This document shows, one piece after another, positions 1 to 64,000 of a stretch of DNA of 64,000 nucleotides. A model generated the notes under the pieces. It was not told where the DNA came from. It saw nothing but the letters and a program-made list of their open reading frames with translations, and made no database searches. How positions within the stretch are numbered: position 1 is the stretch's first letter; every line of letters begins with the position of its first letter. Made by a program: the position numbers and the translations under genes. This DNA is from a virus, in IMG/VR virus record IMGVR_UViG_3300019776_000919, positions 96,001-160,000 of that record. One strand, given 5' to 3'.

Positions 1-228
1 AGTCAAGAATGCGCTAGAGAAGCCCGACTATTATCATCCCCCTACCGTTTTACCCAAACAGGGGTTATCCACTAAGTCTCTCTACTAGAGTGTTATTAAT
101 AGAGTGACATAGGATATTTCACTTTCTCTTACTGGTGATGCTGTGGATGGTAAGAGAAGCCATGATAATAGGTCAATCCGGTGGGCTAGCCCGGATGAGG
201 AGGTGTTTGGAACCAGTCGATATTCAGA

Positions 229-1011
229 TCAAGTCAAAGTGTTCCGCATCGCAGAAGAAAAGTGCTTGTGGATCAAATTGTTGAACATTGAAGCCAGGGC
301 GTTGGTGATGTGCTTGAACATGTCCCGGAAAACCAAGCGCAAAACATCGCTGACCAAGAAAATCGGCCAAGCAAGCGTTTTGTCTGCCAAATTCCAAGCA
401 GTCAAAGACTTGTTTAAGGAAAAGACGAACGGGTCCTTGATTTCATTCAGGCAGGATTTGTTTGCCACGTATGAATATTGAATACTAACCATGTCAAACC
501 GAATGAGGGTTTGATCAGACAGTCGACCGGTAAATTTGCGCACGATTTCATACACCTCCAAAACTTCTTTATGAACTCCGGGAGACCAATCTTCATTCGT
601 TTTTTTAAGCAGGTTTTGATAGGTATCAAAAAGTTGATAACTGATCAAAGTCTGCTTCCATGTGTTAGCCAAAAACCCCTTGGTCAAAATAACTTCATGG
701 AGCGTAGCTGCAATGGCATAAATGATGCCTATTGCAAAGTACGCAAAGATGTACCCCGTTGAATTCCAAATTGAAAGACCGAGGTCCCGAACACTTTCAG
801 GATACGATTTCGGAGATACCGTCGCACATATAAATTCATATGCAACAAACCCGAGCGCAATCCAGTAGTACGAGGAGTATTGATCCGGGGTGTTCAAAAA
901 ATCTTGAAGCCTGTAATACTTTCGATCCACCGCTCGGATGCATTCGAAGAGAATCCAAAACCCCAAGACCCAAGTCAAAAGGAACGGAGTGAGAAATTCA
1001 AAAACGATCAT
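229..1011 (-). CDS. hypothetical membrane protein
   Basis: 260-aa ORF with several hydrophobic segments; same strand as neighbours. Confidence 0.7.
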   Translation of the reverse strand: MIVFEFLTPFLLTWVLGFWILFECIRAVDRKYYRLQDFLNTPDQYSSYYWIALGFVAYEFICATVSPKSYPESVRDLGLSIWNSTGYIFAYFAIGIIYAIAATLHEVILTKGFLANTWKQTLISYQLFDTYQNLLKKTNEDWSPGVHKEVLEVYEIVRKFTGRLSDQTLIRFDMVSIQYSYVANKSCLNEIKDPFVFSLNKSLTAWNLADKTLAWPIFLVSDVLRLVFRDMFKHITNALASMFNNLIHKHFSSAMRNTLT

Positions 1012-1100
1012 AAACCACCATTATGAATAGGGGTTGAAATTTAAAGCCAAACTTTGCTATTATTTTTTAGTTTTTGTATCTAGGTCAGTTGACGTTTGAT

Positions 1101-1538
1101 TTAAACCACGTAGCCCCGGTCGACTTGCATCAGCTTACGGATCTCCAGAAGATCCATATGATTGACTTGAAGCGATCCTTGATGATAGTGAGTGGCCCGA
1201 TATCCAATTTTTATAAATACCTCGTGGGCAACATCGCCAGGAACAATGTTGATAATCCCGTTGGGCCGACTTTGAGCTTCAACCATCAATCGATCCAACG
1301 TCTCTTGGATTTGAATCGTGGGACCATCCGCCTTAATGCTTGACATGGATTGAGAGATTTTGCACACGGCGAGGATGTACAAAGGCAGGCTCAAAACAAA
1401 CACCTTTTCTGCTGGAGTTGATTGGCTTGTGCAATACAAACCCCAGACCATCGGAATGCAACAAGACAGCACAATTATTGCAATATTCAGGAGTTTTCGA
1501 TTGTGCGGGGCGGGCAGGGGTTGAAGATTCGATTTCAT
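1101..1538 (-). CDS. hypothetical membrane protein
   Basis: 145 aa, two N-terminal hydrophobic helices, directly downstream of the promoter motif at 1600-1629. Confidence 0.65.
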   Translation of the reverse strand: MKSNLQPLPAPHNRKLLNIAIIVLSCCIPMVWGLYCTSQSTPAEKVFVLSLPLYILAVCKISQSMSSIKADGPTIQIQETLDRLMVEAQSRPNGIINIVPGDVAHEVFIKIGYRATHYHQGSLQVNHMDLLEIRKLMQVDRGYVV

Positions 1539-1599
1539 AGCGCCTCTGATGATTGAAGTATTAGCTAAATTTTCAGGAGACGTATATGTCTCTATACTT

Positions 1600-1629
1600 C
1601 TTATACCAGAATAAGCACTTGTAATTGAA
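1600..1629 (-). promoter_or_regulatory. conserved phage early-type promoter TTCAAT-N15-TGGTATAAG
   Basis: Exact consensus copy, intergenic, upstream of a minus-strand gene. Confidence 0.8.
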
Positions 1630-1637
1630 TGTAGAAT

Positions 1638-1880
1638 TTAATCCGAATATACTAATTCACCGTCAGACAATTTGATGATGTTGGTATACCCTCCCGGTTC
1701 CCTGCTTATGTAACAATCAGTTTCTGTTCTGACCCAAGGAAGGATATCCCCAATTCTGTATTGGGAATACCACATGCGGTGGTCTGAGAAACCAACAATT
1801 TTAATACCTATTGGATTTTTTCTGGCAACAGGAGTTAAAGAGGGGTCGATTATGTTTGTATTTGGCTGAGATTCTTGCAT
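1638..1880 (-). CDS. hypothetical protein
   Basis: 80-aa ORF in the minus-strand run. Confidence 0.55.
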   Translation of the reverse strand: MQESQPNTNIIDPSLTPVARKNPIGIKIVGFSDHRMWYSQYRIGDILPWVRTETDCYISREPGGYTNIIKLSDGELVYSD

Positions 1881-2236
1881 GAACGCAATTCTACCTCGTA
1901 TTTAAGCTGAGGTCTATACCAAATTCTTCCGGATATAGGATTTGGCTCTTGCCGATGCCTAGACCAGTCTGCATATTTACTCATGCCACCTAATTTGTCG
2001 TGCCATCTAAGCATAATTCTGCAAATAGAACCAACGTCTTTTCTTTGGCTGCACGCCATTTCATCAAGGATTTCTCCGGTCGGAGAAAATAGCCTAGCGT
2101 GCCACCTATCATTGATCTTTGTCACTTTAATGTAAATATCGGGATGATTATAAATAACCGGCGGCATCATCTTTTCTTTTTTACATTGTAATTTTTGCCT
2201 ACGTTCTAATTTTTGTTTACGCTTTGACTTTTTCAT
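1850..2236 (-). CDS. hypothetical basic protein
   Basis: 128-aa ORF with Lys/Arg-rich N-terminus. Confidence 0.65.
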   Translation of the reverse strand: MKKSKRKQKLERRQKLQCKKEKMMPPVIYNHPDIYIKVTKINDRWHARLFSPTGEILDEMACSQRKDVGSICRIMLRWHDKLGGMSKYADWSRHRQEPNPISGRIWYRPQLKYEVELRSCKNLSQIQT

Positions 2237-2424
2237 AGTATATAGAATGTGTAGGTAAGCTAAAAACTAAAGAAAATGAGTGAATTCAAACTTGAAATAA
2301 GGTAGGGGGCTACCATAACCTAGGTGTACAGCCTAAGTTACGGTAGCCATTAGGGTTCGGCACGAAGGCACAGGGGAACTCTACGCAGGCCAGATTGCTC
2401 GGGAAGATATTAACCCTTGGTTTA

Positions 2425-2499
2425 GTGTATACGGCAAAGAGTTTATTCTCTACCGTTTCGTCCACTGCTTATAGTCCCGGACTGATCACTACACGGACT
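2425..2499 (-). ncRNA. type I hammerhead ribozyme, G3-C8 core variant, with pseudoknot
   Basis: Minus strand: stem I GUGUA/UACAC, core GUGAUCA, stem II GUCC/GGAC, GAAA, stem III CGGUAGAG/CUCUUUGCCG, cleavage triplet GUA; loop II GGACU can pair with upstream AGUCC. Confidence 0.8.
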
Positions 2500-2517
2500 G
2501 TTGGCTGCTGTGCCGTA

Positions 2518-2919
2518 TTACATGTAGGCACGGGCTTCGCTGAGGACCTTGGCTTCGCCTTCCATGGCGTCGCTAACGGCTTTGTTGAACTGGATGTGGT
2601 CGAAATCCTGCTGCGCCAGAGCTGCTTTCAACTTGGTCAACTCGATCAAGGAATGTTTGATGGCCTTCTCAGCGGCACGCAGCTTGCGAATGGATTTCAC
2701 CCGCTTTTTCAGGTGGGCATCCAGGTCGGAGATCTGGCCGACCTTCACTTGAATGAGATCGTTTTGACGATCTTCGTTCAGTTGTGCCTGGGCTTTCGCA
2801 AAGGCCTCGCTTGAGGCGATGCCGGGGGCCTGCTCGAATTCGGCCAAGTCGTCTGCCGAGACGCTTGCCGCCGGATTTCCGGGGAGCTTCACGTTGTTCT
2901 TCAACTTGTCTTTGCTCAT
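2518..2919 (-). CDS. hypothetical coiled-coil protein
   Basis: 133 aa, GAAAGG SD-like site, GC-richer codon usage, heptad-like helical sequence. Confidence 0.8.
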   Translation of the reverse strand: MSKDKLKNNVKLPGNPAASVSADDLAEFEQAPGIASSEAFAKAQAQLNEDRQNDLIQVKVGQISDLDAHLKKRVKSIRKLRAAEKAIKHSLIELTKLKAALAQQDFDHIQFNKAVSDAMEGEAKVLSEARAYM

Positions 2920-2999
2920 GTTCTGCCTTTCGTGCAGTTGAGTGGTGGTGAAGGAAGATGGTAGGACGTACTGGATTCGAACCAGTGACCATCGGATTA

Positions 3000-3656
3000 C
3001 TTACTACTCCAGTTTTCACTGGCTGATTTTCATCATTGTAGTCTGGACTATATCATCACCTTCTGTCTTCACAGTTAAGGTGTCTTGCTCGTAGTCTCTG
3101 AGGACTCTCATAACGTCTAGGTAATCTGATAGCAAGTTTACCTTGCTATTCTGCCCGTTCTTAGGAGGATCGGCTCTCAGTGTCAAATGTGAACCTGTTG
3201 TTTTCAACAGCTCATCGTTTCTAATCCAAGCAATCTTGTCATCATCAACGCAGTAAACTGCATATATTTGACAATCTTTCATGTTGTATTGAAACCTATA
3301 ATTTGGCCCTGATTTCCAACCGCATACTGAATAAACCCCGTTTGTTTTAGTTACGGTTTTTACCTGTATGCCTATCAGCTTTGACTTTACTTCAAGCACT
3401 AAGTCTATTCTTGAGATATCACCGAGTTCGATGAATACTGAATATCCTAAGGCCAAAAGCTCAGTCGCTACTTTCATTTCTCCTAAATTACCTAATCGCT
3501 TAGTGTGCATAATCTTTTGGATTATACATCACAAGTTGCCTGCTGATTGACCAATCCTTTAGATTTTTACGACTGGGGTCGTACTAAAGGCTCTAAGGTT
3601 ATTCCAGCATATCGCAAGATTTTCATTCACATATTTCTATGTGACGCTTCCAATCA
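3000..3656 (-). mobile_element. group I intron in the tRNA-Lys anticodon (between positions 35 and 36)
   Basis: Exon ends in U, intron ends in G; P1 CUUU/GAAG with U.G at the splice site; P (AUGCUGGAA), Q (AAUCAGCAG), R (UCAGAGACUA), S (GAUAUAGUCC); P3 UCUUGC/GCAAGA. Confidence 0.92.
3016..3510 (-). CDS. intron-encoded PD-(D/E)XK homing endonuclease (I-Ssp6803I-like)
   Basis: GxxGE...GY.V...G....ID...IQVK motif pattern; located inside the intron, with its 3' end overlapping the R/S core elements. Confidence 0.85.
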   Translation of the reverse strand: MHTKRLGNLGEMKVATELLALGYSVFIELGDISRIDLVLEVKSKLIGIQVKTVTKTNGVYSVCGWKSGPNYRFQYNMKDCQIYAVYCVDDDKIAWIRNDELLKTTGSHLTLRADPPKNGQNSKVNLLSDYLDVMRVLRDYEQDTLTVKTEGDDIVQTTMMKISQ

Positions 3657-3737
3657 AAAGTCCGGTGCTCTACCAACTGAGCTAACGTCCCAAATTTGCA
3701 ACCTAGTATTTTACACTAGATTCTAATCGAAATCAAA

Positions 3738-4142
3738 TCAATTCGGCCCAAAGAAATAGATCCAATCACCCATCGTCAGTGCCAGCGACTGAGGGACCGT
3801 GCTGCTGAAAAGGTTTACCCACGCTGCGTACTCCGTCATGGCTGCAGTGTGTTCTTGAATTTTTGCATGGGCTTCAGCGAACGATTTCTGAAGATCAGTA
3901 TTCAAAACCACCTTTGGAGCAGCCCCGGTGTTGGACACCAGATTATGAGACTCGCTTTGGGTAATGGTTACCCCCTTGGTGCGGAGTTCTGCTTCAAGCT
4001 CGTCTTTCCGTTTTACCCAGTATTCAGCCCTGGATTTGCGAAATTCCAACTTCTTCTGTGCCGCTTTCAAAAGAATCGGCTGGTCAAAGTTGAACAACCA
4101 ATTTTCACGATGAGATTCGAAATGCTTAGGGTCAAGTAACAT
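3738..4142 (-). CDS. hypothetical protein
   Basis: ORF-track 3738..4184; ATG at 4142 has an AGAAAGG SD and is the more likely start. Confidence 0.75.
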   Translation of the reverse strand: MLLDPKHFESHRENWLFNFDQPILLKAAQKKLEFRKSRAEYWVKRKDELEAELRTKGVTITQSESHNLVSNTGAAPKVVLNTDLQKSFAEAHAKIQEHTAAMTEYAAWVNLFSSTVPQSLALTMGDWIYFFGPN

Positions 4143-4493
4143 GACAGCCTTTCTATGGGGGTGCCCGACCCTCAAGATGAACAAACTCGTCTTACCACCA
4201 CAGCAGTCGGAGAACGAGGGTCGGGCGAAACTGAAAAATTATGAATCTGAGAGGTTGATAAGGGTGCTGGCTTCAACGCCACGGTCAATAGAGGAGGGTA
4301 TATTGAACGTGATTGGCCCAGAGGGTAGGCCTTTTATGAAACCAGCACTCCTATCAATCTCTACGGGACTTGATAGGGGAATAGTGGTCGCCATTCCGCT
4401 TTTAAATTAGTGCTGTTCCTCAAGTATGCTTTTTATTGCATCGGTGCGGACCTCCTTGGCCGCTCGATTAATGAAGGCATGGTTTCAGGCAAA

Positions 4494-4567
4494 TGGAGCG
4501 GGGTACGAGACTCGAACTCGTTTAGGTAGCTTGGAAGGCTACAGCACAACCCATATGCCAACCCCGC
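4494..4567 (-). tRNA. tRNA-Gly(UCC)
   Basis: Cloverleaf; anticodon arm GTAGC-CTTCCAA-GCTAC; T loop TTCGAGT; CCA end. Confidence 0.93.
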
Positions 4568-4774
4568 AAAAGGCAGAAGTAGAGAAAGACCGGACGTTGC
4601 TCACATGAATGAGCTGGTTAATTCCTCCGGCATAGACCTGGGGCTAAACACCCCCTGCTTGCCACACATTCTCTACTTTGCCAAAACTGAATAACGTCAC
4701 CCTTTACATCTTGTCTGTGGGGTGTTCACAATCGGCTTATCCAACAAGTCTCACCAATCGTTACGTCATATTTA

Positions 4775-4850
4775 TGGCTCCCCGACCTGGGCTCGAACCA
4801 GGGACCTACGGATTAACAGTCCGGCGCTCTACCAACTGAGCTATCAGGGA
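4775..4850 (-). tRNA. tRNA-Asn(GUU)
   Basis: 76-nt cloverleaf, anticodon loop CTGTTAA, CCA end. Confidence 0.95.
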
Positions 4851-5027
4851 ATTGTGAAAGTGGTATTTCATATTATACCACAATCAATGAACAGAAGCGG
4901 CAATCTAGTATGCCTATTACTAATCATTATTAGTACTGTACCCTACCTGAACGTTTAGTCGTGCTCCCAATGCTTCACATGGAAATATGCACGGATCAGG
5001 GTGTTACATGTTTACCGGGTCATTGAT

Positions 5028-5128
5028 TGGAGGAGAGACTGGGATTCGAACCCAGGTTTCAATGCCAATTCCTACCTTCGGTTGCTCCCGTGTAGTCCTT
5101 GCGTCCTAAGCCTCTAGACGATCTCTCT
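5028..5128 (-). ncRNA. tRNA-like RNA with enlarged anticodon arm (no. 1)
   Basis: Acceptor AGAGAGA/TCTCTCC+T+CCA, D arm GTCTAGAGGCTTAGGAC, T arm CTGGG-TTCGAAT-CCCAG; ~42-nt anticodon domain. Confidence 0.75.
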
Positions 5129-5137
5129 TTTTAAAAC

Positions 5138-5249
5138 CTCGTCAAGGTGGAATCAAACCACCATTATGGAGTTGGCATTGCCGTTACGAACAATCGTCGT
5201 GTTTGGCACGTCCTAGTGCTCCATTGTAATGCCATTATACTATCGACGA
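5138..5249 (-). ncRNA. tRNA-like RNA with enlarged anticodon arm (no. 2)
   Basis: Acceptor TCGTCGA/TTGACGA, D arm GTATAATGGCATTAC, T arm GGTGG-TTTGATT-CCACC; ATGGAG/CTCCAT stem encloses a long insert; no encoded CCA. Confidence 0.7.
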
Positions 5250-5914
5250 GTAACATCCGGTCAGCTACTCCGGAGGTTGAAATAGTTAGAAGCTTATTCC
5301 ACGAGCCGTTTATGGTCACGGTGCAAGAATGAACTTCGCTCTGAATACAGCTTCTAACTATTTCAATTGGCAAAGCTCACATACCGTTACCAACAAAGTA
5401 GAACCAAAGGTCCGTGTCATGGTTTTTGCAAATGTCTGCGTGGAGCATGGCCCAGTCCAAGTTCAGACGTGATTGTGGTGATGCGTAGACGTTCAAAAGG
5501 GAAAGCATGTGAACTCCTAACTGTATGAAAGACAAGTCAAGCAATACCTTATCCAAGTGGCCTTATTGAGACTTTTCCAGTAAGAGGGACTCTCCTGGTA
5601 CGGTAGTCAAAAGGGGACTCAAACAAGTGCCGAAGGATTTACCCTGGGAGCCAAAATCACTTTCTTCACTCAAGTTTACCGCGAATAGACTTGATCTATT
5701 AGAACAAAGACTTGTCTTTAATACAGTCAAGGTGGATTGGAAATTACGCAAAAGGTGGTGAACCTCAGTCATCAATTTATAGTTGCGACCTATTGTTGCG
5801 TCTGGGATTAATAACCCGCTGTGTTTCGTGGCCACAAAGAGCACAGTTGAGAGTTACATGATCAGGTTCAGCCAACATTGAATTCTTCAGGTTCACCACC
5901 TTTTGCGCAAATTT

Positions 5915-6262
5915 AAGGTGCCCCTCCTTTGAGGCACGGTACTCTTACAAAGCAAGGCTCCTTGCGAACAAGGATCTTGGGAGGGGCATCTGAACTAGAA
6001 GGAAACTCCTAGTTCAGAACTTCGGTTCAGGCTGCGAGAGCCTGGACATAGCTGCTGTCATTGGCAGTTACTTGTTTACCTACATGTTTAACGAGCATAC
6101 AGGCTGGCTCGTGTTGTAGTCTAAGATACTAATCTGTCAATCGAATGCCTAGTCACCCCCATTGAACAGCTTAATGGTGGAGGTGCCCGGAATCGAACCG
6201 GGGTCTTGCCAGTTGTTCTCTCTTTCTTTCAGATGAGCGAACTCATCACACAACAATTCTTT
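5915..6262 (-). ncRNA. ssrA: circularly permuted (two-piece) tmRNA; tag (A)ANDSSYVQALAA
   Basis: Acceptor piece ending ...TTCGATTCCGGGCACCTCCACCA (6175) lies upstream of the coding piece starting GGGGGTG (6160); G3.U70 pair; tag ORF 6065-6027. Outer ends are approximate. Confidence 0.92.
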
Positions 6263-6335
6263 TAAAGGTCCAACTTCTACCTTTTTACTACTACATAACC
6301 GCAGGTGATACCTCTAACACCCTCGCTATGTTTAG

Positions 6336-6623
6336 TTAACCCTTCAGATTTTCATCTTTGGGCTTGATCCATTCCAATCTGAGAAAATTGGTGTAATCAC
6401 TGGGATCGTAACGGTCGTAGTACAAACACTGAGTGTGAATCCAGTGAGCTGTAATACGTACGTCTTCCGGCTTAGCATCAGGCCAACGTTCTTTAGCTTT
6501 AGCCAAAAGGCCTGCTAAGTCAAGCTGCTCGACATAATAGCCGGTTTCGATCCAAAATTCAGTCTCAGTGTCATCAGGCCAGAAGTCGACAATTTCTGTA
6601 CCCTTGCGAGTTGTTTTGCCCAT
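6336..6623 (-). CDS. hypothetical protein
   Basis: Start at ATG 6623 gives a TAATG overlap with the upstream gene. Confidence 0.75.
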   Translation of the reverse strand: MGKTTRKGTEIVDFWPDDTETEFWIETGYYVEQLDLAGLLAKAKERWPDAKPEDVRITAHWIHTQCLYYDRYDPSDYTNFLRLEWIKPKDENLKG

Positions 6624-7093
6624 TATGAAAACTCGTGGGCCACAAGATCCCAAGTACCTTTACCGTAGCCCACTGCCCCATGACCAAGGACACCTTCACC
6701 GTTGAGTCTGAGTCGAAGTAATCCTTTCGGACCCTTGATTGCGTTGTTCACGGAAAAGTAATGCTCTTCACTGGAGTACCATGCCCAAGGGCCGACCCAG
6801 GGTAGCGGATCTCGCTCCCAGGGAGGTATTTTGTTTTCTCGAACCATGATGATGTTCATCATTTGTTCAAAAGTTAAATCCGGCCAGGGATGACCTTCGG
6901 TATGGATACTACCCGTCTTCAACAATTTAACCCAGTCATCCAAGTCATTAATACCCTTGTCAGGGTACACTCGGAGTTTGAAGGTCCAACCAGCTGAAGA
7001 CTTTCCAATGTGAAGTGTTTGCGGCGGGTCGAATCGACCGCAACATTCACAAGGTTTACCAGCTTTTGTTGCAAGATAGAAATTGGTTCCCAT
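6623..7093 (-). CDS. hypothetical phage protein (MGTNFY...CxxC...HIGKSSAGW)
   Basis: 156 aa, GGAGG SD, CxxC motif. Confidence 0.8.
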   Translation of the reverse strand: MGTNFYLATKAGKPCECCGRFDPPQTLHIGKSSAGWTFKLRVYPDKGINDLDDWVKLLKTGSIHTEGHPWPDLTFEQMMNIIMVRENKIPPWERDPLPWVGPWAWYSSEEHYFSVNNAIKGPKGLLRLRLNGEGVLGHGAVGYGKGTWDLVAHEFS

Positions 7094-7120
7094 TACGCCC
7101 TCCGTAATAGAAGTTATTCG

Positions 7121-7275
7121 GGTGGTTAAGCAGGGATTCGAACCCCGGTACAGTCACAAGCAAATGTGTTAGCCGAACTTGTACGCCTCATGGAGGAGGA
7201 CCGTCATAGTTTGGTTACTGGCCAAAGAGGCTACTTTGCTGTTGTCTGTGTTTTGCCGTATTAAACTACTTAACC
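7121..7275 (-). ncRNA. tRNA-like RNA with very large anticodon arm (no. 3)
   Basis: Perfect acceptor GGTTAAG/CTTAACC+ACC, D arm GTTTAATACGGCAAAAC, T arm CGGGG-TTCGAAT-CCCTG; ~100-nt paired anticodon domain. Confidence 0.78.
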
Positions 7276-7416
7276 GAAACTTTTTGCACCCATAGATCAA
7301 GGCTTGATTACTCCGCATAGGCTGCGGTTTTCTTAGTCATTCACTGTCGGTGTCACCCATCCCAGGGCCAATTCCGGGATTGATAATCTAGCCTTGATCT
7401 ATGGGCACGTTTGAAA

Positions 7417-7605
7417 TTAACCTTGTTGTTCCAAGGCTTTTGCCCAAGTCCATGCAGTCAAGAAAAGCGCAAATATTCCCAGCACTGCTACTACTAACAC
7501 AAGGATGGCAAGCCCTATGCCGGTAGGTTTGGTGGTCAAACTCATCGTAACGACAAGAGTGGCAGTACAAATTATCCACGCAAGCCAGACATTTTTCAGA
7601 GTCAT
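7417..7605 (-). CDS. small two-helix membrane protein
   Basis: 62 aa, two hydrophobic helices, GAGGTG SD. Confidence 0.6.
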   Translation of the reverse strand: MTLKNVWLAWIICTATLVVTMSLTTKPTGIGLAILVLVVAVLGIFALFLTAWTWAKALEQQG

Positions 7606-7659
7606 TATTAAACACCTCTGGTCAGAATTGAGATGAAGACTGAGAATCGAATTTAAGAT

Positions 7660-7751
7660 TGGCGGGTAAGGTGAGATTCGAACTCACGGAGCATCTTTCA
7701 ACACCCGACGACTTAGCAAGCCGCTGCCTTAGACCACTCGGCCACCTACCC
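7660..7751 (-). tRNA. tRNA-Ser(GCU)
   Basis: Class II cloverleaf with long variable arm, loop TTGCTAA, GCCA end. Confidence 0.95.
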
Positions 7752-7776
7752 TGCGCATAACTCAATCCTACAAACT

Positions 7777-7867
7777 TGGCGGAGGCGGTGAGATTCGAAC
7801 TCACGGGCCGGGGTTACCGACCGACGGTTTTCAAGACCGTTGCATTAAACCACTCTGCCACATCTCC
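7777..7867 (-). tRNA. tRNA-Ser(UGA)
   Basis: Class II cloverleaf, loop CTTGAAA, GCCA end. Confidence 0.95.
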
Positions 7868-7913
7868 AATTTTATTTACTAAGCAAGTTGTATTATAACT
7901 TGGTTACATCATT

Positions 7914-7943
7914 CTTATACCATGTATATTACAACTTATTGAA
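7914..7943 (-). promoter_or_regulatory. conserved promoter heading the tRNA/ncRNA island
   Basis: Exact TTCAAT-N15-TGGTATAAG just upstream of the first tRNA. Confidence 0.8.
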
Positions 7944-7950
7944 AAAAGTA

Positions 7951-8310
7951 TTATATCATACTTTGTTCTTCAGCAAGCAACGCACAAAACTTCAGCCACG
8001 CATAGCGTGTAGGTTGACGAGTCTTTGTAGAAGGAAACTCCTCGAAGGCAAGTGTAGTAGAAGGGTTTAGTCCTAGTTCTATAAGACCCCGGCGAATTAC
8101 TTTTCCTATTTTGTATGCCGTTTGAATATTCCCGCCCTTATCTCTAACCGTGGCATAAACTGCTTTAGTAATCGCAAGGCAGCTATATAATTCTTTATTT
8201 GTATTATGAGGTTTTATAAAAGAATTAGCAAGAAACTCATCAGCAGCACGATGGAGTATTTCTGCAATGATTTCAGAGGTGATCATTGCGTAGTCGATCT
8301 TTTTACTCAT
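7951..8310 (-). CDS. paralog family A, copy 4
   Basis: Shares (H..AD..L...SC.AI) and C-terminal F.EFP...TRQ..RYAWLKFCALL.EE with three neighbours. Confidence 0.85.
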   Translation of the reverse strand: MSKKIDYAMITSEIIAEILHRAADEFLANSFIKPHNTNKELYSCLAITKAVYATVRDKGGNIQTAYKIGKVIRRGLIELGLNPSTTLAFEEFPSTKTRQPTRYAWLKFCALLAEEQSMI

Positions 8311-8624
8311 ATCACACCTTCTTCAACAAGTAATGCACAAAACTTCAGCCAGGCATACCGAACTGATTGGCGAACTTCACCTTCGGGGAATTCATTGAAT
8401 TGATCAGTACAATTAATGTTTAACCCTAATTCTTCCAGGGTAGATTCAATTAGGAAACCTATGAAATCTTCATCCTCGTAAATTACTGATTTCTCATGTG
8501 CCAAATTAAATAAAGCATCCACAATCGCATGGCAACTGTAATCACGATAATCTAAGTATTCATCAGCAGCAAGGTGAAATACTTCTGCGAAGTTGATCAG
8601 TGTATGGTTTATTTTTTCACTCAT
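8307..8624 (-). CDS. paralog family A, copy 3
   Basis: Same motifs; ATGA overlap places the start at 8624. Confidence 0.85.
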   Translation of the reverse strand: MSEKINHTLINFAEVFHLAADEYLDYRDYSCHAIVDALFNLAHEKSVIYEDEDFIGFLIESTLEELGLNINCTDQFNEFPEGEVRQSVRYAWLKFCALLVEEGVI

Positions 8625-9016
8625 ATTGCACCTTCTTCCGCAAGCAAAGCACAAAACTTCAACCAGGCATATCGGACTGATTGACGAGTTTCACCTTCAG
8701 GGAACTCGTCAAAGGATCTGATCCCAATTACATTTAATCCGGCTTTTTTCAAAAAAGTGAAAACAGTGTCTACCGAGTACTCAAGTGGAATTTTTACTGG
8801 AACGTTAATTTTTCCGGAATTAGAGGAGTATCGTAAGTACTGTGTTGCAAGTGAAACAGCATCACACGAAAAACCATATTGACGAACAGAGTCTTTTTCA
8901 GAGGGAATATTTGTATGGCTAGTATTAGATAAGCAATGGTCCGCCGCAAAATGGAAAATACTAGCCAGTATTTGATTTTCAAAAGCTTTAATTTCTTCTT
9001 TAGTTTTTTTACTCAT
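8621..9016 (-). CDS. paralog family A, copy 2
   Basis: Same motifs; ATGA coupling. Confidence 0.85.
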   Translation of the reverse strand: MSKKTKEEIKAFENQILASIFHFAADHCLSNTSHTNIPSEKDSVRQYGFSCDAVSLATQYLRYSSNSGKINVPVKIPLEYSVDTVFTFLKKAGLNVIGIRSFDEFPEGETRQSVRYAWLKFCALLAEEGAI

Positions 9017-9345
9017 ATTGCACCCTCTTCAAGAAGTAATGCGCAAAATTTCAACCAAGTGTACCGGACTGATTGACGCGTTTCACCTTCAGGGAATTCA
9101 TCGAAGTTGGAAATATTTGAAATATCCACCCCCAATTCTTTGTATTTACCAAAGAAATCCTTAATTTGTTTAGGGATAGGGTAGACGGGGGAGTTTCGAT
9201 TAGATAATGTCAAAAAAGCTTGCCAAATTGCAAAACAAGTACTTAAATAATTATCCCCGATATCCCTATTGACAATTAAATACCTGTCAGCAGCAAGATG
9301 CAAAACTTCTGACATAGATACTTCTTTTGGTTTAACGTATGTCAT
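9013..9345 (-). CDS. paralog family A, copy 1
   Basis: Same motifs; start MTYVK (9345) chosen to match paralog length. Confidence 0.8.
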   Translation of the reverse strand: MTYVKPKEVSMSEVLHLAADRYLIVNRDIGDNYLSTCFAIWQAFLTLSNRNSPVYPIPKQIKDFFGKYKELGVDISNISNFDEFPEGETRQSVRYTWLKFCALLLEEGAI

Positions 9346-9405
9346 ATTTAATCTTATTGAAAAAGGAAAGCCGAGGACTAGTCGGCTTTGCTTCTTCAAC
9401 AAAAC

Positions 9406-9822
9406 TTACATACTCCGTTGCAAGTGTTGATTGAAAACTTGACGAGGTACGGGCGGGAAGGGTTGATTTGGATAGAGAAGGTTTTGAATCTGCTCTTCCG
9501 TCAATTCCACCGTTTTGTCTTGACGAATGACGTTTTCATACCGATAAGGTATTTTGCTCAGGTCAACCTCCTGCAATCCGGTTGCAAAAAGAGCTGCATA
9601 TCCGGGGTCACTACGCAAGTGATGATTACCCAGGCGATATGCAACGCCGGATTGAGTGATCACGCAGTCACCGGCTTTACCAATGACATTGGAAGTCGTG
9701 ACGTTATCACCGTCTTGGAAAATCGGATGATTGGAAACAACGCCGCCCAGGTAAGTGAGCCCGTTTTTGTCAGTTTCCAGTCTCCAATAACGCAGAATCA
9801 CAGGGTTTTTCAAACGTTTCAT
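9406..9822 (-). CDS. hypothetical protein
   Basis: 138-aa ORF with AAGGT SD. Confidence 0.7.
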   Translation of the reverse strand: MKRLKNPVILRYWRLETDKNGLTYLGGVVSNHPIFQDGDNVTTSNVIGKAGDCVITQSGVAYRLGNHHLRSDPGYAALFATGLQEVDLSKIPYRYENVIRQDKTVELTEEQIQNLLYPNQPFPPVPRQVFNQHLQRSM

Positions 9823-9974
9823 GGATACCTTTCAAGTAGGTCAGGAGTTGACCAAAAGTTGATTAAAGATTGTCCAAAAACTTCTTGAACTCCAGGGAAA
9901 ATTGTCCAGTAAAACGATCAGAGACAGGGGCAGGGAGTTTTTTCTCCTGAGCCCGAAATTCTTCCTGCTGAACC

Positions 9975-10925
9975 TTATTCCAACCAAAGGGATTGGGGAT
10001 CTCCGATGTGTGGTGGAATTGGCTGATCTGGTTCGGGGTCGTTTCCACCGTCTGTTGAAGTGATCTCATTTATAGGTATGAACAGGAAAGGGTTGAAATC
10101 CAAAACACCTTCTTTAGGATACCCTTTTGCATTGGATATCAAAGTCAAATGTTCTATTTGTGATGTTTGGCAGAAATGAGAGTGGCCGTAGATCCACAAG
10201 TCTGCGTATGGGAATAGAACATCTGCGTTGGCGTAGAAGATGTTATCTTTAATACTTCGAAGAATATATGGGTGGAGCAAACTGGCCGAAGGGACGTAAT
10301 GAGTAACCACTACGGTTGAGTTACTGGGGCTATGGATATTTGCCTGTCGAATAGAAGACTGAAGGGCTCCAATTTCTCGTTTACAAAACGAGTTCATATC
10401 CTCAGGGGTAAATGGGATGTTCCCATTCTTAGATTCGTTTTCCGACAAGAAAATCCTACAGAAATCCGGGGCACCCTTTAACTGAAAGGATTCCAAAGGG
10501 TGTTCAGCTCCAACCGCCCAGAGAGTTGACCCAAACAAGTTCACAGTTCGATTTTTGGATTTGAACTGTAATTGAACAGGGTTCTCCAACGTTGCTACAA
10601 AAACTTTACCTGGGTAAATTTGCTCCAGGGATTTGAATTTTTGAGAAGCGGTGTTGAAGTAACTACCCCAATAATCGTGATTCCCAGGCACAAGAATGAT
10701 CAAAGGAAATCTTTGAGCAAGAACAGAAATGACCTGGTCTATGATATACGCGTTGCAAATATCCCCCGCCAAAATCAAAGCTGAATGTTGGTCTTGGTCA
10801 TGTGAAGGAATAATGGCGTTGAGCGTTTTTTCAAACTTATCAATTGGATAAGAACTTTGCAGATAAGATTCTAAATGCAAGTCCGACATTGGTCGAAGGT
10901 AATCAATGTTTTCGATTTTAAACAT
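9975..10925 (-). CDS. calcineurin-like metallophosphoesterase
   Basis: SDLH, AGD, GNHD, THY and GHSH motifs. Confidence 0.9.
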   Translation of the reverse strand: MFKIENIDYLRPMSDLHLESYLQSSYPIDKFEKTLNAIIPSHDQDQHSALILAGDICNAYIIDQVISVLAQRFPLIILVPGNHDYWGSYFNTASQKFKSLEQIYPGKVFVATLENPVQLQFKSKNRTVNLFGSTLWAVGAEHPLESFQLKGAPDFCRIFLSENESKNGNIPFTPEDMNSFCKREIGALQSSIRQANIHSPSNSTVVVTHYVPSASLLHPYILRSIKDNIFYANADVLFPYADLWIYGHSHFCQTSQIEHLTLISNAKGYPKEGVLDFNPFLFIPINEITSTDGGNDPEPDQPIPPHIGDPQSLWLE

Positions 10926-11023
10926 AACTGTAATTCTCGTTTTAATTCTAATGTTATTGTTTAAAGAATAAAGTTAGTCTTGACTTTTAGGCAAGGGGAT
11001 TAACCCCTCGCCAATTTCAAGAA

Positions 11024-11479
11024 TTAACCTTGATTCTTCTTACCCTTAAGGGTAATTTTCTTGCGTCCGGATTTTCCGGTCTTGCCACGAGCCTCCTCGT
11101 CATCAAGCACGGGTTGAGTCGAGTCAACCGTCAGCTTCAAGGGGGCGTCGGACTTCGCCGTGGTTTCTTCAGCAGTATTGGCGGACTTCTCAGACTTACC
11201 CGCTTTTTCAGCTTTCAGTGACTTTTCCAGCTTGTTCTTGGAATTGTCGATGAATGATATTATCGGCAACAGAACGTTGTCGAAGTTGTGGTCCTCGGGA
11301 CGGACTCCCAAGCGATGCTTGAGTTGGTCTACTCCAAGGTCCTTGACTGATAGGAGCTTCGCAATCTGAGCTTTGCGAGTCTCCGGCGTACCCCGGTTAA
11401 CGCCATTGAACCGATCCAGGAAGTTCTTCACATTCCGGGCTGATGCTGAGGCGTAACGTGCTTGGGATTGTACGGTCAT
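11024..11479 (-). CDS. hypothetical protein with basic C-terminal tail
   Basis: GAGGA SD before MTVQ; Lys-rich tail; hairpin follows the stop. Confidence 0.75.
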   Translation of the reverse strand: MTVQSQARYASASARNVKNFLDRFNGVNRGTPETRKAQIAKLLSVKDLGVDQLKHRLGVRPEDHNFDNVLLPIISFIDNSKNKLEKSLKAEKAGKSEKSANTAEETTAKSDAPLKLTVDSTQPVLDDEEARGKTGKSGRKKITLKGKKNQG

Positions 11480-11847
11480 GGATTCCTCTTCATTGTATAA
11501 GTAATACTTCAAAGAAACATACTGCTAGTTCTAGTTATTGTTTTATTGACGAGTCAGTTTGAGCTACCTAAAACAGTTACGACCCACAACGGGGCCGAAG
11601 CGGAAGAAAAGTTTCTCAAACGTAATTGGGTGTGTTAAAAGCGATTTCGCTCTTGATGTGCTACGACTGACATGAAATCCCCTCTCTTACTTCAAAGTCA
11701 GGCCCTCTAAGTAGCCAATGCTTACTGGATTTATACAACAATACAGCAGTCCAGTAAGTCTCCTCTTTTCAAGGCAAAATAAGGCCACGGGAGATTTTCC
11801 TCTATGACCTAAAGCAATGTTTTTGGCATTACTTCTTTCGCACTATT

Positions 11848-11877
11848 CTTATACCAAATTACAATTGCGTTATTGAA
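11848..11877 (-). promoter_or_regulatory. conserved promoter
   Basis: Exact TTCAAT-N15-TGGTATAAG. Confidence 0.8.
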
Positions 11878-13684
11878 TTTGTTCAGATTCGTTAATTTCT
11901 GACAATATGCTATTAGCTACGTCAATTAACATTTCTTTTCTGATATTCATCTTTTCAGATAAGGCTTTCCGAATCTTATCTTCTAAAGGGTTATTTGCAA
12001 AGATTCTGTAATAAGCACAGTCATGAGTTTGACCTAATCTATGGACTCGATCTTCTTGCTGCGATTGAATCTCTAAGCTAAAGTTCAAGCTATAGAAAAT
12101 TTCAGTGTGCACTGATGGGTCTAAGTCCGGTGGGTAGTATAAACCCTCGTCTTCTAAGTCCTTAGTTTTAGACCCTAGCACTGTAACGCCATAGTTTACA
12201 GATTTAGCTTGGCATACTAAGTAGGGTATGTTTGGGGATTTATTAAACTTACGTACCTTCTCTCCAATTTCATTATCCCCGCCTTGAATGGATAAGAAAG
12301 AAATATCGAGGTCGGAAAGAAGTTTAGAGATCAACTCAAATTCAGCTGAAAGATTAAACCAAATAATAGCACGTTTGGTTGGAATGGTTTCCGTTATGAG
12401 TTTTCTAAGGGCTCCTATCTTAGGTTGATCCTCAAAGAACAAGGTTTCTCTAGGATTTTTATTCTTTGACGTGGATTTTTTACCCTTAGAGGCAGAAGGC
12501 TTACTGTCGGAATTATCCGAGGCTATGTCATATAAATGTAGTAAGTCATCATCTTCTTTTTCCGAGTAATAGAGAAACCCTTGAGAAATTTGATATAGCT
12601 TACTTAACATGACAAGCGGATTGTCTACGTTGAAATCCCTACCTTGAAAGGAAAGATAATAATTCCTAGCCAGTTGATAGTAAGCGTCCTTCTGAGAGGG
12701 GCTCATCTGAACAAACACGTCGTGAAATGTTTTATTAGGAAGTTTTAACCACTTTTCTTTAGTCATGACTATGCAACAACTCTCTAAAATAGTACGCATT
12801 TCTACGACATTTCTTGCTGCAACAGGTCTCTTAACTACTTTACCGTCAGATTGTTTAGTGTCAACCATGACTGAGTATTTAATCATGAAATTGGTATAGT
12901 TAGAACCAACTAGTGAGGGCTGTAAATATCTAACTGGAGAGTAAAGATCTAAAGGGGAATTATTGATTAAAGTACCTGAGCCTCCGCAACGATAAGGTAT
13001 CCCTTTAGATATTTCTATAACTGATTGAGTTCTACTGGTAGTAGGATCTTTAATCAGGAATTCATCTAAGTGAATGAAATCAATTTTCGTTTCTTTGATT
13101 CTATGCTTAAGGATTACTACCTTAGAGTAATTAATGATAATTACAGAGTTAGGGGGCAGAGCTTTAATAGCTTTTAATTCTTCGTCCCAGTCAGTGCTTT
13201 TGACCGTATGAAAATTAAGTTCTGGTCTATGTTTAGCAATCTCATCTTCCCATACAAACAGTAGAGGTTTTGGACAAACCACCATGCTTAAAGGGAAATC
13301 CATCAATTTAATGTAATCAAGAATAACCTTAGATTTACCCATGCCTGGGTCAAGTAAAATGCCACCGCCACCGACAGTATATGCAAATCTAAGTGCTATT
13401 TCTTGAAAATCTTTAGGGGTAGTATGAAAGGAAAAAGATGGAGGTAAAGGTTTAAGTTTAAAAGGAGAGTTTAACCATTCTTGAACATCTAATGAAATGG
13501 ATAATTTTTTAGCGTGACTGGCAAGCCTATTTACCAAGTTAAAAGATATTGGTAGGATTGCTGGACAACCATCTTGCATCCCTACTTTCATAAGGCCAGG
13601 AAAAGTCCTTAATGCTATTCTATCTTGATCTGTTTGAGGGGTAAAAATTACGTAAGACTTAGAACTATTAAAAGAAACTAGCAT
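11870..13684 (-). CDS. SNF2-family (SF2) helicase/ATPase
   Basis: DPGMGKS (motif I), LDE (II), SGT (III), QQEDRVHRLGQ (VI). Confidence 0.88.
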   Translation of the reverse strand: MLVSFNSSKSYVIFTPQTDQDRIALRTFPGLMKVGMQDGCPAILPISFNLVNRLASHAKKLSISLDVQEWLNSPFKLKPLPPSFSFHTTPKDFQEIALRFAYTVGGGGILLDPGMGKSKVILDYIKLMDFPLSMVVCPKPLLFVWEDEIAKHRPELNFHTVKSTDWDEELKAIKALPPNSVIIINYSKVVILKHRIKETKIDFIHLDEFLIKDPTTSRTQSVIEISKGIPYRCGGSGTLINNSPLDLYSPVRYLQPSLVGSNYTNFMIKYSVMVDTKQSDGKVVKRPVAARNVVEMRTILESCCIVMTKEKWLKLPNKTFHDVFVQMSPSQKDAYYQLARNYYLSFQGRDFNVDNPLVMLSKLYQISQGFLYYSEKEDDDLLHLYDIASDNSDSKPSASKGKKSTSKNKNPRETLFFEDQPKIGALRKLITETIPTKRAIIWFNLSAEFELISKLLSDLDISFLSIQGGDNEIGEKVRKFNKSPNIPYLVCQAKSVNYGVTVLGSKTKDLEDEGLYYPPDLDPSVHTEIFYSLNFSLEIQSQQEDRVHRLGQTHDCAYYRIFANNPLEDKIRKALSEKMNIRKEMLIDVANSILSEINESEQIQ

Positions 13685-13693
13685 TAATGCAAA

Positions 13694-13990
13694 TTATGTA
13701 GGGTTACTGAACAAACTTTGCTTTTTAGATTTTTGTTCTAATAAGAAAGCGTCTAAGTCAAAACCTATTTGTGAACATACCATTCGTACCGGTTCAGATT
13801 TCAACTCCATTCTTTTAAAGGATTCTAGCATTCTTCTAACAGAGTCGATGTTTTGAGAATCTACTTTCCAAACCGTATGAATGAAATGAGAGTTTCTACT
13901 GAAAAAACCAGGGTCCTCAGTGTCGATAAACTCCGCAGACCTAACGTTTAATTGAAAGTCATTATCTAGGTAAATATAGTAGTTAATCAA
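13694..13990 (-). CDS. hypothetical protein
   Basis: 98-aa ORF in a tightly packed operon. Confidence 0.65.
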   Translation of the reverse strand: MINYYIYLDNDFQLNVRSAEFIDTEDPGFFSRNSHFIHTVWKVDSQNIDSVRRMLESFKRMELKSEPVRMVCSQIGFDLDAFLLEQKSKKQSLFSNPT

Positions 13991-13994
13991 GATA

Positions 13995-14480
13995 TCATCC
14001 TATATTGTTTACAATCCCTACGCCGTGGTCAACTATCATCGTTGATGACATTGATGATGGTACTACTGATTTAAGTTTTTGAGCTTGGCGAATTGAATTA
14101 CAAGGAATGTATATAACGTCTTGTTGGAAAACAGAAGGATCTATATTAGGTAAACGTTCAATAATTCGTTTGAGCTGAGATAAATCATAATTGTAGATTA
14201 CAAATACGACCCCTTTACCGTATTCTGCTACTGCTACTTGCAGAATAAGAGATTCTAATGTACGACCACAAACCCCATTTCTTTTAGATTTAAGAACTTC
14301 TAATAAGGCATCTTTTTTACCTAATTCCGCCCAATAATCAGCGAGGCTGGAAGTTCGAATGTTATAAGTAACACTGAAGTAACAAGGTTCTTTTTCAGAG
14401 TAGGGTTTGAATAAATTAAAAAGCCATTGCACAGGGGAGAAGATTAATACATCTCCAGATTTCTTCATATGTAATTTCAT
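13995..14480 (-). CDS. hypothetical protein
   Basis: 161-aa ORF in the operon. Confidence 0.7.
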   Translation of the reverse strand: MKLHMKKSGDVLIFSPVQWLFNLFKPYSEKEPCYFSVTYNIRTSSLADYWAELGKKDALLEVLKSKRNGVCGRTLESLILQVAVAEYGKGVVFVIYNYDLSQLKRIIERLPNIDPSVFQQDVIYIPCNSIRQAQKLKSVVPSSMSSTMIVDHGVGIVNNIG

Positions 14481-14507
14481 GGCTATATTACAAATCTAAG
14501 TTAAAAA

Positions 14508-14852
14508 TTAAAGTTCAATTATCCGTTTAGATGTACGATAAACATCCCGTAATACCGATAATACTCTAGGTGCAGTATCAATGTTTATGTTTGGAACCAA
14601 CTCTAGTAATTCATTAGTAGCTCTAATCATTCTTTTACCTAGAACCTTTCTACCGTCGTCTAAGTCTTTATCTTTCGATTCTTGTATTGCAAGATCTGCT
14701 TGAGCAACCATTTTCTCTATTTGAGAAACAAAGTTGTTCTGGATAAAGTGGGTATGAACGTAGATCAATTCCCCTGTAGGTACGTAATCAGAAGTACCTT
14801 CTAAATATCCATGGATCAAAGGGTTTGATAGAGTAAAGTCAGTAATAGCCAT
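14508..14852 (-). CDS. hypothetical protein
   Basis: 114-aa ORF. Confidence 0.7.
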   Translation of the reverse strand: MAITDFTLSNPLIHGYLEGTSDYVPTGELIYVHTHFIQNNFVSQIEKMVAQADLAIQESKDKDLDDGRKVLGKRMIRATNELLELVPNINIDTAPRVLSVLRDVYRTSKRIIEL

Positions 14853-14910
14853 TGAGGTATTATACTACTATTTACCAAAATAGCTATTACTAATTTAAAT
14901 CATTGAAGAT

Positions 14911-15186
14911 TTAGTTTTTTCTATAAGTATGGCTTTGAATCGATTCTTGCTGAGTACAGTTTTTACCGCATGATTGAGTAGACAACGTTTCTGATGTGCC
15001 AGTATTGCACTTAGTATAGTAGTGAAAGTGTCCACTATCTGTGAACCGATAAACAGTGCAGCCTTCATGAGTAAACAAAGTATCTACAAGTACTTCTGGG
15101 TTATTGGTTCCGGTTCTATTAACAGGGGTTTTCTCGCAGCCGGTGAGGAGCAAAGCGACGGCAATTAATGATAAAAGAACATTCAT
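14911..15186 (-). CDS. small lipoprotein (DUF4884-like)
   Basis: Signal peptide with lipobox LLTG-C; LFTHEGCTVYRF.D.G..YY..C pattern. Confidence 0.75.
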   Translation of the reverse strand: MNVLLSLIAVALLLTGCEKTPVNRTGTNNPEVLVDTLFTHEGCTVYRFTDSGHFHYYTKCNTGTSETLSTQSCGKNCTQQESIQSHTYRKN

Positions 15187-15251
15187 AATATAAAGTTGAG
15201 GTCTAATTAACTAAAGAAGACGGTTAAGTCTTCTGGGGGGGATTGGGTTTA

Positions 15252-15572
15252 TTACCAACCAGCGGGCAATGGGTAACCCGCTTTTTTTGCTGCGTTGCGG
15301 GCCTTTTGAAGAGCCGCATCTTTCAAGGGGGAACCTTGAGGATAGTTGCGAGTCATCATCAACTCCCAAATCGCCGTCATCAGTTCGTCAGAAGCAGAGA
15401 ACAGCTTGGCAGTTGCGTGCAACTGGTCAAGGTTTTCAAACACTCGGCTGGGAGTTTCCACCTTGCACTTGAACTTGGGGCAGGGGCGGTCAAAACCGTC
15501 CTTACCCATTGCGTAAACAGTGACCCCAGAAACCTCGAAAGGTTCCTGAACATGTTTCTTTTTAAGATTCAT
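15252..15572 (-). CDS. hypothetical protein
   Basis: 106 aa, GC-richer codons. Confidence 0.7.
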   Translation of the reverse strand: MNLKKKHVQEPFEVSGVTVYAMGKDGFDRPCPKFKCKVETPSRVFENLDQLHATAKLFSASDELMTAIWELMMTRNYPQGSPLKDAALQKARNAAKKAGYPLPAGW

Positions 15573-15594
15573 GAGTAGACTTCCGGGTTAAGGA

Positions 15595-15948
15595 TTAGGG
15601 CTTACTGTAAGTGTCGTGTTGCAAACCCTTGTATGCGCCGATGGCCATGATGCAGCCAGCGATGACTGCAAAGCCTGCAGTCACGTAGCTTTGTATCTCT
15701 GCAGCACGTTCACGTTTGCGGGTCTGATCCATCAAGGTCAGGGTGCGGTCAAAGATGAGGTCTTCACCTTTTTCAGGAACGGAGAGGTCAATCTCCAAGA
15801 GACCAGCTTTGATGTTGACGCGCTCACGCCGTACGGGTGCTCGGCGGTCAGGTTGAACTTGACCACTGGCATCAGTGAAAGTCTTGGGTTTCATGTCTTT
15901 CCTCACGTTGTATGTTACGGGAGAAGGGGGTTTCGCAAAAGGAATCAT
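15595..15948 (-). CDS. C-terminally anchored membrane protein
   Basis: 117 aa, AAGGTG SD, hydrophobic helix near the C-terminus. Confidence 0.7.
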   Translation of the reverse strand: MIPFAKPPSPVTYNVRKDMKPKTFTDASGQVQPDRRAPVRRERVNIKAGLLEIDLSVPEKGEDLIFDRTLTLMDQTRKRERAAEIQSYVTAGFAVIAGCIMAIGAYKGLQHDTYSKP

Positions 15949-16012
15949 GAATCACCTTAAAAAAAACCTGAGCAACCGGGTAGGCGCTCAGGTTCTTTCA
16001 GGCCGGGGAGGT

Positions 16013-16342
16013 TCAGGCGGTCAGCGGGTCACCGGCGACTTCAGCAGCCGCTTGGTTCATGGCTTCGGTCAGCTTGCGCTGGCCAACCTTGTTGCCCGCG
16101 TAGTAACCCAGCCCGCCAGCAATGGCAGCAATGCCGACGCCCGTGGCTGCGGCAAAGTAGCCCTTCTGCCACCAGCGCTTTTCAAGGGAGGCGGCCGGGA
16201 CCACGCTCTGATGGCCTTGGCTGTCCACCATCAGGATCTCGCCGGGGCCGGGCAGGCTGGCGGTGTTGGCACGGGTCTCGTTGGCCTCAGCGGTGTTGGT
16301 GGTGGCTTCGGCGTTGGCGGTGTTGGCGTTCTTGTTCGACAT
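16013..16342 (-). CDS. small membrane protein with Asn/Thr/Ala-rich N-terminus
   Basis: AGGAG SD; Gly/Ala-rich TM helix. Confidence 0.8.
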   Translation of the reverse strand: MSNKNANTANAEATTNTAEANETRANTASLPGPGEILMVDSQGHQSVVPAASLEKRWWQKGYFAAATGVGIAAIAGGLGYYAGNKVGQRKLTEAMNQAAAEVAGDPLTA

Positions 16343-16416
16343 GAGATTTCTCCTAGAAGAGGTTGGGGTTGGCCCGAGTTACGGGCCGAGGTGCTGGATG
16401 GGTTGAAAAGCCTGGA

Positions 16417-16680
16417 TTACAGGCTGGCGGCGTTGTTGTTGACCGTGTCCTGGCCGAGGTAGTCTTGGCCGAAAGCCTTGTGGGCCGCAGCACGACCGGC
16501 AGCGGCACCGAAACATGCCAAGAACACAATGCCGACATAGCCGAGTGCGGCCATGGCAAAGACCTTGGTGGCGCTGGGCTCCTTGGCGCCTTCCTGCTTG
16601 ATGAAGATGATGCGTTCGGTGCGGGTGTTGCCAACGTCAGTTTCGTTGTTGGCAGTGTTGGTGTTGGTTTCGTTCGACAT
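16417..16680 (-). CDS. small membrane protein with Asn/Thr-rich N-terminus
   Basis: GGAG SD; single TM helix; first gene after the promoter at 16740. Confidence 0.78.
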   Translation of the reverse strand: MSNETNTNTANNETDVGNTRTERIIFIKQEGAKEPSATKVFAMAALGYVGIVFLACFGAAAGRAAAHKAFGQDYLGQDTVNNNAASL

Positions 16681-16739
16681 GAGGTTCTCCGAGAAGTGGT
16701 GGGTTTGTTGCGAGGAAAGCTATTTTTCTCCGCACTATA

Positions 16740-16769
16740 CTTATACCATCTTGTAATTTGAATATTGAA
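16740..16769 (-). promoter_or_regulatory. conserved promoter
   Basis: Exact TTCAAT-N15-TGGTATAAG. Confidence 0.8.
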
Positions 16770-16861
16770 AAATTTGAGCTGTTTTTACATAAAAAGATCG
16801 AAAAAAGACTGAAAATAACTAAAAATACCCGTTTTACGAGTATTTAGGACCGTTGAACGGG

Positions 16862-17341
16862 TTAGTTCAACAGTTTTTGTTCTTGCGGCTCATCTTCGCT
16901 AGCGAGGGCTATACCCACGATAGTTGAGAAGAGTAACAAGGTTGCCATCCCGATGGTAGGTAGGATGCCATCCAAAAAGCTAGATGATTGCTTTTCGGTT
17001 TTTTCAGGAGTACCGATAAGAACAAACTTATCAGCTAACAATTCCTTGCGGCTGAAAGAAAGCACGGGTGCGGAAGAAGATTTCAGCAAGGATTGAAACC
17101 GTTCTTCAGAATCGTACTTTCGATCAGAGATACCGATCTGCACGGGACAGTCGTTATCAGTGACGTGGATGTTGCGGGTATTGTCCGGATTAACCGAAGC
17201 AATTACTGCTGCCAAATCATGAGTAAAGATACTCGCAGACTTGGTGTCAGGGAATCGAACAATCAGATCCCCTGTTTGCGTGTCATCAGGGACAATAAAT
17301 ACTATCCCCATGTCTATGTCATCAGAAAACTCCTCTTTCAT
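16862..17341 (-). CDS. hypothetical protein with C-terminal TM helix
   Basis: 159 aa, AAGGGG SD. Confidence 0.72.
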   Translation of the reverse strand: MKEEFSDDIDMGIVFIVPDDTQTGDLIVRFPDTKSASIFTHDLAAVIASVNPDNTRNIHVTDNDCPVQIGISDRKYDSEERFQSLLKSSSAPVLSFSRKELLADKFVLIGTPEKTEKQSSSFLDGILPTIGMATLLLFSTIVGIALASEDEPQEQKLLN

Positions 17342-17386
17342 AGTACCCCTTGCTAAGAATGAAACGTACGATCTCCCTACTTAGTT

Positions 17387-17416
17387 CTTATACCACTTTC
17401 CGTATCGAAAATTGGA
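17387..17416 (-). promoter_or_regulatory. conserved promoter (TCCAAT variant)
   Basis: TCCAAT-N15-TGGTATAAG. Confidence 0.75.
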
Positions 17417-17594
17417 ATATCGATTTAAACGACTTTAAAGCGATTTTTTTAACGTAAGGTAGGCATGGGTATAGGGTTGCTATTGAAAATTCAACCAAGG
17501 GTCGATTAAGGGCCCTGCTGAAGGTTTCTAGGATAAATTCCTATGTGAGTTATTTCAGATCGAATTAAAGCGAGGTTCCAATCGTTGAAAAAGG

Positions 17595-18171
17595 TCAAAA
17601 GCCAGTTTTTTTCTAGGCTGTTGTAATTTGTCCGGAATTTGTGGCAGAAATTGTTCCAGTAAAATCAGGGAAGAGCCACTTTTTATTTTTTCATTTTTCA
17701 AAAAGTGGCTTCAGGAGTTCCAGTCTTTATTGGTAAAATAGGGTCAAAAGCCAGTTTTCCACTTTTTTTGGAAAAAATATACATACTCTATGAGAGAGAA
17801 AAAAATTTCTGGAAAAATGGAATTCAATATTGTAATATTAAAGTGCCAGTAAAACATACACTTATATATATATATATATATTACTTCTCCTGAGATCTAT
17901 ATTATATATATATATAAGGGACATATTTGTGGCTTTAATGTGTTGATATTTTTTTCCAGAAATTTTCTCTCACACAGAGTATGTATATTTTTTCCAAAAA
18001 AAAGTGGAAAACTGGCTTTTGACCCTCTTTCCCCTGTGGATACTAGAACTCTTGAAGCCACTTTTTGAAAAAACGAAAAATAAAAACTGGCTCTTCCCTG
18101 ATTTTACTGGGACAATTTCTGCCAAAATTTTCGGACAAAACTGGCAAGCAAAAATAAAAACTGGCTTTTGA
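17595..18171. repeat. ~580-bp imperfect inverted repeat with central (TA)n tracts; candidate replication origin or genome-processing site
   Basis: Arms of ~285 bp; near-perfect block 17740-17789 vs 17977-18026; repeated AAAAGCCAGTTTT-type boxes; non-coding; located at the strand switch. Confidence 0.9.
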
Positions 18172-18301
18172 TGTTATTGCACCAATTTAGTGCCGATACG
18201 AATTAAGAGGTTTGGTTAAATTTCACATATACAAGAGTCGAATATAAGTCAACTTGTCTTTCAGTTAAAATTCCTATACAATCTAAGTTCCTAACTCAAA
18301 C

Positions 18302-20116
18302 ATGTCTTCTTTAAATCAACCCCCATTAACCCCAGGTTTTGGTAATTACAGCGGCCTAGCAGGGGGCAGTCACGCACAGACAAAAAATCCCTTCTATTCA
18401 GTAGGTAATCAATTCCTACCTAGAAATCTTCACGATGTTATTAAGTGGGTTAGATTTATTACTGTTCAAAGCCCGGTAACTACCGAGGTTTTACGTAAGC
18501 TATCTACTTATCCAATCACTAAGTTCACTTACGACATCAAGGACCCTGCTTTAAAAGACAAGTATGAAAACATAGCTAAAAGCTTTAAGCTCAAGTCTGT
18601 GCTTCATGATATTGGTTTTCAATATCACACACTTGGAAATGTCTTCATCAGTGTTAATTTCCCTATTCAACGTTTTTATGCTTGCCCTACTGAAGGGTGT
18701 GGAGCTTCTTTCTCCGCTTCAAAGGCGTCGTTCTTGACTTTTAAGAACTACTCTATGAAAGGGGTTTGTCCTAAATGCACAAACGACAATATCTTCAGGA
18801 GAGTTGATACTAAGAGTACCAATATTGATGACATGAACGTCATTGTGTGGGACCCTGTAAATATCTCTGTTAACAATAATCCTATTACTGGGAAGAGTGA
18901 GTACTATTACACTATCCCGAATGAAATAAAAAGAAAAATCCAAGAAGGCGACAGATTCCTTCTAGATTCTATACCTTGGGAATTCGTAGAAGCTGTTAAA
19001 GAGAAAAAACAATTTAAATTTGAAAGCAATAGAATATTTCACCTGAAGAATCTGGACATGGGTTTTTCAGTGAACGGAATCTCTGTCCCCCCTCTCGTTA
19101 GTCATTTCAGTTTGGTTTTCTATCAAGCCACGTTGCGTAAAGCGAATGAGAGCATTGCTACTGACTTCATGGCTCCACTTAGAGTAATTTATCCTCAACC
19201 TCAAACTGCCAATTCTGACCCCGTTGTAAGCTTATCAATGAGAAACTTCTCCAATAGGATGGAAGAAGCTATGATTAAACATAAGCAAGACAATAACCAC
19301 GTTCTTATTGCCCCGGTACCTATCGGGTATCAAGCAGTTAGCGGGGAAGGTAAGACTTTGTTGGTTAATCAAGAAATTGCTCAAGCTGAGGAATCTTTGC
19401 TATTGAGCATGGGTGTAAGTAGAGAATTGCTTAGTGGCACGACTAATTGGACCAGCTCTACTGTTGGTTTAAGAATGTTGAAGAATACATTGGATAGTTA
19501 TGTTAATCAAATCCTTGAGCTATTGGACTGGATTTTTTCAACTAGCGCTACTTATTTAAATTTGCCTGTACGTAAGGTTGGACTTACTCCATTCCAACTT
19601 ACGGATGATGATGCACTGAAAAGCATTCTGATTCAATTAACCCAGTCGGGTAATGTATCCATGACTACGATCTATGAATCGATGGGTAGGTCATATGAAG
19701 AAGAACTTGATCGTATTCGTGAAGAAGCTAAATTAAAGGCCCGTAATGACGTTCGTCAACAATTCGAAGTTGAACAAGCTCAGTACCTAGAAGGTTTAGA
19801 GATCAATAAGGAAAACAAGAAAGACGATGGATACATGGATGTACTTAAAATGTGTCAAGACATGGCTTCTCAACTTATCAATGCAGATGAGGGTACTACT
19901 CGTCAGGTCTTGAATGAATTGAAAGTAACGGACTACGCTAAATACTTGATGGTATCCAAGTTAATAGAAGAAGGTAGAAAAACTCAAACCTTGCAAACTG
20001 ATCAAGAGCTAGCGGCTCAAGCGCAGGATCCTAATTCCCCGAATGCCCCTAAGGGTGCGGATCCCGCGTCAAATCAAAGCACCGGGGGTCAACCTCAAGG
20101 TGACGCACCTGTTTAA
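18302..20116 (+). CDS. probable portal protein with Zn-ribbon insertion
   Basis: 604 aa, first gene of the plus-strand block, helical C-terminal half, low-complexity tail, CxxxxC/CxxC insert; function inferred. Confidence 0.55.
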   Translation: MSSLNQPPLTPGFGNYSGLAGGSHAQTKNPFYSVGNQFLPRNLHDVIKWVRFITVQSPVTTEVLRKLSTYPITKFTYDIKDPALKDKYENIAKSFKLKSVLHDIGFQYHTLGNVFISVNFPIQRFYACPTEGCGASFSASKASFLTFKNYSMKGVCPKCTNDNIFRRVDTKSTNIDDMNVIVWDPVNISVNNNPITGKSEYYYTIPNEIKRKIQEGDRFLLDSIPWEFVEAVKEKKQFKFESNRIFHLKNLDMGFSVNGISVPPLVSHFSLVFYQATLRKANESIATDFMAPLRVIYPQPQTANSDPVVSLSMRNFSNRMEEAMIKHKQDNNHVLIAPVPIGYQAVSGEGKTLLVNQEIAQAEESLLLSMGVSRELLSGTTNWTSSTVGLRMLKNTLDSYVNQILELLDWIFSTSATYLNLPVRKVGLTPFQLTDDDALKSILIQLTQSGNVSMTTIYESMGRSYEEELDRIREEAKLKARNDVRQQFEVEQAQYLEGLEINKENKKDDGYMDVLKMCQDMASQLINADEGTTRQVLNELKVTDYAKYLMVSKLIEEGRKTQTLQTDQELAAQAQDPNSPNAPKGADPASNQSTGGQPQGDAPV

Positions 20117-20129
20117 TACGTAATTTATA

Positions 20130-20417
20130 ATGGAATCACTTCAAAATCTAGACATAAAAACCAAGGGGAGTGCTACTCCTCTTTCAGCGTCTGCCGTACC
20201 TGGTTTTTTACCTTCGAATAAAAACGGAAATCTAAATAAGTTCAGGGTCCGATATCAGAAACTGAATATGGATGAACTCCCTGATATTGCCGAATTGGAA
20301 AAGATTGAAACTAGAGCAATCCATAATGAAGGTTGCTATATTCTTTCCAAGAAAGAGTTCCTGTTTATGGATAAGGTACTTATCCTAGTTCAATACTTAG
20401 AAGAAATTAAAGAATAA
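20130..20417 (+). CDS. hypothetical protein
   Basis: 95 aa, closely coupled between the portal candidate and RNAP. Confidence 0.75.
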   Translation: MESLQNLDIKTKGSATPLSASAVPGFLPSNKNGNLNKFRVRYQKLNMDELPDIAELEKIETRAIHNEGCYILSKKEFLFMDKVLILVQYLEEIKE

Positions 20418-20419
20418 AC

Positions 20420-23400
20420 ATGACTGATAAAATCAATGCCGTAACTGGAGATAAGTTAACTTATATCTTCTCGTCACCTAAGGAGATTAATGACAAGGTT
20501 GATAAAGTTCTAGTTAAAGGTTTGTCCACTCAGTTCCCAGTGGAAGGTAAGCACTTTCGTTTGGAAGTAGATAACATCCGTGCTGAAAGAAAGAACTATT
20601 CTCACGACGATGAAAAAACAGCTATCCTTCAGAGTAAGAGTCTGACGTACCCTATTAAAGCTAGGCTTAAACTTATTCGTAAAGACACCGGAGAGGTCGT
20701 AGATCAGAATCCTGACTTTACGCTTATGGATGGTTTCCATATGACTGAGAAGCATACTCTGCTCTATAAAGGTAATAACTACGGCGTTGCTAATCAATTA
20801 CAATTGCTGCCCGGGGTTTATACCCGTATCGATAACGTGGGTGGGTTAGAGAGTCACTTTAACACTGGCTCAGGTAGAAGCTTTAAGGTTGAACTAGACC
20901 CCCAAACCGAACTTTTTACCATCACTCCTGATGGAACTAGTTCTAAGATTCCTGTTACTCCTCTACTTACTAAAGTATTCGGAGTAGGCCCTTTAGTAGC
21001 CAGCAAATACTTCTCTCCTGAAATCTGGGACAATAACGTTGCTGCTACTGCAGGTAAGGATGACCGCTTTGTAGCAGATCTCTATAGAAAACTAGTTTCT
21101 ACTTCTAAACAAGATCCTCATGCTTCTGTCCCTAAGATGGCTGAACAGCTGAGAGAATCTTTGGCTTCGTCTAAGCTTCACGCTAAGACTACTTTGGCTA
21201 CGTTAGGGAAGTCGTTTGAAGGTATCAACGAAGAGACTATTCTTTTGGCGATGAAGAATCTAGCTGATACCGCTAGTAATAAGCGTAAAGAAGATAACCG
21301 TGACTCCCTGCAATTTAAACGCGTTCAGAATCTTCCGGATTTCCTTAATACTCGTTTCTCTAAAGAGCACCAAGTTGTTAAGTTAATCAAGAGTAGAATG
21401 GCCCGGGAACTGGATCGTATTAATCCTGAAAAACCCACGCTAAAAAATAGCTTAGTACCTAAGCCTTTCAACAAGTTCCTGTCCGGTTACCTCATGGATA
21501 GTAACCTAGTTGCTACCCCGCAAGAAACCAATCCTTTGGAGAGCATTGAAAACGTTGCTAAGGTAACTGTGTTAGGTGCTGGTGAAGGTGGTATCTCCTC
21601 TGATAGAGGCGTACCTATCAGTGCCCGAGACATTGACCCATCCCATTTAGGTATCATTGACCCTAGCCGTACACCTGAAAGTGGACACGCTGGTATTGAC
21701 CAGCGGTTTACCATTACTGCAAGACGTGACGATGACGGTAATCTTTACGCTAGAGTAAAGGATAATAATGGCAAGATCAAATTCTTAAGTACTCAAGATA
21801 TGATGTCTAGTACTATCGGATTCCCCCATCAAGAACACAAGGGTAAGGTACAGGCTCAGATCAAAGGCGAATTGGGAGCTTGCGATGCTTCTGAAGTGGA
21901 TTATTGGTTAGGTGACACCACTGACATGTACACAGTTACTACTAACTTAGTTCCATTCTTGAATAGCAACAGTCCGGGTAGACTTACTATGGCTGGTAAA
22001 GCTATTCCTCAAGCGCTGAGTCTGGTCAATAGAGAGGAGCCACTTGTTCAAACTACTAATGAGCATGGATTACCTTTTGTTAAATTACTAGCTAAGCTGG
22101 GAACTACTGTTGCCCCTCATGCGGGTACGGTCATGAAGGTTGATGGTAACTCAGTAGTTATCAAATCCCCTGAGGGAAAACTCACTTCTGTAAAAGCAGT
22201 TAAGAATCTTCCTTTTAATATGAAGGGTTTCCATGACGATGAAACTCCTTTGGTTAAAGTCGGAGATACTGTTCAGGAGCATGATCAACTATACGAGAGT
22301 AACTACACTAAGAATGGAACTCTTGCCTTGGGTAAGAACTTAGAAGTAGCATATATTCCCTGGAAGGGTTATAACCACGAAGACGGATTGGTAATTAGCC
22401 AGTCTATAGCTGACGGTTTATCTAGCCATCATGCTTATAAAGTTGACTATGAAATCAGCAACGAGTCTGTTCCTAAGAAAGCTTTGTTGGCCCGTTACTT
22501 CCCTGGTAAGTTGACCAAAGAGCAACTAGACAAGCTCGATGATCGAGGTTTTGCTAAACCCGGCGTTACTCTTGAGCATGGAGACCCTGTATTTGCCGTT
22601 CTGGAGCATCGTGAGCCTACGCCTAGTGATAAGATGCTGGGTCGCTTACATAAGAGCTTAGTGACACCATACAAGCTCATTACTGAAGTATGGAATCATG
22701 ATGAAGTCGGTAAGGTTGTTGATGCCCATACTGCAAGTAAGCAGGTTAGATTCATTATCCGTTCTGTAAAGAGTTTAGAAATTGGAGATAAGCTGACTGG
22801 ACTACATGGCAATAAGGGTATCGTATCTTTGATACTCCCTGACTCAAAGATGCCTTACAATAAGAACACTGGTAAGCCGGTTGACATTCTTTTGAACCCT
22901 GCTTCCGTTACTTCACGGGTTAACTTGGGGCAGCTCATGGAAACTGCAGCGGCTAAGATTGCTAAAGCTACTGGTAAGCCATATATGATCCATAACTTTA
23001 GTAAAGGTTCTAACGTAGCCGAGCTTCAAGAAGAGCTAAAAAAACACGGGTTGTCTGATGCTGAGGATATTGTAGATCCGGAAACGAATCGTACATTGGG
23101 TAACATCCTTACCGGCCCCCAGTACTTTATTAAACTTTATAAAACGTCTGATCAAAACTGGTCGGCTAGAAATACTGGTGGGTATGATGCTAACAATCAA
23201 CCTACTAAGGGTGGTGAAGAAGGGTCTAAGAGCGTAGGCTACATGGAAATGCTCGGTTTAATGGGTTCTAATGCTAGAAAGAATCTGAAAGAAATCGCTA
23301 CCATTAAGAGTGAAAACAACCAGGAGTATTGGGATAAGTTTTTACAAGGTCAACCTCTACCTAAACCCAAAACTACGTTTGTATCTAAGAAGTTCTTAGA

Positions 23401-23812
23401 TTATCTAACTGCATCAGGCATCAAGACCACTATTCGTGATGGCGTTATTAAAGCTACCCCTTTGACAGACAAAGACATCCTTGCTATGTCAAATGGAGCT
23501 ATTAAGAATTCATCGATGATCAATGCTAAAACCTTAGGTCCTGACAAGGGTGGATTGTTTGACCCTGCGGTTACTGGTGGATTGGATGGAGAGAAATGGG
23601 CTCATTATAAGCTCGTTGAACCTATTCCTAATCCGTTGATGGAAAGACCCATTAAATCTGTTTTGGGTTTATCAACAAAGGATTTCGAAGACATTACCTT
23701 AGGTAAGATCGGAGTACATCGGGAGGGTGATGTGTTTCATTTACACGATATAGATACTGGCAACAGAATTAAATCTGTTAAAATATCTGCTCTAAATACT
23801 GCAGCAGAATAA
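20420..23812 (+). CDS. multi-subunit RNA polymerase beta subunit fused to the N-terminal part of beta'
   Basis: RDIDPSHLG..DP..TPE, GKNLEVAYIPWKGYNHED, GDKLTGLHGNKG, LNPASVTSRVNLGQ, QPTKGG...GYME; C-terminal GGLFDP..TGG...AHYKLVEP resembles the start of beta'. Confidence 0.93.
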   Translation: MTDKINAVTGDKLTYIFSSPKEINDKVDKVLVKGLSTQFPVEGKHFRLEVDNIRAERKNYSHDDEKTAILQSKSLTYPIKARLKLIRKDTGEVVDQNPDFTLMDGFHMTEKHTLLYKGNNYGVANQLQLLPGVYTRIDNVGGLESHFNTGSGRSFKVELDPQTELFTITPDGTSSKIPVTPLLTKVFGVGPLVASKYFSPEIWDNNVAATAGKDDRFVADLYRKLVSTSKQDPHASVPKMAEQLRESLASSKLHAKTTLATLGKSFEGINEETILLAMKNLADTASNKRKEDNRDSLQFKRVQNLPDFLNTRFSKEHQVVKLIKSRMARELDRINPEKPTLKNSLVPKPFNKFLSGYLMDSNLVATPQETNPLESIENVAKVTVLGAGEGGISSDRGVPISARDIDPSHLGIIDPSRTPESGHAGIDQRFTITARRDDDGNLYARVKDNNGKIKFLSTQDMMSSTIGFPHQEHKGKVQAQIKGELGACDASEVDYWLGDTTDMYTVTTNLVPFLNSNSPGRLTMAGKAIPQALSLVNREEPLVQTTNEHGLPFVKLLAKLGTTVAPHAGTVMKVDGNSVVIKSPEGKLTSVKAVKNLPFNMKGFHDDETPLVKVGDTVQEHDQLYESNYTKNGTLALGKNLEVAYIPWKGYNHEDGLVISQSIADGLSSHHAYKVDYEISNESVPKKALLARYFPGKLTKEQLDKLDDRGFAKPGVTLEHGDPVFAVLEHREPTPSDKMLGRLHKSLVTPYKLITEVWNHDEVGKVVDAHTASKQVRFIIRSVKSLEIGDKLTGLHGNKGIVSLILPDSKMPYNKNTGKPVDILLNPASVTSRVNLGQLMETAAAKIAKATGKPYMIHNFSKGSNVAELQEELKKHGLSDAEDIVDPETNRTLGNILTGPQYFIKLYKTSDQNWSARNTGGYDANNQPTKGGEEGSKSVGYMEMLGLMGSNARKNLKEIATIKSENNQEYWDKFLQGQPLPKPKTTFVSKKFLDYLTASGIKTTIRDGVIKATPLTDKDILAMSNGAIKNSSMINAKTLGPDKGGLFDPAVTGGLDGEKWAHYKLVEPIPNPLMERPIKSVLGLSTKDFEDITLGKIGVHREGDVFHLHDIDTGNRIKSVKISALNTAAE

Positions 23813-23815
23813 TCT

Positions 23816-23840
23816 AAAAAAAGGAGGGTACGCCCTCCTT
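23816..23840 (-). terminator. intrinsic terminator between convergent genes
   Basis: AAGGAGGG-TACG-CCCTCCTT with a T-run on the minus strand. Confidence 0.75.
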
Positions 23841-23850
23841 ATTCACATGC

Positions 23851-24066
23851 TTACTCTATATATCTATCTTCATTTGCAATTTCAATATCAATTGCATCTT
23901 CACGAAGCATGTCGTCCACCTGAGAGAGCCTCAACTTATTTATCTGTCTATTATCAGAACACAACTTGCAATTTCCATGGTTCCTACAACTTCTATCAAA
24001 TCTTTTAGATCCCCGATACTCTTCTCTATCTTCTTTCCCGTATTTGATTGATTTATTTAGAGTCAT
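23851..24066 (-). CDS. small Cys/His protein (SCRNHGNC..C)
   Basis: 71 aa, antisense between the RNAP genes, with its own terminator. Confidence 0.7.
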   Translation of the reverse strand: MTLNKSIKYGKEDREEYRGSKRFDRSCRNHGNCKLCSDNRQINKLRLSQVDDMLREDAIDIEIANEDRYIE

Positions 24067-24109
24067 ATTATTTGTTCAAAATGAGGTAAAATTGTAAGGG
24101 ATAATTCAA

Positions 24110-25264
24110 ATGAATACAATAGATACCGATAGCTTAGTTACCGGCGGAGCAGCAATCAGAGATATGCTTTCTGCTATAGATGTCAAGTCTCAATTAGAAA
24201 CTCTAAAAAAAGATGTTTTGACTATTAAATCAACGTCTAAAAAAGACGCTATGATTAGGAAGATTAAATATCTTCACAGTCTGGATCAAATGGATAAAAA
24301 GCCTGATGACGCTTACATCCTGAACTACATGCCTGTCATCCCTCCTGTCAACCGTAGAACTTTATTCAAGGCTGGAAATCGTGCTGAACATGCAGATGTT
24401 ACAACTTTGTATAAGGACCACATGCTAGTTAATAGCAAACTTGGTGAAATTAAGGACGACGTTGAAGGTTCGGAATTAAAAGATCAAAGAGCTGATTTGT
24501 ACAACGGCGCTAAAGCCGTGATGGGATTAGGAGATGCTATCACTGGATCCAGTAGAGGAAAAACCCTTAAAGGTTTCTTGAAGCAGATTGCAGGAGAAAC
24601 TGGTCCTAAGACAGGTTTTTTCCAAGCCAAAATTTTAAGTAAGAAGCAAGACTTTTCGGGTAGAGCTACTATTTACGCTGAACCCAATCTTGGCTTTAAT
24701 GAAATCGCTTGCCCCGAAGATATGATCTGGGCTATGTATGAGTTTCACATCATTCGAGATTTAGTTAAGAACGGATATACTTATCCGGATGCTAAAAAAG
24801 CGGTTGAAAGTAGAAATGCGTCGGCACAATCTACTTTCAACAAGCTTATTAAGCAGATACCCATTATTGCTAACAGAGCACCTACTCTAATGCAAAGCAA
24901 CATCACTGCTCATTTCCCTGTGCCTATTAAAGGTAAAACATTGGGTATCAATCCGATACACTTACCAATGTACGCAGGGGACTTTGACGGCGATGCTTTA
25001 ACGGTACACGTACCGATTACTCCAGAGGCAATTGACGAGGCTAGAAGGAAGTTGCTTCCTGAGCATCACATGTACGACTTCCGTACAGGTTTGGGAAAAT
25101 CTCTTATCGCCCCTGGTCACGAAGCCATTTTAGGATCACACTACTTGACTGATCCAGATATGACTCAGAACGTCAGAGAATTTGATTCTGAAGCGGATGT
25201 GTTAAAAGCCCTTGAAAAAGGTGAGATTCAAAAGAATACACCCATCAAGTTACGTGGCTCTTAA
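24110..25264 (+). CDS. RNA polymerase beta' central (catalytic) fragment
   Basis: PVIPP..R, KKQDFSGRATI, NRAPTL, catalytic AGDFDGD, VHVP. Confidence 0.93.
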   Translation: MNTIDTDSLVTGGAAIRDMLSAIDVKSQLETLKKDVLTIKSTSKKDAMIRKIKYLHSLDQMDKKPDDAYILNYMPVIPPVNRRTLFKAGNRAEHADVTTLYKDHMLVNSKLGEIKDDVEGSELKDQRADLYNGAKAVMGLGDAITGSSRGKTLKGFLKQIAGETGPKTGFFQAKILSKKQDFSGRATIYAEPNLGFNEIACPEDMIWAMYEFHIIRDLVKNGYTYPDAKKAVESRNASAQSTFNKLIKQIPIIANRAPTLMQSNITAHFPVPIKGKTLGINPIHLPMYAGDFDGDALTVHVPITPEAIDEARRKLLPEHHMYDFRTGLGKSLIAPGHEAILGSHYLTDPDMTQNVREFDSEADVLKALEKGEIQKNTPIKLRGS

Positions 25265-25509
25265 TTACCGAATCCAGTAGAGCTTTGTTGATTATCCGAT
25301 CCAGTACCAAACCCTGATTGCACGTTACGTACAGAAGGGTTTGATCTAGGTTTAGGAACAGTGATAGCAAGCCGACTGGCCTTTGCTGCTATCGTTCCCC
25401 TGGATTTAGGAATAACCTTTACTGCGTCTTGCAAACCGTTTCCGTTTTGGTACGCGTTTTTCAAAGCTTCAATCTCTGACTGTGTCCAGAAATAAGAAGA
25501 GTTTCCCAT
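25261..25509 (-). CDS. small helix-turn-helix protein (Myb/GcrA-like N-terminus)
   Basis: WTQSEIEALK...KSRGTIAAKASRL. Confidence 0.6.
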   Translation of the reverse strand: MGNSSYFWTQSEIEALKNAYQNGNGLQDAVKVIPKSRGTIAAKASRLAITVPKPRSNPSVRNVQSGFGTGSDNQQSSTGFGN

Positions 25510-25512
25510 GTG

Positions 25513-26871
25513 TTACACCGCCGACAGATAAGAGGTGTAATCGACAGTACGTTCAGCCACCTTAGTCAGGACAAGAACTACATTATCTTTTGTCTTGTAC
25601 ACAAACTCACCCGTATCTGCATTGATGGAGTGAACGTCTTTCTGGGTAAACGTGAAAATATCAGATTCTAAAATATCTGACAGAGCGACACTGAGAGTCG
25701 GTTTACCATTGATAAATACGTTGTTAAAACTAAACTCCGGGTACTTATCACTAACTGCATTTTCTTGTTCATAGGAAGTCTTGGTTTCGGGGTTTTTCCG
25801 AACTTCCTCGTAATAAGATGATAGTTCCCGAAACAGTTTTGCATTAAATGCCCCCTCATTGATTCCACCTAATTCAGAATTCAACACTGAAATATTCAGC
25901 GGCACCCTGATTTCAAAATGACAGTGGAAATTGATAGGGTTGATATTTAAAGTCGAATTACTAAGTAGATGGCTAGTAATCGGTTTTTGAAAAGCGGGGT
26001 GAATAATTACAGGTTCAAACCGGGTAACTGCATCTGATTCAGGCTTGGTATTAAGCATTGCAATTGCTTTACCTGCAGGCTCGTTATATAGATTCATTTC
26101 CCAGATCAGAGCACTGAGAGAATCAAAGTTCAAAGACGAGAACAAGCTGCATACTGAAATCAGATCATTCATATGATCTTTATTCTTCAGATTGTCTTCG
26201 GCATATTCTTTGACGAACTGATGCGACAAACCTTTGAAATTCAGATGGTAGTGAATCCGGCCCGGACGATTGCGAAGGTGTTGGTTGATCTTCGACAGAT
26301 CATTGCTGGTAAGCAGGAACAGCTTCTTCGAGGGAAAAGTACCGTCTAGAACAGTGAGCAATGATTGCTGCTGTTCATCGTTAAATACTTTTTCAAATTC
26401 ATCAAACAGAATAATGCATTCTTGTTGAATAGAATACAGAAACTGAAAGAATTGCTCACCAACAACGGCTTCATTGATGACAAGAGTGGGGATGCCTGCG
26501 TTGGCACCTTGAATAGAAATCAAACGAGCCAACAGGGTTTTACCACTGCCCTTGAGCCCATCCAGCAGCACACCCAAGTTACCTTTCTTTGATTGATAGG
26601 TATTCAGGATGCGACTTGCTAAGGCCGGAGTCTCGCCATAAATCCTACCCATCTCCGGAAACGGAGAAGTCATCTCTAAAAAGAAACCCGTCTTGAGAGA
26701 AAACTTAACTAGATAATTTCCAGCGGGAAGTTTATCGTGGATCGGAGGAGTAGATCCTTTGGTATGAGTGAAGAAATTCATACCTTGTTGGATAAAAGAA
26801 ACTTGAGTCAAATCCCGGATAGTTTCTTTTGAAATTTGAACTTGAATAGAAGTATTTTCGATATTGGACAT
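25513..26871 (-). CDS. AAA+ ATPase
   Basis: GLKGSGKT, ILFDEFEK, TSN sensor, RPGR finger. Confidence 0.9.
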   Translation of the reverse strand: MSNIENTSIQVQISKETIRDLTQVSFIQQGMNFFTHTKGSTPPIHDKLPAGNYLVKFSLKTGFFLEMTSPFPEMGRIYGETPALASRILNTYQSKKGNLGVLLDGLKGSGKTLLARLISIQGANAGIPTLVINEAVVGEQFFQFLYSIQQECIILFDEFEKVFNDEQQQSLLTVLDGTFPSKKLFLLTSNDLSKINQHLRNRPGRIHYHLNFKGLSHQFVKEYAEDNLKNKDHMNDLISVCSLFSSLNFDSLSALIWEMNLYNEPAGKAIAMLNTKPESDAVTRFEPVIIHPAFQKPITSHLLSNSTLNINPINFHCHFEIRVPLNISVLNSELGGINEGAFNAKLFRELSSYYEEVRKNPETKTSYEQENAVSDKYPEFSFNNVFINGKPTLSVALSDILESDIFTFTQKDVHSINADTGEFVYKTKDNVVLVLTKVAERTVDYTSYLSAV

Positions 26872-26892
26872 GTACTATTACCTACAAAAAAA

Positions 26893-27267
26893 TTAAACAG
26901 CTTCAGGGGCGGGGTTAACCTTGCACAGGTCACCCATCAATTCAATAGTTTTAGAAAGAGCAATCCTGCGAGCTTTTAGGATACGATCAGGAATCGGTTC
27001 TGCGGTATGAATACCCAGATTGGAGAATTCAGTTTTTCCAAATACAGGCTTACTGTATTCTGTAATGTCACCAAACACTTTACGGTACTGGTGGAGATGT
27101 TCCCACTTCCAGTTAAAAGTAACAGGGTCAAAATCCCCGGGTTTGGCGATTTCAGGGTGAAGTTTTTCGACTGAACTTAGAATCGCTAAGTCCGGTTCAT
27201 TGCCCAGCAAAACCATTTTTGCTGCAAGTTTATATACTTCAGGATCAGGTTGATTTGTGTTTGTCAT
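26893..27267 (-). CDS. hypothetical protein
   Basis: 124 aa downstream of a promoter motif. Confidence 0.7.
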   Translation of the reverse strand: MTNTNQPDPEVYKLAAKMVLLGNEPDLAILSSVEKLHPEIAKPGDFDPVTFNWKWEHLHQYRKVFGDITEYSKPVFGKTEFSNLGIHTAEPIPDRILKARRIALSKTIELMGDLCKVNPAPEAV

Positions 27268-27318
27268 ATTACGCGCGTATAGTAGACTAAAGAAACAAAC
27301 TAAGTTGTTTACAATTGT

Positions 27319-27327
27319 CTTATACCA
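27319..27327 (-). promoter_or_regulatory. promoter core TGGTATAAG (upstream box divergent)
   Basis: Intergenic exact 9-mer. Confidence 0.65.
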
Positions 27328-27353
27328 CGTAATTACAAATTATGTAATTTGAT

Positions 27354-28238
27354 TTATTCGACGGTGTCAATATCACCATCAGCATCGCCGTTATAAATCG
27401 GCATGCGAAGCATTTTATGAGCAAGACCCATGGTTTCTACTTGGATAAGTCTACCTATCCAATCCTTGGGATTGTTCCAAGCGTCTATACGTTCATTCCT
27501 AGAGAACCCCGATCCGACCTTAGCGACTTGCCTGCCAGAAGCATCACAGACTACTACAGCACCCATAGATTGTTTAGGATTCCCATCCTTGTCTATTTCT
27601 TGAATGATGTCAGTTATTTTTAAATTGTAATGTTCTTTGTGCTTTACTTTATATCGAACATTAACATCTTCTGGCTCTGTCAAAGAAGTAATAATAACCC
27701 CTTCTTGACCACCGGCTTTAGTAGAACGTATCAGAGAGTGTATGTCTGAAGGGTTAGAGTATGTTTTTGCAGCGTAGATAAGATCAGGTTTACCGACAAT
27801 GGATTCTACTCTTTTCAAATGATCCATTTTATCTTTATAAGTAGGGAAGTCAGGGTTTATTACGTTGTGTAAAACCGCACGGACTGGACCTATTTTGTTT
27901 TGTGTATCTATTGATCTGGCAGGTAAGGAATTTAGAATACCAGAAACTATCCTATGAGACTCGACATTGGCTTTATTAAAACCCGTATGTATTAATTCTA
28001 CGTTATATACGTGACCCGCAAGTTCCGGATATTTCTTATCTGTTAATTGAGGAAGTTGAAGGGTTCGGTCAGGATAGCCTCCTTTAACAGAAGGACGACG
28101 TGATATAAAAGATAAACTTCCGTCACTAGACACAGGCATAAAGAAATTAGCCCCGTCATATTTGATTGTAGCAACGGGGTTTCTAATTGACATCCAAGAT
28201 GTCTCATCTATATCCTTGTATTTAGAACGGGAGTACAT
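27354..28238 (-). CDS. ATP-dependent DNA ligase (minimal)
   Basis: KYDG (motif I), EGVII (IV), KVK (V), OB fold VGSGF, LRMP. Confidence 0.87.
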   Translation of the reverse strand: MYSRSKYKDIDETSWMSIRNPVATIKYDGANFFMPVSSDGSLSFISRRPSVKGGYPDRTLQLPQLTDKKYPELAGHVYNVELIHTGFNKANVESHRIVSGILNSLPARSIDTQNKIGPVRAVLHNVINPDFPTYKDKMDHLKRVESIVGKPDLIYAAKTYSNPSDIHSLIRSTKAGGQEGVIITSLTEPEDVNVRYKVKHKEHYNLKITDIIQEIDKDGNPKQSMGAVVVCDASGRQVAKVGSGFSRNERIDAWNNPKDWIGRLIQVETMGLAHKMLRMPIYNGDADGDIDTVE

Positions 28239-28249
28239 TGCTTATACTA

Positions 28250-28498
28250 TTATTCTGCTCTAGGCTTATCTATTAACAAATGAATACCTTTAGCCATCCC
28301 GTATCCAACCGCCCCGCCAATAAGACCTTCTTTCGGTATTCTGGATATTTTCTGTAATAAGCTTTGATTCTTATAGAAAGGGTGGGTAGCTCCTACTACT
28401 GCTCCCGTAAGACCTAGCGCGGTCGGGTTTAAAAAGCTTCTATCTGAAATCGGTCTACTAGGTTGATTCTCAGATATTTTAACCAGGTACTTATTCAT
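28250..28498 (-). CDS. NKYLxKI-motif small protein, Gly-rich hydrophobic
   Basis: Starts MNKYLVKIS. Confidence 0.75.
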   Translation of the reverse strand: MNKYLVKISENQPSRPISDRSFLNPTALGLTGAVVGATHPFYKNQSLLQKISRIPKEGLIGGAVGYGMAKGIHLLIDKPRAE

Positions 28499-28525
28499 AA
28501 GTAATCTTTGATAAAAAAATGAAAA

Positions 28526-28924
28526 TCAATACTTAGCATGATAATGATCCCCTAATAATTTTGTATATTTATTAGTGAAATCTTTATATGCATATTCATG
28601 GCTTGCCACAGGATTGCCTAATTTAGCCATATCGCTGGCATATACATCATGTAAAGCTTTGTGATCTTTTTTCAATTCCGGACCATGGACTTTAGAAGTA
28701 ATAGCGTCAAAATACGCTTGACCACTTATAGACTTACTTTTAGATTTCAATGAAAGTTGTTTTTTTACATTATCGTTATGTCTATTGAAATGCTCTACGT
28801 ATAAATTGTGTGAGTCATTCATAAATCTGTTGACTCTATCTTTAACTAAAGCATAATCGACCTTAGGTTCTTCTTTTTTATTGGAAAACGTAATTCCTGC
28901 AATTTTTTCTAAATATTTATTCAT
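28526..28924 (-). CDS. NKYLxKIA-motif protein
   Basis: Starts MNKYLEKIA. Confidence 0.8.
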   Translation of the reverse strand: MNKYLEKIAGITFSNKKEEPKVDYALVKDRVNRFMNDSHNLYVEHFNRHNDNVKKQLSLKSKSKSISGQAYFDAITSKVHGPELKKDHKALHDVYASDMAKLGNPVASHEYAYKDFTNKYTKLLGDHYHAKY

Positions 28925-30387
28925 GATTGATCTTTCATAACTTGTTTAATTTGGTCAAAAACAACTTGCTTATCATCGCTCATACCTGATAAGTATTTGT
29001 CTATTGATACCGGGGCTTTACCAAACATAGGCTTAGGATGAACACTTAGATAATGTTCAATGTCCATATGTCTTTCCTCTTTTGGCAAGTGTTCATGAGA
29101 TTCATATCTAGCCCCTCGTCCAACTACTTGCTTTATCTTGCTAGGGTTAAAGTGGGGTTCGAGTACTTGAGTTAGTTTAGTACCTTTAAGATCAAGCCCC
29201 TCTGCACCGGAGCTGGATACTAAAAGAACCTTAACTTTACCTGAATTGTAATTCTTTACCGCCTCATCTTTCTCCGCTTGACTTAGCTTGCCAGAAAACA
29301 CTACGTGAGGAATATCCTCTTCACTTAGTTTTTTAGCATATTCATGTACACCGGCATCTAAATAATTGCTATAGACAAGACCTTTAAAATTCTTATCCGA
29401 ACCCATTTTTGTTTTAAGATTTTCAACAGCCTTCTTTATCTTGGGAGTGTACTCGACATTTTCTGTGTCTTGATGCAGGTGACGATGAGAGTTAGAGACT
29501 TGACGAACTCCCGTTGAGAACGAATTTAACTGGGCTTTTTCTTGTTTATCTAAAGGGAGGTTATTTCTAATTTTCATTCTAAGCCAGAAAGGTATTTGAC
29601 CTTCCATAAACTTATACATTCTTCCTTGTTCAGGAGACATGTCTACTTCTATTGTTTTAGAAGAAGTAGTTGGAAATTTAGACTTAGATTCTGGATCGTC
29701 TTTTACATCGTAATAAGAAACGTGATCCTTAAACAGAGACCCTAATGCTTTCTTATTTCTAAGTACATCCACTTCTTTGGCGGGATGACGTAACAATACT
29801 TCCGCCAGACTTCTAGGTACTTTTTCTTTACCTAAAAAATGCTTTTCAAATTCTTTTCTATTCTCAGGTAAAACCTTGCCGCCATAAGCCATATTCATGA
29901 TAGGCGCAATATCAGCAGCATGGTTGTAGTTAGCAGTAGCAGTAGCTAACACTCTTTTGTCAGCGTCTTGAAATATTTCAGATAAAGCTTGAGTTCTTTT
30001 AGTTTCAGTATTGCGAAGACGTTGTGCTTCGTCGGCAATAGCTAGTACGTATTTATTTTTCTTTAGTTCTGGAGCTATTCTGGTAGCTTTTTCGTAAGAG
30101 TAAACATCAAGTCTTTTACGATCAATTTTTAACTTGTGTTTTTTAATCTCCTTATCTACGTTACTAACTAAGCTAGCGGGGGCTACAACCAATACCTTAC
30201 CATCTTTATTCTTGGCTTGAGCACGTTCAGCGGCAACTAAGAAGCCACGAGTTTTTCCAGAGCCCGTTCCCCAGTGTAAAACTACACCATCATTTTTTTC
30301 TAGCTTGTCTAAAGCAGCTTCTACATGAGGGCGTTCCTTTCTACTCTCGGGTTCTGACTTAGCAATTTTCACCAGGTATGGATTCAT
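28921..30387 (-). CDS. SF2/SNF2-like helicase with N-terminal NPYLVKIA motif
   Basis: GTGSGKT, DEAQ, TAT, AEGLDL, QVVGRGAR. Confidence 0.88.
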   Translation of the reverse strand: MNPYLVKIAKSEPESRKERPHVEAALDKLEKNDGVVLHWGTGSGKTRGFLVAAERAQAKNKDGKVLVVAPASLVSNVDKEIKKHKLKIDRKRLDVYSYEKATRIAPELKKNKYVLAIADEAQRLRNTETKRTQALSEIFQDADKRVLATATANYNHAADIAPIMNMAYGGKVLPENRKEFEKHFLGKEKVPRSLAEVLLRHPAKEVDVLRNKKALGSLFKDHVSYYDVKDDPESKSKFPTTSSKTIEVDMSPEQGRMYKFMEGQIPFWLRMKIRNNLPLDKQEKAQLNSFSTGVRQVSNSHRHLHQDTENVEYTPKIKKAVENLKTKMGSDKNFKGLVYSNYLDAGVHEYAKKLSEEDIPHVVFSGKLSQAEKDEAVKNYNSGKVKVLLVSSSGAEGLDLKGTKLTQVLEPHFNPSKIKQVVGRGARYESHEHLPKEERHMDIEHYLSVHPKPMFGKAPVSIDKYLSGMSDDKQVVFDQIKQVMKDQS

Positions 30388-31247
30388 TTTTGTTTATTTT
30401 CTAATTCTTTATCAACGTCTATACCGGGAGCAATACCCCAATTAAGCAACGCTTGTCTTCTTTTAGGTTGAACAGAGAGATCTTGCAGGGTAGGGTCAGC
30501 TTTTTGTAATTGAGCTAAATGCCTGGCTTTAAAGCTAATCCAACGTTTCATCTGACGCTCATCGTCATCGGTCCTCTTACCTGCCACATACCCTTTGTAC
30601 CATTGATACCAACCTTGGGGGTGTTCTTGATTGTGCCACGTATCAGGCCATTTGTCTAGGCTAGCTCGTACCTTGAAAAAATTGCCAGAAGGATCCCCGT
30701 CATTGTACTGAGACCCTTTATGAACCAACACCCCTAATCGTTGCATTTGATCAGGGGTTAAATCTGGACGAAACTTAGTCCGAACTTCCTCACTGGAAAC
30801 TGCAATCTTAGTTAGATATTTGTTTGAGTTCATTGTCGCCTTTTTTTCTAAACCTAGGTTTTTAAACAACCAAGGCTTACCTTTACCATACTTTGTTTCA
30901 TCCAATTTCTTTAACAAAAACCGAGACCCGTCCTTAGTAGAGATAACCAATTTATCTTCATCATCTTGGGGTTCTACCGTAGCTTTACGCACCCAGTCTA
31001 GATAAGTTACACCACCGCCATATTCACCTTTAGGTATAACTACTTTTTTACTTAAAGCGTATTCTCTATCATGGACAGGTTGCTCAAAAAGGAGTATTGA
31101 TTTACCCGGCTCAGGAAGTTCTTTTTTAGTAGCCCATGAATATGCCTTATCGCCTAGGACCATTCTATAATCCCAATGTAATCCCATTCGGTCAGCTTCG
31201 TGTCTCTGACGAGTAAATAATATTTGTTGACCTGATAGAGGATGCAT
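30384..31247 (-). CDS. LigD-type 3'-phosphoesterase (PE) domain fused through NKYLTKIA to a Trp-rich domain
   Basis: QRHEA...LHWDYR...YSWA...VH..EY...IPKGEYGGG matches the PE motif pattern; C-terminal PQGWYQWY...DDERQMKRW. Confidence 0.8.
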   Translation of the reverse strand: MHPLSGQQILFTRQRHEADRMGLHWDYRMVLGDKAYSWATKKELPEPGKSILLFEQPVHDREYALSKKVVIPKGEYGGGVTYLDWVRKATVEPQDDEDKLVISTKDGSRFLLKKLDETKYGKGKPWLFKNLGLEKKATMNSNKYLTKIAVSSEEVRTKFRPDLTPDQMQRLGVLVHKGSQYNDGDPSGNFFKVRASLDKWPDTWHNQEHPQGWYQWYKGYVAGKRTDDDERQMKRWISFKARHLAQLQKADPTLQDLSVQPKRRQALLNWGIAPGIDVDKELENKQK

Positions 31248-31313
31248 TGTAATTGAGTAATCTAAAAAATAGAACCTGGATTATACCAAGTTCTATTTTA
31301 GCTTTCCTGTATT

Positions 31314-32876
31314 TTAGAAAGGAAGATTGCCGTAGAATTCAGGCTTAGCCATCAAACTTAGCAATTCTTTTCTCGTAGCAGGAGAACCTTCAATTGAATT
31401 TACAAATTCTTCAACTTTCTTGTTTTTTGCATCAATTATGATTTTATGAAATCTCGGTTCTTTTGCTAAAATCCCCATAATGTCATTGATTCTAACTTTA
31501 GTAGAGATTGAGCTATTACGCCTTTCCAGGAAAAATGTCAATATTTTTCGTAAAGCATTTATCTTAGGGATATTTTCAAACGGGTGATCTTTGTTATTAA
31601 TTCGACTGAACATTTCTAAACAAATCGAATCAAATTGACCTTCTGGATTCCAATATGACCTGGATGTGATTGCAGTATAAAAACTGCTAAGGGAATACCC
31701 GTTGCTTGAAGTATTTTCGTAGAATGGTACGAAATCAGATAACTTAATTTTTTCCTTGAAAATTTCTTCCTTATTATCAATAATTGATATATGAGATTCC
31801 CATGTATTCGGGTCCGCATTTAGAAACGATAGGGTTAAGGATTTATCTAACCGAGGTATACCAAATAATTGATAGTCTGGAACTTTAAAAAGGACACTTG
31901 CAACATCTGTTGTTTTATTGACAGGGCCGCCTGGAATTCTAAATTGATAGTTGCTGATCCAAAAATGACAAATTTTGGATTTAACAATTCCGGAATTTAA
32001 ATCACCGGCAGTTACTTTTACGTAATAGCTCAAACAAATGCTAGCAGGGATATTCCTAGCCCCGTCTTCATAGACCTCAAACACATTTATCAGTGTTAAT
32101 TCCGTATTGAGCTTAGAGTATCCCAATGCATTATGTAGACTAACACCTGTTAAAATTACCGGTGTTGATCTTGTACTTTCTGCAACCGCTCTAGTATTAG
32201 AACTACTAGATTGGAAAAGATATCTAATAGCTAAATAGAAATTTCTTATGCTACTTGCTTTTTCTGCGTGCAGTTCGTAATGACTTTCATAACGATTTAG
32301 TTTTCTGCCAGCAATCTCCATCAAATCCTTTTGGTCAAATTTTATACCATGAATTCTTTTAACGGAACTGTCTAAGACAATTTCATTCATTAACGGTTTA
32401 ATCTTCAGGGTATTAAGTACATAAGATTCCCAACCGGTAATTTGACCCAGTGACCAAGCAGACCTGTCAAAACACAAAGGGGTTACGTCATTAAGCTGAT
32501 AATCAGACTTAACACCCCAACCAGCTTTGGACGGGGTAATAGAAGCATCCCCCCAGTTTATACTATCTTCAAAATCTAAAGAGTAAGGGTCAAATCTAGT
32601 GACAGCCCCGTCCGCAATACCAGCGGTTCTGGGGGTTTTTGCAAAAACACCCTGTACCTTTACAAATTTAGGTATCTTGAACCCTTTGACGTATTCTGCT
32701 CCAGGTACGTTTTCAAGAGTAGTACTCATTTTGAAAGACTCAAACTGAGGATACATACCGTCTGGAATAGAATTAGGTTGACCTAAAACAGAAGGTATTT
32801 TATTTGAAAGGGTTTCTTTAATAAGCTCTGGAACAGTTTCTGTTGATTCCAGTTTCACTTCAAAATCTGAACTCAT
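31314..32876 (-). CDS. hypothetical protein
   Basis: 520-aa ORF after a promoter motif; no recognised domain. Confidence 0.8.
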   Translation of the reverse strand: MSSDFEVKLESTETVPELIKETLSNKIPSVLGQPNSIPDGMYPQFESFKMSTTLENVPGAEYVKGFKIPKFVKVQGVFAKTPRTAGIADGAVTRFDPYSLDFEDSINWGDASITPSKAGWGVKSDYQLNDVTPLCFDRSAWSLGQITGWESYVLNTLKIKPLMNEIVLDSSVKRIHGIKFDQKDLMEIAGRKLNRYESHYELHAEKASSIRNFYLAIRYLFQSSSSNTRAVAESTRSTPVILTGVSLHNALGYSKLNTELTLINVFEVYEDGARNIPASICLSYYVKVTAGDLNSGIVKSKICHFWISNYQFRIPGGPVNKTTDVASVLFKVPDYQLFGIPRLDKSLTLSFLNADPNTWESHISIIDNKEEIFKEKIKLSDFVPFYENTSSNGYSLSSFYTAITSRSYWNPEGQFDSICLEMFSRINNKDHPFENIPKINALRKILTFFLERRNSSISTKVRINDIMGILAKEPRFHKIIIDAKNKKVEEFVNSIEGSPATRKELLSLMAKPEFYGNLPF

Positions 32877-32909
32877 AATGGTTAGACTTAAATTGGTTAA
32901 TGTATTTTT

Positions 32910-32918
32910 CTTATACCA
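32910..32918 (-). promoter_or_regulatory. promoter core TGGTATAAG (upstream box divergent)
   Basis: Intergenic exact 9-mer. Confidence 0.65.
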
Positions 32919-32974
32919 GAAATACTAGATATTTGTAATTGCATCTAATACTTCTTTACTGCTAAAATATAACC

Positions 32975-34801
32975 ATGTCTGAAAAGTTAACAACTCCTGG
33001 TGCAATATTACTTAAGCACTCTATGCCCAATAAAGAAACTAGGGATGACTATGATCTATATAGACCTTTGGATAAAAAAGGCGTAGCCAACGTAGTAGCA
33101 TCTTTAATGAAGCATGGTGGACCTGAAGCCGCTGAACACATAAATAGTTTGGGTAAATTATTCTTTAACACTGCAAGTGAAATCGGGGCCTCAACCCCTT
33201 TGTCAGACTACGTTAATAATAGTGATGAAAGACACGCTATTACTAATGAGTATGAAATGAAAGTAAACAAGATTATGCTTTCAGATAAATCAAAAGCTCA
33301 AAAGAATAATGAACTTAAAGAACTTACCGGACAATACAACTTAAAGATCGAAGACCAAAACTTAGCGTTTTTAGATAGTAAGGGCTCAGTAGCTGCTAAG
33401 ATGGCTAGAACGGGTGCCCGAGGAAATAAAGCTCAGTTGGCCAGTGGTACTGCCACTCCTCTAATGTCTTTGAATGTTAAGGGTGAGTTGATCCCGTTAG
33501 TTATTAAGAAAAGCTTTGCTGAAGGTATGACTCCGGCTGAATTAATAGCTTTGAGTTACATGGGCAGAAGTTCGACTGTAATGTCTCAGTTAAGTACATC
33601 TTTACCTGGAGCATTGTTTAAAAAGCTTTCACCTACTGTATTTCATGAAGTTATTACAACAGATGATTGCGGCACTAAGAACGGAATAGATGTTCCTACT
33701 GAAGATAAATCTAGTCTGCTAGGTAGATACACTGCAGGTTATAGTGTTTTAATCACCGAACCTTACTTGAAAGATGCAATCAATTCCGGCAAGAAAAACT
33801 TAAAAGTTAGAAGTGCCTCTACTTGTGAAGCTAAAGAAGGTGTGTGTCAAAAATGTTTTGGATTAATGGCTAACGGTAGATTACCCGAGATCGGGACTAA
33901 TGTAGGCGTTATTGCTGCTCAGAGCGTTTCAGAAATTCTAACCCAGCGCATGTTAAGTACAAAGCACCAAGCCAACGTTGGAGCCCGTAAGGGTAATGCG
34001 TATGAGTTAGCCGCCAATCTTATGAATAACCCCACGGAGAACTTTAAAGATGAGGCTACCTTGTCTACTAAGAACGGCATAGTGAACGATATTAAGAAGA
34101 CTGCACTGGATGCCTCTCATGTTTACATTGACGGTAAAATGCATTTCGTACCTATTGAACAACAAGTCTTGGTTCAAAAAGGTGACACGGTAAAAATTGG
34201 ACAACCTATTTCTACCGGCACTTTGAACCCTAGAAAGTTGGTAGATTTACGAGGTATCGGGGCCGGTAGAGAATACATGGCTAAAGAACTGAGAAGTATT
34301 TACGGAGGTGATTTAGATCCTCGCCATTTTGAAATTATCGCTAAAAATTTGATTAAGTATGTAGAAGTACAAAACCCTGGTAATACTGGACTTCTACCGG
34401 GAGATAAGGTAGAAGTTAACACTATTCGTAAGTATTTGGATAAAGGATCTGCTGCTGTACATATTAATAAAGCAGAGGGTAGTGTGTTATCCAAAGGAGT
34501 TGGTAACTTAGTACCTGGCACTTTATTGGACAAAAATCACATCGATGATTTAAAAGAATTAGGAGTAGAGTCAGTATCCGTGAGCAATACTGGATTGACT
34601 GTCAAGCCTATTGTCCCAGGCCTACAAACCGCTAAGATGCTAGATAAAAATTGGGTTTCTAAATTAAGTTTTTCAAGGTTGAGAGATTCATTAAAAGAAA
34701 GCACTGCTACCGGGGCAGAAAGTGAAATTCACAGCACTGATCCTATTGCTAGTTATGTAATGGGTTCAGAGTTTGGCGAAGGCGTACATGGTAAGTATTA
34801 A
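32975..34801 (+). CDS. RNA polymerase beta' C-terminal fragment
   Basis: TGARG, DDCGT, RSASTC...GVCQKCFG Zn site, GVIAAQSVSE.LTQ trigger-helix region, RHFEII. Confidence 0.9.
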   Translation: MSEKLTTPGAILLKHSMPNKETRDDYDLYRPLDKKGVANVVASLMKHGGPEAAEHINSLGKLFFNTASEIGASTPLSDYVNNSDERHAITNEYEMKVNKIMLSDKSKAQKNNELKELTGQYNLKIEDQNLAFLDSKGSVAAKMARTGARGNKAQLASGTATPLMSLNVKGELIPLVIKKSFAEGMTPAELIALSYMGRSSTVMSQLSTSLPGALFKKLSPTVFHEVITTDDCGTKNGIDVPTEDKSSLLGRYTAGYSVLITEPYLKDAINSGKKNLKVRSASTCEAKEGVCQKCFGLMANGRLPEIGTNVGVIAAQSVSEILTQRMLSTKHQANVGARKGNAYELAANLMNNPTENFKDEATLSTKNGIVNDIKKTALDASHVYIDGKMHFVPIEQQVLVQKGDTVKIGQPISTGTLNPRKLVDLRGIGAGREYMAKELRSIYGGDLDPRHFEIIAKNLIKYVEVQNPGNTGLLPGDKVEVNTIRKYLDKGSAAVHINKAEGSVLSKGVGNLVPGTLLDKNHIDDLKELGVESVSVSNTGLTVKPIVPGLQTAKMLDKNWVSKLSFSRLRDSLKESTATGAESEIHSTDPIASYVMGSEFGEGVHGKY

Positions 34802-34807
34802 TTAAAT

Positions 34808-35614
34808 ATGGCAACTACAATAAAAGGGGTTTCTGCTACTAGCGGGCAGAGAGTGGCCAAGATCAAGGATATAGTTAAAACCTTGATAGATTCTCATTTC
34901 CCGTCCACATTAGCTAGAGAGCCTGATATCATCAACGTAGTCAATGCACTTTGCTTTTTGGAAAGTTCTTATAACTATAATGCTGTTGGTGGGGTAGTAT
35001 CTTCTACTCCTCATACTGGCGGCGGTATTTATCTATCAAGCTCTGCAGTATCAGCAGTAATGAATAACCCGAGTTCAACTCCTACTCAGAAAAGTAATAT
35101 TTTGCAAGGACTTACTGCCTTAGGGGTTATGCAGGTAATGGGTCATAATTTTGTAAAAGGCGGAACCCCTTCTGGTAAATCTGAACTTGAAAGACTTAGA
35201 CCTGACATAGCCAGTACATTAGTAGTAAATCCCGGGGATGATATAAGAGCTTCTGTACTGGGGGAATCAAATTTACAAAAAGCAATTCTTGCAGGGTTAA
35301 TTATCCTGGAAGGTAAATATAGATCTGTTAATCAAACCGGTTCATATTTTTCTATTAAAGCAGATCCTTATGCTAGAAAATTTTCAAGTAGATTGCAGGG
35401 GGCTGTGGCTGCATATTTAGGATTAGGTAAACAAGACAAAAATGGTACTACTCCTGAGAACTATGCTAATCAAATATTAGGCGGTTCTATTTACGCCCAG
35501 GCAAATGGTAAAGGATCTATTTATGTCAGAGATACTGACTTAAATCTGGCTTTAGCATCTACCCCTTCTACCAACGGATCCAGTATGCATACGTTAGGCC
35601 CTGCTGGTTGCTAA
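34808..35614 (+). CDS. lytic transglycosylase/lysozyme-like protein
   Basis: LESSYN..A catalytic Glu, GVMQV motif, AAY. Confidence 0.7.
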   Translation: MATTIKGVSATSGQRVAKIKDIVKTLIDSHFPSTLAREPDIINVVNALCFLESSYNYNAVGGVVSSTPHTGGGIYLSSSAVSAVMNNPSSTPTQKSNILQGLTALGVMQVMGHNFVKGGTPSGKSELERLRPDIASTLVVNPGDDIRASVLGESNLQKAILAGLIILEGKYRSVNQTGSYFSIKADPYARKFSSRLQGAVAAYLGLGKQDKNGTTPENYANQILGGSIYAQANGKGSIYVRDTDLNLALASTPSTNGSSMHTLGPAGC

Positions 35615-35672
35615 CTCAATTATACATACGAACTAAAATAAGCTATAATCCCACAACAGTAACTAAATAATT

Positions 35673-37592
35673 ATGGAATTCTCAGACATCGCTTTGGCTA
35701 AGTTTTTGCAAGTTGCCCCGGAACTAGGCCCCTACATTCTTAACTTCTCAAAGATTAATGATGAAATGGGGGATGCTACTTCGGGAGTAGAAGTTGGTGT
35801 ATTTATTCTCAATACCGGTTCCGGCCTAGCGTATGTGCCGGTTATTGGTAAGGGTGATACAGTATTCCCTATTGATTCTATTTTCCTAGAATCGGAATCT
35901 CTGTTTAGACCTTTGAGCCCTTCTAGTATTTCATACATAGTAAATACTGCATCAACAAGCTTAGGTAAAACTGTTAAGATTCCAGACACTGTTGACCAAA
36001 ATCCAAGTTTGATGAACATGATCAATCCTCCTAGGACTGGTAAGTTCATATACGCGTCCGCTAGTAGACTGCCAGAATTCCTAGCCGTTGTACCAGGAAA
36101 CATCAGAAAAGCTCTGTTTGAAAAAATTGCATCCGAGCAAAGTGTTTACACTTCCCTGGATAAACTGTTTGGCCTCAAGGCTATTTTCTCTGTTCTCAAT
36201 GGGGATCATGGCGGCTCCGGCGTAGCTAACAATGTTGCTTCCGGACCCGATGCAGTTAGAGTAAACAATCTTTCTGTAATCACCACACCTCAAGAAGTAA
36301 AAGCTCTTTTAAATGACGCTGCTGCCAAAACTTTCTTGGATCAAGGCTATGTAATTCAAGGCGAACCTGGAGCTTTCAGAGCTGCCGTATCATACTTTCC
36401 GTATGATAAGATTGGTCAATACTTTAAGATTAATCCCGCATCAGACGGTGGAAAAGACTATAAGATTGCAATGGGTAATGGAGAGGTAAATACTGCTTTC
36501 ATTCCTAAATACCATTTGCTAAATCCCGTACCCTCTAAGAACTCTTTGGCTGCTGTATTTGCAGACGGTAGCTATGCTACTGGAGAAATGATTGCAGTTG
36601 GCGGACCTCTTCTAAAAGAAGATGTATTGAATTTAGTATTTTCACTAAACCCCCCGATCCTATTAAAAGAGTTAAATCAACAAGACAGATTCCTGATTTT
36701 TACTACCTCTGGAGAAGCATTAGGCCCCTTTACTGCTCACGGAGTTATTCGTACCAGCATGGGCGTTGAGATCAAAACTTATTCCGGTAAAGTAAAACGT
36801 ATTTGTGGTTATAATAATTTCACTAAAGAAGTTGATCAAGTAGGTGATACACTATTTGTACCCTTTAATGCAATCGTCCTTCCATTAAGAGAAGATGTCA
36901 CGTTAGACCTAGAACGAAGCATTAATGGGGCTTTAAACAAACAAGAACTTTGTGCATCACAACTATTGAGTCAGGAAATGAATCTCCGTTATGACGGAGT
37001 AGAGTTTTCAACTGACGACAGAGTCCTTGGTAAATTTGCCTCTGCTATGAAGTATCTAGTAGAGGGTGAGAATATTGAACCAGACGTAGCTAGCAATTTC
37101 CTGAAACAAGCTGAAGAAACTAGTTACTTGAAGATCTTCATGTCTAAGGAAGCATCTGCTGCTTCTACTGATTTCAAGCCAGCAGAAATTCCTCAGTATG
37201 GTACTTCGGCACCTATGGATCAACAAGTTGGTTTAAACGGGGCGCTAATCCCGTCAATACAATCATCAACTGCTTTAGGGGATTCTCAAGTAGTTGAATC
37301 AACTATTATTTCCCAACTGCTGCAAGTACCTGATTTATTTGAATATATTCAGGAATACTTGCCTGAACTAGAACAAACAGTTGATAGACTGGGTAGAATT
37401 CTATTCATGACTCGTGCTAAAATTGATCAAATTTCAGCGTCGTTGGATTCGGATTCTGTTTTCAGCATGATTTCTCAGATTAAAACAGTTTATCGCCAAC
37501 TCGGAGATACTACCTTGAAGCTCAAGGGTATGTCTAATATGGCAATCGGCTATAAGAGAGAAGACGCTGAGAATACACCTCAAGGCTCTTAA
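35673..37592 (+). CDS. probable virion/head protein
   Basis: 639 aa in the head module; K-x-A sites (EKIAS, LKQAE, SKEAS). Confidence 0.65.
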   Translation: MEFSDIALAKFLQVAPELGPYILNFSKINDEMGDATSGVEVGVFILNTGSGLAYVPVIGKGDTVFPIDSIFLESESLFRPLSPSSISYIVNTASTSLGKTVKIPDTVDQNPSLMNMINPPRTGKFIYASASRLPEFLAVVPGNIRKALFEKIASEQSVYTSLDKLFGLKAIFSVLNGDHGGSGVANNVASGPDAVRVNNLSVITTPQEVKALLNDAAAKTFLDQGYVIQGEPGAFRAAVSYFPYDKIGQYFKINPASDGGKDYKIAMGNGEVNTAFIPKYHLLNPVPSKNSLAAVFADGSYATGEMIAVGGPLLKEDVLNLVFSLNPPILLKELNQQDRFLIFTTSGEALGPFTAHGVIRTSMGVEIKTYSGKVKRICGYNNFTKEVDQVGDTLFVPFNAIVLPLREDVTLDLERSINGALNKQELCASQLLSQEMNLRYDGVEFSTDDRVLGKFASAMKYLVEGENIEPDVASNFLKQAEETSYLKIFMSKEASAASTDFKPAEIPQYGTSAPMDQQVGLNGALIPSIQSSTALGDSQVVESTIISQLLQVPDLFEYIQEYLPELEQTVDRLGRILFMTRAKIDQISASLDSDSVFSMISQIKTVYRQLGDTTLKLKGMSNMAIGYKREDAENTPQGS

Positions 37593-37600
37593 GATTAACA

Positions 37601-38242
37601 ATGGCACAAGTACATGCCAAATTTCTTTTAGTAAGACAAAAAACTACGGGGGTTGATGCCACCGTAGATGCAATTCTTTCTGGAAAACCAGAGGACAAAG
37701 ATACTAGGGCTTTATTTGATAAGGCCCGTAGTATTTATAATTCCCCGATTAAAAAAAGCTACGTAGAAGCTTGCTTAATGGCAACCACGGACATGGATAA
37801 GATAGGTGAACTATTATCCATGTCAAGAGAGTTGTTAGAGATGTATAAAAACATCTTCTTTGACATAGAGGGTTATGACAAGCTAAGCTTGATGGAGGTA
37901 ATTGAAAATGCCGACTCTCCCGATGAAAAAGGAATGAAGATTTGGGCATTGAGTCAAGGCCTGGACTTCGTAGCTTGGAGACTTGGAAAAGCCGTTAGTA
38001 TTAATCCTGTTGAAGGCTTGCAGGAATTATTTACCTTAGCTGTCTATAAGAGTAAGGAAGCTTTATTCTCAGGTAAAGATACTGAGGCTAGTAAAGCTGC
38101 TACTACTTGGACAAAACTGAGTATGGACTTAGCCCGTATTCTTAAAGCTTGGGTGTCAGACTCGGAAGCTGCTAAAGCTGATATTGAATTGGCTTTGAAA
38201 TCTATTGACCCTGAATTCCAAGGGTTTGACTCCATACAATAA
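37601..38242 (+). CDS. hypothetical protein (head module)
   Basis: 213 aa, helical. Confidence 0.75.
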   Translation: MAQVHAKFLLVRQKTTGVDATVDAILSGKPEDKDTRALFDKARSIYNSPIKKSYVEACLMATTDMDKIGELLSMSRELLEMYKNIFFDIEGYDKLSLMEVIENADSPDEKGMKIWALSQGLDFVAWRLGKAVSINPVEGLQELFTLAVYKSKEALFSGKDTEASKAATTWTKLSMDLARILKAWVSDSEAAKADIELALKSIDPEFQGFDSIQ

Positions 38243-38280
38243 AACTAATACTTATTAGGCCTACGAATTAAAATCAACTT

Positions 38281-39348
38281 ATGGCAACTATTACCATTCA
38301 AGATCTACAAGAAATCGCTGTGCAAGCCACTAGTGATTTTTTTAACAATCAAGTCCCTCTGAATCAATCCCTTGCTAAGCAGGCATCTGAGCGTGGACTT
38401 AATTCGGAACAGCTAAAAAGAGCTATTGAGACTACTAATACTTTGACTCATTTAAAGAGTATTGAAGTATCCAAGGATAGAACCGTAGAGTTTCCTGTTG
38501 CAGACTACACGTCAATTGTTAAAATGGCTTCAGTCCCTAATTTGACTGGCCCAGAAGACGAAGACGTACCTGACGGAGATGCTCACGGCTTCGTAGAAAA
38601 AGCAGCTTCTGCAGAAAGCATCCTAGCATACACTCCTCCTGATATGACGGAGAATGAGAAAATGTTGCATCTGCAGAAAGCTGCGCATATTAATAAAGTT
38701 GCTTTGGAAAACGCTCAAATTAATTTGAGAATTACCGGAGAAACTCTTCTAAAACAGGCTTTCGAACTAAGAAAAGACCCTCAGTTTATAGAGCATCTTT
38801 CAGCATCTTCTGCCGATAGTTTTCAATTTGAAAAGATTTCTACTCTTGTTTTAGGATCTATCGTTGATAGAAAAGATTACACAAACGGTATGTTTAAATC
38901 TGCTCAATTGAATGAAGTAGAATCATTTGTTTCTCTTTACAAGCAGGCCAGTGAATTGACTTCTGAAATCAAAACCAGAAAGAATATGGACGAACGCTGG
39001 GAAATGATTAAACAAGCTTCCATTTTAGGTTCTCTTGCTCAAGGGGTGGCTAAGTATACAACGAAAGCAGTGGTTGCCCCGGCTAAGTTAATGGGAAAAG
39101 CAATATCGGCTCCACTAGTAGCAGGAGCCGGGGTTGTTGGAAGACGGGTTAACAATGCTATTGCCAGTACCGGTGCAGGCAAAGCCGCAGGATTCACACC
39201 TAAACCTACTAACCCCGCGTTAGCTAAAAAAGTTATGGCTGTAGGAACTGGAGTAGGCATGGCAGCTATGGATGCCTCTGCTTTTGAGCCAAAATCTGAT
39301 CCTATGGGGTATGGTCAAGGCCGTATCTGGGATAATCTACAAAGATAA
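38281..39348 (+). CDS. probable internal head protein
   Basis: Many K-x-A sites; Gly/Ala-rich C-terminus. Confidence 0.7.
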   Translation: MATITIQDLQEIAVQATSDFFNNQVPLNQSLAKQASERGLNSEQLKRAIETTNTLTHLKSIEVSKDRTVEFPVADYTSIVKMASVPNLTGPEDEDVPDGDAHGFVEKAASAESILAYTPPDMTENEKMLHLQKAAHINKVALENAQINLRITGETLLKQAFELRKDPQFIEHLSASSADSFQFEKISTLVLGSIVDRKDYTNGMFKSAQLNEVESFVSLYKQASELTSEIKTRKNMDERWEMIKQASILGSLAQGVAKYTTKAVVAPAKLMGKAISAPLVAGAGVVGRRVNNAIASTGAGKAAGFTPKPTNPALAKKVMAVGTGVGMAAMDASAFEPKSDPMGYGQGRIWDNLQR

Positions 39349-39361
39349 ATTGAGAACAAAA

Positions 39362-39892
39362 ATGAACGAACAAATTCAAGAACTTTACGAATACGGCTTG
39401 GAAAAATACGCCGGAGATAAGACCGCTGCTAAAGATTTTGTAGTGGCTTTTATAAAAGAGGCTAGTGGTGCTGAAGTTGCTAAGCTGGGATGGAATACTG
39501 TAGGTAGATCTGCCCTACAAGCCTTGGGTGGAGCGTCGGTAGGTATTGGTGTAGGGTTAGGTATTCATGGGCTGTCTAGTATGATAAACGCCGCAGGTAA
39601 TGCGGGTTTACACGCTAAATTTAAAGAAGCTTTCAGTAAGGCTATCGCTATGAATCCCGTAGTTGCAGAGGGTCATAGATCAGAACCCGCTAAAGTAGAT
39701 TCTTATGCGGAAACCATTTTTAAGTTTGCTCCTCATGTTGCCTGTGATGCTAATTTACTAAGTACTGTTTTAGCTAATGCCGTACATGGTGAAAACGTAG
39801 ATCCTACTATTATTAAGTCTATTGTTGACCTAGAGTCCAAGCTTATCGAGACTCGTAAAAATTCTTTATTCACTCCTAAAACCTATCTATAA
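39362..39892 (+). CDS. probable internal head protein
   Basis: Start MNEQIQ avoids overlap; EKYAG, IKEAS; Gly-rich hydrophobic helix. Confidence 0.7.
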   Translation: MNEQIQELYEYGLEKYAGDKTAAKDFVVAFIKEASGAEVAKLGWNTVGRSALQALGGASVGIGVGLGIHGLSSMINAAGNAGLHAKFKEAFSKAIAMNPVVAEGHRSEPAKVDSYAETIFKFAPHVACDANLLSTVLANAVHGENVDPTIIKSIVDLESKLIETRKNSLFTPKTYL

Positions 39893-39893
39893 A

Positions 39894-40157
39894 ATGGACA
39901 AGTCTAGCAAGTTACTAGATTGGGCTGAAAAGTCCATCACTGAACTTAAGAATATGCCTATTCATAATAAGATAGGGTTAGGATTAGGCGTAACTTCACT
40001 TGGGCTAGGGTTAGTAAACTACCATAATAATAAAGTTAAATTAGATATGGATAAAGCAAGAATTGATCTAGATAAAGAGAGAGTTAATTTAGATATGAAA
40101 TCCCTTTCTGCTTTACAAAAAATCCACAAAGCTTTATCAAAAAAATCTAACATCTAA
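39894..40157 (+). CDS. small protein with one hydrophobic helix and a coiled coil
   Basis: 87 aa, coupled to neighbours. Confidence 0.7.
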   Translation: MDKSSKLLDWAEKSITELKNMPIHNKIGLGLGVTSLGLGLVNYHNNKVKLDMDKARIDLDKERVNLDMKSLSALQKIHKALSKKSNI

Positions 40158-40165
40158 ATTACCCC

Positions 40166-41689
40166 ATGTTAAAACTTATAGACATAGACTCTTCTTTCTT
40201 CAATGAAGAGCCTGTGGTTAGAATTATAAACACTGATTCTAATTTTCCATTGGAGAAGACTGCAGCTGATTCTAGGATAAATACTTTTATCTCCGATCTT
40301 AAACCGGAACAAGATAAAATATACGTCCACATTTTAGCTATGGGGGCTGGGGAATACTTTGGGGCTAATAGAAATGCAGACTATTTCCCTGAAGATAATC
40401 TTATCAAATGGCATGATACATTTAGAACGTCTCCTGCGCATATCTTTAAGCATCACATAAATAAAAATCCTGAGATTGCTATTGGTAAGGTCATTTTTTC
40501 CGTATACAACGAAAGAATGCACAGAGTAGAAGTTATTGCTTGGATTGATAAGAAAAAAGGATGGGATGTAGTTGATAAAATCGAGAGGGGTGAGTTCCCT
40601 GCTACTTCAATGGCGTGCCATACTCCGTATGATACTTGCTCTATTTGTGGAAACAAAGCTAGATCTCGTAATGAATATTGCTCTCATTTAAGAGGTGAAC
40701 TGGGTAAAGTCCATCCTACTGGTGAAAAAACCATGGCCATCAATGATGGAGCCCTTAAGTTTTTTGATATGTCAGTAGTATTTAAACCTGCAGATGTTAC
40801 TAGTAGTGTATTACAAAAAGTTGCTTATGCTGATCAATCTATTACCGGTTCTGCAGAGTCTGCGGAAATGATGGGTTTAGGTGAAAAAACTACTGAACTT
40901 AAAAAGTTAAGTTCGATGATTAAAGAGATTGAAGGAACTATGATCAATTCCTCAGACTCTTTAAAAGCAATCTTAGACAAAGTTAAGGACCCAGAAGAAG
41001 AAGTAATTTCTCTTTTAGAAGATTTAGAACTTGATCACGTAATTCATGCATTTGCAGAATTAGGCATCTCACCGTCTGTAGGGTTTTTTGCTAAGTTAAT
41101 CGGTAGAAAAATTTGTGGCGAGGATGTCGCCGGAATAGAGACGTTAGTAAAAGGTTTAATTCAAGTAGACGGTGATAAGGTACATGTACCGGAACAAGGT
41201 CTTTCTAAAGTTGCATCTACCTATGAAGTAAACCATGCAATTTCTATACTGTCGCCTATGACTAAACAATGTTCTATTTTCCCAGACATTGTTATGCAAA
41301 GAGAGCTGGAAAATTCAAACCCTGGATTTATACATCAAAGCGGGTTGGATTATATGAATTCTTCCAATGTAGGATATATCGGTAATGGACCTTATCCTGC
41401 TGCAGACCCTAGAAAAACATATTTACATTTGAGAGACGTTTACAGAGAGAAAAACTCAGATGGCTCTAGTATTTTGAAAACTTTATTTACTATCGGTGGC
41501 GCAGCAATAGCCGCTAAATGGCTAGTGTCGAAACTTATCGAAAGTAAAATGCAGGAACTTAGAGAAGAAATTCGCAAAGATAATTCTTCCCCAGTTAAAA
41601 TAGTATTAGTTAAATCGGCTGAACAAGCTTTCACTACTCAACAATTAGTTAAAGCATCCCTCTTGAATAGTTTAAAAACTGGGTTATAA
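40166..41689 (+). CDS. prohead (capsid maturation) protease
   Basis: N.NADYF, HH.NK, TSMAC..PYD.CSICGN, CSH, FFDMSVV..PAD; upstream of scaffold and capsid genes. Confidence 0.8.
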   Translation: MLKLIDIDSSFFNEEPVVRIINTDSNFPLEKTAADSRINTFISDLKPEQDKIYVHILAMGAGEYFGANRNADYFPEDNLIKWHDTFRTSPAHIFKHHINKNPEIAIGKVIFSVYNERMHRVEVIAWIDKKKGWDVVDKIERGEFPATSMACHTPYDTCSICGNKARSRNEYCSHLRGELGKVHPTGEKTMAINDGALKFFDMSVVFKPADVTSSVLQKVAYADQSITGSAESAEMMGLGEKTTELKKLSSMIKEIEGTMINSSDSLKAILDKVKDPEEEVISLLEDLELDHVIHAFAELGISPSVGFFAKLIGRKICGEDVAGIETLVKGLIQVDGDKVHVPEQGLSKVASTYEVNHAISILSPMTKQCSIFPDIVMQRELENSNPGFIHQSGLDYMNSSNVGYIGNGPYPAADPRKTYLHLRDVYREKNSDGSSILKTLFTIGGAAIAAKWLVSKLIESKMQELREEIRKDNSSPVKIVLVKSAEQAFTTQQLVKASLLNSLKTGL

Positions 41690-41744
41690 TTCAGTCAATT
41701 TAGTTAAGAATAATCTAAACAGAAAACCAAGGATAAAAAATAAA

Positions 41745-43682
41745 ATGGATCTAACTCTTGATCAACTGCTAGCTAGTTTTGAAACTGGCATGCAAAAATC
41801 AGCGTCGGAAGGCGAAGATAAGAAAGAAGAAGCTAAAGACGAGAAAAACGAATTCCCCTTCAAAAAGAAGGATGAAGAAGTTTCAGAAAAGTCTGAAGAA
41901 AAAAAGGACGAAGATGAGTCTAAAGATGAATCCGAAGGCCAAGAAAAAGAAGCTTCACTAGCTGGTGCCGCTTTGGCTCGTGAAGTAATGCAAAAAGTAG
42001 CATCACTCAACCTGGACAATGGAATGAATAAACAAGCCTCAACCGCCGGTCAAGCACTGGCTCGTGCCCTTCTAAAGAAGGCCTCTGCTGGAGACGTATC
42101 TACGACAAACGGCATTACCTCGGAAGCTGTTCCGAATAAGTCTCAAGTAGACAACGCTGAAATGGAAGCTGAAGGCGCTGCTGCTATTAAGGCCCTGCCT
42201 ACTGGCGACGGCGTACGTAACTACGGAACCGTTAATGAGATTTTTGATGCGATGATTCAAGACGCTCTTGCACAAGGCGCTGCTTCAACTGATCAAGTTC
42301 ATGAGCGTGGCGTTGCTAAGAATGAAGGTGCTGTTCTGGAACATGCTGTTCCGAATCAAATCAAAGTTGCCGCTATGAACGCCCTGATGCAAGGTGGTTT
42401 TGATTTTGACACTGCTGCCCAACTCTTGAAGTCTGCCGAAAGAAACGATCATAAAATTGAAGGATATATTTCCCCCGCTTGGCAAGAAAATGCCATTGCT
42501 AAGGACCACGGTAAAGAAGGCCTTAAGGGCGTAGGCGCTAATGTAAGTAAACACATTACCGGAGGCCTTAGAGTAGCTGGACGGGGATATCTAGAAGGTT
42601 TTGGCGGCAGCGTTGCCGGAGGTCTAATAGGCCAAGCTGTTGGGCTTGCAGGTAAAAATGCCCATGCTGTTAGAACCGGAACAAGTGTCGGAGCTACTTT
42701 AGGTGGACTTGGCGGCTTGGCTCATGGCGTTTATTCCTCTCTGAAAAACCAAGCTGATGAAGCCCATAAGAAGTATGCTTCAGAACAAGACCAATCGCAA
42801 GACGAAATCGAAAAGGCCGCCGCCATTTCCCATCTGGTCGCTAATGGCGTTAATTTTGACGACGCTTTTGAAATGGTTAAACAAGCCGAAGCTGAAATTG
42901 CTTTTGAAATGGAAAAAGCCGCTTGTCTGGAAACCCTGATCAATGAAGGTGTAGATTATGATTCAGCCGTTGAGTTGGTTAAGCAAGCTGCTGCTGGTGA
43001 TCTGAACACTACTGATGGTGTTAATCCTGGCTCGGTTCCTAATAAGAACCAAGAAGACAACGCTCAGATGGAAGCCGAAGGCGCTGCTACGGTAAAGCCG
43101 CTGCCCACTGGTAACGGTATTGCTGCTCAAGGTAATGTAAACCAAATTTTTGACGCCATCGTAGATGATGCTCTGGCTCAAGGCGCTGCTTCAAGTGACC
43201 AAGTTCACGAGCGTGGTGTATCGAAAGCCGAAGGTGCTGTAGAAGCTCATGCCGTTCCTAATCAGGTTAAGGTCGCTGCCATGAATAAGCTGTTGGAAGC
43301 CGGTGTTGATTTTGAAAAAGCTGCTGAAATTGTTAAGCAGGCTGGTGCCGCTGCAATTCCCAGTTTTCTCACCAAAGTAAGAGGCAACGCCATTAACGCT
43401 GTCAAAGATGCTAAGGCCCTAGTTGGAGCTGGTCCTAGCCGGTTCCCGATGGCTCCGGATTCAAAAGGCATGATCCGTCCTTTGAAGAGAGACAGTGCAA
43501 TGGGATTGGTTAAGAATCCTGTGGTTCAAGCTGGAGCTGCTACCGCCGCTGCCGGTGCCGGCGCTGCTGCCCTGAGTCGTGAAAAGAAAGCTGCCGTCGA
43601 TATGCTGACGGAAGCCGGTATTGACTTTGACTCAGCTGTAAGCTTGGTTAATGAAAAGGCCGCTGAACTGTACGGTGAGTAA
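41745..43682 (+). CDS. scaffold/core-like protein with internal duplication
   Basis: Acidic; two ~100-aa repeats; repeated G.DFD.A..LVK.A units; more than 15 K-x-A sites. Confidence 0.75.
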   Translation: MDLTLDQLLASFETGMQKSASEGEDKKEEAKDEKNEFPFKKKDEEVSEKSEEKKDEDESKDESEGQEKEASLAGAALAREVMQKVASLNLDNGMNKQASTAGQALARALLKKASAGDVSTTNGITSEAVPNKSQVDNAEMEAEGAAAIKALPTGDGVRNYGTVNEIFDAMIQDALAQGAASTDQVHERGVAKNEGAVLEHAVPNQIKVAAMNALMQGGFDFDTAAQLLKSAERNDHKIEGYISPAWQENAIAKDHGKEGLKGVGANVSKHITGGLRVAGRGYLEGFGGSVAGGLIGQAVGLAGKNAHAVRTGTSVGATLGGLGGLAHGVYSSLKNQADEAHKKYASEQDQSQDEIEKAAAISHLVANGVNFDDAFEMVKQAEAEIAFEMEKAACLETLINEGVDYDSAVELVKQAAAGDLNTTDGVNPGSVPNKNQEDNAQMEAEGAATVKPLPTGNGIAAQGNVNQIFDAIVDDALAQGAASSDQVHERGVSKAEGAVEAHAVPNQVKVAAMNKLLEAGVDFEKAAEIVKQAGAAAIPSFLTKVRGNAINAVKDAKALVGAGPSRFPMAPDSKGMIRPLKRDSAMGLVKNPVVQAGAATAAAGAGAAALSREKKAAVDMLTEAGIDFDSAVSLVNEKAAELYGE

Positions 43683-43687
43683 TTTGG

Positions 43688-43711
43688 AAGACCTGGGAAA
43701 CTAGGTCTTTT
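43688..43711 (+). terminator. hairpin/possible terminator
   Basis: AAGACCTGG-GAAA-CTAGGTCTT followed by TT. Confidence 0.55.
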
Positions 43712-43715
43712 AAAA

Positions 43716-44255
43716 ATGACTAACAAGTACATTACTAAAATCGCATCTCACGGGATCTCTGATAAAGTCAGGGATCCTGATTTAGCTCGTGCCGCTGGAA
43801 AAGGCTTTTTATACGGGTCTGTCGGATCTGCTATTGGAGCCAGGGGCGGCGGACTGACTTCTTTGATTGGTGCCGTTGCAGGCGGATATCATGGATATAA
43901 GTCTTCTTTAAAGAACCAGCTCAAAGATCAACAACTCCATGACATTAAACTTCAGGGGGCGGCTCAACGGCAAGAACTCCATGAAGCTAAAATGCATAAG
44001 ATGGCGGAAGAAAAAGATCCCCGCAAAGGTTTAAAAGAAGCCATCAACGTCGGTACTATTGCAGGGTTGGGTGGATTGGCTACTTTTGGTGCAGCTAAAG
44101 CTACAAACAAATTACTGCCGGTAATTGCAAAAAAATTCCCCAAGGTAACTCATAATGGTCTGTTGACCGGACTGGGTACTATCGGTGGTTTGGCTGCAGA
44201 TTACGCAGGGCTTAAAATCGGTGATGCAACTAACAAACACATAGACAAATTATGA
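43716..44255 (+). CDS. NKYITKIA-motif protein, Gly-rich hydrophobic
   Basis: Starts MTNKYITKIAS. Confidence 0.8.
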   Translation: MTNKYITKIASHGISDKVRDPDLARAAGKGFLYGSVGSAIGARGGGLTSLIGAVAGGYHGYKSSLKNQLKDQQLHDIKLQGAAQRQELHEAKMHKMAEEKDPRKGLKEAINVGTIAGLGGLATFGAAKATNKLLPVIAKKFPKVTHNGLLTGLGTIGGLAADYAGLKIGDATNKHIDKL

Positions 44256-44845
44256 AACTGTCAACACTACTATACAAACAAGCTCAAGAGCTTCGCACTC
44301 AATCCACAGAATATGTGGCGGTTGATCTTCTGAAAAAGGCTGGCATGGATGAAACTCAAGCCAGATTTGAAGTAGCTCAAAAGCTGATGGAAAAAGAAGC
44401 TACTGACTATTTGGTTAACTCTGGGATTGATTATGACACTGCATTGGAAATGGTTAAGATTGCCAACGTCAATGTAAAAGAGTTGGCTTCATTTAAAGTG
44501 GAGCCTTCGGAAGAAGAAGTTCTTTCTTTGAATATTGAAAAAGCTGCCGGGTTAGCAAAAGAGTTGGAAGAAAAGGTTGCTGACTATGATTCCCTGTTGG
44601 AAAAAGTAGCTCAACTGGAAGCTCAATTGGCCGATAAACCGGAAGTTGAAACTGTATCTGAACCAATGCAGAAGTTTGCTAAGTCAGGTGCGTTTACAAA
44701 TGAAGATTTGGAAGCCCTTAGAAAGCTTTCTACGGAAACCTTATCTAAAGTAGCATCATTGTCGGAACAGCCTTGGTCTTTAGGTAAGTCAGATCATTCA
44801 GATGTTGAATCATTAGATCCGCTTGCTCAATTCTGCTTAAGCTAA
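44252..44845 (+). CDS. scaffold-like coiled-coil protein
   Basis: Acidic, helical, many K-x-A sites. Confidence 0.7.
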   Translation: MKLSTLLYKQAQELRTQSTEYVAVDLLKKAGMDETQARFEVAQKLMEKEATDYLVNSGIDYDTALEMVKIANVNVKELASFKVEPSEEEVLSLNIEKAAGLAKELEEKVADYDSLLEKVAQLEAQLADKPEVETVSEPMQKFAKSGAFTNEDLEALRKLSTETLSKVASLSEQPWSLGKSDHSDVESLDPLAQFCLS

Positions 44846-44847
44846 AA

Positions 44848-45096
44848 ATGAATAAGTATTTACTAAAAATAGCAAGTATGTGGACTTCGGGGGAGACAGT
44901 ATCTCCTCCGAATCCTCATGTATTCAACCCGTCTTCTCCTCATTATGCACCTAGAGTGGCTAGAAGATCAGCTCTTCTAAAGGGGGCCGGAGGGTTAGCT
45001 GCAGGGCTTGGAGCTGGATATTTAGCAATAAAAGCTCTTAATCATTCTTCTGATCAAAACAACCAATATCAAGACTACTCTCAGTATGGCCAATAA
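44848..45096 (+). CDS. NKYLxKIA-motif small protein
   Basis: Starts MNKYLLKIAS. Confidence 0.78.
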   Translation: MNKYLLKIASMWTSGETVSPPNPHVFNPSSPHYAPRVARRSALLKGAGGLAAGLGAGYLAIKALNHSSDQNNQYQDYSQYGQ

Positions 45097-45415
45097 ATAC
45101 CTAGAGAAAATTGCTCTTAATAAGTTTGAACAAAAAGTATCATCTGGGATTATCTCCAATGATCCTCGTGTTCAAGCAGTCGCTTCTAAACTAGAAGACT
45201 CTAAGAAGTTTTTATCTAAATATCCGCATTCCCATGTAAATGAGTTAGTGGATCTACATAAAGACTTTAGTCCAGTAAGAGAAGCACGGGGTAAGTATCG
45301 TTCTGCATTAGGATCAAACCCGGTTACTCACTTTAAAAACGTGGGTGATAGCTTGGCTCATGGAGCCCCTAGTATTGCTAAGAAGCTTTCTTTTTTAGCT
45401 AGAGTACGTGGATGA
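45086..45415 (+). CDS. NKYLxKIA-motif protein
   Basis: Starts MANKYLEKIAL. Confidence 0.8.
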   Translation: MANKYLEKIALNKFEQKVSSGIISNDPRVQAVASKLEDSKKFLSKYPHSHVNELVDLHKDFSPVREARGKYRSALGSNPVTHFKNVGDSLAHGAPSIAKKLSFLARVRG

Positions 45416-45906
45416 ATCGGTACCTTGAAAAAATAGCATTGAATAGGTTTGAGCAGTATTTAGCTGCTCAGCCTAAAGATCGTATTTTCAAAAACCAACA
45501 AGTTCAAAAGACTTATAACTCTGTTCAGAAATCAGAGCAACTAGGTAGAATTGGTCATAAGATGAATTCTCTCGGTGGAGCCGGAGATAATTATCTAAAG
45601 CAATCTAGAGATGAACTTAGAAATAGCCGTGGTAAATTTGGAGTTTGGGATAAGGAAACTCAACCCAATAGAGCTTTTAAAAAACCAGAAGACGTAGCAG
45701 CTAAGAATGCTAAAAAACCCGTTATAGATAAACGTATCAAGGCTCCTAAATTTGATCCTTTAAAACGTTTAGCTGAGTCTGAATATAGGTACAAGCCTAT
45801 AGTAAGAACTCCAGCTAGTAAAGGGATGAAAGCCCTGGCTGCATTAGCTGCTGCTGGTGGGGCTGGATTAATTGGTTACGGAATAAAGAAAAATATAACG
45901 GAATAA
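45412..45906 (+). CDS. NRYLxKIA-motif basic protein
   Basis: Starts MNRYLEKIAL; C-terminal hydrophobic helix. Confidence 0.8.
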   Translation: MNRYLEKIALNRFEQYLAAQPKDRIFKNQQVQKTYNSVQKSEQLGRIGHKMNSLGGAGDNYLKQSRDELRNSRGKFGVWDKETQPNRAFKKPEDVAAKNAKKPVIDKRIKAPKFDPLKRLAESEYRYKPIVRTPASKGMKALAALAAAGGAGLIGYGIKKNITE

Positions 45907-46002
45907 CAATTCTGTATTAAAATACCTAATATAGAATACAGAAGTTGAAATAGTTCAACTTCTATCTAAAAATAACTCTTCAACACAAAGGATATTTATA
46001 AC

Positions 46003-46419
46003 ATGAAGATGGAATATACAGCCCAGATTCTGAGAGGTTGGCCTTATGAAGGTGCCCTCGACAGAGCTGAGACCATCAAGACCGGCGTTTCGCTGGTTAA
46101 CGGCGACTGGGTACAAAAACAATCAGACGGAACTATCGATAAGGTAAGTTCCACCAAGACCGCTAATGCTGGTCTAGTCATCCGTGGTAACACAGACAGC
46201 ACTTCTGGTGTAACAACCGGTAAGGCTACTGTTCTGTGGGGTAACTTCATTGCTCAAATCAAGACCGCTACCGTGTTTACGCCAGGCGCTGCCCTGACCG
46301 CACAAAACGGTGTTCTGGTTGCTGGCACTGTCGGTACTGATCCTATCATTGGCTACGTTTTGGACGTTATCGCTTCGAGCGCTACGACCGATGCTAGCGT
46401 TGTTGTTAAGATCAACTAA
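46003..46419 (+). CDS. probable capsid cement/decoration protein
   Basis: 138 aa, beta-rich, directly upstream of the MCP, strongly biased codons. Confidence 0.7.
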   Translation: MKMEYTAQILRGWPYEGALDRAETIKTGVSLVNGDWVQKQSDGTIDKVSSTKTANAGLVIRGNTDSTSGVTTGKATVLWGNFIAQIKTATVFTPGAALTAQNGVLVAGTVGTDPIIGYVLDVIASSATTDASVVVKIN

Positions 46420-46438
46420 TCCGGAGGAAATTTAAAAA

Positions 46439-47356
46439 ATGTCATACAATACTGAAACTACTAACGTTCAATTCATGAACCAGAGCTTCCTCCAGAAGAT
46501 CGACCAAGGCATGACCAAAGAAGCTGGCGTTGCCATGACGGCGTTTGTTCGTCAAAAGCTGCGTGAAGACGCCTTCGTTCGTAAGATTCTGCCTTTCCAA
46601 TCAGTAACTGCTGCTGAACTGGATCGTCAGACTGACGAAGAGCCCACCATCATCTGCGAAAAAGAACCTGACTCAGTTGCGGCTACCCTGCCGTTCCTGG
46701 CTCGTGCCCCGATTCGTTACTGGACTGGTCCTCGTTACAAGGTAAACTTCCAGAAGCTGTCGTCAGATGACTTCCGTAAGTCAAAGTTTGAACTGATGAC
46801 CTATCGTACGGACATCCGTACCGTTCTGCAAGAGAACTCGATCAAGGACATTCAAGAGCAAGAAGACTATGGTTTCTACCAGAATCTGCTGGCTATTGCT
46901 GCCAACAACACTGCTATCGGTGCCACTAACACCTACAGCATCTCTGGTTTCTCGAAGGCTAACTACCTGACAGGTATCAAGAAGCTGCTGGAAAGACGCC
47001 TGCCGGTTGGCTGTGTTCTGATGAGCCAGTCGCTGTACAACGACATGCTAGCCTTCCAGTCGACCGATATCGGTTCGCCTGCTGCCAGCTCACTGTTCAT
47101 GGGTGAAGCCCAACTGCAAGCCCCGTTCGGCTACAAGGTCATCACGACCAACAAGTCGACCGCTGCTAACAGCTTCTTCCCCACCAACAGAATGATCGTT
47201 TTTGCACCGCCTCAGTTCCTGGGTCAAGCGTTTTCGCTGCAAGATGCGACCGTATTCCTCAAAGCTGAGCTGGATATGATCGAATTTACGGCTTACGAAT
47301 CAATCGGTATCGGCCTGGGCAACACCCAAGGTTTCGTTATCATCGACTTCGTCTAA
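46439..47356 (+). CDS. major capsid protein (HK97 fold inferred)
   Basis: 305 aa, GGAGG SD, strongest codon bias in the window, follows protease/scaffold/cement genes, followed by a terminator. Confidence 0.8.
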   Translation: MSYNTETTNVQFMNQSFLQKIDQGMTKEAGVAMTAFVRQKLREDAFVRKILPFQSVTAAELDRQTDEEPTIICEKEPDSVAATLPFLARAPIRYWTGPRYKVNFQKLSSDDFRKSKFELMTYRTDIRTVLQENSIKDIQEQEDYGFYQNLLAIAANNTAIGATNTYSISGFSKANYLTGIKKLLERRLPVGCVLMSQSLYNDMLAFQSTDIGSPAASSLFMGEAQLQAPFGYKVITTNKSTAANSFFPTNRMIVFAPPQFLGQAFSLQDATVFLKAELDMIEFTAYESIGIGLGNTQGFVIIDFV

Positions 47357-47370
47357 TCTGTAGACAATCT

Positions 47371-47405
47371 AAAAAAAGCCTAGCTAGTCTAGGCTTTTTT
47401 CTTTT
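47371..47405. terminator. bidirectional intrinsic terminator
   Basis: A7-GCCTAG-CTAGT-CTAGGC-T-run. Confidence 0.85.
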
Positions 47406-47407
47406 GG

Positions 47408-48907
47408 TCATTTCAAAATTAAAACCCAGCGATCTTGACCGCAATCTTTGATTTTGAAATAACCATTTTTGTACATAATTTCAGATTCAGTCATTTCTTT
47501 CGGATATTTTTCTTTAAAGATATCTTCTAGCTTATGGCGTTGAAATGAAACTCTATTGAAACGTCTTTGACCCTTGCACCAAAAGTATCCAGGCTGACTG
47601 GAGCTAGAATAAGCAAAACCATTTTTCCAGTATACACCTCCAATACTCCATCTTCTATCGGAATAAGATACTATTCTTTTAGGGTTTTGATTTCTAATGA
47701 AGTGTTTAAGTAACTTAGAAAATCCACCTATTACTGAAGTACTGGTTGAATACCTAAGCAGTTCATAACAATCTTCTTCTTGGTCTTCAAATCTAAACTT
47801 AGAAAAAGTCATGCATCCCACGAGATTATTTTCGTAGAATAGTCCGTACCTGAACGAAGAAGAATATGCATGCCCTTGAATATGATTGTTCGATTCAAAC
47901 TCTTTAACAACTTGATTAGTGAGTTGTTTTATTTCACATTTTCTCGCAAAGACTTTCTTTGTCGAAGTTAGTATAGAACGGAGTTTGTTTTTGATAATGT
48001 CTTGTTTTTCAAGCCACTCATCTTCTAATACATGGATTATTCTGATCCCTGCTTTTAAATAAGATTCTGTTTTTTCAAACAAAGAATTTGAAGATGCCAT
48101 GGCCCCTTCAAACTTATCCCATTTAGAAGAAGGATCTCTGTGGAAGAATAATCCATTATATTCTATACCCAGGCTCAGTGAAGGAATGTATATATCCAAT
48201 TCCATTTTTAAGCCTTCTACTGGTTTTACTCTACTAATAGCATCTGGCCTCAGGCCCTTTATAAATTCGAAGATTTCCAGCTCCGGACTGGATTTTCTAG
48301 TCAAAGAACAATGAGAGCATCTTTTACCGCTTAGGTAGTCCCCGGGCCTAATCATATAGGATCCGTGAACTTTACAATTAATTTCCGATAGTGTTTTACT
48401 GCTTACGTACTTTGTATTTTCAAAAGTATCGAGGCCAATATGAACAGAAGAAGCTTTTTCGATAAAATCATTGATGTCATCTGCTTGATCTTTAGCTCGT
48501 TTTTTAATGTTACATTTCGAGCAAAGAAATCTTCTTTTTTTTGAGATTACAGAAATTGGTTGCGTAGAAAAATCACCGTGTTCCTTACATGTAATATTTA
48601 CGTATGTATGGGAATCTACGTATGACACTTTGCTATAGCTACAATTCATCCAAGTATCCGGATAAATCTGTTTAATTTCTTCTATAAATGACTCGGTATT
48701 TCTCTTAGCACTTATAGCGCATTGCCCGCAAGCAATACCATTTTTCCTAGTTACGTTTTTAAACGTACGAGTAACTTCGCCATGACGGGGGCAAATTACT
48801 ATTGATTCGGAGTACGACCCGTTATATGTAAACTTTGAGAAGTCATATTCAGGCCACATAGCCTTCATTTTTGAAATGGCTTCTTCGGGTTTTATTTTTA
48901 TAGGCAT
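47408..48907 (-). CDS. Hef-like free-standing homing endonuclease (C..HG Zn repeats, PD-(D/E)XK, GNAT-like C-terminus)
   Basis: ICPRHG/TCKEHG/NCKVHG plus CxxC; ELDIYIP....IEYNG; ELLRY...IGGFSKLL...SYSDRRW. Confidence 0.75.
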   Translation of the reverse strand: MPIKIKPEEAISKMKAMWPEYDFSKFTYNGSYSESIVICPRHGEVTRTFKNVTRKNGIACGQCAISAKRNTESFIEEIKQIYPDTWMNCSYSKVSYVDSHTYVNITCKEHGDFSTQPISVISKKRRFLCSKCNIKKRAKDQADDINDFIEKASSVHIGLDTFENTKYVSSKTLSEINCKVHGSYMIRPGDYLSGKRCSHCSLTRKSSPELEIFEFIKGLRPDAISRVKPVEGLKMELDIYIPSLSLGIEYNGLFFHRDPSSKWDKFEGAMASSNSLFEKTESYLKAGIRIIHVLEDEWLEKQDIIKNKLRSILTSTKKVFARKCEIKQLTNQVVKEFESNNHIQGHAYSSSFRYGLFYENNLVGCMTFSKFRFEDQEEDCYELLRYSTSTSVIGGFSKLLKHFIRNQNPKRIVSYSDRRWSIGGVYWKNGFAYSSSSQPGYFWCKGQRRFNRVSFQRHKLEDIFKEKYPKEMTESEIMYKNGYFKIKDCGQDRWVLILK

Positions 48908-48926
48908 TGAGTTGTGGATTATACTA

Positions 48927-49175
48927 TTAATCCGGAATTTTTTCAGTATTTACAGTAACATTATCTGGATTAATAATTTCCAAATCACATACGTGGAGAC
49001 AAACAATATCCCCTTTGTTGAATGCGCCGACTTTTTCTTCTGCCCTGGCCCTTACAAACCAAGTTCCTAAATCTTGTATTACCGTAAATTTCTTATTAGT
49101 CCAATAAGAAAACATTGTGTTCGTATATTTGACTAGAGTTCCAGGCTCGAACTTAGGCATTAAATCTTCATTCAT
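48927..49175 (-). CDS. SH3-like array member 14 (no QLELF tail)
   Basis: KFEPGTLVKY...KKFTVI...KGDIV.L....LE. Confidence 0.8.
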   Translation of the reverse strand: MNEDLMPKFEPGTLVKYTNTMFSYWTNKKFTVIQDLGTWFVRARAEEKVGAFNKGDIVCLHVCDLEIINPDNVTVNTEKIPD

Positions 49176-49395
49176 TAAACAGCTCCATTTGAAGTTTTTC
49201 TTTTTTCTTTACAGGTTCGAATCTATACTCATAGTAGTTTGCAATTGATCCACTCTCTGACTCACACTTATATAGACACCTTCCTGGATAAGAAGTTCTG
49301 CTCAATCTTTTCAGTACTTTAAAGGTTTTACCGATTAGTTCAGTATCGCCTTTTACATAGACAACCAAGTCCCCAACATTAAATTTAAAAGACAT
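49168..49395 (-). CDS. SH3-like array member, C-terminal QMELF
   Basis: FNVGDLVVY...QMELFNE. Confidence 0.85.
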   Translation of the reverse strand: MSFKFNVGDLVVYVKGDTELIGKTFKVLKRLSRTSYPGRCLYKCESESGSIANYYEYRFEPVKKKEKLQMELFNE

Positions 49396-49619
49396 TAAAA
49401 CAATTCCAGTTGAAGTTTTTCTTTTTTCTTTACGAGTTCAAATCTAGATTCATAGTATTCTAAAAGCTTACCCGTTTCTTCCGATTTGCATCGGTAAAGA
49501 TTATTGCCTGACACAAAGCTTTCTCTTAATTGCCGTATTATTTGGTAAGTCTTACCTATTAAATGTGAGTGGCCATCCACATAGGTAACTAAGTCACCAA
49601 CTTTGAATTTAAACGACAT
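49395..49619 (-). CDS. SH3-like array member, C-terminal QLELF
   Basis: FKVGDLVTY...QLELF. Confidence 0.85.
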   Translation of the reverse strand: MSFKFKVGDLVTYVDGHSHLIGKTYQIIRQLRESFVSGNNLYRCKSEETGKLLEYYESRFELVKKKEKLQLELF

Positions 49620-49849
49620 TAGAATAACTCCAGCTGAACATTGATAGGTCTAATATTTTCCAGATATAACTTTACCATATCACCTTTTTTATAAACGGTA
49701 TCAGTAATGTCTTGATTACATACTGCACTTACCGTTTCAAATCCAAAAATAGAATTTGTTTTTATTACGGTAAATTTTTTCAAATGCCAGGTTGGATAAT
49801 CGGGATTGACAAATTGAACTTCATCATTTTCCTTAAAGGTCTTAATCAT
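49619..49849 (-). CDS. SH3-like array member, C-terminal QLELF
   Basis: FKENDEVQF...QLELF. Confidence 0.85.
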   Translation of the reverse strand: MIKTFKENDEVQFVNPDYPTWHLKKFTVIKTNSIFGFETVSAVCNQDITDTVYKKGDMVKLYLENIRPINVQLELF

Positions 49850-50078
49850 TGAATAACTCTAATTGACAGCGAGTCTTTTTTTCAATCGCTAATTCCAATT
49901 TACTATTACGTATACCAACAAAGACACCTTGTGTATATCTTTCATTAATATCCTCCATACAAACTACCCAAGAAATATCATGCCCGGGATTGGTAACTTT
50001 AAATCGTTTATTAAAAAGTTGCCCTTGGGAATTATCGGTGTATATAACTACATCGTCAATTTTGAACTTATAGGTCAT
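49842..50078 (-). CDS. SH3-like array member, C-terminal QLELF
   Basis: FKIDDVVIY...QLELFND. Confidence 0.85.
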   Translation of the reverse strand: MTYKFKIDDVVIYTDNSQGQLFNKRFKVTNPGHDISWVVCMEDINERYTQGVFVGIRNSKLELAIEKKTRCQLELFND

Positions 50079-50307
50079 TAAATAATTCCAACTGGAGCCG
50101 TTCTTTTCGAGGATTACATCGTTCCAAATTAATATTTGCTAGACGCACCGTCATCCCCGCCTTAACCTCAGGGAGGATATCTTCTAAACAAATTAAATCG
50201 GAAGTGAGGCCCTTAGATCGGATAACTCTAAACTTTTTGTCAAACCAGCCTGCGTTTAATTTTGAAACGTATCTAACTATATCGTCTTTGTTAAAGATAG
50301 GGTTCAT
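50068..50307 (-). CDS. SH3-like array member, C-terminal QLELF
   Basis: FNKDDIVRY...QLELFNDL. Confidence 0.85.
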   Translation of the reverse strand: MNPIFNKDDIVRYVSKLNAGWFDKKFRVIRSKGLTSDLICLEDILPEVKAGMTVRLANINLERCNPRKERLQLELFNDL

Positions 50308-50549
50308 CAGAATAGTTCTAATTGACTGCGAATTCTATCCGCCTTATCCGCTTTAAATATTTCTAATCTATCACTAAACAGTCTCACTCTAGAACTCTTT
50401 CGATAAACCTCATCAATGTCTTCTAGACATATTGCAAGCGTACTTAATTCATCATATTTAATAATTTCAAATGTTTTTTTGTGCCAATTCTTTGCACTTT
50501 CAAAATTATATTTGACTACATCACCAGTTTTAAATTTATGTTTTTTCAA
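50307..50549 (-). CDS. SH3-like array member, C-terminal QLELF
   Basis: Likely TTG start at 50549 (TTGA overlap): MKKHKFKTGDVVKY...QLELF. Confidence 0.8.
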   Translation of the reverse strand: MKKHKFKTGDVVKYNFESAKNWHKKTFEIIKYDELSTLAICLEDIDEVYRKSSRVRLFSDRLEIFKADKADRIRSQLELF

Positions 50550-50776
50550 AATAATTCCAATTGAGGCCACGGTTTCTTTTTCAGATACTGATTCTAAGTA
50601 TTCATTAAAAAGAGGTATATGATCCCCTTTTGAAAAAAATTCGCAACGTTTTCTAGGCATTCTACGATAGAAGTTGCCCCCTTAAAGGTAATAACCTTAA
50701 AAGTTTTATTGTTGAAGTATTTGTACTTAGGATTATTGAACTTAACAGTGACACCTTCTGCAAATACTTTTGTCAT
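50546..50776 (-). pseudogene. SH3-like array member broken by two compensating frameshifts (or recoded)
   Basis: Start and KKPWPQLELF* are in one frame with an internal TAG at 50594-50596; the family-like middle KGDHIPLFNEYLESV is in the -1 frame. Confidence 0.7.
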
Positions 50777-51012
50777 TGAAACAGTTCCAGTTGAGTTTTT
50801 TTGTTTTTAGATTCAACTAACTCCAAGAAGGTATGATCGAGAGTCACCAAGGATCCTTGTTTAAAGTATTCACTAACATCTTCTAAACAGATTGATTTTG
50901 ACATAATATGCCCCGGCATACAAATCTTAAATTTTTTATCAAACCAATGCTCACAATGCTTAGTTTGCCGAATATATCTAACTACATCACCCTCTTTAAA
51001 TTTATAGTTCAT
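50773..51012 (-). CDS. SH3-like array member, C-terminal QLELF
   Basis: FKEGDVVRY...QLELFQ. Confidence 0.85.
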   Translation of the reverse strand: MNYKFKEGDVVRYIRQTKHCEHWFDKKFKICMPGHIMSKSICLEDVSEYFKQGSLVTLDHTFLELVESKNKKTQLELFQ

Positions 51013-51241
51013 TAAACAGTTCCAGTTGAGGAGAGATTTTTTTATGTTCTATTATCTCCAAATCCTCATTTGCAAGAGTTACAGGGGAGTGTTTTACGTA
51101 CTTAGAGGTAACATCTTCTAGACACCTTACATTGGACGCATAAGGATTAGAGTTAATAATCGTGAATGTTTTATTCAGCCACTCTTTATAATTAGGATTA
51201 TTGAACTTAACAATAACGCCTTCTGCAAATACTTTTGTCAT
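51002..51241 (-). CDS. SH3-like array member, C-terminal QLELF
   Basis: FAEGVIVKF...QLELFNEL. Confidence 0.85.
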   Translation of the reverse strand: MTKVFAEGVIVKFNNPNYKEWLNKTFTIINSNPYASNVRCLEDVTSKYVKHSPVTLANEDLEIIEHKKISPQLELFNEL

Positions 51242-51462
51242 TGAAACAATTCCAATTGAGAGGATTTTCTCGAAACTAATTCTAAGTTCGTAGTCATAAA
51301 CTTTACCGTTTCATTTTTAAGCCAGCTACTCGGAAGATCTTCTAGAGTGGTAACACTCGTAGTGTTAGGATCAGAAGCAACAACTATAAATTGTTTATTG
51401 TACCAATCCTCGTATTTAATATTGATAAACTTAACAGTATCTCCTTTATAGAACATCTTCAT
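51238..51462 (-). CDS. SH3-like array member, C-terminal QLELF
   Basis: FYKGDTVKF...QLELFQ. Confidence 0.85.
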   Translation of the reverse strand: MKMFYKGDTVKFINIKYEDWYNKQFIVVASDPNTTSVTTLEDLPSSWLKNETVKFMTTNLELVSRKSSQLELFQ

Positions 51463-51691
51463 CGAATAACCCCAATTGGAGCGAGGGTTTTTTCTCTTTC
51501 ACCAGCTCTAAGTAAAGGTTCAGAGTGCGTGCACTAGCACCTTTTGGGTAAATACTATTAATAAATTCTAAGCACACTAGAGTGGATTTACCATCATCAG
51601 AATAGAGCACTTTAAATTTTTTATTAAACCACTCTGGATATATATTATTCGTAAACCTAACAATATCGTCTTTTTTAAATCTTGGTTGCAT
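51446..51691 (-). CDS. SH3-like array member, C-terminal QLGLF
   Basis: FKKDDIVRF...QLGLFDEDVL. Confidence 0.85.
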   Translation of the reverse strand: MQPRFKKDDIVRFTNNIYPEWFNKKFKVLYSDDGKSTLVCLEFINSIYPKGASARTLNLYLELVKEKKPSLQLGLFDEDVL

Positions 51692-51924
51692 TAAAACAGT
51701 TCCAATTGTGGAGTTGGTTTTTTTCTCTGAGGTACCAGTTCTACATTGCTGATTGAAATGCGGGCTATGCTATCAATAGGGTAACCACTGCTAACAAAAT
51801 TTAAACACCTAGTAATACACGTATTATCTTCACAATCAATAATTTGAAATGTTTTATTAAACCAGTTTGGATATGTTTTATTATTAAACCTAACAATATC
51901 CCCTTTTGTAAATGCTTTGTTCAC
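51691..51924 (-). CDS. SH3-like array member, C-terminal QLELF
   Basis: FTKGDIVRF...QLELF. Confidence 0.85.
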   Translation of the reverse strand: MNKAFTKGDIVRFNNKTYPNWFNKTFQIIDCEDNTCITRCLNFVSSGYPIDSIARISISNVELVPQRKKPTPQLELF

Positions 51925-52184
51925 TAAAATAACTCCAGCTGACTTTTAGTAATGAATTCTTGCGAATGTACTAACTCTATATGATTTTCATTGAATAGGA
52001 TTATAATTGATCCCTTAAGACGAAAAATATCTATGTTTTCCAGGCATTCTGCCCTAAAGTAATAACTGCCGTTTGTATATTGAAAAACTTTAAGTATCTT
52101 GAAAAATTTACCATGCCAAGAAACATTGAAATTAACAGCAATATACTTTACAGTATCCCCTGCATTGAATTTAGGTGCCGACAT
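51924..52184 (-). CDS. SH3-like array member 1, C-terminal QLELF
   Basis: FNAGDTVKY...QLELF. Confidence 0.85.
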   Translation of the reverse strand: MSAPKFNAGDTVKYIAVNFNVSWHGKFFKILKVFQYTNGSYYFRAECLENIDIFRLKGSIIILFNENHIELVHSQEFITKSQLELF

Positions 52185-53154
52185 CTATGTCAATACCTTC
52201 TATCTCTGTAGGTATTTGTATTTGAAAACGATTTAAATAACGTTGGAAAATTGGAGCTGAATAGTCCACCATTGTCGAGGATTTTTTCTCAATAGAATCT
52301 GTACAAAATCCGAATTTTACCCACTCACTATTAGAACTTTTATTGATGATGGAGAACCCTCTACTATCCATATACCGAGAAATCCAATTAGGCACTTCTC
52401 GTCTTGTCCACTCCCCCTTATACCCTTTATTTAGCAAAAAATACAAAGGCAAGACTGGACTATTAAATCCAGATGCAGACTCCAAGGCATTAAATTCCTC
52501 TATGATTCCCCCTCTGCTTGGGCTGATATCGGGGATTAAGCAAGCCTTTTGCTTATACTCATCCGGAAATGAAAAAAAGTCGCATGGATATCCTTGATAC
52601 GTGACTGCAATAGTTTCTGAACTGACGCTCGATTGCGTGATATTAACTCCGTGAGAAATACGACTCATAAAGGAGCTACAAGATCCCGATTTAATTTCTG
52701 GTATTCTTACATCTTGCAGGTTAAGTTTGATAAGGTCAGGGTACATTCTGTTAAATAAATTTTGACCAGAATGTTTTTTATTAAATCTAAATTCAAACTC
52801 TTCTAAAAACGCTTTCGCCAAAGCTTGTAGATAAACCTCGTTATTGGTCAAATAACCTATGTAATAGGTTACTGATTCGTACGGTAAAGGTTTAGGTAGG
52901 CCCGGTACATCTTGTACATTAAAAAGACGAAAGTAGTTCTCCTTGCTTAAACTAAGTGGCCAACTACCGGCAGGCGTACGGCCTTTTACCAAATTCCATC
53001 TATATTTAATCACCAATAACTGCAAGACGCTAACAATAGAAGATCGGAGAATTGTATCCGATAGGTTTCTAGCGCAGTTTACCGGATTGATAGATGTTAC
53101 ATATAAATTAGGCCTGAGAGGATATTTAGACCATTTTGGGTGGTTGTTATTCAT
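52171..53154 (-). CDS. hypothetical protein, distantly pyrimidine-dimer-glycosylase-like
   Basis: NLYVTSINPVNCARNL.D, EFEFRFNKKH and WTRREVPNW resemble that family; weak. Confidence 0.5.
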   Translation of the reverse strand: MNNNHPKWSKYPLRPNLYVTSINPVNCARNLSDTILRSSIVSVLQLLVIKYRWNLVKGRTPAGSWPLSLSKENYFRLFNVQDVPGLPKPLPYESVTYYIGYLTNNEVYLQALAKAFLEEFEFRFNKKHSGQNLFNRMYPDLIKLNLQDVRIPEIKSGSCSSFMSRISHGVNITQSSVSSETIAVTYQGYPCDFFSFPDEYKQKACLIPDISPSRGGIIEEFNALESASGFNSPVLPLYFLLNKGYKGEWTRREVPNWISRYMDSRGFSIINKSSNSEWVKFGFCTDSIEKKSSTMVDYSAPIFQRYLNRFQIQIPTEIEGIDIDVGT

Positions 53155-53605
53155 TTTCAGACCAATCGTTTCTTTCTATTTCTACTGGCTTGCAGAAAAC
53201 CTTTAAGATCTTAGAACTGGTTTTGGCTACAGTAATTGTGCTTATGCAGAGTAAAGACCCAATTCCTAAAACTAGATTAAAGATCAATCCCCCTCGAATC
53301 CATTCGGTAAAAAACGGACTATATCCGTGAGATGCGAGTATTACTGTCCCTGGATCAATATTGGTTAGTAGGTTAACGTCATACATAAAATAGAATGCTG
53401 GCCACAGAAATAAAGATAAGACCATTCCAATTGCCATAAATAAAAGGACGCCTGCAAGAAAAAACAGTAATACAAAAGCTAATCCTGCCATTGATAAAGA
53501 GCCAAACAGACTACAAATATTCCATTCCCCATGAGGGAAATCAGAAACTGCAAACTTGCAAACTTTAAACAAGATTGAATTATGTTTTATTACAAAGGGT
53601 TTCAT
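53147..53605 (-). CDS. membrane protein
   Basis: Long hydrophobic segments. Confidence 0.75.
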   Translation of the reverse strand: MKPFVIKHNSILFKVCKFAVSDFPHGEWNICSLFGSLSMAGLAFVLLFFLAGVLLFMAIGMVLSLFLWPAFYFMYDVNLLTNIDPGTVILASHGYSPFFTEWIRGGLIFNLVLGIGSLLCISTITVAKTSSKILKVFCKPVEIERNDWSENE

Positions 53606-54187
53606 TCACATTTCTCCGGTAGAATTAGATTTGATTCGCTTAGATTTTTCGACGGGGATTTTCAGTAATTTATCCTGTATTTCCGACCATTCGAAAGGTT
53701 TCATTTCGTTACAGTCAACTCCAACATCCATTCTCCTAAGTGCAGGATCAAAAGGCAAAGTGCCATGATGATGCCCGTGAAGGTTGAAAGCCCCATGATG
53801 GGATCTATTCCATGAAAGCTGTGGGAAGTGAGATAGAGTAACTTCGATCTTCTGTATTTTTATCTCATCAATTCTAAACTTTATAGAAACTGGATTGAAG
53901 AATCCGACGATTGGTACATTGTCGTGATTGCCGGTAATTAGACAAATACGTCCGTTGAATCGACTGAGCCAATGCAGGTATTTTCCCAAAGTTTCTGTAT
54001 CATTTTTGACGAATAAAAAGTCTCCGAGAAAGAAAACATCATCATGAGGCTTAACAATTTTGTTATGAGCTTCAATCAAACCTTCGTTCATTTCATCTAC
54101 CGATGAAAATGGTCGATTGCAGTATTTGATGATGTTGGCATGGTTGATGTGATGATCAGATGCAAAGAAAATATTAGGTGTTTTCAT
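53606..54187 (-). CDS. calcineurin-like metallophosphoesterase
   Basis: SDHH.NHANII, LGD, GNHD, SHFP, HGHHH, DVGVD. Confidence 0.9.
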   Translation of the reverse strand: MKTPNIFFASDHHINHANIIKYCNRPFSSVDEMNEGLIEAHNKIVKPHDDVFFLGDFLFVKNDTETLGKYLHWLSRFNGRICLITGNHDNVPIVGFFNPVSIKFRIDEIKIQKIEVTLSHFPQLSWNRSHHGAFNLHGHHHGTLPFDPALRRMDVGVDCNEMKPFEWSEIQDKLLKIPVEKSKRIKSNSTGEM

Positions 54188-54202
54188 ATATTTAAGTTAG
54201 AG

Positions 54203-54229
54203 AAAAAGAGAGGGGGGCAATCCTCTCTT
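54203..54229 (-). terminator. intrinsic terminator
   Basis: AAGAGAGG stem with a T-run on the minus strand, after the purA-like gene. Confidence 0.7.
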
Positions 54230-54244
54230 GGGTAGGTTAATTAT

Positions 54245-55546
54245 TTAACCTTTGCGGGAACTGGCAAGGTTACCGATACCACGACCATCAAAGGCTTGTA
54301 CTTCGTAACCCAAAATGGTTTCAACATTGGCAAGAATTTCACCAACACGGGTCGCATCAAAATCAATGAACTTGCCATCCACCAACATTTGGTAAACGGC
54401 TTGGTTGGAAATCTGATCGGTACAGCTGACCATCACTTTGACACGGGGCCTGTATTTGGTCCCCAGATACTGAAGATCTTGACTGATTCGCTTGCGAAGA
54501 CCGGCCCAATCCAAGTGAGCATACCGGATCGTCCCTTGGTATTTGCCCGGGACGTTTGTCCTGTCTTGGCCAAGGGTCCAATAATCGTCACACTCAACCC
54601 CATCCTTCGCCAGAACAGGCCCTGCCCCGTGGCGAGTGATGTAAGGTCGAGTGACGTACAAAACTTCTTCGATGTCGCAGCCTTCCTCGTCGCACGTCTT
54701 CACGACGTTCTGAAGACCCGTATTGCTGCGGGTCAAATGAGGGAAGTATTCGCCACGATTCTGATCAAGGAGCAGCCCTTGAGCGCCTTCGAAGACCACA
54801 AGTTCCGATGTGGGGAAGAACACGTTGGTATTCTTGATTTCATCAGAGCCAGAAGAAACAATTGTGCCCCGAGTTTCACCCAACCGCATCGTCTTCATGA
54901 AAGCATACGGATACTTCAGGAACTCGGTCAACGCTTTGGAAAGCACCCGATCAGAAGTCCAATAGCCCAAAGGATCAGGGTTCAAGAAGTCGTTCAAACC
55001 ACCCTCAAGGTGAAGTTTTCGGATTTGATTGAGGTAGTACCCTTGAATCTCTCCGGTAAACGACACCAGGTACGAGTCGTTCATCAAGTCTTCGGTATGA
55101 AGACCTGGAGCTTGCTTATTCAGCAAACGGGCCACAGTCTCACCAATACCATATCCGACCGAACCGTGGCGTTTGTCGCCACGTCCCATTTCTTTGACTT
55201 GGTTCAACGCAATGTCCCAGGGGGACACCACAGGGCATTCAGGGTGGACCCGAATCAAGTTCGGGTGAATACCTTTGTCCACCAGATCGTTGCGCTCAGA
55301 CCAAGCGTAATGAGGGTTCACCAAAACGTCCTTGGTATACCAGGTATTTCGGCCAAGCAACGTGCCTGATCCGAAGTTCTGATGGACGTGCCGCACGCCG
55401 TTCACGGTGACAGTATGACCCGCTTGAGAACCACCGTTGAAACGGATCACATCTTTGATTGCTTTTTCATTGCACACCTTGGCGACGGTGGCACCCTTGC
55501 CTTCATCACCAAAATTGGCACCGATAACTACGATAGCTTTTTGCAT
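54245..55546 (-). CDS. purA: adenylosuccinate synthetase-like protein
   Basis: GANFGDEGKG, RFNGGSQAGHT, HGSVGYGIG, FEGAQGLLLD, TRSNTG, TRHGAGP. Confidence 0.85.
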   Translation of the reverse strand: MQKAIVVIGANFGDEGKGATVAKVCNEKAIKDVIRFNGGSQAGHTVTVNGVRHVHQNFGSGTLLGRNTWYTKDVLVNPHYAWSERNDLVDKGIHPNLIRVHPECPVVSPWDIALNQVKEMGRGDKRHGSVGYGIGETVARLLNKQAPGLHTEDLMNDSYLVSFTGEIQGYYLNQIRKLHLEGGLNDFLNPDPLGYWTSDRVLSKALTEFLKYPYAFMKTMRLGETRGTIVSSGSDEIKNTNVFFPTSELVVFEGAQGLLLDQNRGEYFPHLTRSNTGLQNVVKTCDEEGCDIEEVLYVTRPYITRHGAGPVLAKDGVECDDYWTLGQDRTNVPGKYQGTIRYAHLDWAGLRKRISQDLQYLGTKYRPRVKVMVSCTDQISNQAVYQMLVDGKFIDFDATRVGEILANVETILGYEVQAFDGRGIGNLASSRKG

Positions 55547-55584
55547 GTTCCTTGCCCTCAATAAGGATGGTTGATTACACTATT

Positions 55585-55614
55585 CTTATACCATTTTTGA
55601 ACAACTGAATTGAA
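55585..55614 (-). promoter_or_regulatory. conserved promoter
   Basis: Exact TTCAAT-N15-TGGTATAAG. Confidence 0.8.
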
Positions 55615-55617
55615 ACT

Positions 55618-55642
55618 AAAAAAGAGGGATAAACCCTCTTTT
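55618..55642 (-). terminator. intrinsic terminator
   Basis: AAAAGAGGG/CCCTCTTTT hairpin after the vWA gene. Confidence 0.75.
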
Positions 55643-55669
55643 ACCTTTGGTCGTCAAGACCTTCAGGTT

Positions 55670-56602
55670 TTACAGCCGAACCAGACCAGAGGTTGAATTG
55701 GCAACCAAGCCGGTGAGATTGCGGACGGCGTTGCTGACCACGACAGCGGTATCGGATGCCCAGCTCTTGATGACAGATGCCGTGTCTTCACCGGCCACGA
55801 TTTGCATGGTCGAAACGATGATTTCCGGCAGCTTCTTGTAGTCCGACACGGGGATTGCACGTTGCCCAAGAACCGATTGCCAGGAATCCTTCACGTTCTT
55901 TCCGTCGTACCGCATTGCTTGCCCTTCTTCAATGATCATGTGGAAGACGTGGTACTTGTTGGCCAGGTTCTCCAAAAGCTCCTTGTTGGTAGCGACGGGC
56001 TCTTGGCGATTGCCATAAACCCGGATCAAATCTTCAGCGGTCAAGTCCGGCGGACAGCGTTCATCACCGAAGGTGAAAATGAAACCCTTGCGGTTGTCCT
56101 TTTCAAACGCATCGGCTGAGGTGTGGTAGGCCGCAAAGTGCCAGGGCAGGTTGTAGCTTTCAAAGCTATTCCCGCCGCCGCAACCTTCAACCCACAGCTT
56201 ACCCAGTTGATCGACAATTTTCATGTCGGTTTCAAACTGCGAGGCTTGAAGAGGGGCAGTGTCACAGAGCACGTCGCCAATGCCCATGAACATCAGGTGC
56301 GGGTCAGAGACAGGCTTGCGGTCGATGACCTCTTTCAACAGAATGCCGAGACCTTCTTTGGCGATTTCCAAAGCGATGCTGCCCATGCTGCCGGTCACGT
56401 CCAGAGCAAAGATGCAGGGGGTCGATTTCGGATTGCCGTCCGAGTTGCGAGACTCACGCACCATGAAAGTCTTCGGGTCCAGGTACGGGTCCAAAGACCG
56501 GGCTTTGAATGCATCCTGGGCCGTAGCAGCCTTGGCGTAGGTTGTTGCTGAAACCGTACGGTATGCGGCAAAGTCGAATGCACTGGTGGAAGTTGATCCC
56601 AT
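55670..56602 (-). CDS. vWA (MIDAS) domain protein
   Basis: ALDVTGSM, GGGN..ESY, FTFGDE. Confidence 0.85.
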   Translation of the reverse strand: MGSTSTSAFDFAAYRTVSATTYAKAATAQDAFKARSLDPYLDPKTFMVRESRNSDGNPKSTPCIFALDVTGSMGSIALEIAKEGLGILLKEVIDRKPVSDPHLMFMGIGDVLCDTAPLQASQFETDMKIVDQLGKLWVEGCGGGNSFESYNLPWHFAAYHTSADAFEKDNRKGFIFTFGDERCPPDLTAEDLIRVYGNRQEPVATNKELLENLANKYHVFHMIIEEGQAMRYDGKNVKDSWQSVLGQRAIPVSDYKKLPEIIVSTMQIVAGEDTASVIKSWASDTAVVVSNAVRNLTGLVANSTSGLVRL

Positions 56603-56615
56603 TTCTTTTCCTTTT

Positions 56616-56840
56616 TTACGTCAAATTGACGATTTGTATGGCGTGTATACGATTACCATACTCAGATTGAGGGGTTAATTTTTCTCCGTGATCTTCGGAC
56701 AAAACCCCATTTTTATCTTGAAGTACTGTTATATACTCAAGATACACGTTGGAGTAGATATGACTATTTCTAGAGCATACTACTACCAGGTCACTGTCAT
56801 CTGCTTGTTCCAGCAACTTCCTGAGTTGCCCAACGTTCAT
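56616..56840 (-). CDS. hypothetical protein
   Basis: 74 aa, coupled to the upstream gene. Confidence 0.7.
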   Translation of the reverse strand: MNVGQLRKLLEQADDSDLVVVCSRNSHIYSNVYLEYITVLQDKNGVLSEDHGEKLTPQSEYGNRIHAIQIVNLT

Positions 56841-57163
56841 CAGGGTTCCTTTACGAAGTTGATCGGGTTCAGTTGAACATAGCCATGTGCCAATAAGGCA
56901 TTGGCCATGTTTTGCTTTCCAACTGGGTTGGAAGTAACGAGTTGAACATTGCGAGGTATTAGTCCACGCTCCAGACCCTGCTTCAAAATCTCATATCCGT
57001 TGTGGGCAGGGTTTTCTTCACCCAAATCGTGATCCAAACACAAGTGAGTCCAACCACCTTTTGCCAAGGCTTCAAGCCCAGCATCAAAAGTTCTGGCAAT
57101 GAAGTCACAGTTCAAATCCCGGATGTCATCTATCAACAACCAATTTTGTATTTCTTTGTTCAT
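56840..57163 (-). CDS. cyclic-phosphate-processing receiver-domain protein
   Basis: LLIDDIR, LCLDHDLG, GYEIL, TSNPVG..NM. Confidence 0.8.
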   Translation of the reverse strand: MNKEIQNWLLIDDIRDLNCDFIARTFDAGLEALAKGGWTHLCLDHDLGEENPAHNGYEILKQGLERGLIPRNVQLVTSNPVGKQNMANALLAHGYVQLNPINFVKEP

Positions 57164-57168
57164 CGAGC

Positions 57169-57540
57169 TTATCTCTTTCCTTTTACAATACCTTGAAACC
57201 TGCTACTAGGTACTGCAGTGAAGGGGCTTTGATATTTCCGTTTATACCCCAGTTCCAGGATACAACTAAAGATCCTAGACCGTGCTTTTTGAAAAGCTTC
57301 TTTTTCAGATTCCTCCAACGGCACATCTGAATGCAGTGTTATCTGCGTCGCCTTTCCATCTTTACCGGCTGTTTGTTCTGTCAGTACTTCAACTACTTCC
57401 TTGACCGATGAGTTCGAAATGTCGAACGAGGTTAAATAATTGATAACCGTAGAGCTTCGGGTTGAGATGTGTAATCCATCACCCAGGTTCTCAGCGGTTT
57501 CTTTTTGGAAACTCATTCGAATTATCAATTTTTTATTCAT
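57169..57540 (-). CDS. hypothetical protein
   Basis: 123 aa after a promoter. Confidence 0.7.
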   Translation of the reverse strand: MNKKLIIRMSFQKETAENLGDGLHISTRSSTVINYLTSFDISNSSVKEVVEVLTEQTAGKDGKATQITLHSDVPLEESEKEAFQKARSRIFSCILELGYKRKYQSPFTAVPSSRFQGIVKGKR

Positions 57541-57584
57541 GGTTTAAGCTAAGTAAGAATAGCTGACATATTGTCTATACTATT

Positions 57585-57613
57585 CTTATACCATAAATTA
57601 CAACGTTATTGAT
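57585..57613 (-). promoter_or_regulatory. conserved promoter (ATCAAT-N14 variant)
   Basis: TGGTATAAG with an upstream ATCAAT. Confidence 0.72.
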
Positions 57614-57616
57614 TAC

Positions 57617-58678
57617 TCAATAAACATCGGTTTCGGTAAGAGTCAAAGTTTCCCAACGAGGGGTTCCGTATGAACTCCGCTTAACTTTTTCCCACTCTTT
57701 AAAAGCCTCGATAGCGTCTTCCTGTGCGGGTGATATTGCCCAAGTTATAAATGCATCGGGGATATCGGGATTCAAGCGAAGTTTTACCCCGTGAATGTCC
57801 CCTAGCAATTCCCGGCCCAAAGCCTTGATCATCTCAAGCACATGCTTGATAGAAGCTTTCTTTTCAACCAGTAGGCTCGGACAAATCTTTGCAGTTCTTG
57901 CAGGAATAGCTAGAGGCTTTTCCCCGATGCCTCGACTATACTGCCACCCGCCCTCCAGAATAACCCCGTGGGTTTTCGGGTTTATGAGAATTGTTCCCGG
58001 AGAGATATCCAGGTTCAAAACTTTTCGAATCTGCATCAAGCAAGCCAAGCTATGCAGCCTTGACATAATCCAAACCACATGTTTCGGGTCCAGCTTACGT
58101 TTCTCCAAAACGTGATTCAATGCCAAAGTGGCCCTATCTTTTGGAAGAATGCTGAGCACGCCCCCGTTTTCCAGTACTCGGAATTCCGTCTGCAACCTTG
58201 AAGCGATGTACAGATTTTCATCCGAAGCCATTTCCGGGGGTAGCGGAGTAGACCAAAATTTCAAGTTTTTCTTGGCTTGTTCAACCAAGTCAAGATTATC
58301 TCTGGTAAATTCAGACCAGACATAATACTTGCCCATGTAACGAATACAAGCCCCGCCTTGATCATCTGATTTCAAAAACGACACTTCTAAGAAGCTGGTG
58401 GGCGTCGAAAAAGATTTGTAGTTATCTCCCCCCCAAACCCCGGCATTGATGTGCGTTTCCGCCAAATCCTTCAACTGCTTGATGTGCTCGAAAACTTTTG
58501 TAGCGAAAACTTTATCGTTTTCCGATGCGTGTTTGTCAGGATGCCATTTGCTAGACAACCTCCGCCATACCTGCGTTGTCTGAGATTGAGAATTAGGGAA
58601 CATCATGTAATAAAACTTGATGTCGAGTACTTGATTTCCGTTAAGGGAAAGAATTTGTTCCGGAGTCAAAGTCAGCAT
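57617..58678 (-). CDS. J-domain plus protein-kinase-like fold protein
   Basis: WRRLSSKWHPDK (J-domain HPD); HVVWIMSRL...NLDISPGTILI....HG..L.GGW degenerate kinase core. Confidence 0.75.
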   Translation of the reverse strand: MLTLTPEQILSLNGNQVLDIKFYYMMFPNSQSQTTQVWRRLSSKWHPDKHASENDKVFATKVFEHIKQLKDLAETHINAGVWGGDNYKSFSTPTSFLEVSFLKSDDQGGACIRYMGKYYVWSEFTRDNLDLVEQAKKNLKFWSTPLPPEMASDENLYIASRLQTEFRVLENGGVLSILPKDRATLALNHVLEKRKLDPKHVVWIMSRLHSLACLMQIRKVLNLDISPGTILINPKTHGVILEGGWQYSRGIGEKPLAIPARTAKICPSLLVEKKASIKHVLEMIKALGRELLGDIHGVKLRLNPDIPDAFITWAISPAQEDAIEAFKEWEKVKRSSYGTPRWETLTLTETDVY

Positions 58679-58779
58679 GATGAATACTGGTTTAAACGCG
58701 TTTTAATCGATTTAAATAAGCAAGAAGCACCGACCCCTTGCTTTTTAATTTGGCTACAGCCCAGGCCCTGTAAAAGGCT

Positions 58780-59844
58780 TTACGGAGATTTGGGAGGAGT
58801 CTCTTCCTTTACCGTTTCTTTGATCAAATCTTCTTGCTGCTTAAAACCCAAATACACCAAGTTCAGACCTGATTGGTAGACAGAGGCCTTACGGATGGTC
58901 TTGAGGTAAGGCAACTCGGGTTTAGGCTCCAGGGCCGAAGTTGTAGAGGTGTGCGCAGCAAGGATGCAGTTGGTAAGAATCTTTTTGAAGGATTCAGTAA
59001 GAATTACGAGCCCGTCTCTTACTGCAGTGATTGCACTGTCCGGAATTTGCAAAACACCACATCCAGACATGTAGTTTTCGGTCAATTCGGTGAGACTGAA
59101 GGTAGTGTCTTCGCTGATCTGAATCAGCTTAGGTTCTGGAAGAGAGATGTATGCATTTGATTTCACTGCGACTTCTATGGAATCAATTGCAAGTTTGACA
59201 CCCCCTCGTTTATGAAAGTTATCCAAGTGGGAACAGCAAGAAAACCCGAAATAAACGATGTAAATATTCTTTGTTGGGGTGAATTTTCGAACTTGCACTG
59301 CAATGGTAAATCCGCCTCTCGAAGAGGTGTCATACCCAAGGGTCATCAGGCGGGAAATATCCCCGGTTTTTAATGAATTACCAAGTTGATCGAAGAAGTA
59401 ACTAAACAAGTCCCCTTGCTCTTCTTTCCGGGGACGCTCTGAGGGATTCCAACTCAAATCCAAGTTGCGGAAATGTTGAATGAGAAACCGGTCTCGATCA
59501 GGGTGCGGGGTTACCACCTCTTTTACCGGAGTTTTTTTCTTGGCTGTGTAGATGATCCCTGGAGAGAGAATCTCTTCAACCTCTTTGTCGAAGCTAACTT
59601 GCAGATTTTCCATCAAAGCAAACAGGTTAGCTTGCTCCCCAAGTAGGTAATTTTTACCACTCTCCAGTTTAACAATTCCTGGACGAGAGCCCTTTTCCGG
59701 TTGGTGAGCAACCACTTTCTTGTAAAGAGTCCCTACTTCTCCCCCGCTTTGGAGAATAAAGATTTCATTGGGGTTCCCGCCTTTAACCCGGTAGAATGCA
59801 TAGTTACGAAACAGGCCACGGACGTTTAATTTTTCGATGTTCAT
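58780..59844 (-). CDS. hypothetical protein
   Basis: 354-aa ORF. Confidence 0.78.
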   Translation of the reverse strand: MNIEKLNVRGLFRNYAFYRVKGGNPNEIFILQSGGEVGTLYKKVVAHQPEKGSRPGIVKLESGKNYLLGEQANLFALMENLQVSFDKEVEEILSPGIIYTAKKKTPVKEVVTPHPDRDRFLIQHFRNLDLSWNPSERPRKEEQGDLFSYFFDQLGNSLKTGDISRLMTLGYDTSSRGGFTIAVQVRKFTPTKNIYIVYFGFSCCSHLDNFHKRGGVKLAIDSIEVAVKSNAYISLPEPKLIQISEDTTFSLTELTENYMSGCGVLQIPDSAITAVRDGLVILTESFKKILTNCILAAHTSTTSALEPKPELPYLKTIRKASVYQSGLNLVYLGFKQQEDLIKETVKEETPPKSP

Positions 59845-59846
59845 GA

Positions 59847-60926
59847 TTAAAGAGATTTCAGATGTTGATAGAAATAGAGCGCATTCCTTGCTAGGAATTC
59901 GCTTGAATTATTGCGGGAAGTAGTTCGCAACGTGTCTAGGTTAGGAGATGAATTTATCAACCCTTCTACCTCCGACATTAAATCTTCCGCCATTTTAATG
60001 GCAACAACCGGCTCTATTTTGCCAGTCTTTATATCCAGAAGAATCTTTGATTCTGTCATTGGATACGTGACATATCCTTTCAGCAGGATTTCCTTTGCTT
60101 GCAAGACTAATCGATAAGAATGCAAGGCATGTTTAGAGTCAAAACCATTTTCTAAAGCTGCATGGGATCTGCCAGCATAGGTCCTGGTTAAAGCTTCCAG
60201 CATTCTATATAGATTGTCAAAACTGGATTTTTTATTTACGGGCTTTTCATAAACCAAGAAATGGGATTTATCTTCTGCCATCGGTAATTTGTGAGTTACC
60301 GCAAGGGAGTTGAAAAAATCCTCAGGCATTGAGGCATGCACATTAGAAATCGATTTTCTATTGGCATCCATCCACGCCATCATTTCTTTGAATTTCTGAA
60401 GTCGAAGCAGTCTTTTACCAGTCGATTCTAGGCTTTTCTTGGAGAACGCAATCATGGGGGCTAGATCTATGGCAGTAACCGCTTCCCCGAACCTATTCAA
60501 AAAATCTATTGTCAAGGCCCCTTTTTTAAATCTAGAATCGAATTGTTTCGCATCATGTCGACTCTTGATAAAAGACATTGTCTCAATATTTTGAATAATT
60601 CCCCGTAAATATCCGTCCAGTAGAAATGGTAAACTTACAAAAGTTACTTCGATTGTGTTCTTGTCAGACGGTTTAGATATGCCTTCCCCAGTATTCTGAA
60701 TAGAACCATCTACGTTATAACGCCTACTATTAATTTCAGGTATGTTGCCGACTGCGATCTCTTCCAATCGAGGCATATAAACAGCAACAAAGTCCCAGTC
60801 ACTATCTTCAGTATTTGTTCCGTACATTCTGCTACCAAACGGCGTAAGCATAAGAATGTCCGGATGAACTTGATTCAGATTAGTCACCAATAATTCAGTG
60901 ACTCCCTCTGGGTTAAATAAAAGCAT
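59847..60926 (-). CDS. Pol-beta-superfamily nucleotidyltransferase (RlaP-like)
   Basis: FGSRMYGT....SDWD; C-terminal D.KHALH..RL...LLDIKTG. Confidence 0.82.
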   Translation of the reverse strand: MLLFNPEGVTELLVTNLNQVHPDILMLTPFGSRMYGTNTEDSDWDFVAVYMPRLEEIAVGNIPEINSRRYNVDGSIQNTGEGISKPSDKNTIEVTFVSLPFLLDGYLRGIIQNIETMSFIKSRHDAKQFDSRFKKGALTIDFLNRFGEAVTAIDLAPMIAFSKKSLESTGKRLLRLQKFKEMMAWMDANRKSISNVHASMPEDFFNSLAVTHKLPMAEDKSHFLVYEKPVNKKSSFDNLYRMLEALTRTYAGRSHAALENGFDSKHALHSYRLVLQAKEILLKGYVTYPMTESKILLDIKTGKIEPVVAIKMAEDLMSEVEGLINSSPNLDTLRTTSRNNSSEFLARNALYFYQHLKSL

Positions 60927-60945
60927 AAGCTTCCTTTCTATACTT

Positions 60946-60975
60946 CTTATACCAATATTACAACTTTATATTGAA
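60946..60975 (-). promoter_or_regulatory. conserved promoter
   Basis: Exact TTCAAT-N15-TGGTATAAG. Confidence 0.8.
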
Positions 60976-61883
60976 TACTGCTTAAATTCAATTAGTTTTC
61001 TAAATTGAGTCCATCCAAGTGAATTACCAGACATCAAAGTTGGCCGCTCGTAGATAGAAGGGGTAAGCTGATGTTCCATCGGAGACGCATGGAAAGGATT
61101 ATCCTCATTGTCAATATCCATTCCATAAGTCAGTTTTTTAAACAAAGCCAAATCATCTTCTAATGTAGAAGTGACCCCATGATGAGTCTTATAAGAAGTT
61201 CTGGCGCAACGAGATGCAGACACTGCTAAGGCGTTGTTTAATCCTAGCGTACGAAATTCTTCTTCTGAAACGTAAGGTAGATGCCACTCCCCTTGTTTTA
61301 GCTCCTTAGGAGTCGATTCGTTCAGGGCAGTTTTCACTGCTTGGGTTAAGTATATCATTTCATCTTGGGCATCGGGGTGATCGCGTAAATGGAAAAAGTT
61401 TTCAAAAGTAGTACCAGTTAGGACCACTTTAATAGTCGAAGCCCATTCGAGTGGGCGTGATGCCCATTGTTTATGTACCCCTAACGCAGTCAATTTTTTA
61501 CAGCCTTCAGCCACTGCGTTAACCATCTCCATCCAAATTCGATTAGCCTCTTGTTGATCCTCTTCTGAAAGATTGTCTTGAGAAGCTCTCATTCCCGGTT
61601 GATTTTTACCCCAACGAACTGGAAAAACCGGTGCTTTTTGAATAACATCAATTTGCTTCAATGTAGGGATTGCTCGTGAAGAGCTGGCGTTTTTAGAAAA
61701 TACCCGATGAGTATTTAATTCTGCAAGAATGAATCTGGGAAATTCTAATTCTAAAGTAGTAGCTCTATGTAGATGAAGGTTTGTGTAATAGCTGTCTGCG
61801 ATTACCTTAGCCGTAATAATTGACGTAGAAGGTAAAACAGGCATCTCAGTTTTTAAAGGGTAATTTGGAAAAGAGTATGGCAT
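60966..61883 (-). CDS. thyX: FAD-dependent thymidylate synthase
   Basis: ELNTHRVFSKNASSSRAIP, LRDHPDAQ.E, RCARTSY, HASPMEH. Confidence 0.85.
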   Translation of the reverse strand: MPYSFPNYPLKTEMPVLPSTSIITAKVIADSYYTNLHLHRATTLELEFPRFILAELNTHRVFSKNASSSRAIPTLKQIDVIQKAPVFPVRWGKNQPGMRASQDNLSEEDQQEANRIWMEMVNAVAEGCKKLTALGVHKQWASRPLEWASTIKVVLTGTTFENFFHLRDHPDAQDEMIYLTQAVKTALNESTPKELKQGEWHLPYVSEEEFRTLGLNNALAVSASRCARTSYKTHHGVTSTLEDDLALFKKLTYGMDIDNEDNPFHASPMEHQLTPSIYERPTLMSGNSLGWTQFRKLIEFKQYSI

Positions 61884-62023
61884 ATTGACAATAGTTTTTA
61901 GATAAGGTTAAAATTATACACTCTGCAGTTAAATGTACAACTTTTTAAATTTCATTAAAGAGATTGACTAAAACAAATATTTACTGTAAGATACAAATAC
62001 ATTAACTATCAATACAAACACAA

Positions 62024-62512
62024 ATGGCAAAATATCTATTTAACACTACAAATTCAATTTATCTTTTTAAGGGGGGTAGTTTGGAAGTGCCGCCGAAGGG
62101 TCATAGACCCGTATCTGATACGGATTTCAATTCCGGTATTTTTGAAGATGCAATTCTGACCGGGGCTCTTAAAGTCTACAATACTCTAGAGGAAGTTCCT
62201 GCTGTTGATACTAGCTATGAACCTGCGCCGATTGAAAAGGTAAATCAAGGAGTGAATGGGGCTAGTACTGAGGAGCTGAAAGCATTCATTGCTTCAAAGG
62301 AAGCTAAGAAACAAGCTGAAGCGGAAAGACTGCAAGCTGCTATTACCCCGACTGTATCGGAAACAATTCCAGCCCCTACTGTTACTCCGGAACCTGATCC
62401 AATCCCTGATGCCCCGGCTGTCCCGGTTGAACTTAAAATAGAATCAACTGAAACTCCTGTTACTACCCCTAAGAAGACAAAAGCGCCCAAGAACGCTGAT
62501 GGTAATTCTTAA
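62024..62512 (+). CDS. hypothetical protein with Pro/Thr-rich tail (probably structural)
   Basis: 162 aa, plus-strand block. Confidence 0.7.
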   Translation: MAKYLFNTTNSIYLFKGGSLEVPPKGHRPVSDTDFNSGIFEDAILTGALKVYNTLEEVPAVDTSYEPAPIEKVNQGVNGASTEELKAFIASKEAKKQAEAERLQAAITPTVSETIPAPTVTPEPDPIPDAPAVPVELKIESTETPVTTPKKTKAPKNADGNS

Positions 62513-62531
62513 TCACTAGACGATTGAATCG

Positions 62532-62969
62532 ATGGCCTCTATACTCACCCCTGAAAAAGTCAGAGAATATATCTCCGATTATCCTGAAAAGAATTTGCTT
62601 CTTGATGATAAGGAATTCTCTGACACGTTCATTGAACTATGCATGGACTTAGCGGTAAGTGAGTATAATTCCATGACCCCGAAGACGGGATTTAATGAAG
62701 AAACCTTTCCTTCTAAATCCCTATTAATGATGGGTACATTATGGCAAATGTTTCTAGGTAGATCGGCCTTAATGGCGAGAAATCAATTGTCCTACTCAGA
62801 TGGGGGATTGCAAATACCCATAGAAGAAAAATATGAACTCTATCTAAGTTTAGCTAATTCTTTTGGGACTCAATTTTCCACAACTGCCGCTAGATTAAAA
62901 GCATCTCTTAACATGGAGTCGGGTTGGGGTGAAGTACGTAGTGATGAAGCTATGTTCCCTATCTGGTAA
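62532..62969 (+). CDS. probable head-tail adaptor/neck protein
   Basis: 145 aa, helical with SYSDGG hairpin; inferred from size and pattern. Confidence 0.5.
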   Translation: MASILTPEKVREYISDYPEKNLLLDDKEFSDTFIELCMDLAVSEYNSMTPKTGFNEETFPSKSLLMMGTLWQMFLGRSALMARNQLSYSDGGLQIPIEEKYELYLSLANSFGTQFSTTAARLKASLNMESGWGEVRSDEAMFPIW

Positions 62970-62988
62970 CTAGTAATTTACTTTTACT

Positions 62989-63020
62989 AAAAAAAGGCCT
63001 AATCAAGGCCTTTTTCTTTT
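62989..63020. terminator. bidirectional intrinsic terminator
   Basis: A7-GGCCT-AATCA-AGGCC-T-run between convergent genes. Confidence 0.85.
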
Positions 63021-63023
63021 GGA

Positions 63024-63983
63024 TTAAAGAAATCCAAGTTTCTGAATCGGAGTATCGATTTTCAAATCTGCTTTGAGATTAGTAATCTCTGCAAGGCTGA
63101 AATCTTTTCCATCCAAAGCGGTATTGTCATGGCCATAGTAATTCTTAGCCACAATTTTTGCCTCATCCCTGGTCAAGCGACGGAAATCTAGGATATCAAA
63201 GCAGCGTCCTTTGCGCAGCAAAGCCGGATCAATACTACTAACGTTCGGCAGGTTAGTACTAAAGATAAGCTTTTTATGCTTGAAAGAGATCATGCCATCC
63301 GATGCGTTGAGAAGTTTTTCCATCAACTTATTTCCTTCTGCCCGTGCTTGCAGCAGATCATCAGCATCTTCAATGATAAGAAGATTGGCGTCGTCCCGGG
63401 TAAGGAAAGAAGCAAAGAAACCATCAGAATTCAGCAGATGACTATCGTAAGTAATAACTGCAGAAGTTCCAGCTGCCTTTACCAGGTGTTTAAGGAAAGT
63501 TGTTTTACCGGTCCCAGGGGATCCCTTCAAAACCAAGACGCATTCATCAGAATCGATAAACGTTTTTGTATAGTTTTGAATAGTGTCTTTCATCCAGGGA
63601 TATGCCCCGGGAATTTCGTCTTTCAAAACAATTGGTAAATGAAACTCTTCCATTTCCCGATAGTTAGGGCCAAACACCCAGTCAACCATGACTTCAGAAG
63701 GTCGAAAGTCTTCTTTTGAAATCCATTCGGTAAACCCGTTAATGGCTTCAACAGTGCCGCTAGCAGTAACGTTTAGATTATTTCCTCGAAATCGAAACTC
63801 CAAGTAAACCGAGCCAGTCGGTCCCGCTTGGTTATTCCAAAACGCGTAAGCATTGTGCGTACCATTCATATAGAACGGGTTAAAACTTTTTGTAATCCAA
63901 TCAGGAAATACGAAATTCGATTTGCAAAGTACGTCGTAAGTTTTAGTAACTTGGTTCAACCCCAGATTAATGAACTCCTTCAT
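63024..63983 (-). CDS. AAA+ ATPase
   Basis: GSPGTGKT, IIEDAD, STN, DPALLRKGR. Confidence 0.9.
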   Translation of the reverse strand: MKEFINLGLNQVTKTYDVLCKSNFVFPDWITKSFNPFYMNGTHNAYAFWNNQAGPTGSVYLEFRFRGNNLNVTASGTVEAINGFTEWISKEDFRPSEVMVDWVFGPNYREMEEFHLPIVLKDEIPGAYPWMKDTIQNYTKTFIDSDECVLVLKGSPGTGKTTFLKHLVKAAGTSAVITYDSHLLNSDGFFASFLTRDDANLLIIEDADDLLQARAEGNKLMEKLLNASDGMISFKHKKLIFSTNLPNVSSIDPALLRKGRCFDILDFRRLTRDEAKIVAKNYYGHDNTALDGKDFSLAEITNLKADLKIDTPIQKLGFL

Positions 63984-64000
63984 CCTTTGAAATTCAAAGA

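Follow-up and report, generated by a model that had tools for sequence, protein, structure and literature searches.

A 75-base element on the minus strand of a large phage genome, at positions 2499-2425 of the window analysed here, is in our estimate, with a probability of roughly 0.7, a genuine type I hammerhead ribozyme in which a G3-C8 pair replaces the C3-G8 pair of the catalytic core. The window is the whole 64,000-nucleotide stretch that was analysed; it spans bases 96001-160000 of an IMG/VR phage record that is 169.7 kb long and carries direct terminal repeats. This phage encodes split multisubunit RNA polymerase subunits, and among named phages its closest relative is Salmonella phage Arash (~52% protein identity). 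Sequence comparisons indicate that natural G3-C8 hammerheads exist, the window element being the third, singleton case, and because the same exchange is present in the hammerheads of other phages, the window element is probably a working natural variant. We found no description of a natural hammerhead with the G-C orientation at positions 3 and 8 in the open literature searched, where U3-A8 appears to be the one exchange reported, so that the natural G3-C8 form is apparently undescribed there.

The element shows the complete hammerhead layout, its three stems (I, II, III) measuring 5, 4-5 and 10 bp, respectively. Along the minus strand, the segment AGUCC (2499-2495), a candidate pseudoknot strand, immediately precedes the 5' strand of stem I, GUGUA (2494-2490, positions 2.5-2.1), which is followed by the core GUGAUCA (2489-2483; G3 U4 G5 A6 U7 C8 A9, with the consensus CUGANGA) and by the 5' strand of stem II, GUCC, with G10.1 first (2482-2479). 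Loop II (2478-2464) comprises 15 nt, or 13 nt if the G2478.U2464 wobble pairs, and contains GGACU (2477-2473). The 3' strand of stem II, GGAC, with C11.1 last (2463-2460), leads into G12 A13 A14 (2459-2457) and then into the 10-bp stem III hairpin (2456-2431, in which 2456-2447 pairs with 2440-2431), which has A15.1-U16.1 at its base and is closed by the loop AUAAAC (2446-2441). Next comes A17 (2430), and the layout is completed by the 3' strand of stem I, UACAC (2429-2425, positions 1.1-1.5, U1.1 being 2429). Both strands of stems I and II and the G12 A13 A14 segment are read from the sequence and also from the family covariance model R2 described below. The invariant nucleotides U4, G5, A6 and A9 as well as G12, A13 and A14 are all present, and the canonical pairs G10.1-C11.1, A15.1-U16.1 (A2456-U2431) and C15.2-G16.2 as well as A17 (H at position 17) are retained. 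The departures from the hammerhead consensus are solely C3 to G (2489) and G8 to C (2484); given that positions 3 and 8 pair in the active fold, the 3-8 pair is inverted rather than lost. The first-pass annotation, which had proposed a minus-strand type I hammerhead with GUGAUCA in place of CUGAUGA, was exact in its layout and coordinates, and the GUA cut site that it predicted between 2430 and 2429 is the scissile bond assigned by hammerhead numbering. As in other members of this ribozyme class, cleavage would be expected to generate a 2',3'-cyclic phosphate at A2430, with U2429 bearing a 5'-OH.

Two further structural proposals of the same annotation, namely a 5-bp loop II pseudoknot and a longer enclosing helix, fare differently. 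The GGACU segment of loop II is fully Watson-Crick complementary to AGUCC, with a duplex energy of -5.4 kcal/mol, so a 5-bp AGUCC/GGACU pseudoknot is possible; the complementarity thus holds, but there is no covariation for this pairing and the sister family described below has no pseudoknot. The letters of the enclosing helix, GGCACAG/CUGUGCC, are likewise present, but such a match is at chance level (we calculate that 360 nt should contain ~4 perfect 7-mer pairs) and the helix is missing from the predicted folds.

No orthologue of the window element was detected in the collections searched, and hence its stems and pseudoknot have no covariation support of their own. Nothing similar was found in 16 related phage contigs, and the phage's other assemblies (L021-L023) show 100% identity, leaving no variation to compare. 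Rfam searches of the region, both at the gathering threshold and at E<=10, gave no hammerhead match for the window element; searches with RF00163 and RF02276 over the whole genome and the 16 relatives, and with our own descriptor for types I, II and III over 1.1 Mb of related phages, also yielded no hammerhead. A model built from the single window sequence (R1) had one match in 17 records, in a coding region of G006, and the sole IMG/VR match to a pattern with the exact stem II (L002) lacks stems I and III; both were dismissed as chance.

A scan of IMG/VR with the fixed bases of the window element returned 75 loci, among which L091 alone has good stems (6, 4 and 9 bp), the others being noise-like. 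A 269-aa ORF has its stop codon 8 nt before the start of the L091 motif, which precedes the next gene. The family was extended via homologues of the 269-aa ORF and of the downstream 138-aa gene, which are found in many phage-like contigs from several studies, and the gap preceding the 138-aa gene holds a type I hammerhead in each such contig, with the stem I sequence GGCUAA/UUAGUC. The GUGAUCA core occurs in three distinct sequence types, L091, L201 and L212, of which L201 has stem II GCUU/AAGC, and L212 has stem II UCCU/AGGU together with a compensated stem III. L204, L213 and L214, which have stem III in common with L091, carry a CUGACGA core, and a CUGAUGA core is present in L200, L202, L203, L206 and L208, in which stem III is compensated; a more distant relative, L217, has the canonical CUGAUGA and follows a different gene. 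Compensating changes are thus seen in stems II and III of the sister family. With the swap both natural and conserved in this family, the main reason for doubting the window element is removed.

The canonical members of the family also bear on the failure of Rfam to detect the window element. Two of the canonical-core types have a U10.1.U11.1 mismatch, with stem III of 9-10 bp, and a Rfam 15 scan at E<=1 of L200 and its relatives (L204 and L217 themselves being outside the scan) reported no hammerhead family for them despite their canonical cores. The silence of Rfam on the window element therefore carries little weight. The earlier claim that the swap hides the element from consensus searches is borne out in that Rfam misses it, but not in making the swap the sole reason, given that canonical siblings are missed too.

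In L200 (2750-2810 and 3546-3605) and L203 (75-135 and 871-930), a canonical and a G3-C8 hammerhead are located around one two-gene block. Stem I, GGCUAA/UUAGUC, is the same in the two hammerheads of each locus. Once both had cut, the termini of the RNA released between them could form a hammerhead again, and this might permit ligation to a circle. A related 138-aa gene locus (L207, ~430-470) retains nothing but CCGUAUUAGUC ahead of the gene, a segment that spans the last part of stem III, the cleavage site and stem I's 3' strand; other sequence stands in place of the remaining ribozyme, as though recombination had had its boundary within the hammerhead. The L091 family also contains a repeated AUUAGUC segment that permits alternative pairing.

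A further natural occurrence of the swap is in a different structural class. In a 156-kb phage contig (L339, IMGVR_UViG_3300034062_004313), an element at 7728-7796 of the minus strand, just before a gene start, has the core GUGACCA and a GUC site. It matches RF03152, the RAGATH-1 hammerhead, over the full length with 52.5 bits (E 3.5e-8; the gathering score is 56.3), and its core mismatches to this family are solely G3 and C8. The notion that avoidance of a G3-C17 trap explains a preference for A17 (for which there is a hint in PMC3884650) was dropped, since the G3-C8 element of L339 has C17.

The covariance model R2, built from four members of the sister family with 3-8 treated as a pair and with the window sequence left out, has a single match in the 64-kb window, at 2494-2425 on the minus strand (24.5 bits), with all stems and the core aligned. 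Among 1.1 Mb of related phages, R2 scored no higher than 20.4 bits, at a site in L050 that is not a hammerhead, since position 4 is A and stem II is missing; a 15.9-bit match in the phage's own genome, at 166692-166737, was rejected as the core is missing. Because L091 was found by a pattern derived from the window, the R2 match is not independent evidence of homology. An alignment of seven distinct sequences including the window element (A5) has 97.7% of its cells paired, with both sides changing in 12 of the 20 pairs, and the 3-8 pair is G-C in four of the seven sequences, C-G in the other three and unpaired in none. None of 500 shuffles reached these values, and slid controls fall to ~40% paired. 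The strong covariation is confined to the sister family, being seen also in its four seed sequences.

The window element lies in the sense orientation within a 281-nt non-coding gap, with a minus-strand ORF on either side. The upstream ORF (2919-2518, minus strand, 133 aa) is an orphan, with zero homologues among the 5.8 billion proteins searched, and its stop codon is located 18 nt 5' of the element. It has a ribosome-binding site and codon usage typical of the genome, its score of 0.186 per codon (the genome mean is 0.228) being the best of the six frames. By comparison, a 51-codon frame running across the ribozyme has a codon-usage score below zero. The downstream ORF (2236-1850, minus strand, 128 aa) has few distant homologues, which occur in other gene contexts, and no ribozyme was found near their genes. 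Between the element and this ORF, 76 nt 3' of the cut site, there is a 17-bp hairpin (2348-2308, minus strand) that has a U-rich tail after it and may act as a terminator or stabiliser; the downstream hairpin that had been noted at ~2309-2348 is thus real, with 17-nt arms that are 88% complementary.

One homologue of the downstream ORF (56% identity), in a 401-kb contig (L084, 6001-7422), is encoded immediately 5' of a gene for the RNA ligase RtcB. RtcB ligates 2',3'-cyclic phosphate to 5'-OH ends. No RtcB was found in the window's phage.

Upstream of the 133-aa ORF, the last tRNA ends at ~2957. This is a tRNA-Lys(UUU) (2957-3691, minus strand) whose anticodon loop is apparently split by a group I intron (RF00028, weak matches of 23 and 20 bits); the intron encodes a PD-(D/E)XK endonuclease (PF11645, E 3e-21), and CCA is encoded at the end of the 3' exon. 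Further upstream is an island of tRNAs and a permuted tmRNA, in which the circularly permuted tmRNA (6027-6231, minus strand; RF04321, 81.5 bits), with the tag ANDSSYVQALAA, is located amid the phage tRNAs. The small ORFs in the first ~9500 bases of the window had no match in 1.1 Mb of related sequence (11 of the 16 related contigs, with 1-9016 as the tested span); conserved genes, including an SNF2 helicase, begin at ~9975. The lack of relatives for these ORFs places the tRNA/tmRNA island and the ribozyme within a lineage-specific accessory region.

The main alternative to a working ribozyme is a chance look-alike, in which the 10-bp hairpin would be of an ordinary kind, stabilising an mRNA 3' end or resembling a terminator, and the flanking sequences would mimic the core, with no cleavage; we consider this unlikely. 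The element is an unconserved singleton, hammerheads are absent from the related phages examined, the region contains many other hairpins, and stem III alone is robust in thermodynamic folds, stems I and II being weak; all of this would fit a look-alike. The chance rate of the motif was estimated with our own descriptor, which requires a core with any Watson-Crick 3-8 pair, GAAA, U16.1, H17 and three stems. On both strands of the whole genome, the window element is the only type I match, two further matches with A/U-rich UUGAAAA cores and minimal stems being rejected as chance level. When 299 genomes were simulated with matching dinucleotide composition, 29 loose matches arose across the four Watson-Crick core variants, that is ~0.1 per 170-kb genome, which also is compatible with a look-alike; however, only 7 of these matches have stems of at least 5/4/4 bp and one has a stem III of at least 8 bp. 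Similarly, when 250 decoy cores were sought in 1.27 Mb of real phage DNA, each core had on average 0.044 matches at >=5/4/4, and none occurred at >=5/4/8. For each core and genome, chance would thus supply ~0.006 motifs with stems of >=5/4/4, or <0.0005 once a stem III of at least 8 bp is also demanded, so that at the observed stem lengths the rate is at most 0.006. At least ~247 chance matches to 19-20 fixed bases, in IMG/VR and bacterial genomes, have summed stems of at most 11 bp, compared with 20 bp in the window element; in the bacterial genomes, the fixed-base pattern hit at least 119 loci, none with hammerhead stems among the matches listed. Given that ~250,000 windows were scanned overall, a few chance look-alikes of equal quality are nonetheless expected, and independent evidence was needed. 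Features that fit a hammerhead and argue against coincidence are the G10.1-C11.1, C15.2-G16.2 and A-U 15.1-16.1 pairs, H17, the sense strand, the intergenic site and the possible 5-bp tertiary pairing; moreover, with natural G3-C8 hammerheads documented, the swap requires no special plea.

Another alternative, which we regard as quite improbable, is that the element derives from a hammerhead and is slow, conditional or catalytically dead, for example a switch with the core locked by competing pairings and released, as one possibility, when a ribosome terminates translation at the stop codon close by. The folding energetics, which also weigh against the main reading, are relevant here. Stem III has pair probabilities of 0.9-1.0 in all contexts folded, but nearest-neighbour folding of the isolated element assigns a probability of only 0.06-0.07 to the catalytic register of stem I and to stem II; in the preferred fold, stem I is shifted by three bases (UAGUG/CACUA) and consumes G3-G5. 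The hammerhead fold has an energy of -19 to -20 kcal/mol compared with -22.4 for the minimum free energy structure, a gap of 2-3 kcal/mol from which tertiary energy is excluded. Besides this shifted stem I, the competing pairings would include the AGUCC/GGAC duplicates and an 11-nt inverted repeat (2518-2508 and 2439-2429, 10 of 11 positions complementary) that could bury the cleavage site: its upstream arm overlaps the stop codon of the 133-aa ORF, and the other arm corresponds to the 3' strand of stem III and the cleavage site. The existence of these alternative helices in the sequence, the overlap of the 11-nt helix with the stop codon, the partial in vitro activity of G3-C8 double mutants (PMC8495972, PMC11167929), which likewise counts against the main reading, and the similar potential of the AUUAGUC repeat in the L091 family are consistent with a switch. 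Conversely, the alternative helices have no comparative support, inverted repeats of 7-11 nt are near chance in 360 nt (six pairs were reported), and the local stem III hairpin should fold first during transcription.

Returning to the reading of the element as an active G3-C8 hammerhead, its most likely role, as predicted from the gene order, is to cut the transcript between the 133-aa and 128-aa ORFs rather than to trim a tRNA. The suggestion that it processes the 3' end of the tRNA/ncRNA transcript is not supported: the 133-aa ORF stands between the last tRNA and the ribozyme, and the cut would therefore part two mRNAs. The element would be transcribed within a minus-strand message extending from the tRNA/tmRNA island through the 133-aa ORF. 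The three-way junction would then fold, possibly assisted by the 5-bp loop II pseudoknot, and cut itself after A2430. The upstream mRNA would thus end in a compact ribozyme fold with a 2',3'-cyclic phosphate, and the downstream RNA would start with a 5'-OH at U2429 and carry the 17-bp hairpin and the 128-aa ORF. Cleavage, the pseudoknot and the effect on the two mRNAs are all to be taken as predictions.

Hammerheads of phages and prophages have been described previously in settings between genes, with a pseudoknot between stem I and loop II in all three types (Perreault et al., 2011; PMC3088659). The RF00163 type I hammerheads of that study share with the window element the open stem I junction, the core except for positions 3 and 8, the G10.1-C11.1 and A15.1-U16.1 pairs, the GUA triplet, the location between same-strand phage genes and, possibly, the pseudoknot. 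They differ in having C3-G8, whereas the window element has G3-C8 and no Rfam match at E<=10; in addition, prophage hammerheads are often grouped (PMC3088659), whereas the window element is the only one in its genome. Natural hammerheads with a U3-A8 covariation have been reported (Perreault et al., 2011, PMC3088659; Cervera and de la Pena, 2014, PMC4209133) and likewise represent a compensatory 3-8 exchange in a natural ribozyme, to U-A there and to G-C in the window element. The core change of the engineered C3G/G8C hammerheads is identical to that of the window element, but these are laboratory constructs, in contrast to the natural occurrence reported here and to the sister family, in which the swap is conserved alongside canonical copies. 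In vitro, either single mutant loses activity and the double mutant regains part of it (cited in PMC8495972; tested with the hammerhead of a Penelope-like element in PMC11167929). The expectation in the first-pass annotation that the compensatory swap keeps activity is accordingly supported for part of the in vitro activity but not for full activity.

The sister family has in common with the window element the type I layout, the GUGAUCA core, the GAAACGG...CCGUA|U segments and the location just past a stop codon, ahead of the next gene, and G10.1-C11.1 is present in two of its three G3-C8 types, as in the window element. It differs in the unrelated hosts and flanking genes, in a 5-nt loop II without a pseudoknot and in a stem I of 6 bp. 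As the shared bases are partly imposed by the search pattern, homology between the sister family and the window element is not established. The pseudoknot (RAGATH-1) hammerhead RF03152, for which a crystal structure is available (PMC11300833), resembles the window element in that the sequence 5' of stem I pairs, or in the window element possibly pairs, with the A9-G12 segment, and to judge from L339 this class also tolerates G3-C8 in nature. However, in RAGATH-1 helix II is replaced by a pseudoknot with an upstream hairpin loop and there is an A-rich linker, whereas the window element keeps the stem II hairpin and has no helix IV or upstream hairpin, no A-rich linker and no RF03152 match.

Taken jointly, the three cases allow a broader reading that we put forward only tentatively and consider somewhat doubtful, namely that G3-C8 hammerheads are a recurrent subclass in phages, with at least three independent origins, that is fully functional in vivo and has been overlooked. 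The respective lineages would be the 170-kb phage of the window, the family before the 138-aa gene and the RAGATH-1-type element of the 156-kb phage. Under this reading, the G3-C8 forms would have been overlooked because consensus filters and covariance models reject core changes. For the window element, the combination of the swap, the AGUCC/GGAC duplicates and the helix at the stop codon could tie cleavage to the translation of the upstream ORF.

In the full-length hammerhead structure, the key surprise was the C3-G8 pair; this pair positions G8, whose 2'-OH is the general acid. The natural G3-C8 form shows that evolution uses a solution that rescues activity just partly in laboratory swaps, and the natural pairs of canonical and swapped hammerheads at one locus are ready material for measuring the cost of the swap. 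Perreault et al. (PMC3088659) excluded every core mutation; together with the Rfam misses, this filter implies that the numbers of phage hammerheads are underestimated. For the phage of the window, a defined processing site is predicted between two small genes beside a large tRNA/tmRNA island.

Follow-up and report, generated by a model that had tools for sequence, protein, structure and literature searches.

A putatively mobile, endonuclease-encoding group I intron within the anticodon of a phage tRNA-Lys(UUU) gene

The evidence assembled here makes it highly probable that the only tRNA-Lys(UUU) gene of an uncultured phage carries, inside its anticodon, a mobile group I intron that encodes a homing endonuclease of the I-Ssp6803I family. 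The gene lies in the window, a stretch of 64,000 nucleotides taken from a complete IMG/VR virus record of 169,713 bp with terminal repeats. The intron interrupts the gene between tRNA positions 35 and 36, its RNA structure is conserved among homologues, and the endonuclease reading frame continues into the 3' half of the ribozyme. Self-splicing of the intron, DNA cleavage by the enzyme, its target specificity and homing are predicted from these features, as set out below. Coordinates of the individual elements are collected in Table 1.

The split gene and its ribozyme

The feature is on the minus strand, where ARAGORN, with introns allowed, called one split tRNA whose ends are exactly 2959 and 3691. 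The program named the product tRNA-Gln, which is wrong, because it placed the intron at the eukaryotic position. Run without introns, ARAGORN reported no tRNA-Lys, whether over the window or over the genome as a whole, and the split gene is the only tRNA-Lys gene that it finds in the 169.7-kb phage genome. Standard tRNA finders miss the gene, and the phage would therefore be annotated as having no tRNA-Lys. Joining the exons in silico (3691-3657 to 2999-2959) yields a molecule of 76 nt that ARAGORN identifies as tRNA-Lys(UUU), with the acceptor, D and T stems of the cloverleaf fully paired. The anticodon stem is paired at four of five positions, and the C27xA43 mismatch at its top counts against the explanation favored here.

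The exon junction was evaluated at eight anticodon-loop positions, at each of which a U before the 5' splice site, a G at the 3' end of the intron and a loop of seven nucleotides were looked for together. Only 35/36 combined all three, with CUUUUAA as the resulting loop. By ARAGORN and by this analysis, the first-pass annotation of the DNA was correct in the coordinates, length and site that it gave for a 657-nt intron between positions 35 and 36 of a phage tRNA-Lys(UUU). A pattern of 14 bases across the intron/3'-exon junction returned more than 120 chance matches with no split tRNA among them, and a stricter junction pattern returned zero matches. Upstream of the gene, a sigma-70-like site (3736-3708) proved no better than chance and was set aside, and the phage promoter motif TGGTATAAG is absent within the intron and directly upstream of the gene. 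Elsewhere in the same genome, a second split tRNA, with anticodon CAU, is interrupted at 36/37 by an intron that has no ORF and measures about 473 nt, and the family A DNA polymerase gene contains two strong group I introns.

Table 1. Elements of the split tRNA-Lys(UUU) gene, in window coordinates
Feature	Coordinates	Strand	Evidence
Whole split tRNA-Lys(UUU) gene; pre-tRNA 733 nt, CCA encoded	2959..3691	-	ARAGORN
5' exon, tRNA positions 1-35, ending CUUU	3657..3691	-	U(-1)/G(omega) test, in-silico splice
Group I intron, 657 nt; omega-G at 3000	3000..3656	-	Sub-threshold RF00028 halves and covariation in 12 homologues
3' exon, tRNA positions 36-76 (UAAUCC...CCA)	2959..2999	-	Junction test; same sequence uninterrupted in L165 and L173
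P1: exon C32-U35 and intron U36 with guide GGAAG; U35.G splice-site wobble; loop GAUU	3647..3660	-	Read from sequence and covariation
P2 hairpin, 7 bp, GAAA loop	3627..3644	-	6/7 pairs compensatory
P3 5' strand UCUUGC; partner 3083-3088, 525 nt apart	3614..3619	-	100% of cells paired, 5/6 pairs compensatory
P3 3' strand GCAAGA	3083..3088	-	Covariation
P4-P5-P5a-P5b domain with P and Q elements	3541..3609	-	P5a 7/7 pairs compensatory
P6 3' strand, J6/7 and P7 5' strand; R element CCUCAGAGACUA	3092..3103	-	Nearly invariant in 12 homologues
P8 hairpin	3059..3080	-	7/8 pairs compensatory
P7 3' strand UAGUC, inside S element	3046..3050	-	Covariation
P9 (3024-3035) and P9a (3009-3022), both with GAAA loops	3009..3035	-	P9a 5/5 pairs compensatory
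Possible P10: 3' exon AAUC with intron GAUU	2995..2998 with 3652-3655	-	Read from sequence
Homing endonuclease ORF, 164 aa, PDDEXK_5; start in P6 loop, UGA stop in P9a loop	3016..3510	-	
Dual-coded stretch, codons 135-164: P6', J6/7, P7, P3', P8, P7', P9 and half of P9a	3016..3108	-	

A scan of the window with Rfam at the gathering threshold found no intron. Scanning with group I models had been proposed in the first-pass annotation, and when this was done permissively both halves of the intron did match RF00028 (5' half, 3418-3667, 20.1 bits; 3' half, 3021-3256, 23.4 bits), each short of the gathering score of 50. The match is sub-threshold and in two pieces because an ORF of 400 nt in L6 parts the halves. 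ORF-less relatives scored 45.6 bits (tRNA-Lys of contig L140), 61.5 bits (a tRNA with UAA anticodon in the same contig) and 66.8 bits (tRNA-Leu(UAG) of L151). The P1, P3 and P/Q/R/S elements noticed at first sight were readily confirmed, and the full set of helices from P1 to P10 can be read in the sequence, P10 as a possible pairing. Two signatures of a group I intron, the U35.G42 wobble in P1 and the omega-G, are both present.

Covariation was measured on 12 complete aligned homologous pre-tRNAs, taking the structure of 84 pairs as named from the window. Over these pairs 95.9% of cells are paired, whereas sliding the 3' partners by one to three columns lowers the figure to 31-46%; compensatory change occurs in 56 of the 84, the covariation score is 0.53 against 0.05-0.11, and in 500 shuffles no observed measure was ever reached. 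The core from P3 to P8, including the P3/P7 pseudoknot, is supported by covariation. P4 (UGCUGG with UCAGCA) contributes one compensatory pair, and P7 (GACUA/UAGUC) a single compensatory change, to GGCCA/UGGUC in L132. Chance is excluded because of this covariation in 12 homologues and because intron-less alleles, described below, match the predicted ligated exons. From these alignments the ribozyme is regarded as real and under selection. The core motifs resemble those of tRNA introns (IC3), and P5 bears an additional P5a/P5b extension.

Splicing would be expected to proceed as follows. Transcription would give a precursor of 733 nt in which the intron folds as a standard P1-P10 ribozyme, with the guide paired to exon nucleotides C32-U35 and the U35.G pair marking the 5' splice site. 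Free guanosine would then attack the 5' site, the omega-G would dock, and the exons would be joined to form a tRNA of 76 nt with an uninterrupted anticodon loop.

The endonuclease and its overlap with the ribozyme

The presence of a PD-(D/E)XK endonuclease in the intron, as first proposed, is borne out by family, fold and motif. Residues 1-130 match Pfam PF11645 (PDDEXK_5) with an E value of 2.9e-21 and 76.4 bits against a cut-off of 26.1; this is the family of I-Ssp6803I (PMC3424549). The only clear sequence match in the PDB is I-Ssp6803I (2OST), with E 0.008 when the sequence was used alone and 5.5e-7 with the family profile. The D...QxK motif of 2OST (D-L-V ... Q-V-K) aligns with residues D36, Q49 and K51; across 15 homologues there is no variation at D36 or Q49, and conservation of K51 is 90% or more. 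An AlphaFold model made from the homologue alignment (pLDDT 81.3) found 2OST_A as its best Foldseek match, with E 7e-10 and TM scores of 0.71/0.78; about 21% of residues are identical when the two structures are aligned. The ATG of the ORF is not preceded by an evident Shine-Dalgarno sequence.

The P6 loop holds the nuclease gene, with its frame continuing through the 3' half of the ribozyme. The ORF has no stop of its own ahead of the ribozyme, and the first stop encountered is the UGA of the P9a loop. Because the frame passes through the ribozyme, translation and folding of any one RNA molecule should exclude each other. The protein alignment contains two segments without variation, RVLRDYEQ.T and GDDIVQTT. 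Mean column identity in the nuclease domain is 0.69, 0.75 and 0.54 at codon positions 1, 2 and 3, respectively; in codons 136-140 and 151-158, by contrast, third positions reach 0.93-1.0, and over the ribozyme core they match the first and second positions in conservation. The dual-coded stretch is conserved at the level of RNA, third positions being frozen only over the ribozyme core, and the frozen positions uphold the earlier statement that the C-terminal codons of the enzyme double as that core. Free-standing relatives of the enzyme are 131-142 aa long, and their terminal ...KVLG coincides precisely with the point at which the intron-borne frame runs into the ribozyme. Residues 144-164, a tail of 21 residues, are predicted to be disordered. 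The ribozyme-encoded tail looks like a by-product of read-through and not a part of the enzyme.

Relatives, mobility and position of the splice site

A protein search with the ORF identified 18 relatives with 40-61% identity. In the contigs of these relatives, and in the viral and MAG loci from the alignment, almost all have the same arrangement in tRNA-Lys. At 21 of 22 viral loci the enzyme gene is in or beside tRNA-Lys(UUU): inside the intron at three, directly after a tRNA-Lys bearing an ORF-less intron at two (L140, L152), and free-standing at a distance of 0-89 nt from an intact tRNA-Lys(UUU) at 16; at the one other locus there is no neighboring tRNA-Lys. The nuclease domains were placed in a maximum-likelihood tree, midpoint-rooted for drawing only and with no direction of change claimed, which requires at least five switches between the free-standing and intron-borne states on well-supported branches. 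Among cultured-phage records the relatives of the enzyme are distant, with at most 33% identity. At the DNA level, phages of Bacillus and Acinetobacter gave short matches, which correspond to the 5' core of the ribozyme.

The uninterrupted site was searched for with a spanning pattern of 33 nt (ten viral contigs). Two intron-less alleles of tRNA-Lys(UUU) are each identical to the predicted spliced tRNA at 74 of 76 positions, one within a phage array of 14 tRNAs (L165) and the other at the end of a contig, next to a tyrosine integrase (L173), a setting typical of prophages that have integrated at a tRNA-Lys gene of a bacterium. The two departures from identity fall at the topmost pair of the anticodon stem, positions 27 and 43. 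These alleles confirm the exon junction independently and represent a presence/absence polymorphism of the intron. In the intron family as a whole, the host tRNA-Lys genes are highly divergent in the acceptor and T stems, and most have CGGA/UCCG in the anticodon arm. A conserved anticodon arm would fit an enzyme that reads this arm, and divergent acceptor stems would be as expected for lateral spread. Where tabulated (10 of 14, a partial table), the intact tRNA-Lys genes beside free-standing enzymes are without the CGGA/UCCG stem, and these may be immune alleles.

From these observations a homing cycle can be proposed. The likely target of the enzyme would be the near-palindromic, uninterrupted anticodon arm CGGA-CUUUUAA-UCCG in a co-infecting phage or, possibly, in the host chromosome; once this site was cut, repair would use the copy with the intron as template, and the intron would spread. 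Judged from sequence, cutting of intron-less tRNA-Lys genes in competing phages or in the host is plausible. The tRNA-Lys(UUU) is a known target of host anticodon nucleases, and no link of the intron to PrrC was found. An exact-peptide search of viral contigs with the endonuclease of the window and a neighboring gene of 148 aa gave no close relative, and among the viral contigs searched no intron-minus phage with the same genomic position was found. Since no such syntenic relative was found, we infer homing in the lineage of the window phage from unrelated contigs.

That lack of a related phage with the intron-minus allele at the same position is compatible with a different view, in which the ribozyme splices and the endonuclease no longer homes, being inactive or, for example, an aid to RNA folding, with the intron inherited vertically and immobile here. 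The ATG without a clear ribosome-binding site and the disordered, ribozyme-encoded tail of 21 residues could be read in the same way. However, the ORF is intact and retains invariant D36, Q49 and K51 together with other residues of the family, the nuclease domain evolves like a selected protein with third positions least conserved, the confident model matches I-Ssp6803I, and near-identical intron-less alleles exist. A role in folding is further disfavored in that we know of no maturase of the PD-(D/E)XK fold. Loss of homing therefore appears unlikely next to a mobile intron with a functional endonuclease.

Much less credible still is a dead gene, that is, a tRNA-Lys pseudogene broken by a decaying intron that does not splice: the C27xA43 mismatch and the Rfam scores under threshold might suggest it, but the mismatch is found in three other family members too and the low scores are explained by the 400-nt ORF between the halves, while all helices of the window intron are intact and follow the covariation of the family, the U.G wobble and omega-G are in place, and the gene is the phage's only tRNA-Lys.

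A one-base shift of the splice site divides the family. Five members (window, L154, L009, L159 and L131) are interrupted at 35/36; their 3' exon starts with UAA and their guide is xGAAG, which places A opposite U34 and G opposite U35. The interruption is at 34/35 in seven others (L007, L010, L156, L158, L155, L139 and L132), with a 3' exon that starts with UUAA, a guide of xGGAG or AAGAG (AGGAG, for example) and a U34.G wobble; in the junction test L010 received no assignment and the stem of L158 was one base off register, and the sites of these two were set by separate readings. The 34/35 arrangement is also seen in ORF-less L140 and L152 and in the MAG contig L160, and three MAG contigs have a similar intron at 35/36 of tRNA-Lys(CUU). 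Between the two groups the 5' wobble and the 3' boundary evidently shift together and the mature loop would stay the same. In the endonuclease tree L007, a 34/35 member, is the sister of the 35/36 clade that includes the window, and thus the shift of splice site has occurred between close relatives. The run of four U leaves the exon boundary ambiguous in DNA, and with relatives as close as L007 at 34/35 it might be asked whether the window intron is itself at 34/35 or at 36/37, which would make the mature tRNA the same or nearly so and the intron class another; this is very improbable, since only 35/36 gives a U before the 5' site, a terminal intron G and a 7-nt loop, and P1 has U34 with A and U35 with G.

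Beyond the mobile intron itself, a broader and tentative proposal (a "tRNA-Lys driver") would have large phages harbor a PD-(D/E)XK lineage dedicated to this tRNA, of which the window intron is one state. The lineage would move among three states: free-standing beside tRNA-Lys(UUU), free-standing beside an ORF-less intron, and intron-borne. The intron would have slid by one nucleotide, from 34/35 to 35/36, as the guide and the first base of the 3' exon changed in concert, and it would protect the tRNA-Lys gene of its phage from the enzymes of rival phages. Taken jointly, these propositions command somewhat less than even confidence. If they are true, the three states would line up as natural stages in the way that mobile group I introns have been proposed to arise. 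The family is in any case a compact test system for the joining of a homing-enzyme gene to a ribozyme and for a one-base shift of a splice site, and it allows one to ask whether such enzymes serve phages that compete for a tRNA which is also hit by host defenses.

Comparison with known tRNA introns and homing systems

Classical IC3 introns are found at 34/35 in Leu(UAA) of Anabaena and plastids, and at 36/37 in Ile(CAU) of Azoarcus and Arg(CCU) of Agrobacterium. They are likewise small ribozymes with the same P/Q/R/S motifs, and their exons keep the anticodon stem; unlike the window intron, they have no ORF and occupy other isotypes and sites. Reviews list four classical classes of bacterial tRNA group I introns, namely Leu(UAA), fMet, Ile2(CAU) and Arg(CCU). 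Williams 2020 (bioRxiv 10.1101/2020.01.27.920355) extended the four classes to 21 in a survey of bacterial and archaeal assemblies only, with a seed alignment that includes Mle24.Lys.3Ug and Mpe6.Lys.4Ug from bacterial tRNA-Lys, at 34/35 and 35/36. By the test given in that paper, which asks for U(-1), G(omega) and insertion after loop nucleotide 4, the window intron is a Lys.4Ug intron. The Lys.4Ug and Lys.3Ug introns as described there have the same isotype and insertion sites as the window family, but they are bacterial and the text of the survey describes no endonucleases for them, whereas the window intron is from a phage and has an intact PDDEXK_5 gene that overlaps its core. The suggestion that host tRNA and site are uncommon therefore stands in relation to the four classical classes, and falls in that Lys 34/35 and 35/36 are catalogued in bacteria in Williams 2020. 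Group I introns of 22-49 nt described in 2017 for cyanobacterial tRNA-Lys(CUU) (PMC5733544) are too short for ribozymes and are not counted as prior art.

The intron in the tRNA-fMet gene of Synechocystis PCC 6803, which encodes I-Ssp6803I, is likewise an anticodon-loop group I intron with a PF11645 enzyme of the same fold and the D...QxK motif. It differs in being inserted in fMet at 33/34 ("fMet.2Ug" in Williams 2020) of a cyanobacterium, compared with Lys, 35/36 and a phage for the window intron. I-Ssp6803I is a tetramer that recognizes a pseudo-palindromic target in the tRNA gene (PMC3384342).

In phages, a 2014 review placed all introns then known in protein genes, despite the many phage tRNA genes (PMC3984707), and Devoto et al. 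2019, describing Lak megaphages, stated that there were no earlier reports of introns in phage tRNAs (PMC6784885). In print, therefore, phage tRNA genes with group I introns that bear an endonuclease are still poorly documented. T4 SegB is a free-standing homing endonuclease in a tRNA cluster (PMC2330249), and the free-standing relatives within 100 nt of tRNA-Lys(UUU) resemble it in lying beside their putative target. SegB is a GIY-YIG enzyme, in contrast to the PD-(D/E)XK enzyme of the window. In cyanophage psbA, Zeng, Bonocora and Shub in 2009, and Bonocora and Shub in the same year, reportedly described "collaborative homing" by an ORF-less intron and a neighboring endonuclease. L140 and L152, in which the enzyme gene follows a tRNA-Lys with an ORF-less intron, match this arrangement, and the in-intron enzyme gene of the window corresponds to the fused end state of the proposed pathway.

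In summary, the novelty of the present case is limited because tRNA-Lys and both insertion sites are already catalogued for bacteria in Williams 2020. What the window intron adds to the known systems is an intact gene of the I-Ssp6803I type fused into a ribozyme, family-wide evidence for the slide of the splice site, and the tie between one enzyme lineage and tRNA-Lys.

Group I introns elsewhere in the same phage

The tRNA-Lys(UUU) is not the only gene of the phage to be split. Its family A DNA polymerase gene lies in at least three pieces, divided by two group I introns, and a second split tRNA, with anticodon CAU, is encoded shortly before the start of the window (see table). This tRNA is an elongator Met or Ile2 tRNA and is not initiator-like. 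Its intron, a group I intron without an ORF, sits at 36/37, is about 473 nt long and scores 46.2 bits against the Rfam group I model RF00028. The tRNA-Lys and CAU-tRNA introns are 73% identical over the 3' part of the intron plus the 3' exon, and in each of the two split tRNAs G1 is paired with U72.

Coordinates of features in the window, the phage genome record (G000:C1) and related loci
Feature	Location	Strand	Remarks
DNA polymerase introns (two)	G000:C1:62169-62467 and 62815-63073 (L004)		78.5 bits each
Split tRNA, anticodon CAU	G000:C1:91732-92280 (L002/L006)	minus	3.7-4.3 kb before window start
TGGTATAAG, example sites	window 1600-1608, 7914-7922, 60946-60954	minus	exact matches
TATAAT hexamer	window 3521-3526	minus	inside intron, 10 nt upstream of endonuclease ATG
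Permuted (two-piece) tmRNA	window 5936-6267	minus	Rfam tmRNA_permuted, 81.5 bits
Split tRNA, anticodon UAA	L140:1926-2199		5-nt (short) variable loop; 200-nt group I intron at 34/35, 61.5 bits
Endonuclease-bearing intron, same family as window's	L157:about 600-1330		at 34/35 of UUU tRNA
Endonuclease-bearing introns, same kind	L161:1257-2046, L162:1296-2049, L163:1262-2039		at 35/36 of tRNA-Lys(CUU)
Free-standing PDDEXK_5 genes	L133, L134, L137, L138, L141, L142, L144, L146-L151		near intact tRNA-Lys(UUU)

Upstream signals and the tmRNA

The motif TGGTATAAG occurs in ten exact copies in the window, all on the minus (coding) strand; tolerating a single mismatch raises the count to 32, where 15.6 are expected. 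The motif stands before the tRNA-Ser and tRNA-Asn genes, in the second case as TGGTATAAT, and is absent in front of the tRNA-Lys gene. Within the intron, the TATAAT hexamer might serve as a promoter from which an almost leaderless endonuclease mRNA would start. The two closest relatives have TATACT and TAGAAT 6-7 nt before the ATG and lack a Shine-Dalgarno sequence; in the window, too, none is evident before the ATG.

The tag peptide of the permuted tmRNA is ANDSSYVQALAA, as read by ARAGORN. At two related phage loci with a tRNA-Lys endonuclease, L140 and L152, a standard tmRNA directly follows the endonuclease.

Related introns and free-standing endonuclease genes

At L140 the endonuclease gene lies between the split UAA tRNA and an intron-bearing tRNA-Lys. 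The split tRNA of L157, which received no ARAGORN call, has after joining a UUU anticodon and a long variable arm resembling that of type II tRNAs. The three tRNA-Lys(CUU) introns are on MAG contigs with Acidobacteria and Chloroflexi labels.

The free-standing PDDEXK_5 genes belong to large phages, on contigs of up to 452 kb, and lie 0-89 nt from an intact tRNA-Lys(UUU) gene, whose anticodon stem, in those tabulated, is unlike the CGGA/UCCG stem usual in intron-bearing alleles.

Follow-up and report, generated by a model that had tools for sequence, protein, structure and literature searches.

A short peptide shared by a LigD-type phosphoesterase, an SNF2 ATPase and head-module proteins of an uncultured phage: a putative capsid-targeting and cleavage tag

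Among the closest described systems, the capsid-targeting sequence (CTS) of phage T4, MKTYQEFIAE, is the sole feature common to diverse T4 internal proteins and is cleaved after assembly. Polyvalent proteins are strings of variable nucleic-acid-modifying and effector domains, SNF2 ATPases included, that are linked to virion genes and believed to travel with the DNA and at times to be processed by proteolysis (Iyer et al. 2017, PMC5512222); the word LigD is absent from the main text of that work. The giant phages phiKZ and SPN3US have a virion RNA polymerase together with numerous internal proteins; their prohead protease, which also cuts itself, removes N-terminal propeptides of the ejection proteins at a short motif, AXE, that recurs many times in head proteins (PMC10052503). 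In bacterial non-homologous end joining (NHEJ), finally, LigD brings together a 3'-phosphoesterase (PE) with a full catalytic set and an ATP-dependent ligase.

Here we analysed a 64,000-nucleotide stretch (the window) of a phage genome of ~169.7 kb, in which five tightly packed, co-directional ORFs occupy positions 27354-31247 of the minus strand (Table 1), two of the junctions being overlaps of 4 nt and the other two gaps of 27 and 11 nt. Within the window the RNAP beta and beta' genes lie on either side of the operon, an AAA ATPase gene adjoins it, and its minus-strand surroundings are promoter-driven non-structural units. The ORFs and their domain matches agree with the five-gene operon put forward in an earlier, sequence-only reading (a PE fusion, an SNF2 ATPase, two small tagged proteins and a ligase), and the translations confirm its account of a recurrent peptide, the tag, in four of the five genes and not in the ligase. 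A DNA search returned no near-identical cultured relatives; at the protein level, the cultured relatives are only Arash, three Vibrio phages and PA-SR01.

Table 1. Features of the operon and of the head module, in window coordinates.
Feature	Coordinates	Strand	Description
Ligase	27354..28238	-	ATP-dependent DNA ligase, minimal, untagged; 294 aa; motif I K26-Y-D-G; OB domain
p82	28250..28498	-	Basic; 82 aa; MNKYLVKIS start; two glycine-zipper-like hydrophobic segments
p132	28526..28924	-	Basic, no assigned family; 132 aa; MNKYLEKIA start; pI 9.4
SNF2-family ATPase	28921..30387	-	Minimal; 488 aa; MNPYLVKIA start; Walker A GSGKT, DEAQ box
PE-CTD ORF	30384..31247	-	287 aa; LigD-type 3'-phosphoesterase aa ~7-137, junction peptide, CTD aa ~161-287
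PE-CTD internal junction	30801..30851	-	Core-like LEKKAT, followed 3 residues on by NKYLTKIA; equivalents in relatives
Terminator-like hairpin	31266..31299	-	14-bp stem, then U-run; between upstream 520-aa gene and operon; loop with -10-like TGGTATAAT
Prohead protease (predicted)	40166..41689	+	T4 gp21/herpes assemblin fold; phrog_18299, E 3e-9
Second tag cluster	43716..45906	+	Four small basic tag-starting proteins: 43716-44255, 44848-45096, 45086-45415, 45412-45906
Untagged ORF amid second tag cluster	44252-44845	+	
Major capsid protein	46439..47356	+	phrog_2522; 48% identical to Arash major capsid protein; anchors head module

The tag, N-[K/R/P]-Y-[L/I]-x-K-I-[A/S], is present in eight copies in the 169.7-kb genome, all inside the window, and in none of 100 shuffles. 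Four copies belong to the operon, and the remaining four stand at the start of small proteins whose genes lie between those of the prohead protease and the major capsid protein. The helicase copy has P in place of K, while in the PE ORF the tag is internal, at residues 153-160, and follows L-E-K-K-A-T-M-N-S. The eight carriers are mutually unrelated basic proteins of pI 9.4-10.2, with no similarity past the first 11 residues. Codons vary among the copies, and the conservation is thus at the level of the peptide. Close relatives have 3-6 tagged head-module proteins each, and a homologous tagged ORF of 114 aa occupies the place of p132 in L007.

We lean, by a small measure, towards reading the operon as a cargo locus of the polyvalent-protein kind that has been split into separate genes, with the tag as a capsid-targeting and cleavage peptide similar to the T4 CTS. 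Since small head-module proteins carry the same peptide, the tagged PE, SNF2 and small proteins are, by analogy with the T4 internal proteins, probably carried inside the capsid and delivered into the cell with the DNA. As in IPI-III of T4, a peptide of ~9-10 residues stands at the N-terminus of otherwise unrelated basic proteins, encoded in part in the head-gene block, and ends in a prohead-protease site, putative in the window phage; T4 encodes a protease of the gp21 fold, as the window phage appears to do, and five of nine positions of MNKYLEKIA coincide with the CTS (M1, Y4, E6, I8, A9). The sequences differ nevertheless, as does the cleavage rule, L/I-x-E in T4 and a presumed L-x-K-x-A here, and the peptide of the window phage is found, in addition, at module junctions within long ORFs and marks enzymes (PE, SNF2).

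The L-x-K-I-A end of the tag matches [LIM]xKxA[SAG], a motif whose enrichment among head-module proteins is 6-15-fold in the window phage, Arash and Vibrio phage D69. A core motif, [LIM]xK[IVAQST]A[SAG], defined after seeing the window genome and then applied unchanged to Arash and D69, was observed 21 times in the window phage (3.5+-1.9 in shuffled sequences), 26 times in Arash (3.9) and 16 times in D69 (1.1), concentrated in head-module proteins. Speaking against the cargo reading are this after-the-fact definition and the variable residue that follows the final A of the tag, unlike the [SAG] at head-protein sites. The enzyme that would cut at such sites appears, from its fold match and its position in the head module, to be a gp21/assemblin-fold prohead protease. 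No PDB match was obtained by sequence, and a fold search was needed: Foldseek returned 5jbl (prob 1.00, E 4.8e-3, TM 0.54 normalised by target) with herpes proteases next, and prohead proteases are included in 67 BFVD matches at E<=1e-3, for a model with a mean pLDDT of only 67. Across 31 homologues H55, H97, S148 and H174 are invariant, as are the K-x-A motif positions K31/A33, L216/K218/A220 and K483/A485 in disordered low-pLDDT linkers; over 500 homologues of the protease from this phage group turn up in metagenomes.

In relatives, the tag occupies module junctions of fused polyproteins: PE-tag-tag-helicase in L010 (634 aa), PE-CTD-tag-helicase in L007 (767 aa) and PE-insert-tag-CTD-extension in L008 (665 aa). 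PE-CTD fusions of relatives thus come both with a tag separating the two parts and without one. An internal start in the PE ORF, raised by the sequence-only reading, is conceivable. The insert of L008, also found in P0005-P0007, looks ParB-like (DGxHR motif) but was left unnamed as Pfam gave no match. In the window only PE and CTD are fused and the remaining modules are separate genes, which distinguishes the locus from polyvalent proteins, as does a clade-specific junction peptide in place of an embedded metallopeptidase. A rule by which each internal tag would directly follow a core site holds for the window, L008, L031 and L032; it was abandoned, as among database relatives the strict site precedes just 3 of the 14 tags that are internal, a count that also weighs against the cargo reading. 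Aggregated, the occurrence of the tag on proteins of the protease-to-capsid block and at polyprotein junctions, together with its putative protease site and the abundance of the helicase homologue in Arash virions, indirectly supports a portable signal tied to head assembly. To that extent the co-injected repair kit of the sequence-only reading is partly supported; the ligase, untagged and perhaps replicative, may lie outside it.

Targeting, cleavage, injection and substrate are points that we infer, and we propose the following sequence of events. The peptide (M)-N-K-Y-L-x-K-I-A would precede each module to be loaded (PE-CTD, SNF2 ATPase, p132 and p82) and, acting like the T4 capsid-targeting sequence, would bring the protein into the prohead scaffold core. 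A gp21-type prohead protease would then cut at the L-x-K-I-A end and so remove the tag; where relatives have fused ORFs, the same protease would separate the polyprotein into modules. The mature basic proteins would remain with the DNA in the capsid and follow it into the cell, where PE (removal of 3'-phosphates and 3'-ribonucleotides) and the SNF2 translocase would act on the arriving nucleic acid, either ahead of early transcription or while it proceeds. The neighbouring untagged ligase, made in the cell, would seal the healed ends and probably serve replication too. A bolder form of this proposal is tentative and, taken whole, rather unlikely: NKYLxKIA would be a portable 'pack and cut' label, by which any module behind it, whether a separate gene or part of a polyprotein, would be loaded into the prohead and freed by a prohead protease with a previously undescribed L-x-K-x-A specificity. 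The injected PE, fused to what would be a new nucleic-acid domain (CTD), and SNF2, with the ligase, would undo nuclease damage to the entering genome.

Such a scheme shares the traits listed above for the phiKZ and SPN3US ejection proteins, with the self-cutting protease a prediction and propeptide cleavage presumed in the window phage. The lineages are however unrelated (the window phage is Arash-like, ~170 kb), the motifs differ, and the propeptide here is much shorter (9 residues) and uniform. If the tag is a capsid address label, sequence alone would suffice to list what a large group of uncultured phages injects in the way of proteins, and the label could serve as a short tag to load foreign proteins into these capsids, as with the T4 CTS. 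The LigD phosphoesterase, the widespread uncharacterised CTD and the SNF2 ATPase would then join the enzymes that phages deliver with their DNA, which suggests that mending ends damaged by nucleases is an early step of counter-defence. The presumed L-x-K-x-A protease rule is testable in the cultured phages Arash and D69.

The helicase raises the alternative that has survived best. Pfam detects both lobes (SNF2-rel_dom, 47.3 bits against a cut-off of 24.9; Helicase_C, 54.5 bits, above its cut-off), phrog_62 matches at E 2.5e-47, and among solved structures SsoRad54 comes closest (1z63; E 7e-7 across aa 34-423); together with the Walker A and DExx motifs, this assigns the predicted product to the SNF2 family. 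It is 39.6% identical to Gp217 of Salmonella phage Arash, which mass spectrometry detects in virions (38 unique peptides, 1148 spectra) at a level comparable to those of RNAP beta' and portal. The NKYL tag is absent from Arash and D69, and thus is not needed for helicase packaging in the Arash lineage, a point against the cargo reading. Possibly, albeit with well below even probability, the SNF2 protein is an accessory of the virion RNAP, like bacterial RapA or poxvirus NPH-I, co-packed for early transcription rather than a repair helicase; PE and ligase would then be functionally separate neighbours, a situation compatible with the cargo reading. Congruent with such a role, the Arash helicase gene begins at the RNAP beta' stop codon (141261), its product equals beta' in virion abundance, the operon of the window sits between the two RNAP genes, vaccinia NPH-I is among the weak PDB matches, and RapA-type SNF2 proteins are frequent in phages (PMC5512222). 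Relatives however fuse the helicase with PE or PE-CTD in one ORF, which argues for a function shared with the end-healing module, and no RNAP-binding region was identified in the SNF2 ATPase.

The ligase bears on a second alternative. It matches phrog_114 at E 7e-20 over aa 22-283, the single such match and hence the only DNA ligase of the genome, in which no NAD-dependent ligase was found. Pfam gave no adenylation-domain family at E<=0.01 and found only OB_2 below the curated threshold (23.2 bits against 28, E 6.7e-5), marking the protein as a divergent member; its OB region aligns with the Chlorella virus (PBCV-1) ligase, and from motif I (KxDG) and the C-terminal OB domain it is read as a minimal ligase of the Chlorella-virus type. 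Counting against the cargo reading, it has no tag, likewise in L007, L008 and L010, while in P0018 it is fused as tag-CTD-ligase. Untagged and without a second ligase in the genome, it may be a housekeeping enzyme, simply the replicative one. Extended to the whole operon, this would make it an ordinary intracellular replication or repair module, whose peptide docks another partner (a chaperone, the membrane, or a replisome or RNAP hub) or forms a structural helix. The minus-strand location beside the AAA ATPase, on the strand of and among non-structural units driven by TGGTATAAG, agrees with such a module and opposes the cargo reading, as its possession of the sole ligase agrees too. We nevertheless consider it improbable, as half of the tag carriers lie in the head-morphogenesis block in every relative examined, the tag core is shared with a motif that clusters in head proteins and does not vary in the protease linkers, and the helicase homologue is abundant in Arash virions.

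The PE domain was compared with bacterial LigD. LigD_N covers aa 14-81 of the ORF with 33.1 bits (Pfam cut-off 31.1; 34.8 bits in the genome scan), and 3p43 aligns at E 1.1e-10 with H16, H24, D26, R28, H59 and Y63, which also match the HxxxxxxHxDxR and H...Y positions of 3p4h and 3n9b and are kept in L007, L008 and L010. The corresponding set of P. aeruginosa LigD is H42, H48, D50, R52, H84 and Y88, similarly His-His-Asp-Arg-His-Tyr. The sequence-only reading had made its case depend on the alignment of the PE histidines, and with the full set present that condition does not refute it; as far as alignment can tell, the ORF is a member of the LigD 3'-phosphoesterase superfamily with intact catalytic motifs. 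As with LigD, an ATP-dependent ligase lies beside it, and some relatives fuse CTD and ligase. In the window phage, though, PE and ligase are separate proteins, a polymerase domain was not detected, an SNF2 ATPase and an uncharacterised domain are attached instead, and the complete genome has no match to Ku (PF02735). Lacking Ku, the phage does not encode an NHEJ system here.

The attached domain, CTD, matched no Pfam or PHROG family, and its protein atlas scores were all < 0.8. Its AF2 model has a pLDDT of 90.9; Foldseek gave no match at E<=0.001 and no convincing PDB fold, and the best VIA Z, 5.7 for the C-terminal domain of mimivirus R596, is inside the tool's own stated noise range. It has 684 relatives, and CTD relatives reside in phage proteins of 2-15 domains with NUDIX, PAP2, kinase, SNF2, RNase and HExxH modules, those of 1141-2184 aa carrying NUDIX, PAP2, kinase or SNF2, which fits the polyvalent-protein concept (PMC5512222). 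The same company hints at another substrate, namely that PE and ligase act on RNA, such as tRNAs cleaved by anticodon nucleases of the host, or on nicks with 3'-phosphates, instead of rejoining or circularising double-strand ends: end healing typically involves NUDIX, PAP2 and P-loop kinase modules, one CTD relative bears a barnase-type RNase, and Ku is missing. We give this little credence, the ligase grouping with ATP-dependent DNA ligases and having a DNA-ligase OB domain.

Two further accounts of the tag were rejected: an origin by chance or paralogy, dismissed by the empty shuffles and the dissimilarity of the carriers beyond residue 11, and an RNA or DNA element or translation enhancer, dismissed by the varying codons, the retention of the peptide in GC-richer relatives and the in-ORF copies without a start codon.

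The sigma70-like promoter TGGTATAAG is present in 30 copies in the genome, all on the minus strand, and drives non-structural genes. The sequence-only reading found it missing immediately upstream of the operon, correctly so for an exact copy. Another element, TATAATCC, upstream of the operon and of the genes starting at 35673 and 48907, was discarded as a promoter class for having too few sites. The variant with one mismatch, TGGTATAAT, is instead found at 31280-31288, 33 nt before the operon ATG, in the loop of the terminator-like hairpin; the latter was missed by a generic terminator scan and revealed by a direct fold, with -17 kcal/mol and a z of -4.8.

The reading of the tagged operon proteins as virion cargo is unproven and well supported by context, while an end-repair or circularisation role of the operon is plausible only. 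The tagged five-gene arrangement noticed in the sequence-only reading is confirmed by the ORFs, domains and tag copies; the window spans bases 96001-160000 of a complete genome of 169,713 bp with direct terminal repeats (IMG/VR). The 287-aa first ORF matches LigD_N above the Pfam cut-off, and its PE region can be aligned to solved PE domains of archaea and bacteria (3p43, E 1.1e-10) with retention of H16, H24, D26, R28, H59 and Y63, the counterparts of all six residues essential in the PE of P. aeruginosa LigD. The 488-aa second ORF is a bare SNF2 ATPase core, for which SsoRad54 was the top solved match over nearly the full length. Profile searches found no known family for the small, basic 132-aa and 82-aa products, the latter of which contains glycine-zipper-like segments, and the last ORF encodes a minimal, divergent ATP-dependent DNA ligase in which motif I reads KYDG and an OB domain is present. 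As a whole-genome search found this to be the sole DNA ligase encoded, it may be mainly replicative. Ku was not found in the genome and NHEJ is therefore the wrong label; RNA or a nick is as possible a substrate of the PE and ligase as double-strand ends. Separately, a weak RNA-ligase domain was detected within an 868-aa ORF elsewhere.

Positions of the features discussed (window coordinates unless another sequence is named)
Feature	Position	Strand	Remark
Five-ORF operon	27354-31247	minus	ORF overlaps or spacings <=27 nt
CTD	30387-30800		C-terminal part of PE ORF; no Pfam family
Second tag cluster	43716-45906		small proteins
Prohead protease gene	40166-41689
Major capsid gene	46439-47356
Core-motif-rich head modules	38281-45096; Arash 145210-150170; L029 14771-19491		6-15-fold enriched; three distantly related phages
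Third tag cluster	L027 (contig of relative G001) 1091-2090		3 tagged small proteins
RNA polymerase beta-type subunit	20420-23812 and 24110-25264		two ORFs ~300 nt apart
TGGTATAAG, examples	1600, 7914, 11848, 16740, 17387, 27319, 32910, 55585, 57585, 60946	minus
TATAATCC	31285, 35644, 48923		13-35 nt upstream of genes: PE operon; head gene (35673); 499-aa gene (47408-48907)
Weak RNA-ligase domain	G000:C1:49709-50380		outside window; 24.1 bits, below cut-off

Eight copies of the tag pattern N-[KRP]-Y-[LI]-x-K-I-[AS] are present genome-wide, and 100 shufflings of the six-frame translations gave none; seven copies come immediately after a start codon, and the eighth is at residues 153-160 of the PE ORF. 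Four copies lie within the operon, and the others start small proteins encoded between the prohead protease and the major capsid gene. All carriers are basic (pI 9.4-10.2) and mutually unrelated past residue 11. As codons differ between the copies and GC-richer relatives retain the peptide, selection acts on the peptide. In relative G001, a third tag cluster adjoins the gene of a protein of 296 aa in which the core motif abounds; no such cluster is present in the window's genome.

The same peptide was recovered on three to six head-module proteins each in four related IMG/VR and two NCBI metagenome contigs, where the modules are joined differently. In L010, a single 634-aa ORF comprises PE, tag, tag and helicase, with neither tag preceded by methionine; L007 encodes a 767-aa PE-CTD-tag-helicase followed by a tagged 114-aa protein, and L008 a 665-aa protein of PE, insert, tag, CTD and extension with a tagged helicase next. 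The ligase is without tag in four of four genomic relatives examined, and a protein of one relative, P0018, is a tag-CTD-ligase with the junction L-K-K-Q-A-S. The internal tag follows a core-like site by 1-3 residues in several relatives and in the window's PE ORF, a spacing that is not universal; a single cut at such a site would leave the tag close to the new N-terminus. Behind the tag, database relatives have HExxH modules, a barnase-type RNase or glycine-zipper modules. In the polyproteins P0011, P0002, P0008 and P0016 it is the RNase (PF00545) or HExxH modules that take this position, suggestive of a variable slot for effectors.

The CTD is widespread, with 684 relatives at E<=1e-3, frequent fusion to LigD_N and invariant columns G63, W64, W67, G74, D80, Q83, R86, W87 and R93. 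No Pfam family was found for it, nor a convincing PDB structural match despite a confident structure model. Its more distant relatives occur in untagged proteins of as many as 2184 aa, among whose domains are NUDIX, PAP2, P-loop kinase and SNF2; thus the tag belongs to the phage lineage rather than to any single domain.

The tag ends in L-x-K-I-A, and the looser core motif [LIM]xK[IVAQST]A[SAG], defined after viewing the window's genome, occurs 21 times in this phage's proteome against 3.5+-1.9 in shuffled sequences, with 15 of the 21, two tags among these, in the head block. Run unchanged on the two nearest cultured phages, whose capsid protein is 46-48% identical, it returned 26 matches against 3.9+-1.9 in Salmonella phage Arash and, over 41 kb of Vibrio phage D69, 16 against 1.1+-1.0, clustered in homologous head proteins of both. 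In a structure search, T4 gp21 was the top match of the protease model, followed by herpesvirus assemblins and numerous proteins annotated as prohead proteases. The protease's K31/A33, L216/K218/A220 and K483/A485 are invariant over 31 homologues and lie in or beside segments disordered in the AlphaFold model, as sites of autoprocessing would be expected to. Probably, the core motif is the rule by which prohead proteases of the Arash-like clade cleave. The Arash ORFs of RNAP beta Gp206 and of Gp100 start with MPKSAS and MEKQAS, respectively.

Outside the window's phage, cargo status finds its strongest evidence in Arash, whose helicase homologue (39.6% identity) was detected in purified virions with 38 unique peptides and 1148 spectra, on a par with RNAP beta' (40 and 1210) and the portal (32 and 877; PMC10585845). 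The NKYL tag was not found in this homologue. As the Arash helicase gene begins at the beta' stop codon, the helicase may serve the virion RNA polymerase. The window's beta-type subunit is split, as in relative L010; the Arash counterpart is the single 1525-aa Gp206.

Virion cargo has precedent in the T4 internal proteins, which have only the 10-residue capsid-targeting sequence MKTYQEFIAE in common; it directs them to the scaffold core, and gp21 later removes it. The tag agrees with it in length, position and carrier type and in how it relates to the putative protease motif; five positions coincide. Giant phages, SPN3US among them, offer a parallel: their head and ejection proteins repeatedly contain a short protease motif, and their protease is self-cleaving (PMC10052503). 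Here, the putative cleavage motif likewise recurs in head proteins. Furthermore, the polyvalent proteins of Iyer et al. (PMC5512222) have the same architecture as the relatives' module fusions. We file the system as a variant of two themes, T4-type capsid targeting and polyvalent injected proteins, in which the peptide, the inferred protease rule and the enzyme set are new.

Exact TGGTATAAG is present in 30 copies genome-wide, all intergenic and on the minus strand, with TTCAAT ~15 nt before it and AATAGTA after it; this points to a strong promoter of a single class for the non-structural strand. None precedes the operon, as the sequence-only reading had it. The gene upstream of the operon is followed by a strong terminator-like hairpin with TGGTATAAT in its loop. 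A further element, TATAATCC, may represent a second promoter class, with sites too few to judge, and is located shortly upstream of three genes, among them the first of the operon.

Follow-up and report, generated by a model that had tools for sequence, protein, structure and literature searches.

The window analysed here, a 64,000-nt stretch of the genome of an uncultured phage (complete genome: 169,713 bp, ~170 kb), carries a run of small, strongly diverged proteins with a common scaffold and a common C-terminal pentapeptide, which raises the question of what such proteins bind and why so many versions are kept. On the minus strand, 14 consecutive paralogues of 74–86 aa lie head to tail at 48927–52184, with a stop/start overlap of 1–17 nt at every junction. 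The ORF list and the alignments agree with the preliminary description, in which the array was presented as 14 tandem, diverged mini-proteins with one scaffold. In the alignments, the scaffold reads F-x-x-G-D-x-V-x-[YF] ... W-x-x-K-x-F-x-[VI] ... C-L-E-D ... K-G ... L-E-L-V; the identity between pairs of the 14 copies is 16–59%, with a mean of ~32%. QLELF directly precedes the stop codon in copy 1 (51924–52184, 86 aa), the start of which overlaps the end of an upstream 327-aa gene, in copy 2 (51691–51924, 77 aa, GTG start), in copy 8 (50307–50549, 80 aa, with a TTG start overlapping the stop of copy 7), and in copies 11 (49619–49849, 76 aa) and 12 (49395–49619, 74 aa). It is followed by Q in copies 4 (51238–51462, 74 aa) and 6 (50773–51012, 79 aa), by NEL in copy 5 (51002–51241, 79 aa), the copy used for folding and docking, by NDL in copy 9 (50068–50307, 79 aa), and by ND in copy 10 (49842–50078, 78 aa). 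Copy 3 (51446–51691, 81 aa) has QLGLF and then DEDVL, and copy 13 (49168–49395, 75 aa), which forms the youngest pair of the array with copy 12 (59% identity), has QMELF and then NE. The motif is thus present 0–5 residues from the C-terminus in 12 intact copies out of 14 (QLELF in 10, QLGLF in 1, and QMELF in 1), and residues extend beyond its Phe in 7 of them.

A further instance is found in copy 7 (50546–50776), which is broken. Its start frame ends after 60 aa at a TAG (50594–50596), the family-like middle lies in the −1 frame, and the QLELF-stop is back in the start frame (50563–50546). Both frame shifts sit at homopolymers, the first at the T7 of a T7/A4/G4 run and the other at an A5 run. 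The earlier count of thirteen copies with Q[LM][EG]LF, one of them hidden behind a frameshift, was therefore correct. A 117-aa ORF at 50307–50660 consists of copy 8 and the −1-frame part of copy 7; its ATG was rejected as the start of copy 8, which begins at the TTG at 50549.

In the AlphaFold2 model of copy 5 (mean pLDDT 88), five strands form a barrel that spans approximately residues 5–65 with pLDDT >90. Foldseek matched this model to the SH3-like barrels of NusG/Spt5 (KOW), ribosomal L24/L26-type proteins, PsaE, NdhS, and KIN17 with TM-scores of 0.55–0.70, but because the E-values were only ~1e-2 and neither Pfam nor PHROG gave a match, this is a likeness of fold and not membership of a family. 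No Pfam entry, including KOW (PF00467) and SH3, matched the 8 copies tested at E-values up to 1, and no PHROG family matched the array proteins; the sole Pfam hint came from a distant relative with three barrels, which matched SH3_15 at a sub-threshold E of 0.0026. The modelled topology is that of the five-strand small β-barrels of the KOW/SH3-like class, and on the basis of the model we are confident in assigning the copies to this structural class, as had been surmised from the sequence. From approximately residue 66, the tail of copy 5 has no secondary structure and a pLDDT of 50–73, and the barrel and the motif are separated by a flexible, mostly basic linker of ~8–12 residues. The motif is thus predicted to lie outside the fold rather than buried in it. 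Copy 14 (48927–49175, 82 aa) has the same barrel (HMM E 9e-27) without a clamp-type tail, and is acidic (pI ~5.2 for the barrel part and 5.0 for the whole protein).

The tail resembles a well-characterized ligand of the bacterial sliding clamp (DnaN). The clamp-binding consensus is QL[S/D]LF, in which Gln enters subsite 2 and Leu-Phe enters subsite 1, and QLGLF is the clamp motif of Escherichia coli Pol II (PMC3716654). The isolated peptide QLELF has been reported to bind the E. coli and Bacillus subtilis clamps in vitro in FP assays. The array tails follow the general pattern of these pentapeptides (Gln first, then an aliphatic residue, a variable third position, Leu/Met fourth, and Phe/Leu last), and neither QLGLF nor QMELF departs from what clamp motifs are known to tolerate. 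Clamp motifs are accessible, being disordered and often terminal, and the AlphaFold2 model and the position of the array tails indicate that they are likewise exposed. Among 17 instances (13 copies in the window and 4 in a related phage), no substitution occurs at Q1, L4, or F5, whereas L or M is found at position 2 and E or G at position 3. In the whole phage, 14 ORFs carry Q[LM]xLF at the C-terminus, against 0.25 in residue-shuffled ORFs (maximum 2 in 300 shuffles).

The preliminary description had also noted that the motif codons vary synonymously and had concluded that the peptide is selected and that a DNA repeat is not the cause. The variation was confirmed (Gln: CAA 9, CAG 3; position 2: CTG, TTG, TTA, ATG; position 3: GAA, GAG, GGG; position 4: TTA, CTG, TTG, CTA; Phe: TTT 8, TTC 4), but the conclusion has to be narrowed because the same codons double as a probable ribosome-binding site for the next gene. 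At 10 of the 13 junctions, the Leu-Glu codons (YTG GAR) provide a GGAG or GGAA 9–12 nt before the next start (11–12 nt in nine), which occupies the Shine–Dalgarno position of the next copy, and the next start codon is always within a few bases of the Phe codon. Part of the conservation of the motif DNA can be explained by this putative role. If it explained all of it, the motif (CAR-YTG-GAR-YTR-TTY) would be kept mainly at the RNA level, as the translation-initiation region of the next copy (Shine–Dalgarno plus A/U-rich spacer), and the peptide would have no partner. Such an origin would account better for Glu (GAR) at position 3 in place of the commoner Ser or Asp, but we regard it as hardly credible, given that Q, L4, and F are unchanged in the 17 instances despite codon variation at the first and third positions and that the three junctions without a GGAR word still keep the peptide. 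Moreover, the motif is kept where nothing is coupled downstream, namely in two further genes of this phage and in the last copy of the related array, which ends in QMELF although the gene after it is convergent. At these places, selection at the peptide level apparently holds. One of the two genes encodes a 196-aa orphan unrelated to the array proteins, located between a PD-(D/E)XK nuclease and the primase–helicase with 82 nt to the next start, and ends in exactly QLELF-stop, for which 7e-4 ORFs per genome are expected by chance. The other, near RNA-repair and ribonucleotide-reductase genes, encodes an unrelated 140-aa orphan that ends in QLEMF-stop. The tail is evidently portable across unrelated proteins of the phage, and because two such orphans share it, the clamp seems to serve the phage as a landing pad for proteins of various kinds.

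Complex modelling with DnaN, which had been proposed as a check, was performed for copy 5 with the E. coli clamp as a stand-in for that of the host. The complex scored 0.68, whereas the best of three controls scored 0.00, although β-clamp/peptide complexes have already been solved and the result may therefore reflect recall of those structures rather than evidence on these proteins. Of 80 solved complexes, 58 attain the docking mark that was passed here, against 2 of 110 mismatched pairs; the docking runs agreed in at least 96% of the contacts, and the pLDDT of the partner, copy 5, was at least 78. The modelled contact involves only residues 70–76 of copy 5, which lie in the canonical cleft between domains II and III of DnaN and touch residues 172, 174–177, 242, 247, 278, 280, 320, 344, 346, 360, and 362–366. 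These include Gly174, Leu177, Pro242, Val247, Val360, and Met362, which belong to the pocket seen in solved peptide complexes. Docking of the array proteins on the clamp by their tails is therefore likely, and the earlier idea of a constant clamp anchor on a variable small β-barrel is supported in silico by the fold, the exposure of the tail, the consensus, the docking, and the close homologues.

The distribution of the array bears on whether the clamp is the right reader of the tail. In a related phage, whose capsid protein is 96% identical, a syntenic array has 4 copies, so that the array size varies between close relatives (14 versus 4), as the preliminary description had suggested looking for. 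No such array is present in Arash, in Vibrio phage D69, in three complete uncultured relatives, or in a phage whose capsid protein is 83% identical, and a search of 1.84 billion representative proteins brought up the same design in just one further phage. Judging from these genomes, the array is dispensable in the lineage and the family is very rare. That homologues should keep the motif was true of the nearest ones (4 of 4 copies in the related phage), whereas distant homologues of the barrel, on contig L013, carry a different, non-clamp-like tail, K-S-H-[Y/W]-P-x-W-W. Because the same barrel occurs with another tail, it is not intrinsically a clamp partner. On L013, a 112-aa neighbour that is not matched by the family profile shares this tail, and the set adjoins amidoligase, GATase, and ATP-grasp genes. 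Like the array, it consists of tandem, coupled, rapidly diverging small proteins with one common C-terminal peptide, but its tail resembles no known motif, whereas the array tail is a recognized, experimentally validated clamp-binding peptide.

The L013 set suggests that such tails could be lineage-specific address tags, read by something other than the clamp (a phage hub, a packaging or sorting route, a protease, or a modifying enzyme), in which case the likeness to clamp motifs would be coincidental. The position of the array next to the capsid gene might point in the same direction, but the two are convergent and therefore not co-transcribed; a terminator-like hairpin with a 12-bp stem (47372–47400) lies between the capsid gene (plus strand) and the minus-strand block holding the array. 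An exact match to the clamp consensus would arise by chance in ~1e-5 to 1e-6 per five-residue tag, the variants (M at 2, G at 3) fall within what clamps tolerate, the QLELF peptide is reported to bind clamps, and docking puts the tail into the canonical cleft, the controls being clean. The residues beyond Phe in 7 copies also speak against any reader that depends on a free C-terminal carboxylate. On balance, we consider a reader other than the clamp unlikely.

The explanation that we prefer, with a probability of about 60%, is that the array encodes two-module proteins of ~75 residues that dock on the host clamp. The first module would be the KOW/SH3-like barrel with strongly diverged loops, and the second would be the linker with the pentapeptide Q-[L/M]-[E/G]-L-F. 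The gene anatomy suggests that the array is translated as a coupled chain, because the Leu-Glu codons of each motif would supply the Shine–Dalgarno sequence of the next copy. Each tail is predicted to bind the host DnaN in its hydrophobic cleft, which lies between domains II and III, as reported for the isolated QLELF peptide. No DnaN-, gp45-, or PCNA-type clamp was detected in the complete 169,713-bp genome with PF00712, PF02768, PF02916, and PF00705 (the controls were matched), a profile search that could overlook a very divergent clamp. The phage has genes for a family-A polymerase and a primase–helicase, with which it presumably replicates without a recognizable clamp of its own, and neither protein carries a clamp-type motif; occupation of the host clamp is therefore the most likely primary effect. 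Through the 13 clamp-type tails, small proteins of the phage would probably be loaded onto the host clamp. A dozen abundant tail-bearing proteins would fill both clefts of the clamp and out-compete the host clients (Pol III, Hda, repair polymerases, MutS/L, and ligase), so that host replication and repair would be shut down or redirected. Competition alone, however, does not explain the retention of 14 old, diverged copies. The free barrels would stay exposed on the DNA-loaded clamp and could serve there as diversified adaptor modules. It is conceivable, although doubtful, that they form a "tool-belt library" of loop-diversified mini-binders riding the host clamp, each capturing or blocking a different replication, repair, or defence factor or DNA feature.

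Docking on the clamp by a short peptide is itself well known. The motifs of bacterial clamp clients, such as QLGLF in Pol II, QLNLF in UmuC, QLELF in B. subtilis Pol I, and QLDLF in Pol Y1, belong to the same pentapeptide class as the array tails, are likewise usually C-terminal and disordered, and use the cleft in which the array tail was modelled, but the clients are single large host enzymes, whereas the array consists of 13 tiny, non-enzymatic phage barrels in tandem. Among phage proteins, MuC and Mor of phage Mu dock on the clamp through short terminal motifs, and MuC, when over-expressed, is toxic through competition for the host clamp (PMC12867686). MuC/Mor and T4 gp33/gp55 resemble the array in being small phage proteins with short terminal clamp motifs; however, MuC and Mor are helix–turn–helix transcription activators encoded by single genes, gp33 and gp55 bind T4's own clamp, and the array barrels have no sequence or fold likeness to any of them, sharing only the principle of the clamp tail. 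Belley et al. (2006) are said to have described Staphylococcus phage Twort gp168 and G1 ORF240 as single phage-encoded inhibitors of the host clamp. These, too, are small phage proteins directed against the host DnaN that stop host replication, as proposed for the array, but each is encoded by a single gene, apparently of a different family, in phages of Gram-positive bacteria.

Because MuC and T4 gp33/gp55 use clamp-binding tails in late transcription, the array proteins might be clamp-docked coupling factors of this kind. In that case, the barrel would bind the phage's own multisubunit RNA polymerase or its replisome, which would be activated or guided by the clamp on replicated DNA. The phage does encode β and β′ RNA polymerase subunits and sigma factors, and in NusG and Spt5, KOW barrels occur as modules associated with polymerases. 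Nonetheless, one coupling task needs no fourteen diverged copies, Arash, D69, and the three complete uncultured genomes have the same polymerase set without such proteins, and neither the KOW family nor gp33 matches the array proteins in sequence, which makes this role quite improbable. In comparison with the known short-peptide docking and single phage exploiters, the 13-member tandem family with the same anchor appears to be new, and in agreement with the earlier claim of novelty, no description of a tandem, diverged mini-domain family with a common clamp anchor was found in the literature. If the docking on the host clamp is real, a phage can flood or re-equip the central DNA hub of its host with a whole set of proteins, and a small-barrel array with a common tail has a concrete partner. 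The barrels could then be used as a naturally occurring collection of clamp inhibitors or of binders tethered to the clamp.

The array sits inside a minus-strand block of nucleotide-metabolism genes. The 327-aa gene directly upstream (52171–53154, minus strand), to which no function is assigned and which overlaps copy 1, is probably on the same transcript as the array; its homologue is present in the array-less relative L016. The promoter-like word TGGTATAAG, an extended −10 look-alike, occurs 10 times in the window, always on the minus strand, against 0.66 expected. Its nearest upstream copy, at 55585–55593 on the minus strand before a PurZ-type gene, is a candidate start for the transcript or transcripts reaching the array, and a terminator-like hairpin is found at 54229–54206.

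The window covers bases 96001–160000 of a complete phage genome (169,713 bp with direct terminal repeats), and the array in the window consists of 14 consecutive paralogous genes of 74–86 codons each, running on the minus strand from position 52184 to position 48927. Stop codons and the next start overlapped by 1–17 nt at all junctions within the array, and copy 8 starts with a TTG that overlaps the stop codon of copy 7. Pairwise identity among the copies was 16–59% (mean, ~32%), with only copies 12 and 13 (59%) and copies 5 and 7 (48%) appearing to be younger pairs; despite this divergence, the common scaffold claimed in the preliminary description was present in the copies. The pentapeptide Q[LM][EG]LF was located 0–5 residues from the C-terminus in 12 intact copies (QLELF in 10, QLGLF in one, and QMELF in one), and copy 14 contained the barrel without the motif. 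C-terminal motif ORFs numbered 14, versus 0.25 in residue-shuffled ORFs of the phage genome. The ORF list, the alignments, and this shuffling control thus bore out the earlier account of a 14-gene tandem array with 13 tails.

The copy hidden behind a frameshift in that account is copy 7 (50546–50776, minus strand), in which QLELF-stop lies in the starting frame and the middle part lies in the −1 frame. The frame shifts are located at a T7/A4/G4 run and an A5 run, and the first change occurs at U UUU UUU, a classic −1 slippery heptamer. From the sequence, one −1 slip within the U7 run would fuse copy 7 to copy 8, generating a two-barrel protein that ends in QLELF. Reading from the slip through the copy 7 barrel meets no stop codon before copy 8 (joint ORF, 50307–50660), and some natural relatives of the barrel are polypeptides of two or three barrels (P0020, P0024, and P0025). 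Equally, copy 7 may be a decaying copy or the product of a homopolymer sequencing error.

The copy structure predicted with AlphaFold2 from a 13-member alignment was a confident five-strand barrel (mean pLDDT 88, and >90 for residues ~5–65). Beyond residue 65, the model lacked secondary structure and the pLDDT fell to 50–73, indicating that the motif belongs to a flexible tail outside the fold; burial of the motif, which the preliminary description had named as a refuting observation, is thus not seen. The structural neighbors were KOW/SH3-like barrels (TM 0.55–0.70, with weak E-values), including the NusG/Spt5 KOW domain, ribosomal L24/L26-type proteins, PsaE, NdhS, KIN17, and many uncharacterized phage barrels; no Pfam or PHROGs model matched the array copies. 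The linker preceding the motif was mostly basic. DNA binding by charge was dismissed as a trait common to all barrels, because their net charge ranged from −2 to +4 and the pI of the barrel part from 5.2 to 9.4. The family architecture is that of paralogous proteins composed of a barrel, a flexible linker, and an invariant pentapeptide.

The start codon of the next copy occurs within a few bases after the Phe codon of the motif. A GGAG or GGAA word, formed by the Leu-Glu codons (YTG GAR), starts 9–12 nt before the next start at 10 of the 13 junctions (11–12 nt in nine of the 10), which corresponds to a Shine–Dalgarno position for the next gene. The motif DNA is thus dual-coding, and synonymous variation alone is therefore no proof of peptide selection. 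The preliminary description, which had deduced peptide selection from the synonymous codons, overlooked this Shine–Dalgarno role, although its conclusion holds on other grounds. Specifically, Q, L4, and F are invariant although the first and third codon bases change, the three junctions without a GGAR word still keep the motif peptide, and the motif is retained in two places where it is uncoupled from a following start: in the gene of a 196-aa protein elsewhere in the genome, whose next start is 82 nt away, and in the last copy of a related array, which faces a convergent gene. These comparisons of sequences demonstrate that selection acts at the peptide level. Conservation at the RNA level only, to which the regularly placed GGAR words might point, was judged insufficient against this evidence and is very improbable, whereas an RNA role in addition to the peptide may explain the Glu at position 3 in place of the commoner Ser or Asp.

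Across 17 motif instances (13 in the window and four in the related array), Q1, L4, and F5 were invariant, with L or M at position 2 and E or G at position 3. The published β-clamp consensus is QL[S/D]LF, in which subsite 2 recognizes the Gln and the hydrophobic subsite 1 recognizes Leu-Phe, and the motif of Escherichia coli Pol II is QLGLF (PMC3716654). The array tail fits this consensus. When copy 5 was modeled with E. coli DnaN as a stand-in clamp, the complex scored 0.68, compared with 0.00 for the best of three controls; 58 of 80 solved complexes and two of 110 mismatched pairs attained that mark. The docking runs agreed in at least 96% of contacts, with a partner pLDDT of at least 78. 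In the model, only residues 70–76 of copy 5 (S-P-Q-L-E-L-F) contact DnaN, at residues 172, 174–177, 242, 247, 278, 280, 320, 344, 346, 360, and 362–366, which include pocket residues of solved peptide complexes. The clamp reading of the preliminary description is thus favored insofar as the tail alone occupies the canonical pocket in the model; however, because such complexes have already been solved, the pass represents likeness, may be recall of those structures, and is no evidence of affinity. No DnaN, gp45, or PCNA family member was found in the complete phage genome, so that the partner, if it is any clamp, would be that of the host. Overall, docking of the tail in the DnaN cleft is supported rather than demonstrated, and we assign it a probability of about 0.6–0.7.

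If the tail docks in this way, a dozen co-translated tail-bearing proteins would fill both clefts of the host's clamp ring, and clients of the host would be displaced from it. Such occupation might help to seize or silence host replication and repair, with the phage replicating via its own family-A polymerase, and the exposed, loop-diversified barrels may contribute adaptor functions. Given docking, the chance that the proteins act mainly as competitors is roughly even, and a mainly adaptor role is slightly less likely than that. Proteins that dock on the clamp through a short motif are already known, as are individual clamp-binding proteins of phages; no description of a tandem clamp-anchored mini-barrel family was found in the literature searched, and the preliminary description likewise knew of no described array of this kind.

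The same kind of tail also occurs on other proteins of the phage. A 196-aa protein ending in QLELF-stop is encoded on the minus strand at genome positions 69838–70428 (L001:9838–10428), between a PD-(D/E)XK nuclease and the primase-helicase; the chance expectation for exact QLELF-stop ORFs is ~7e-4 per genome. A 140-aa protein ending in QLEMF-stop is encoded on the minus strand at genome positions 48655–49077 (L004:8655–9077), two genes from a Pnkp-type kinase-phosphatase-ligase (RNA repair) and adjoining ribonucleotide reductase. A 272-aa protein at genome positions 4814–5632 ends in QIILF, a weaker match. Neither the 196-aa nor the 140-aa protein matched Pfam or PHROGs, and neither had a homologue or an assignable fold. 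For the 196-aa protein, searches found no homologues, the AlphaFold2 single-sequence model was unusable (pLDDT 32), and look-alikes in the structure atlas were all below any useful score; the gene at the analogous position in Salmonella phage Arash was rejected as its counterpart, the two being unrelated. The tail is therefore portable, the same peptide being carried by proteins unrelated to the barrels.

In terms of distribution, the 50,697 GenBank phage records contained no match to the region (megablast) or to a copy (tblastn), and a word-based protein search returned nothing beyond the proteins of the window itself. Among 1.84 billion representatives, a profile search yielded only ~14 weak hits besides the window copies. 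Two of these hits, together with two neighbors, formed a syntenic four-copy array in metagenome contigs, in which the capsid protein is 96% identical to that of the window but the array proteins are only 28–36% identical; Q[LM]ELF forms the exact C-terminus of each of the four. The island is also present, without the array, in a phage whose capsid is 83% identical. In Arash, D69, and three uncultured relatives with complete genomes, family members were absent and clamp-type C-termini were not in excess, the back-translated C-terminus pattern giving only background counts in relatives, compared with eight hits in the phage's own genome as the positive control. Array size varies among related phages, which the preliminary description had proposed to check, with 14 copies here, four in the syntenic relative, and none in the others. 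The array is thus an accessory cassette whose size differs between phages of a narrow lineage. Arash contains a tandem block of eight mini-proteins of ~60–70 aa with a probable small-barrel fold (L007:47003–48743), and a G-D-x-V start prompted their comparison with the array. No homology of this block (gp73c–gp81c) to the array was detectable, with an hhalign probability of 31% over 18 columns, no HMM hit, and no common tail.

The remaining profile hits have the same barrel with a different tail, K-S-H-[Y/W]-P-x-W-W. At least seven small proteins of this set are encoded on a 9.5-kb Logan contig of SRR14194048 (L013:2174–9530), adjoining amidoligase, GATase, and RimK-type ATP-grasp genes. Their tails follow K-S-H-[Y/W/L]-P-x-W-W, with one protein having H-H-W-P-D-W-M. 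Two matched the window's barrel family strongly and a third weakly (E 0.01), three shared only the G-D-x-V start, and a 112-aa tail carrier did not match the family profile. The K-S-H-Y-P-x-W-W pattern retrieved nothing from IMG/VR, and its carriers were located on short contigs. K-S-H-[Y/W]-P-x-W-W is another portable C-terminal tag. The array tail, which is likewise portable, might itself be an address tag with a reader other than the clamp; beside its fit to the β-clamp consensus, this alternative seems unlikely, and docking in the host clamp remains the preferred reading.

The phage belongs to a poorly known group comprising Arash, termed an orphan phage (PMC10585845), and Vibrio phages D69, D148, and D181, with RNA polymerase β subunits ~50% identical; these relatives infect Gammaproteobacteria. 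Its genes include β and β′ subunits, sigma factors, a split family-A DNA polymerase, and a primase-helicase. The multisubunit RNA polymerase is encoded at 20420–25264 and 32975–34801, with an unsplit β of 1130 aa and β′ in at least two pieces. The sigma factors are encoded elsewhere in the genome, and the polymerase set is common to Arash, D69, D148, and D181. In a phage with its own transcription and replication genes, the array proteins could be factors that couple transcription or replication to the clamp, comparable to MuC or gp33, but we consider this quite improbable.

The array lies within an island of 15 kb on the minus strand, inserted behind the capsid gene. This island encodes a PurZ-type adenylosuccinate-synthetase homologue (54245–55561, minus strand; PHROG 1211, "2-aminooxy adenylosuccinate synthetase," E 7e-56), whose best matches among solved structures are ordinary bacterial PurA, together with a metallophosphoesterase, a kinase, a nucleotidyltransferase, and a thymidylate-synthase-like gene (53606–54187, 57617–58678, 59847–60926, and 60966–61883). 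The genes may serve DNA base modification, conceivably the formation of 2-aminoadenine. Ten occurrences of the word TGGTATAAG were counted in the window, versus 0.66 expected; all are on the minus strand and precede minus-strand gene blocks (positions 1600, 7914, 11848, 16740, 17387, 27319, 32910, 55585, 57585, and 60946). The word is probably an early or middle phage promoter of the extended −10 type; the copy nearest upstream of the array is at 55585–55593. Between the array and the capsid gene, a 499-aa HNH/homing-endonuclease-like protein is encoded (47408–48907, minus strand); it contains DUF723 zinc-ribbon repeats, and its C-terminal domain is Mom-like (PHROG 559, E 1e-106). The array-less relative (L016) has a homologue of 637 aa in this position, and none is present in the four-copy relative (L009). 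The window also contains four tRNA genes (Gly, Asn, and two Ser) at 4494–7867 and a tmRNA-like gene at 5936–6267 with the tag A-N-D-S-S-Y-V-Q-A-L-A-A.
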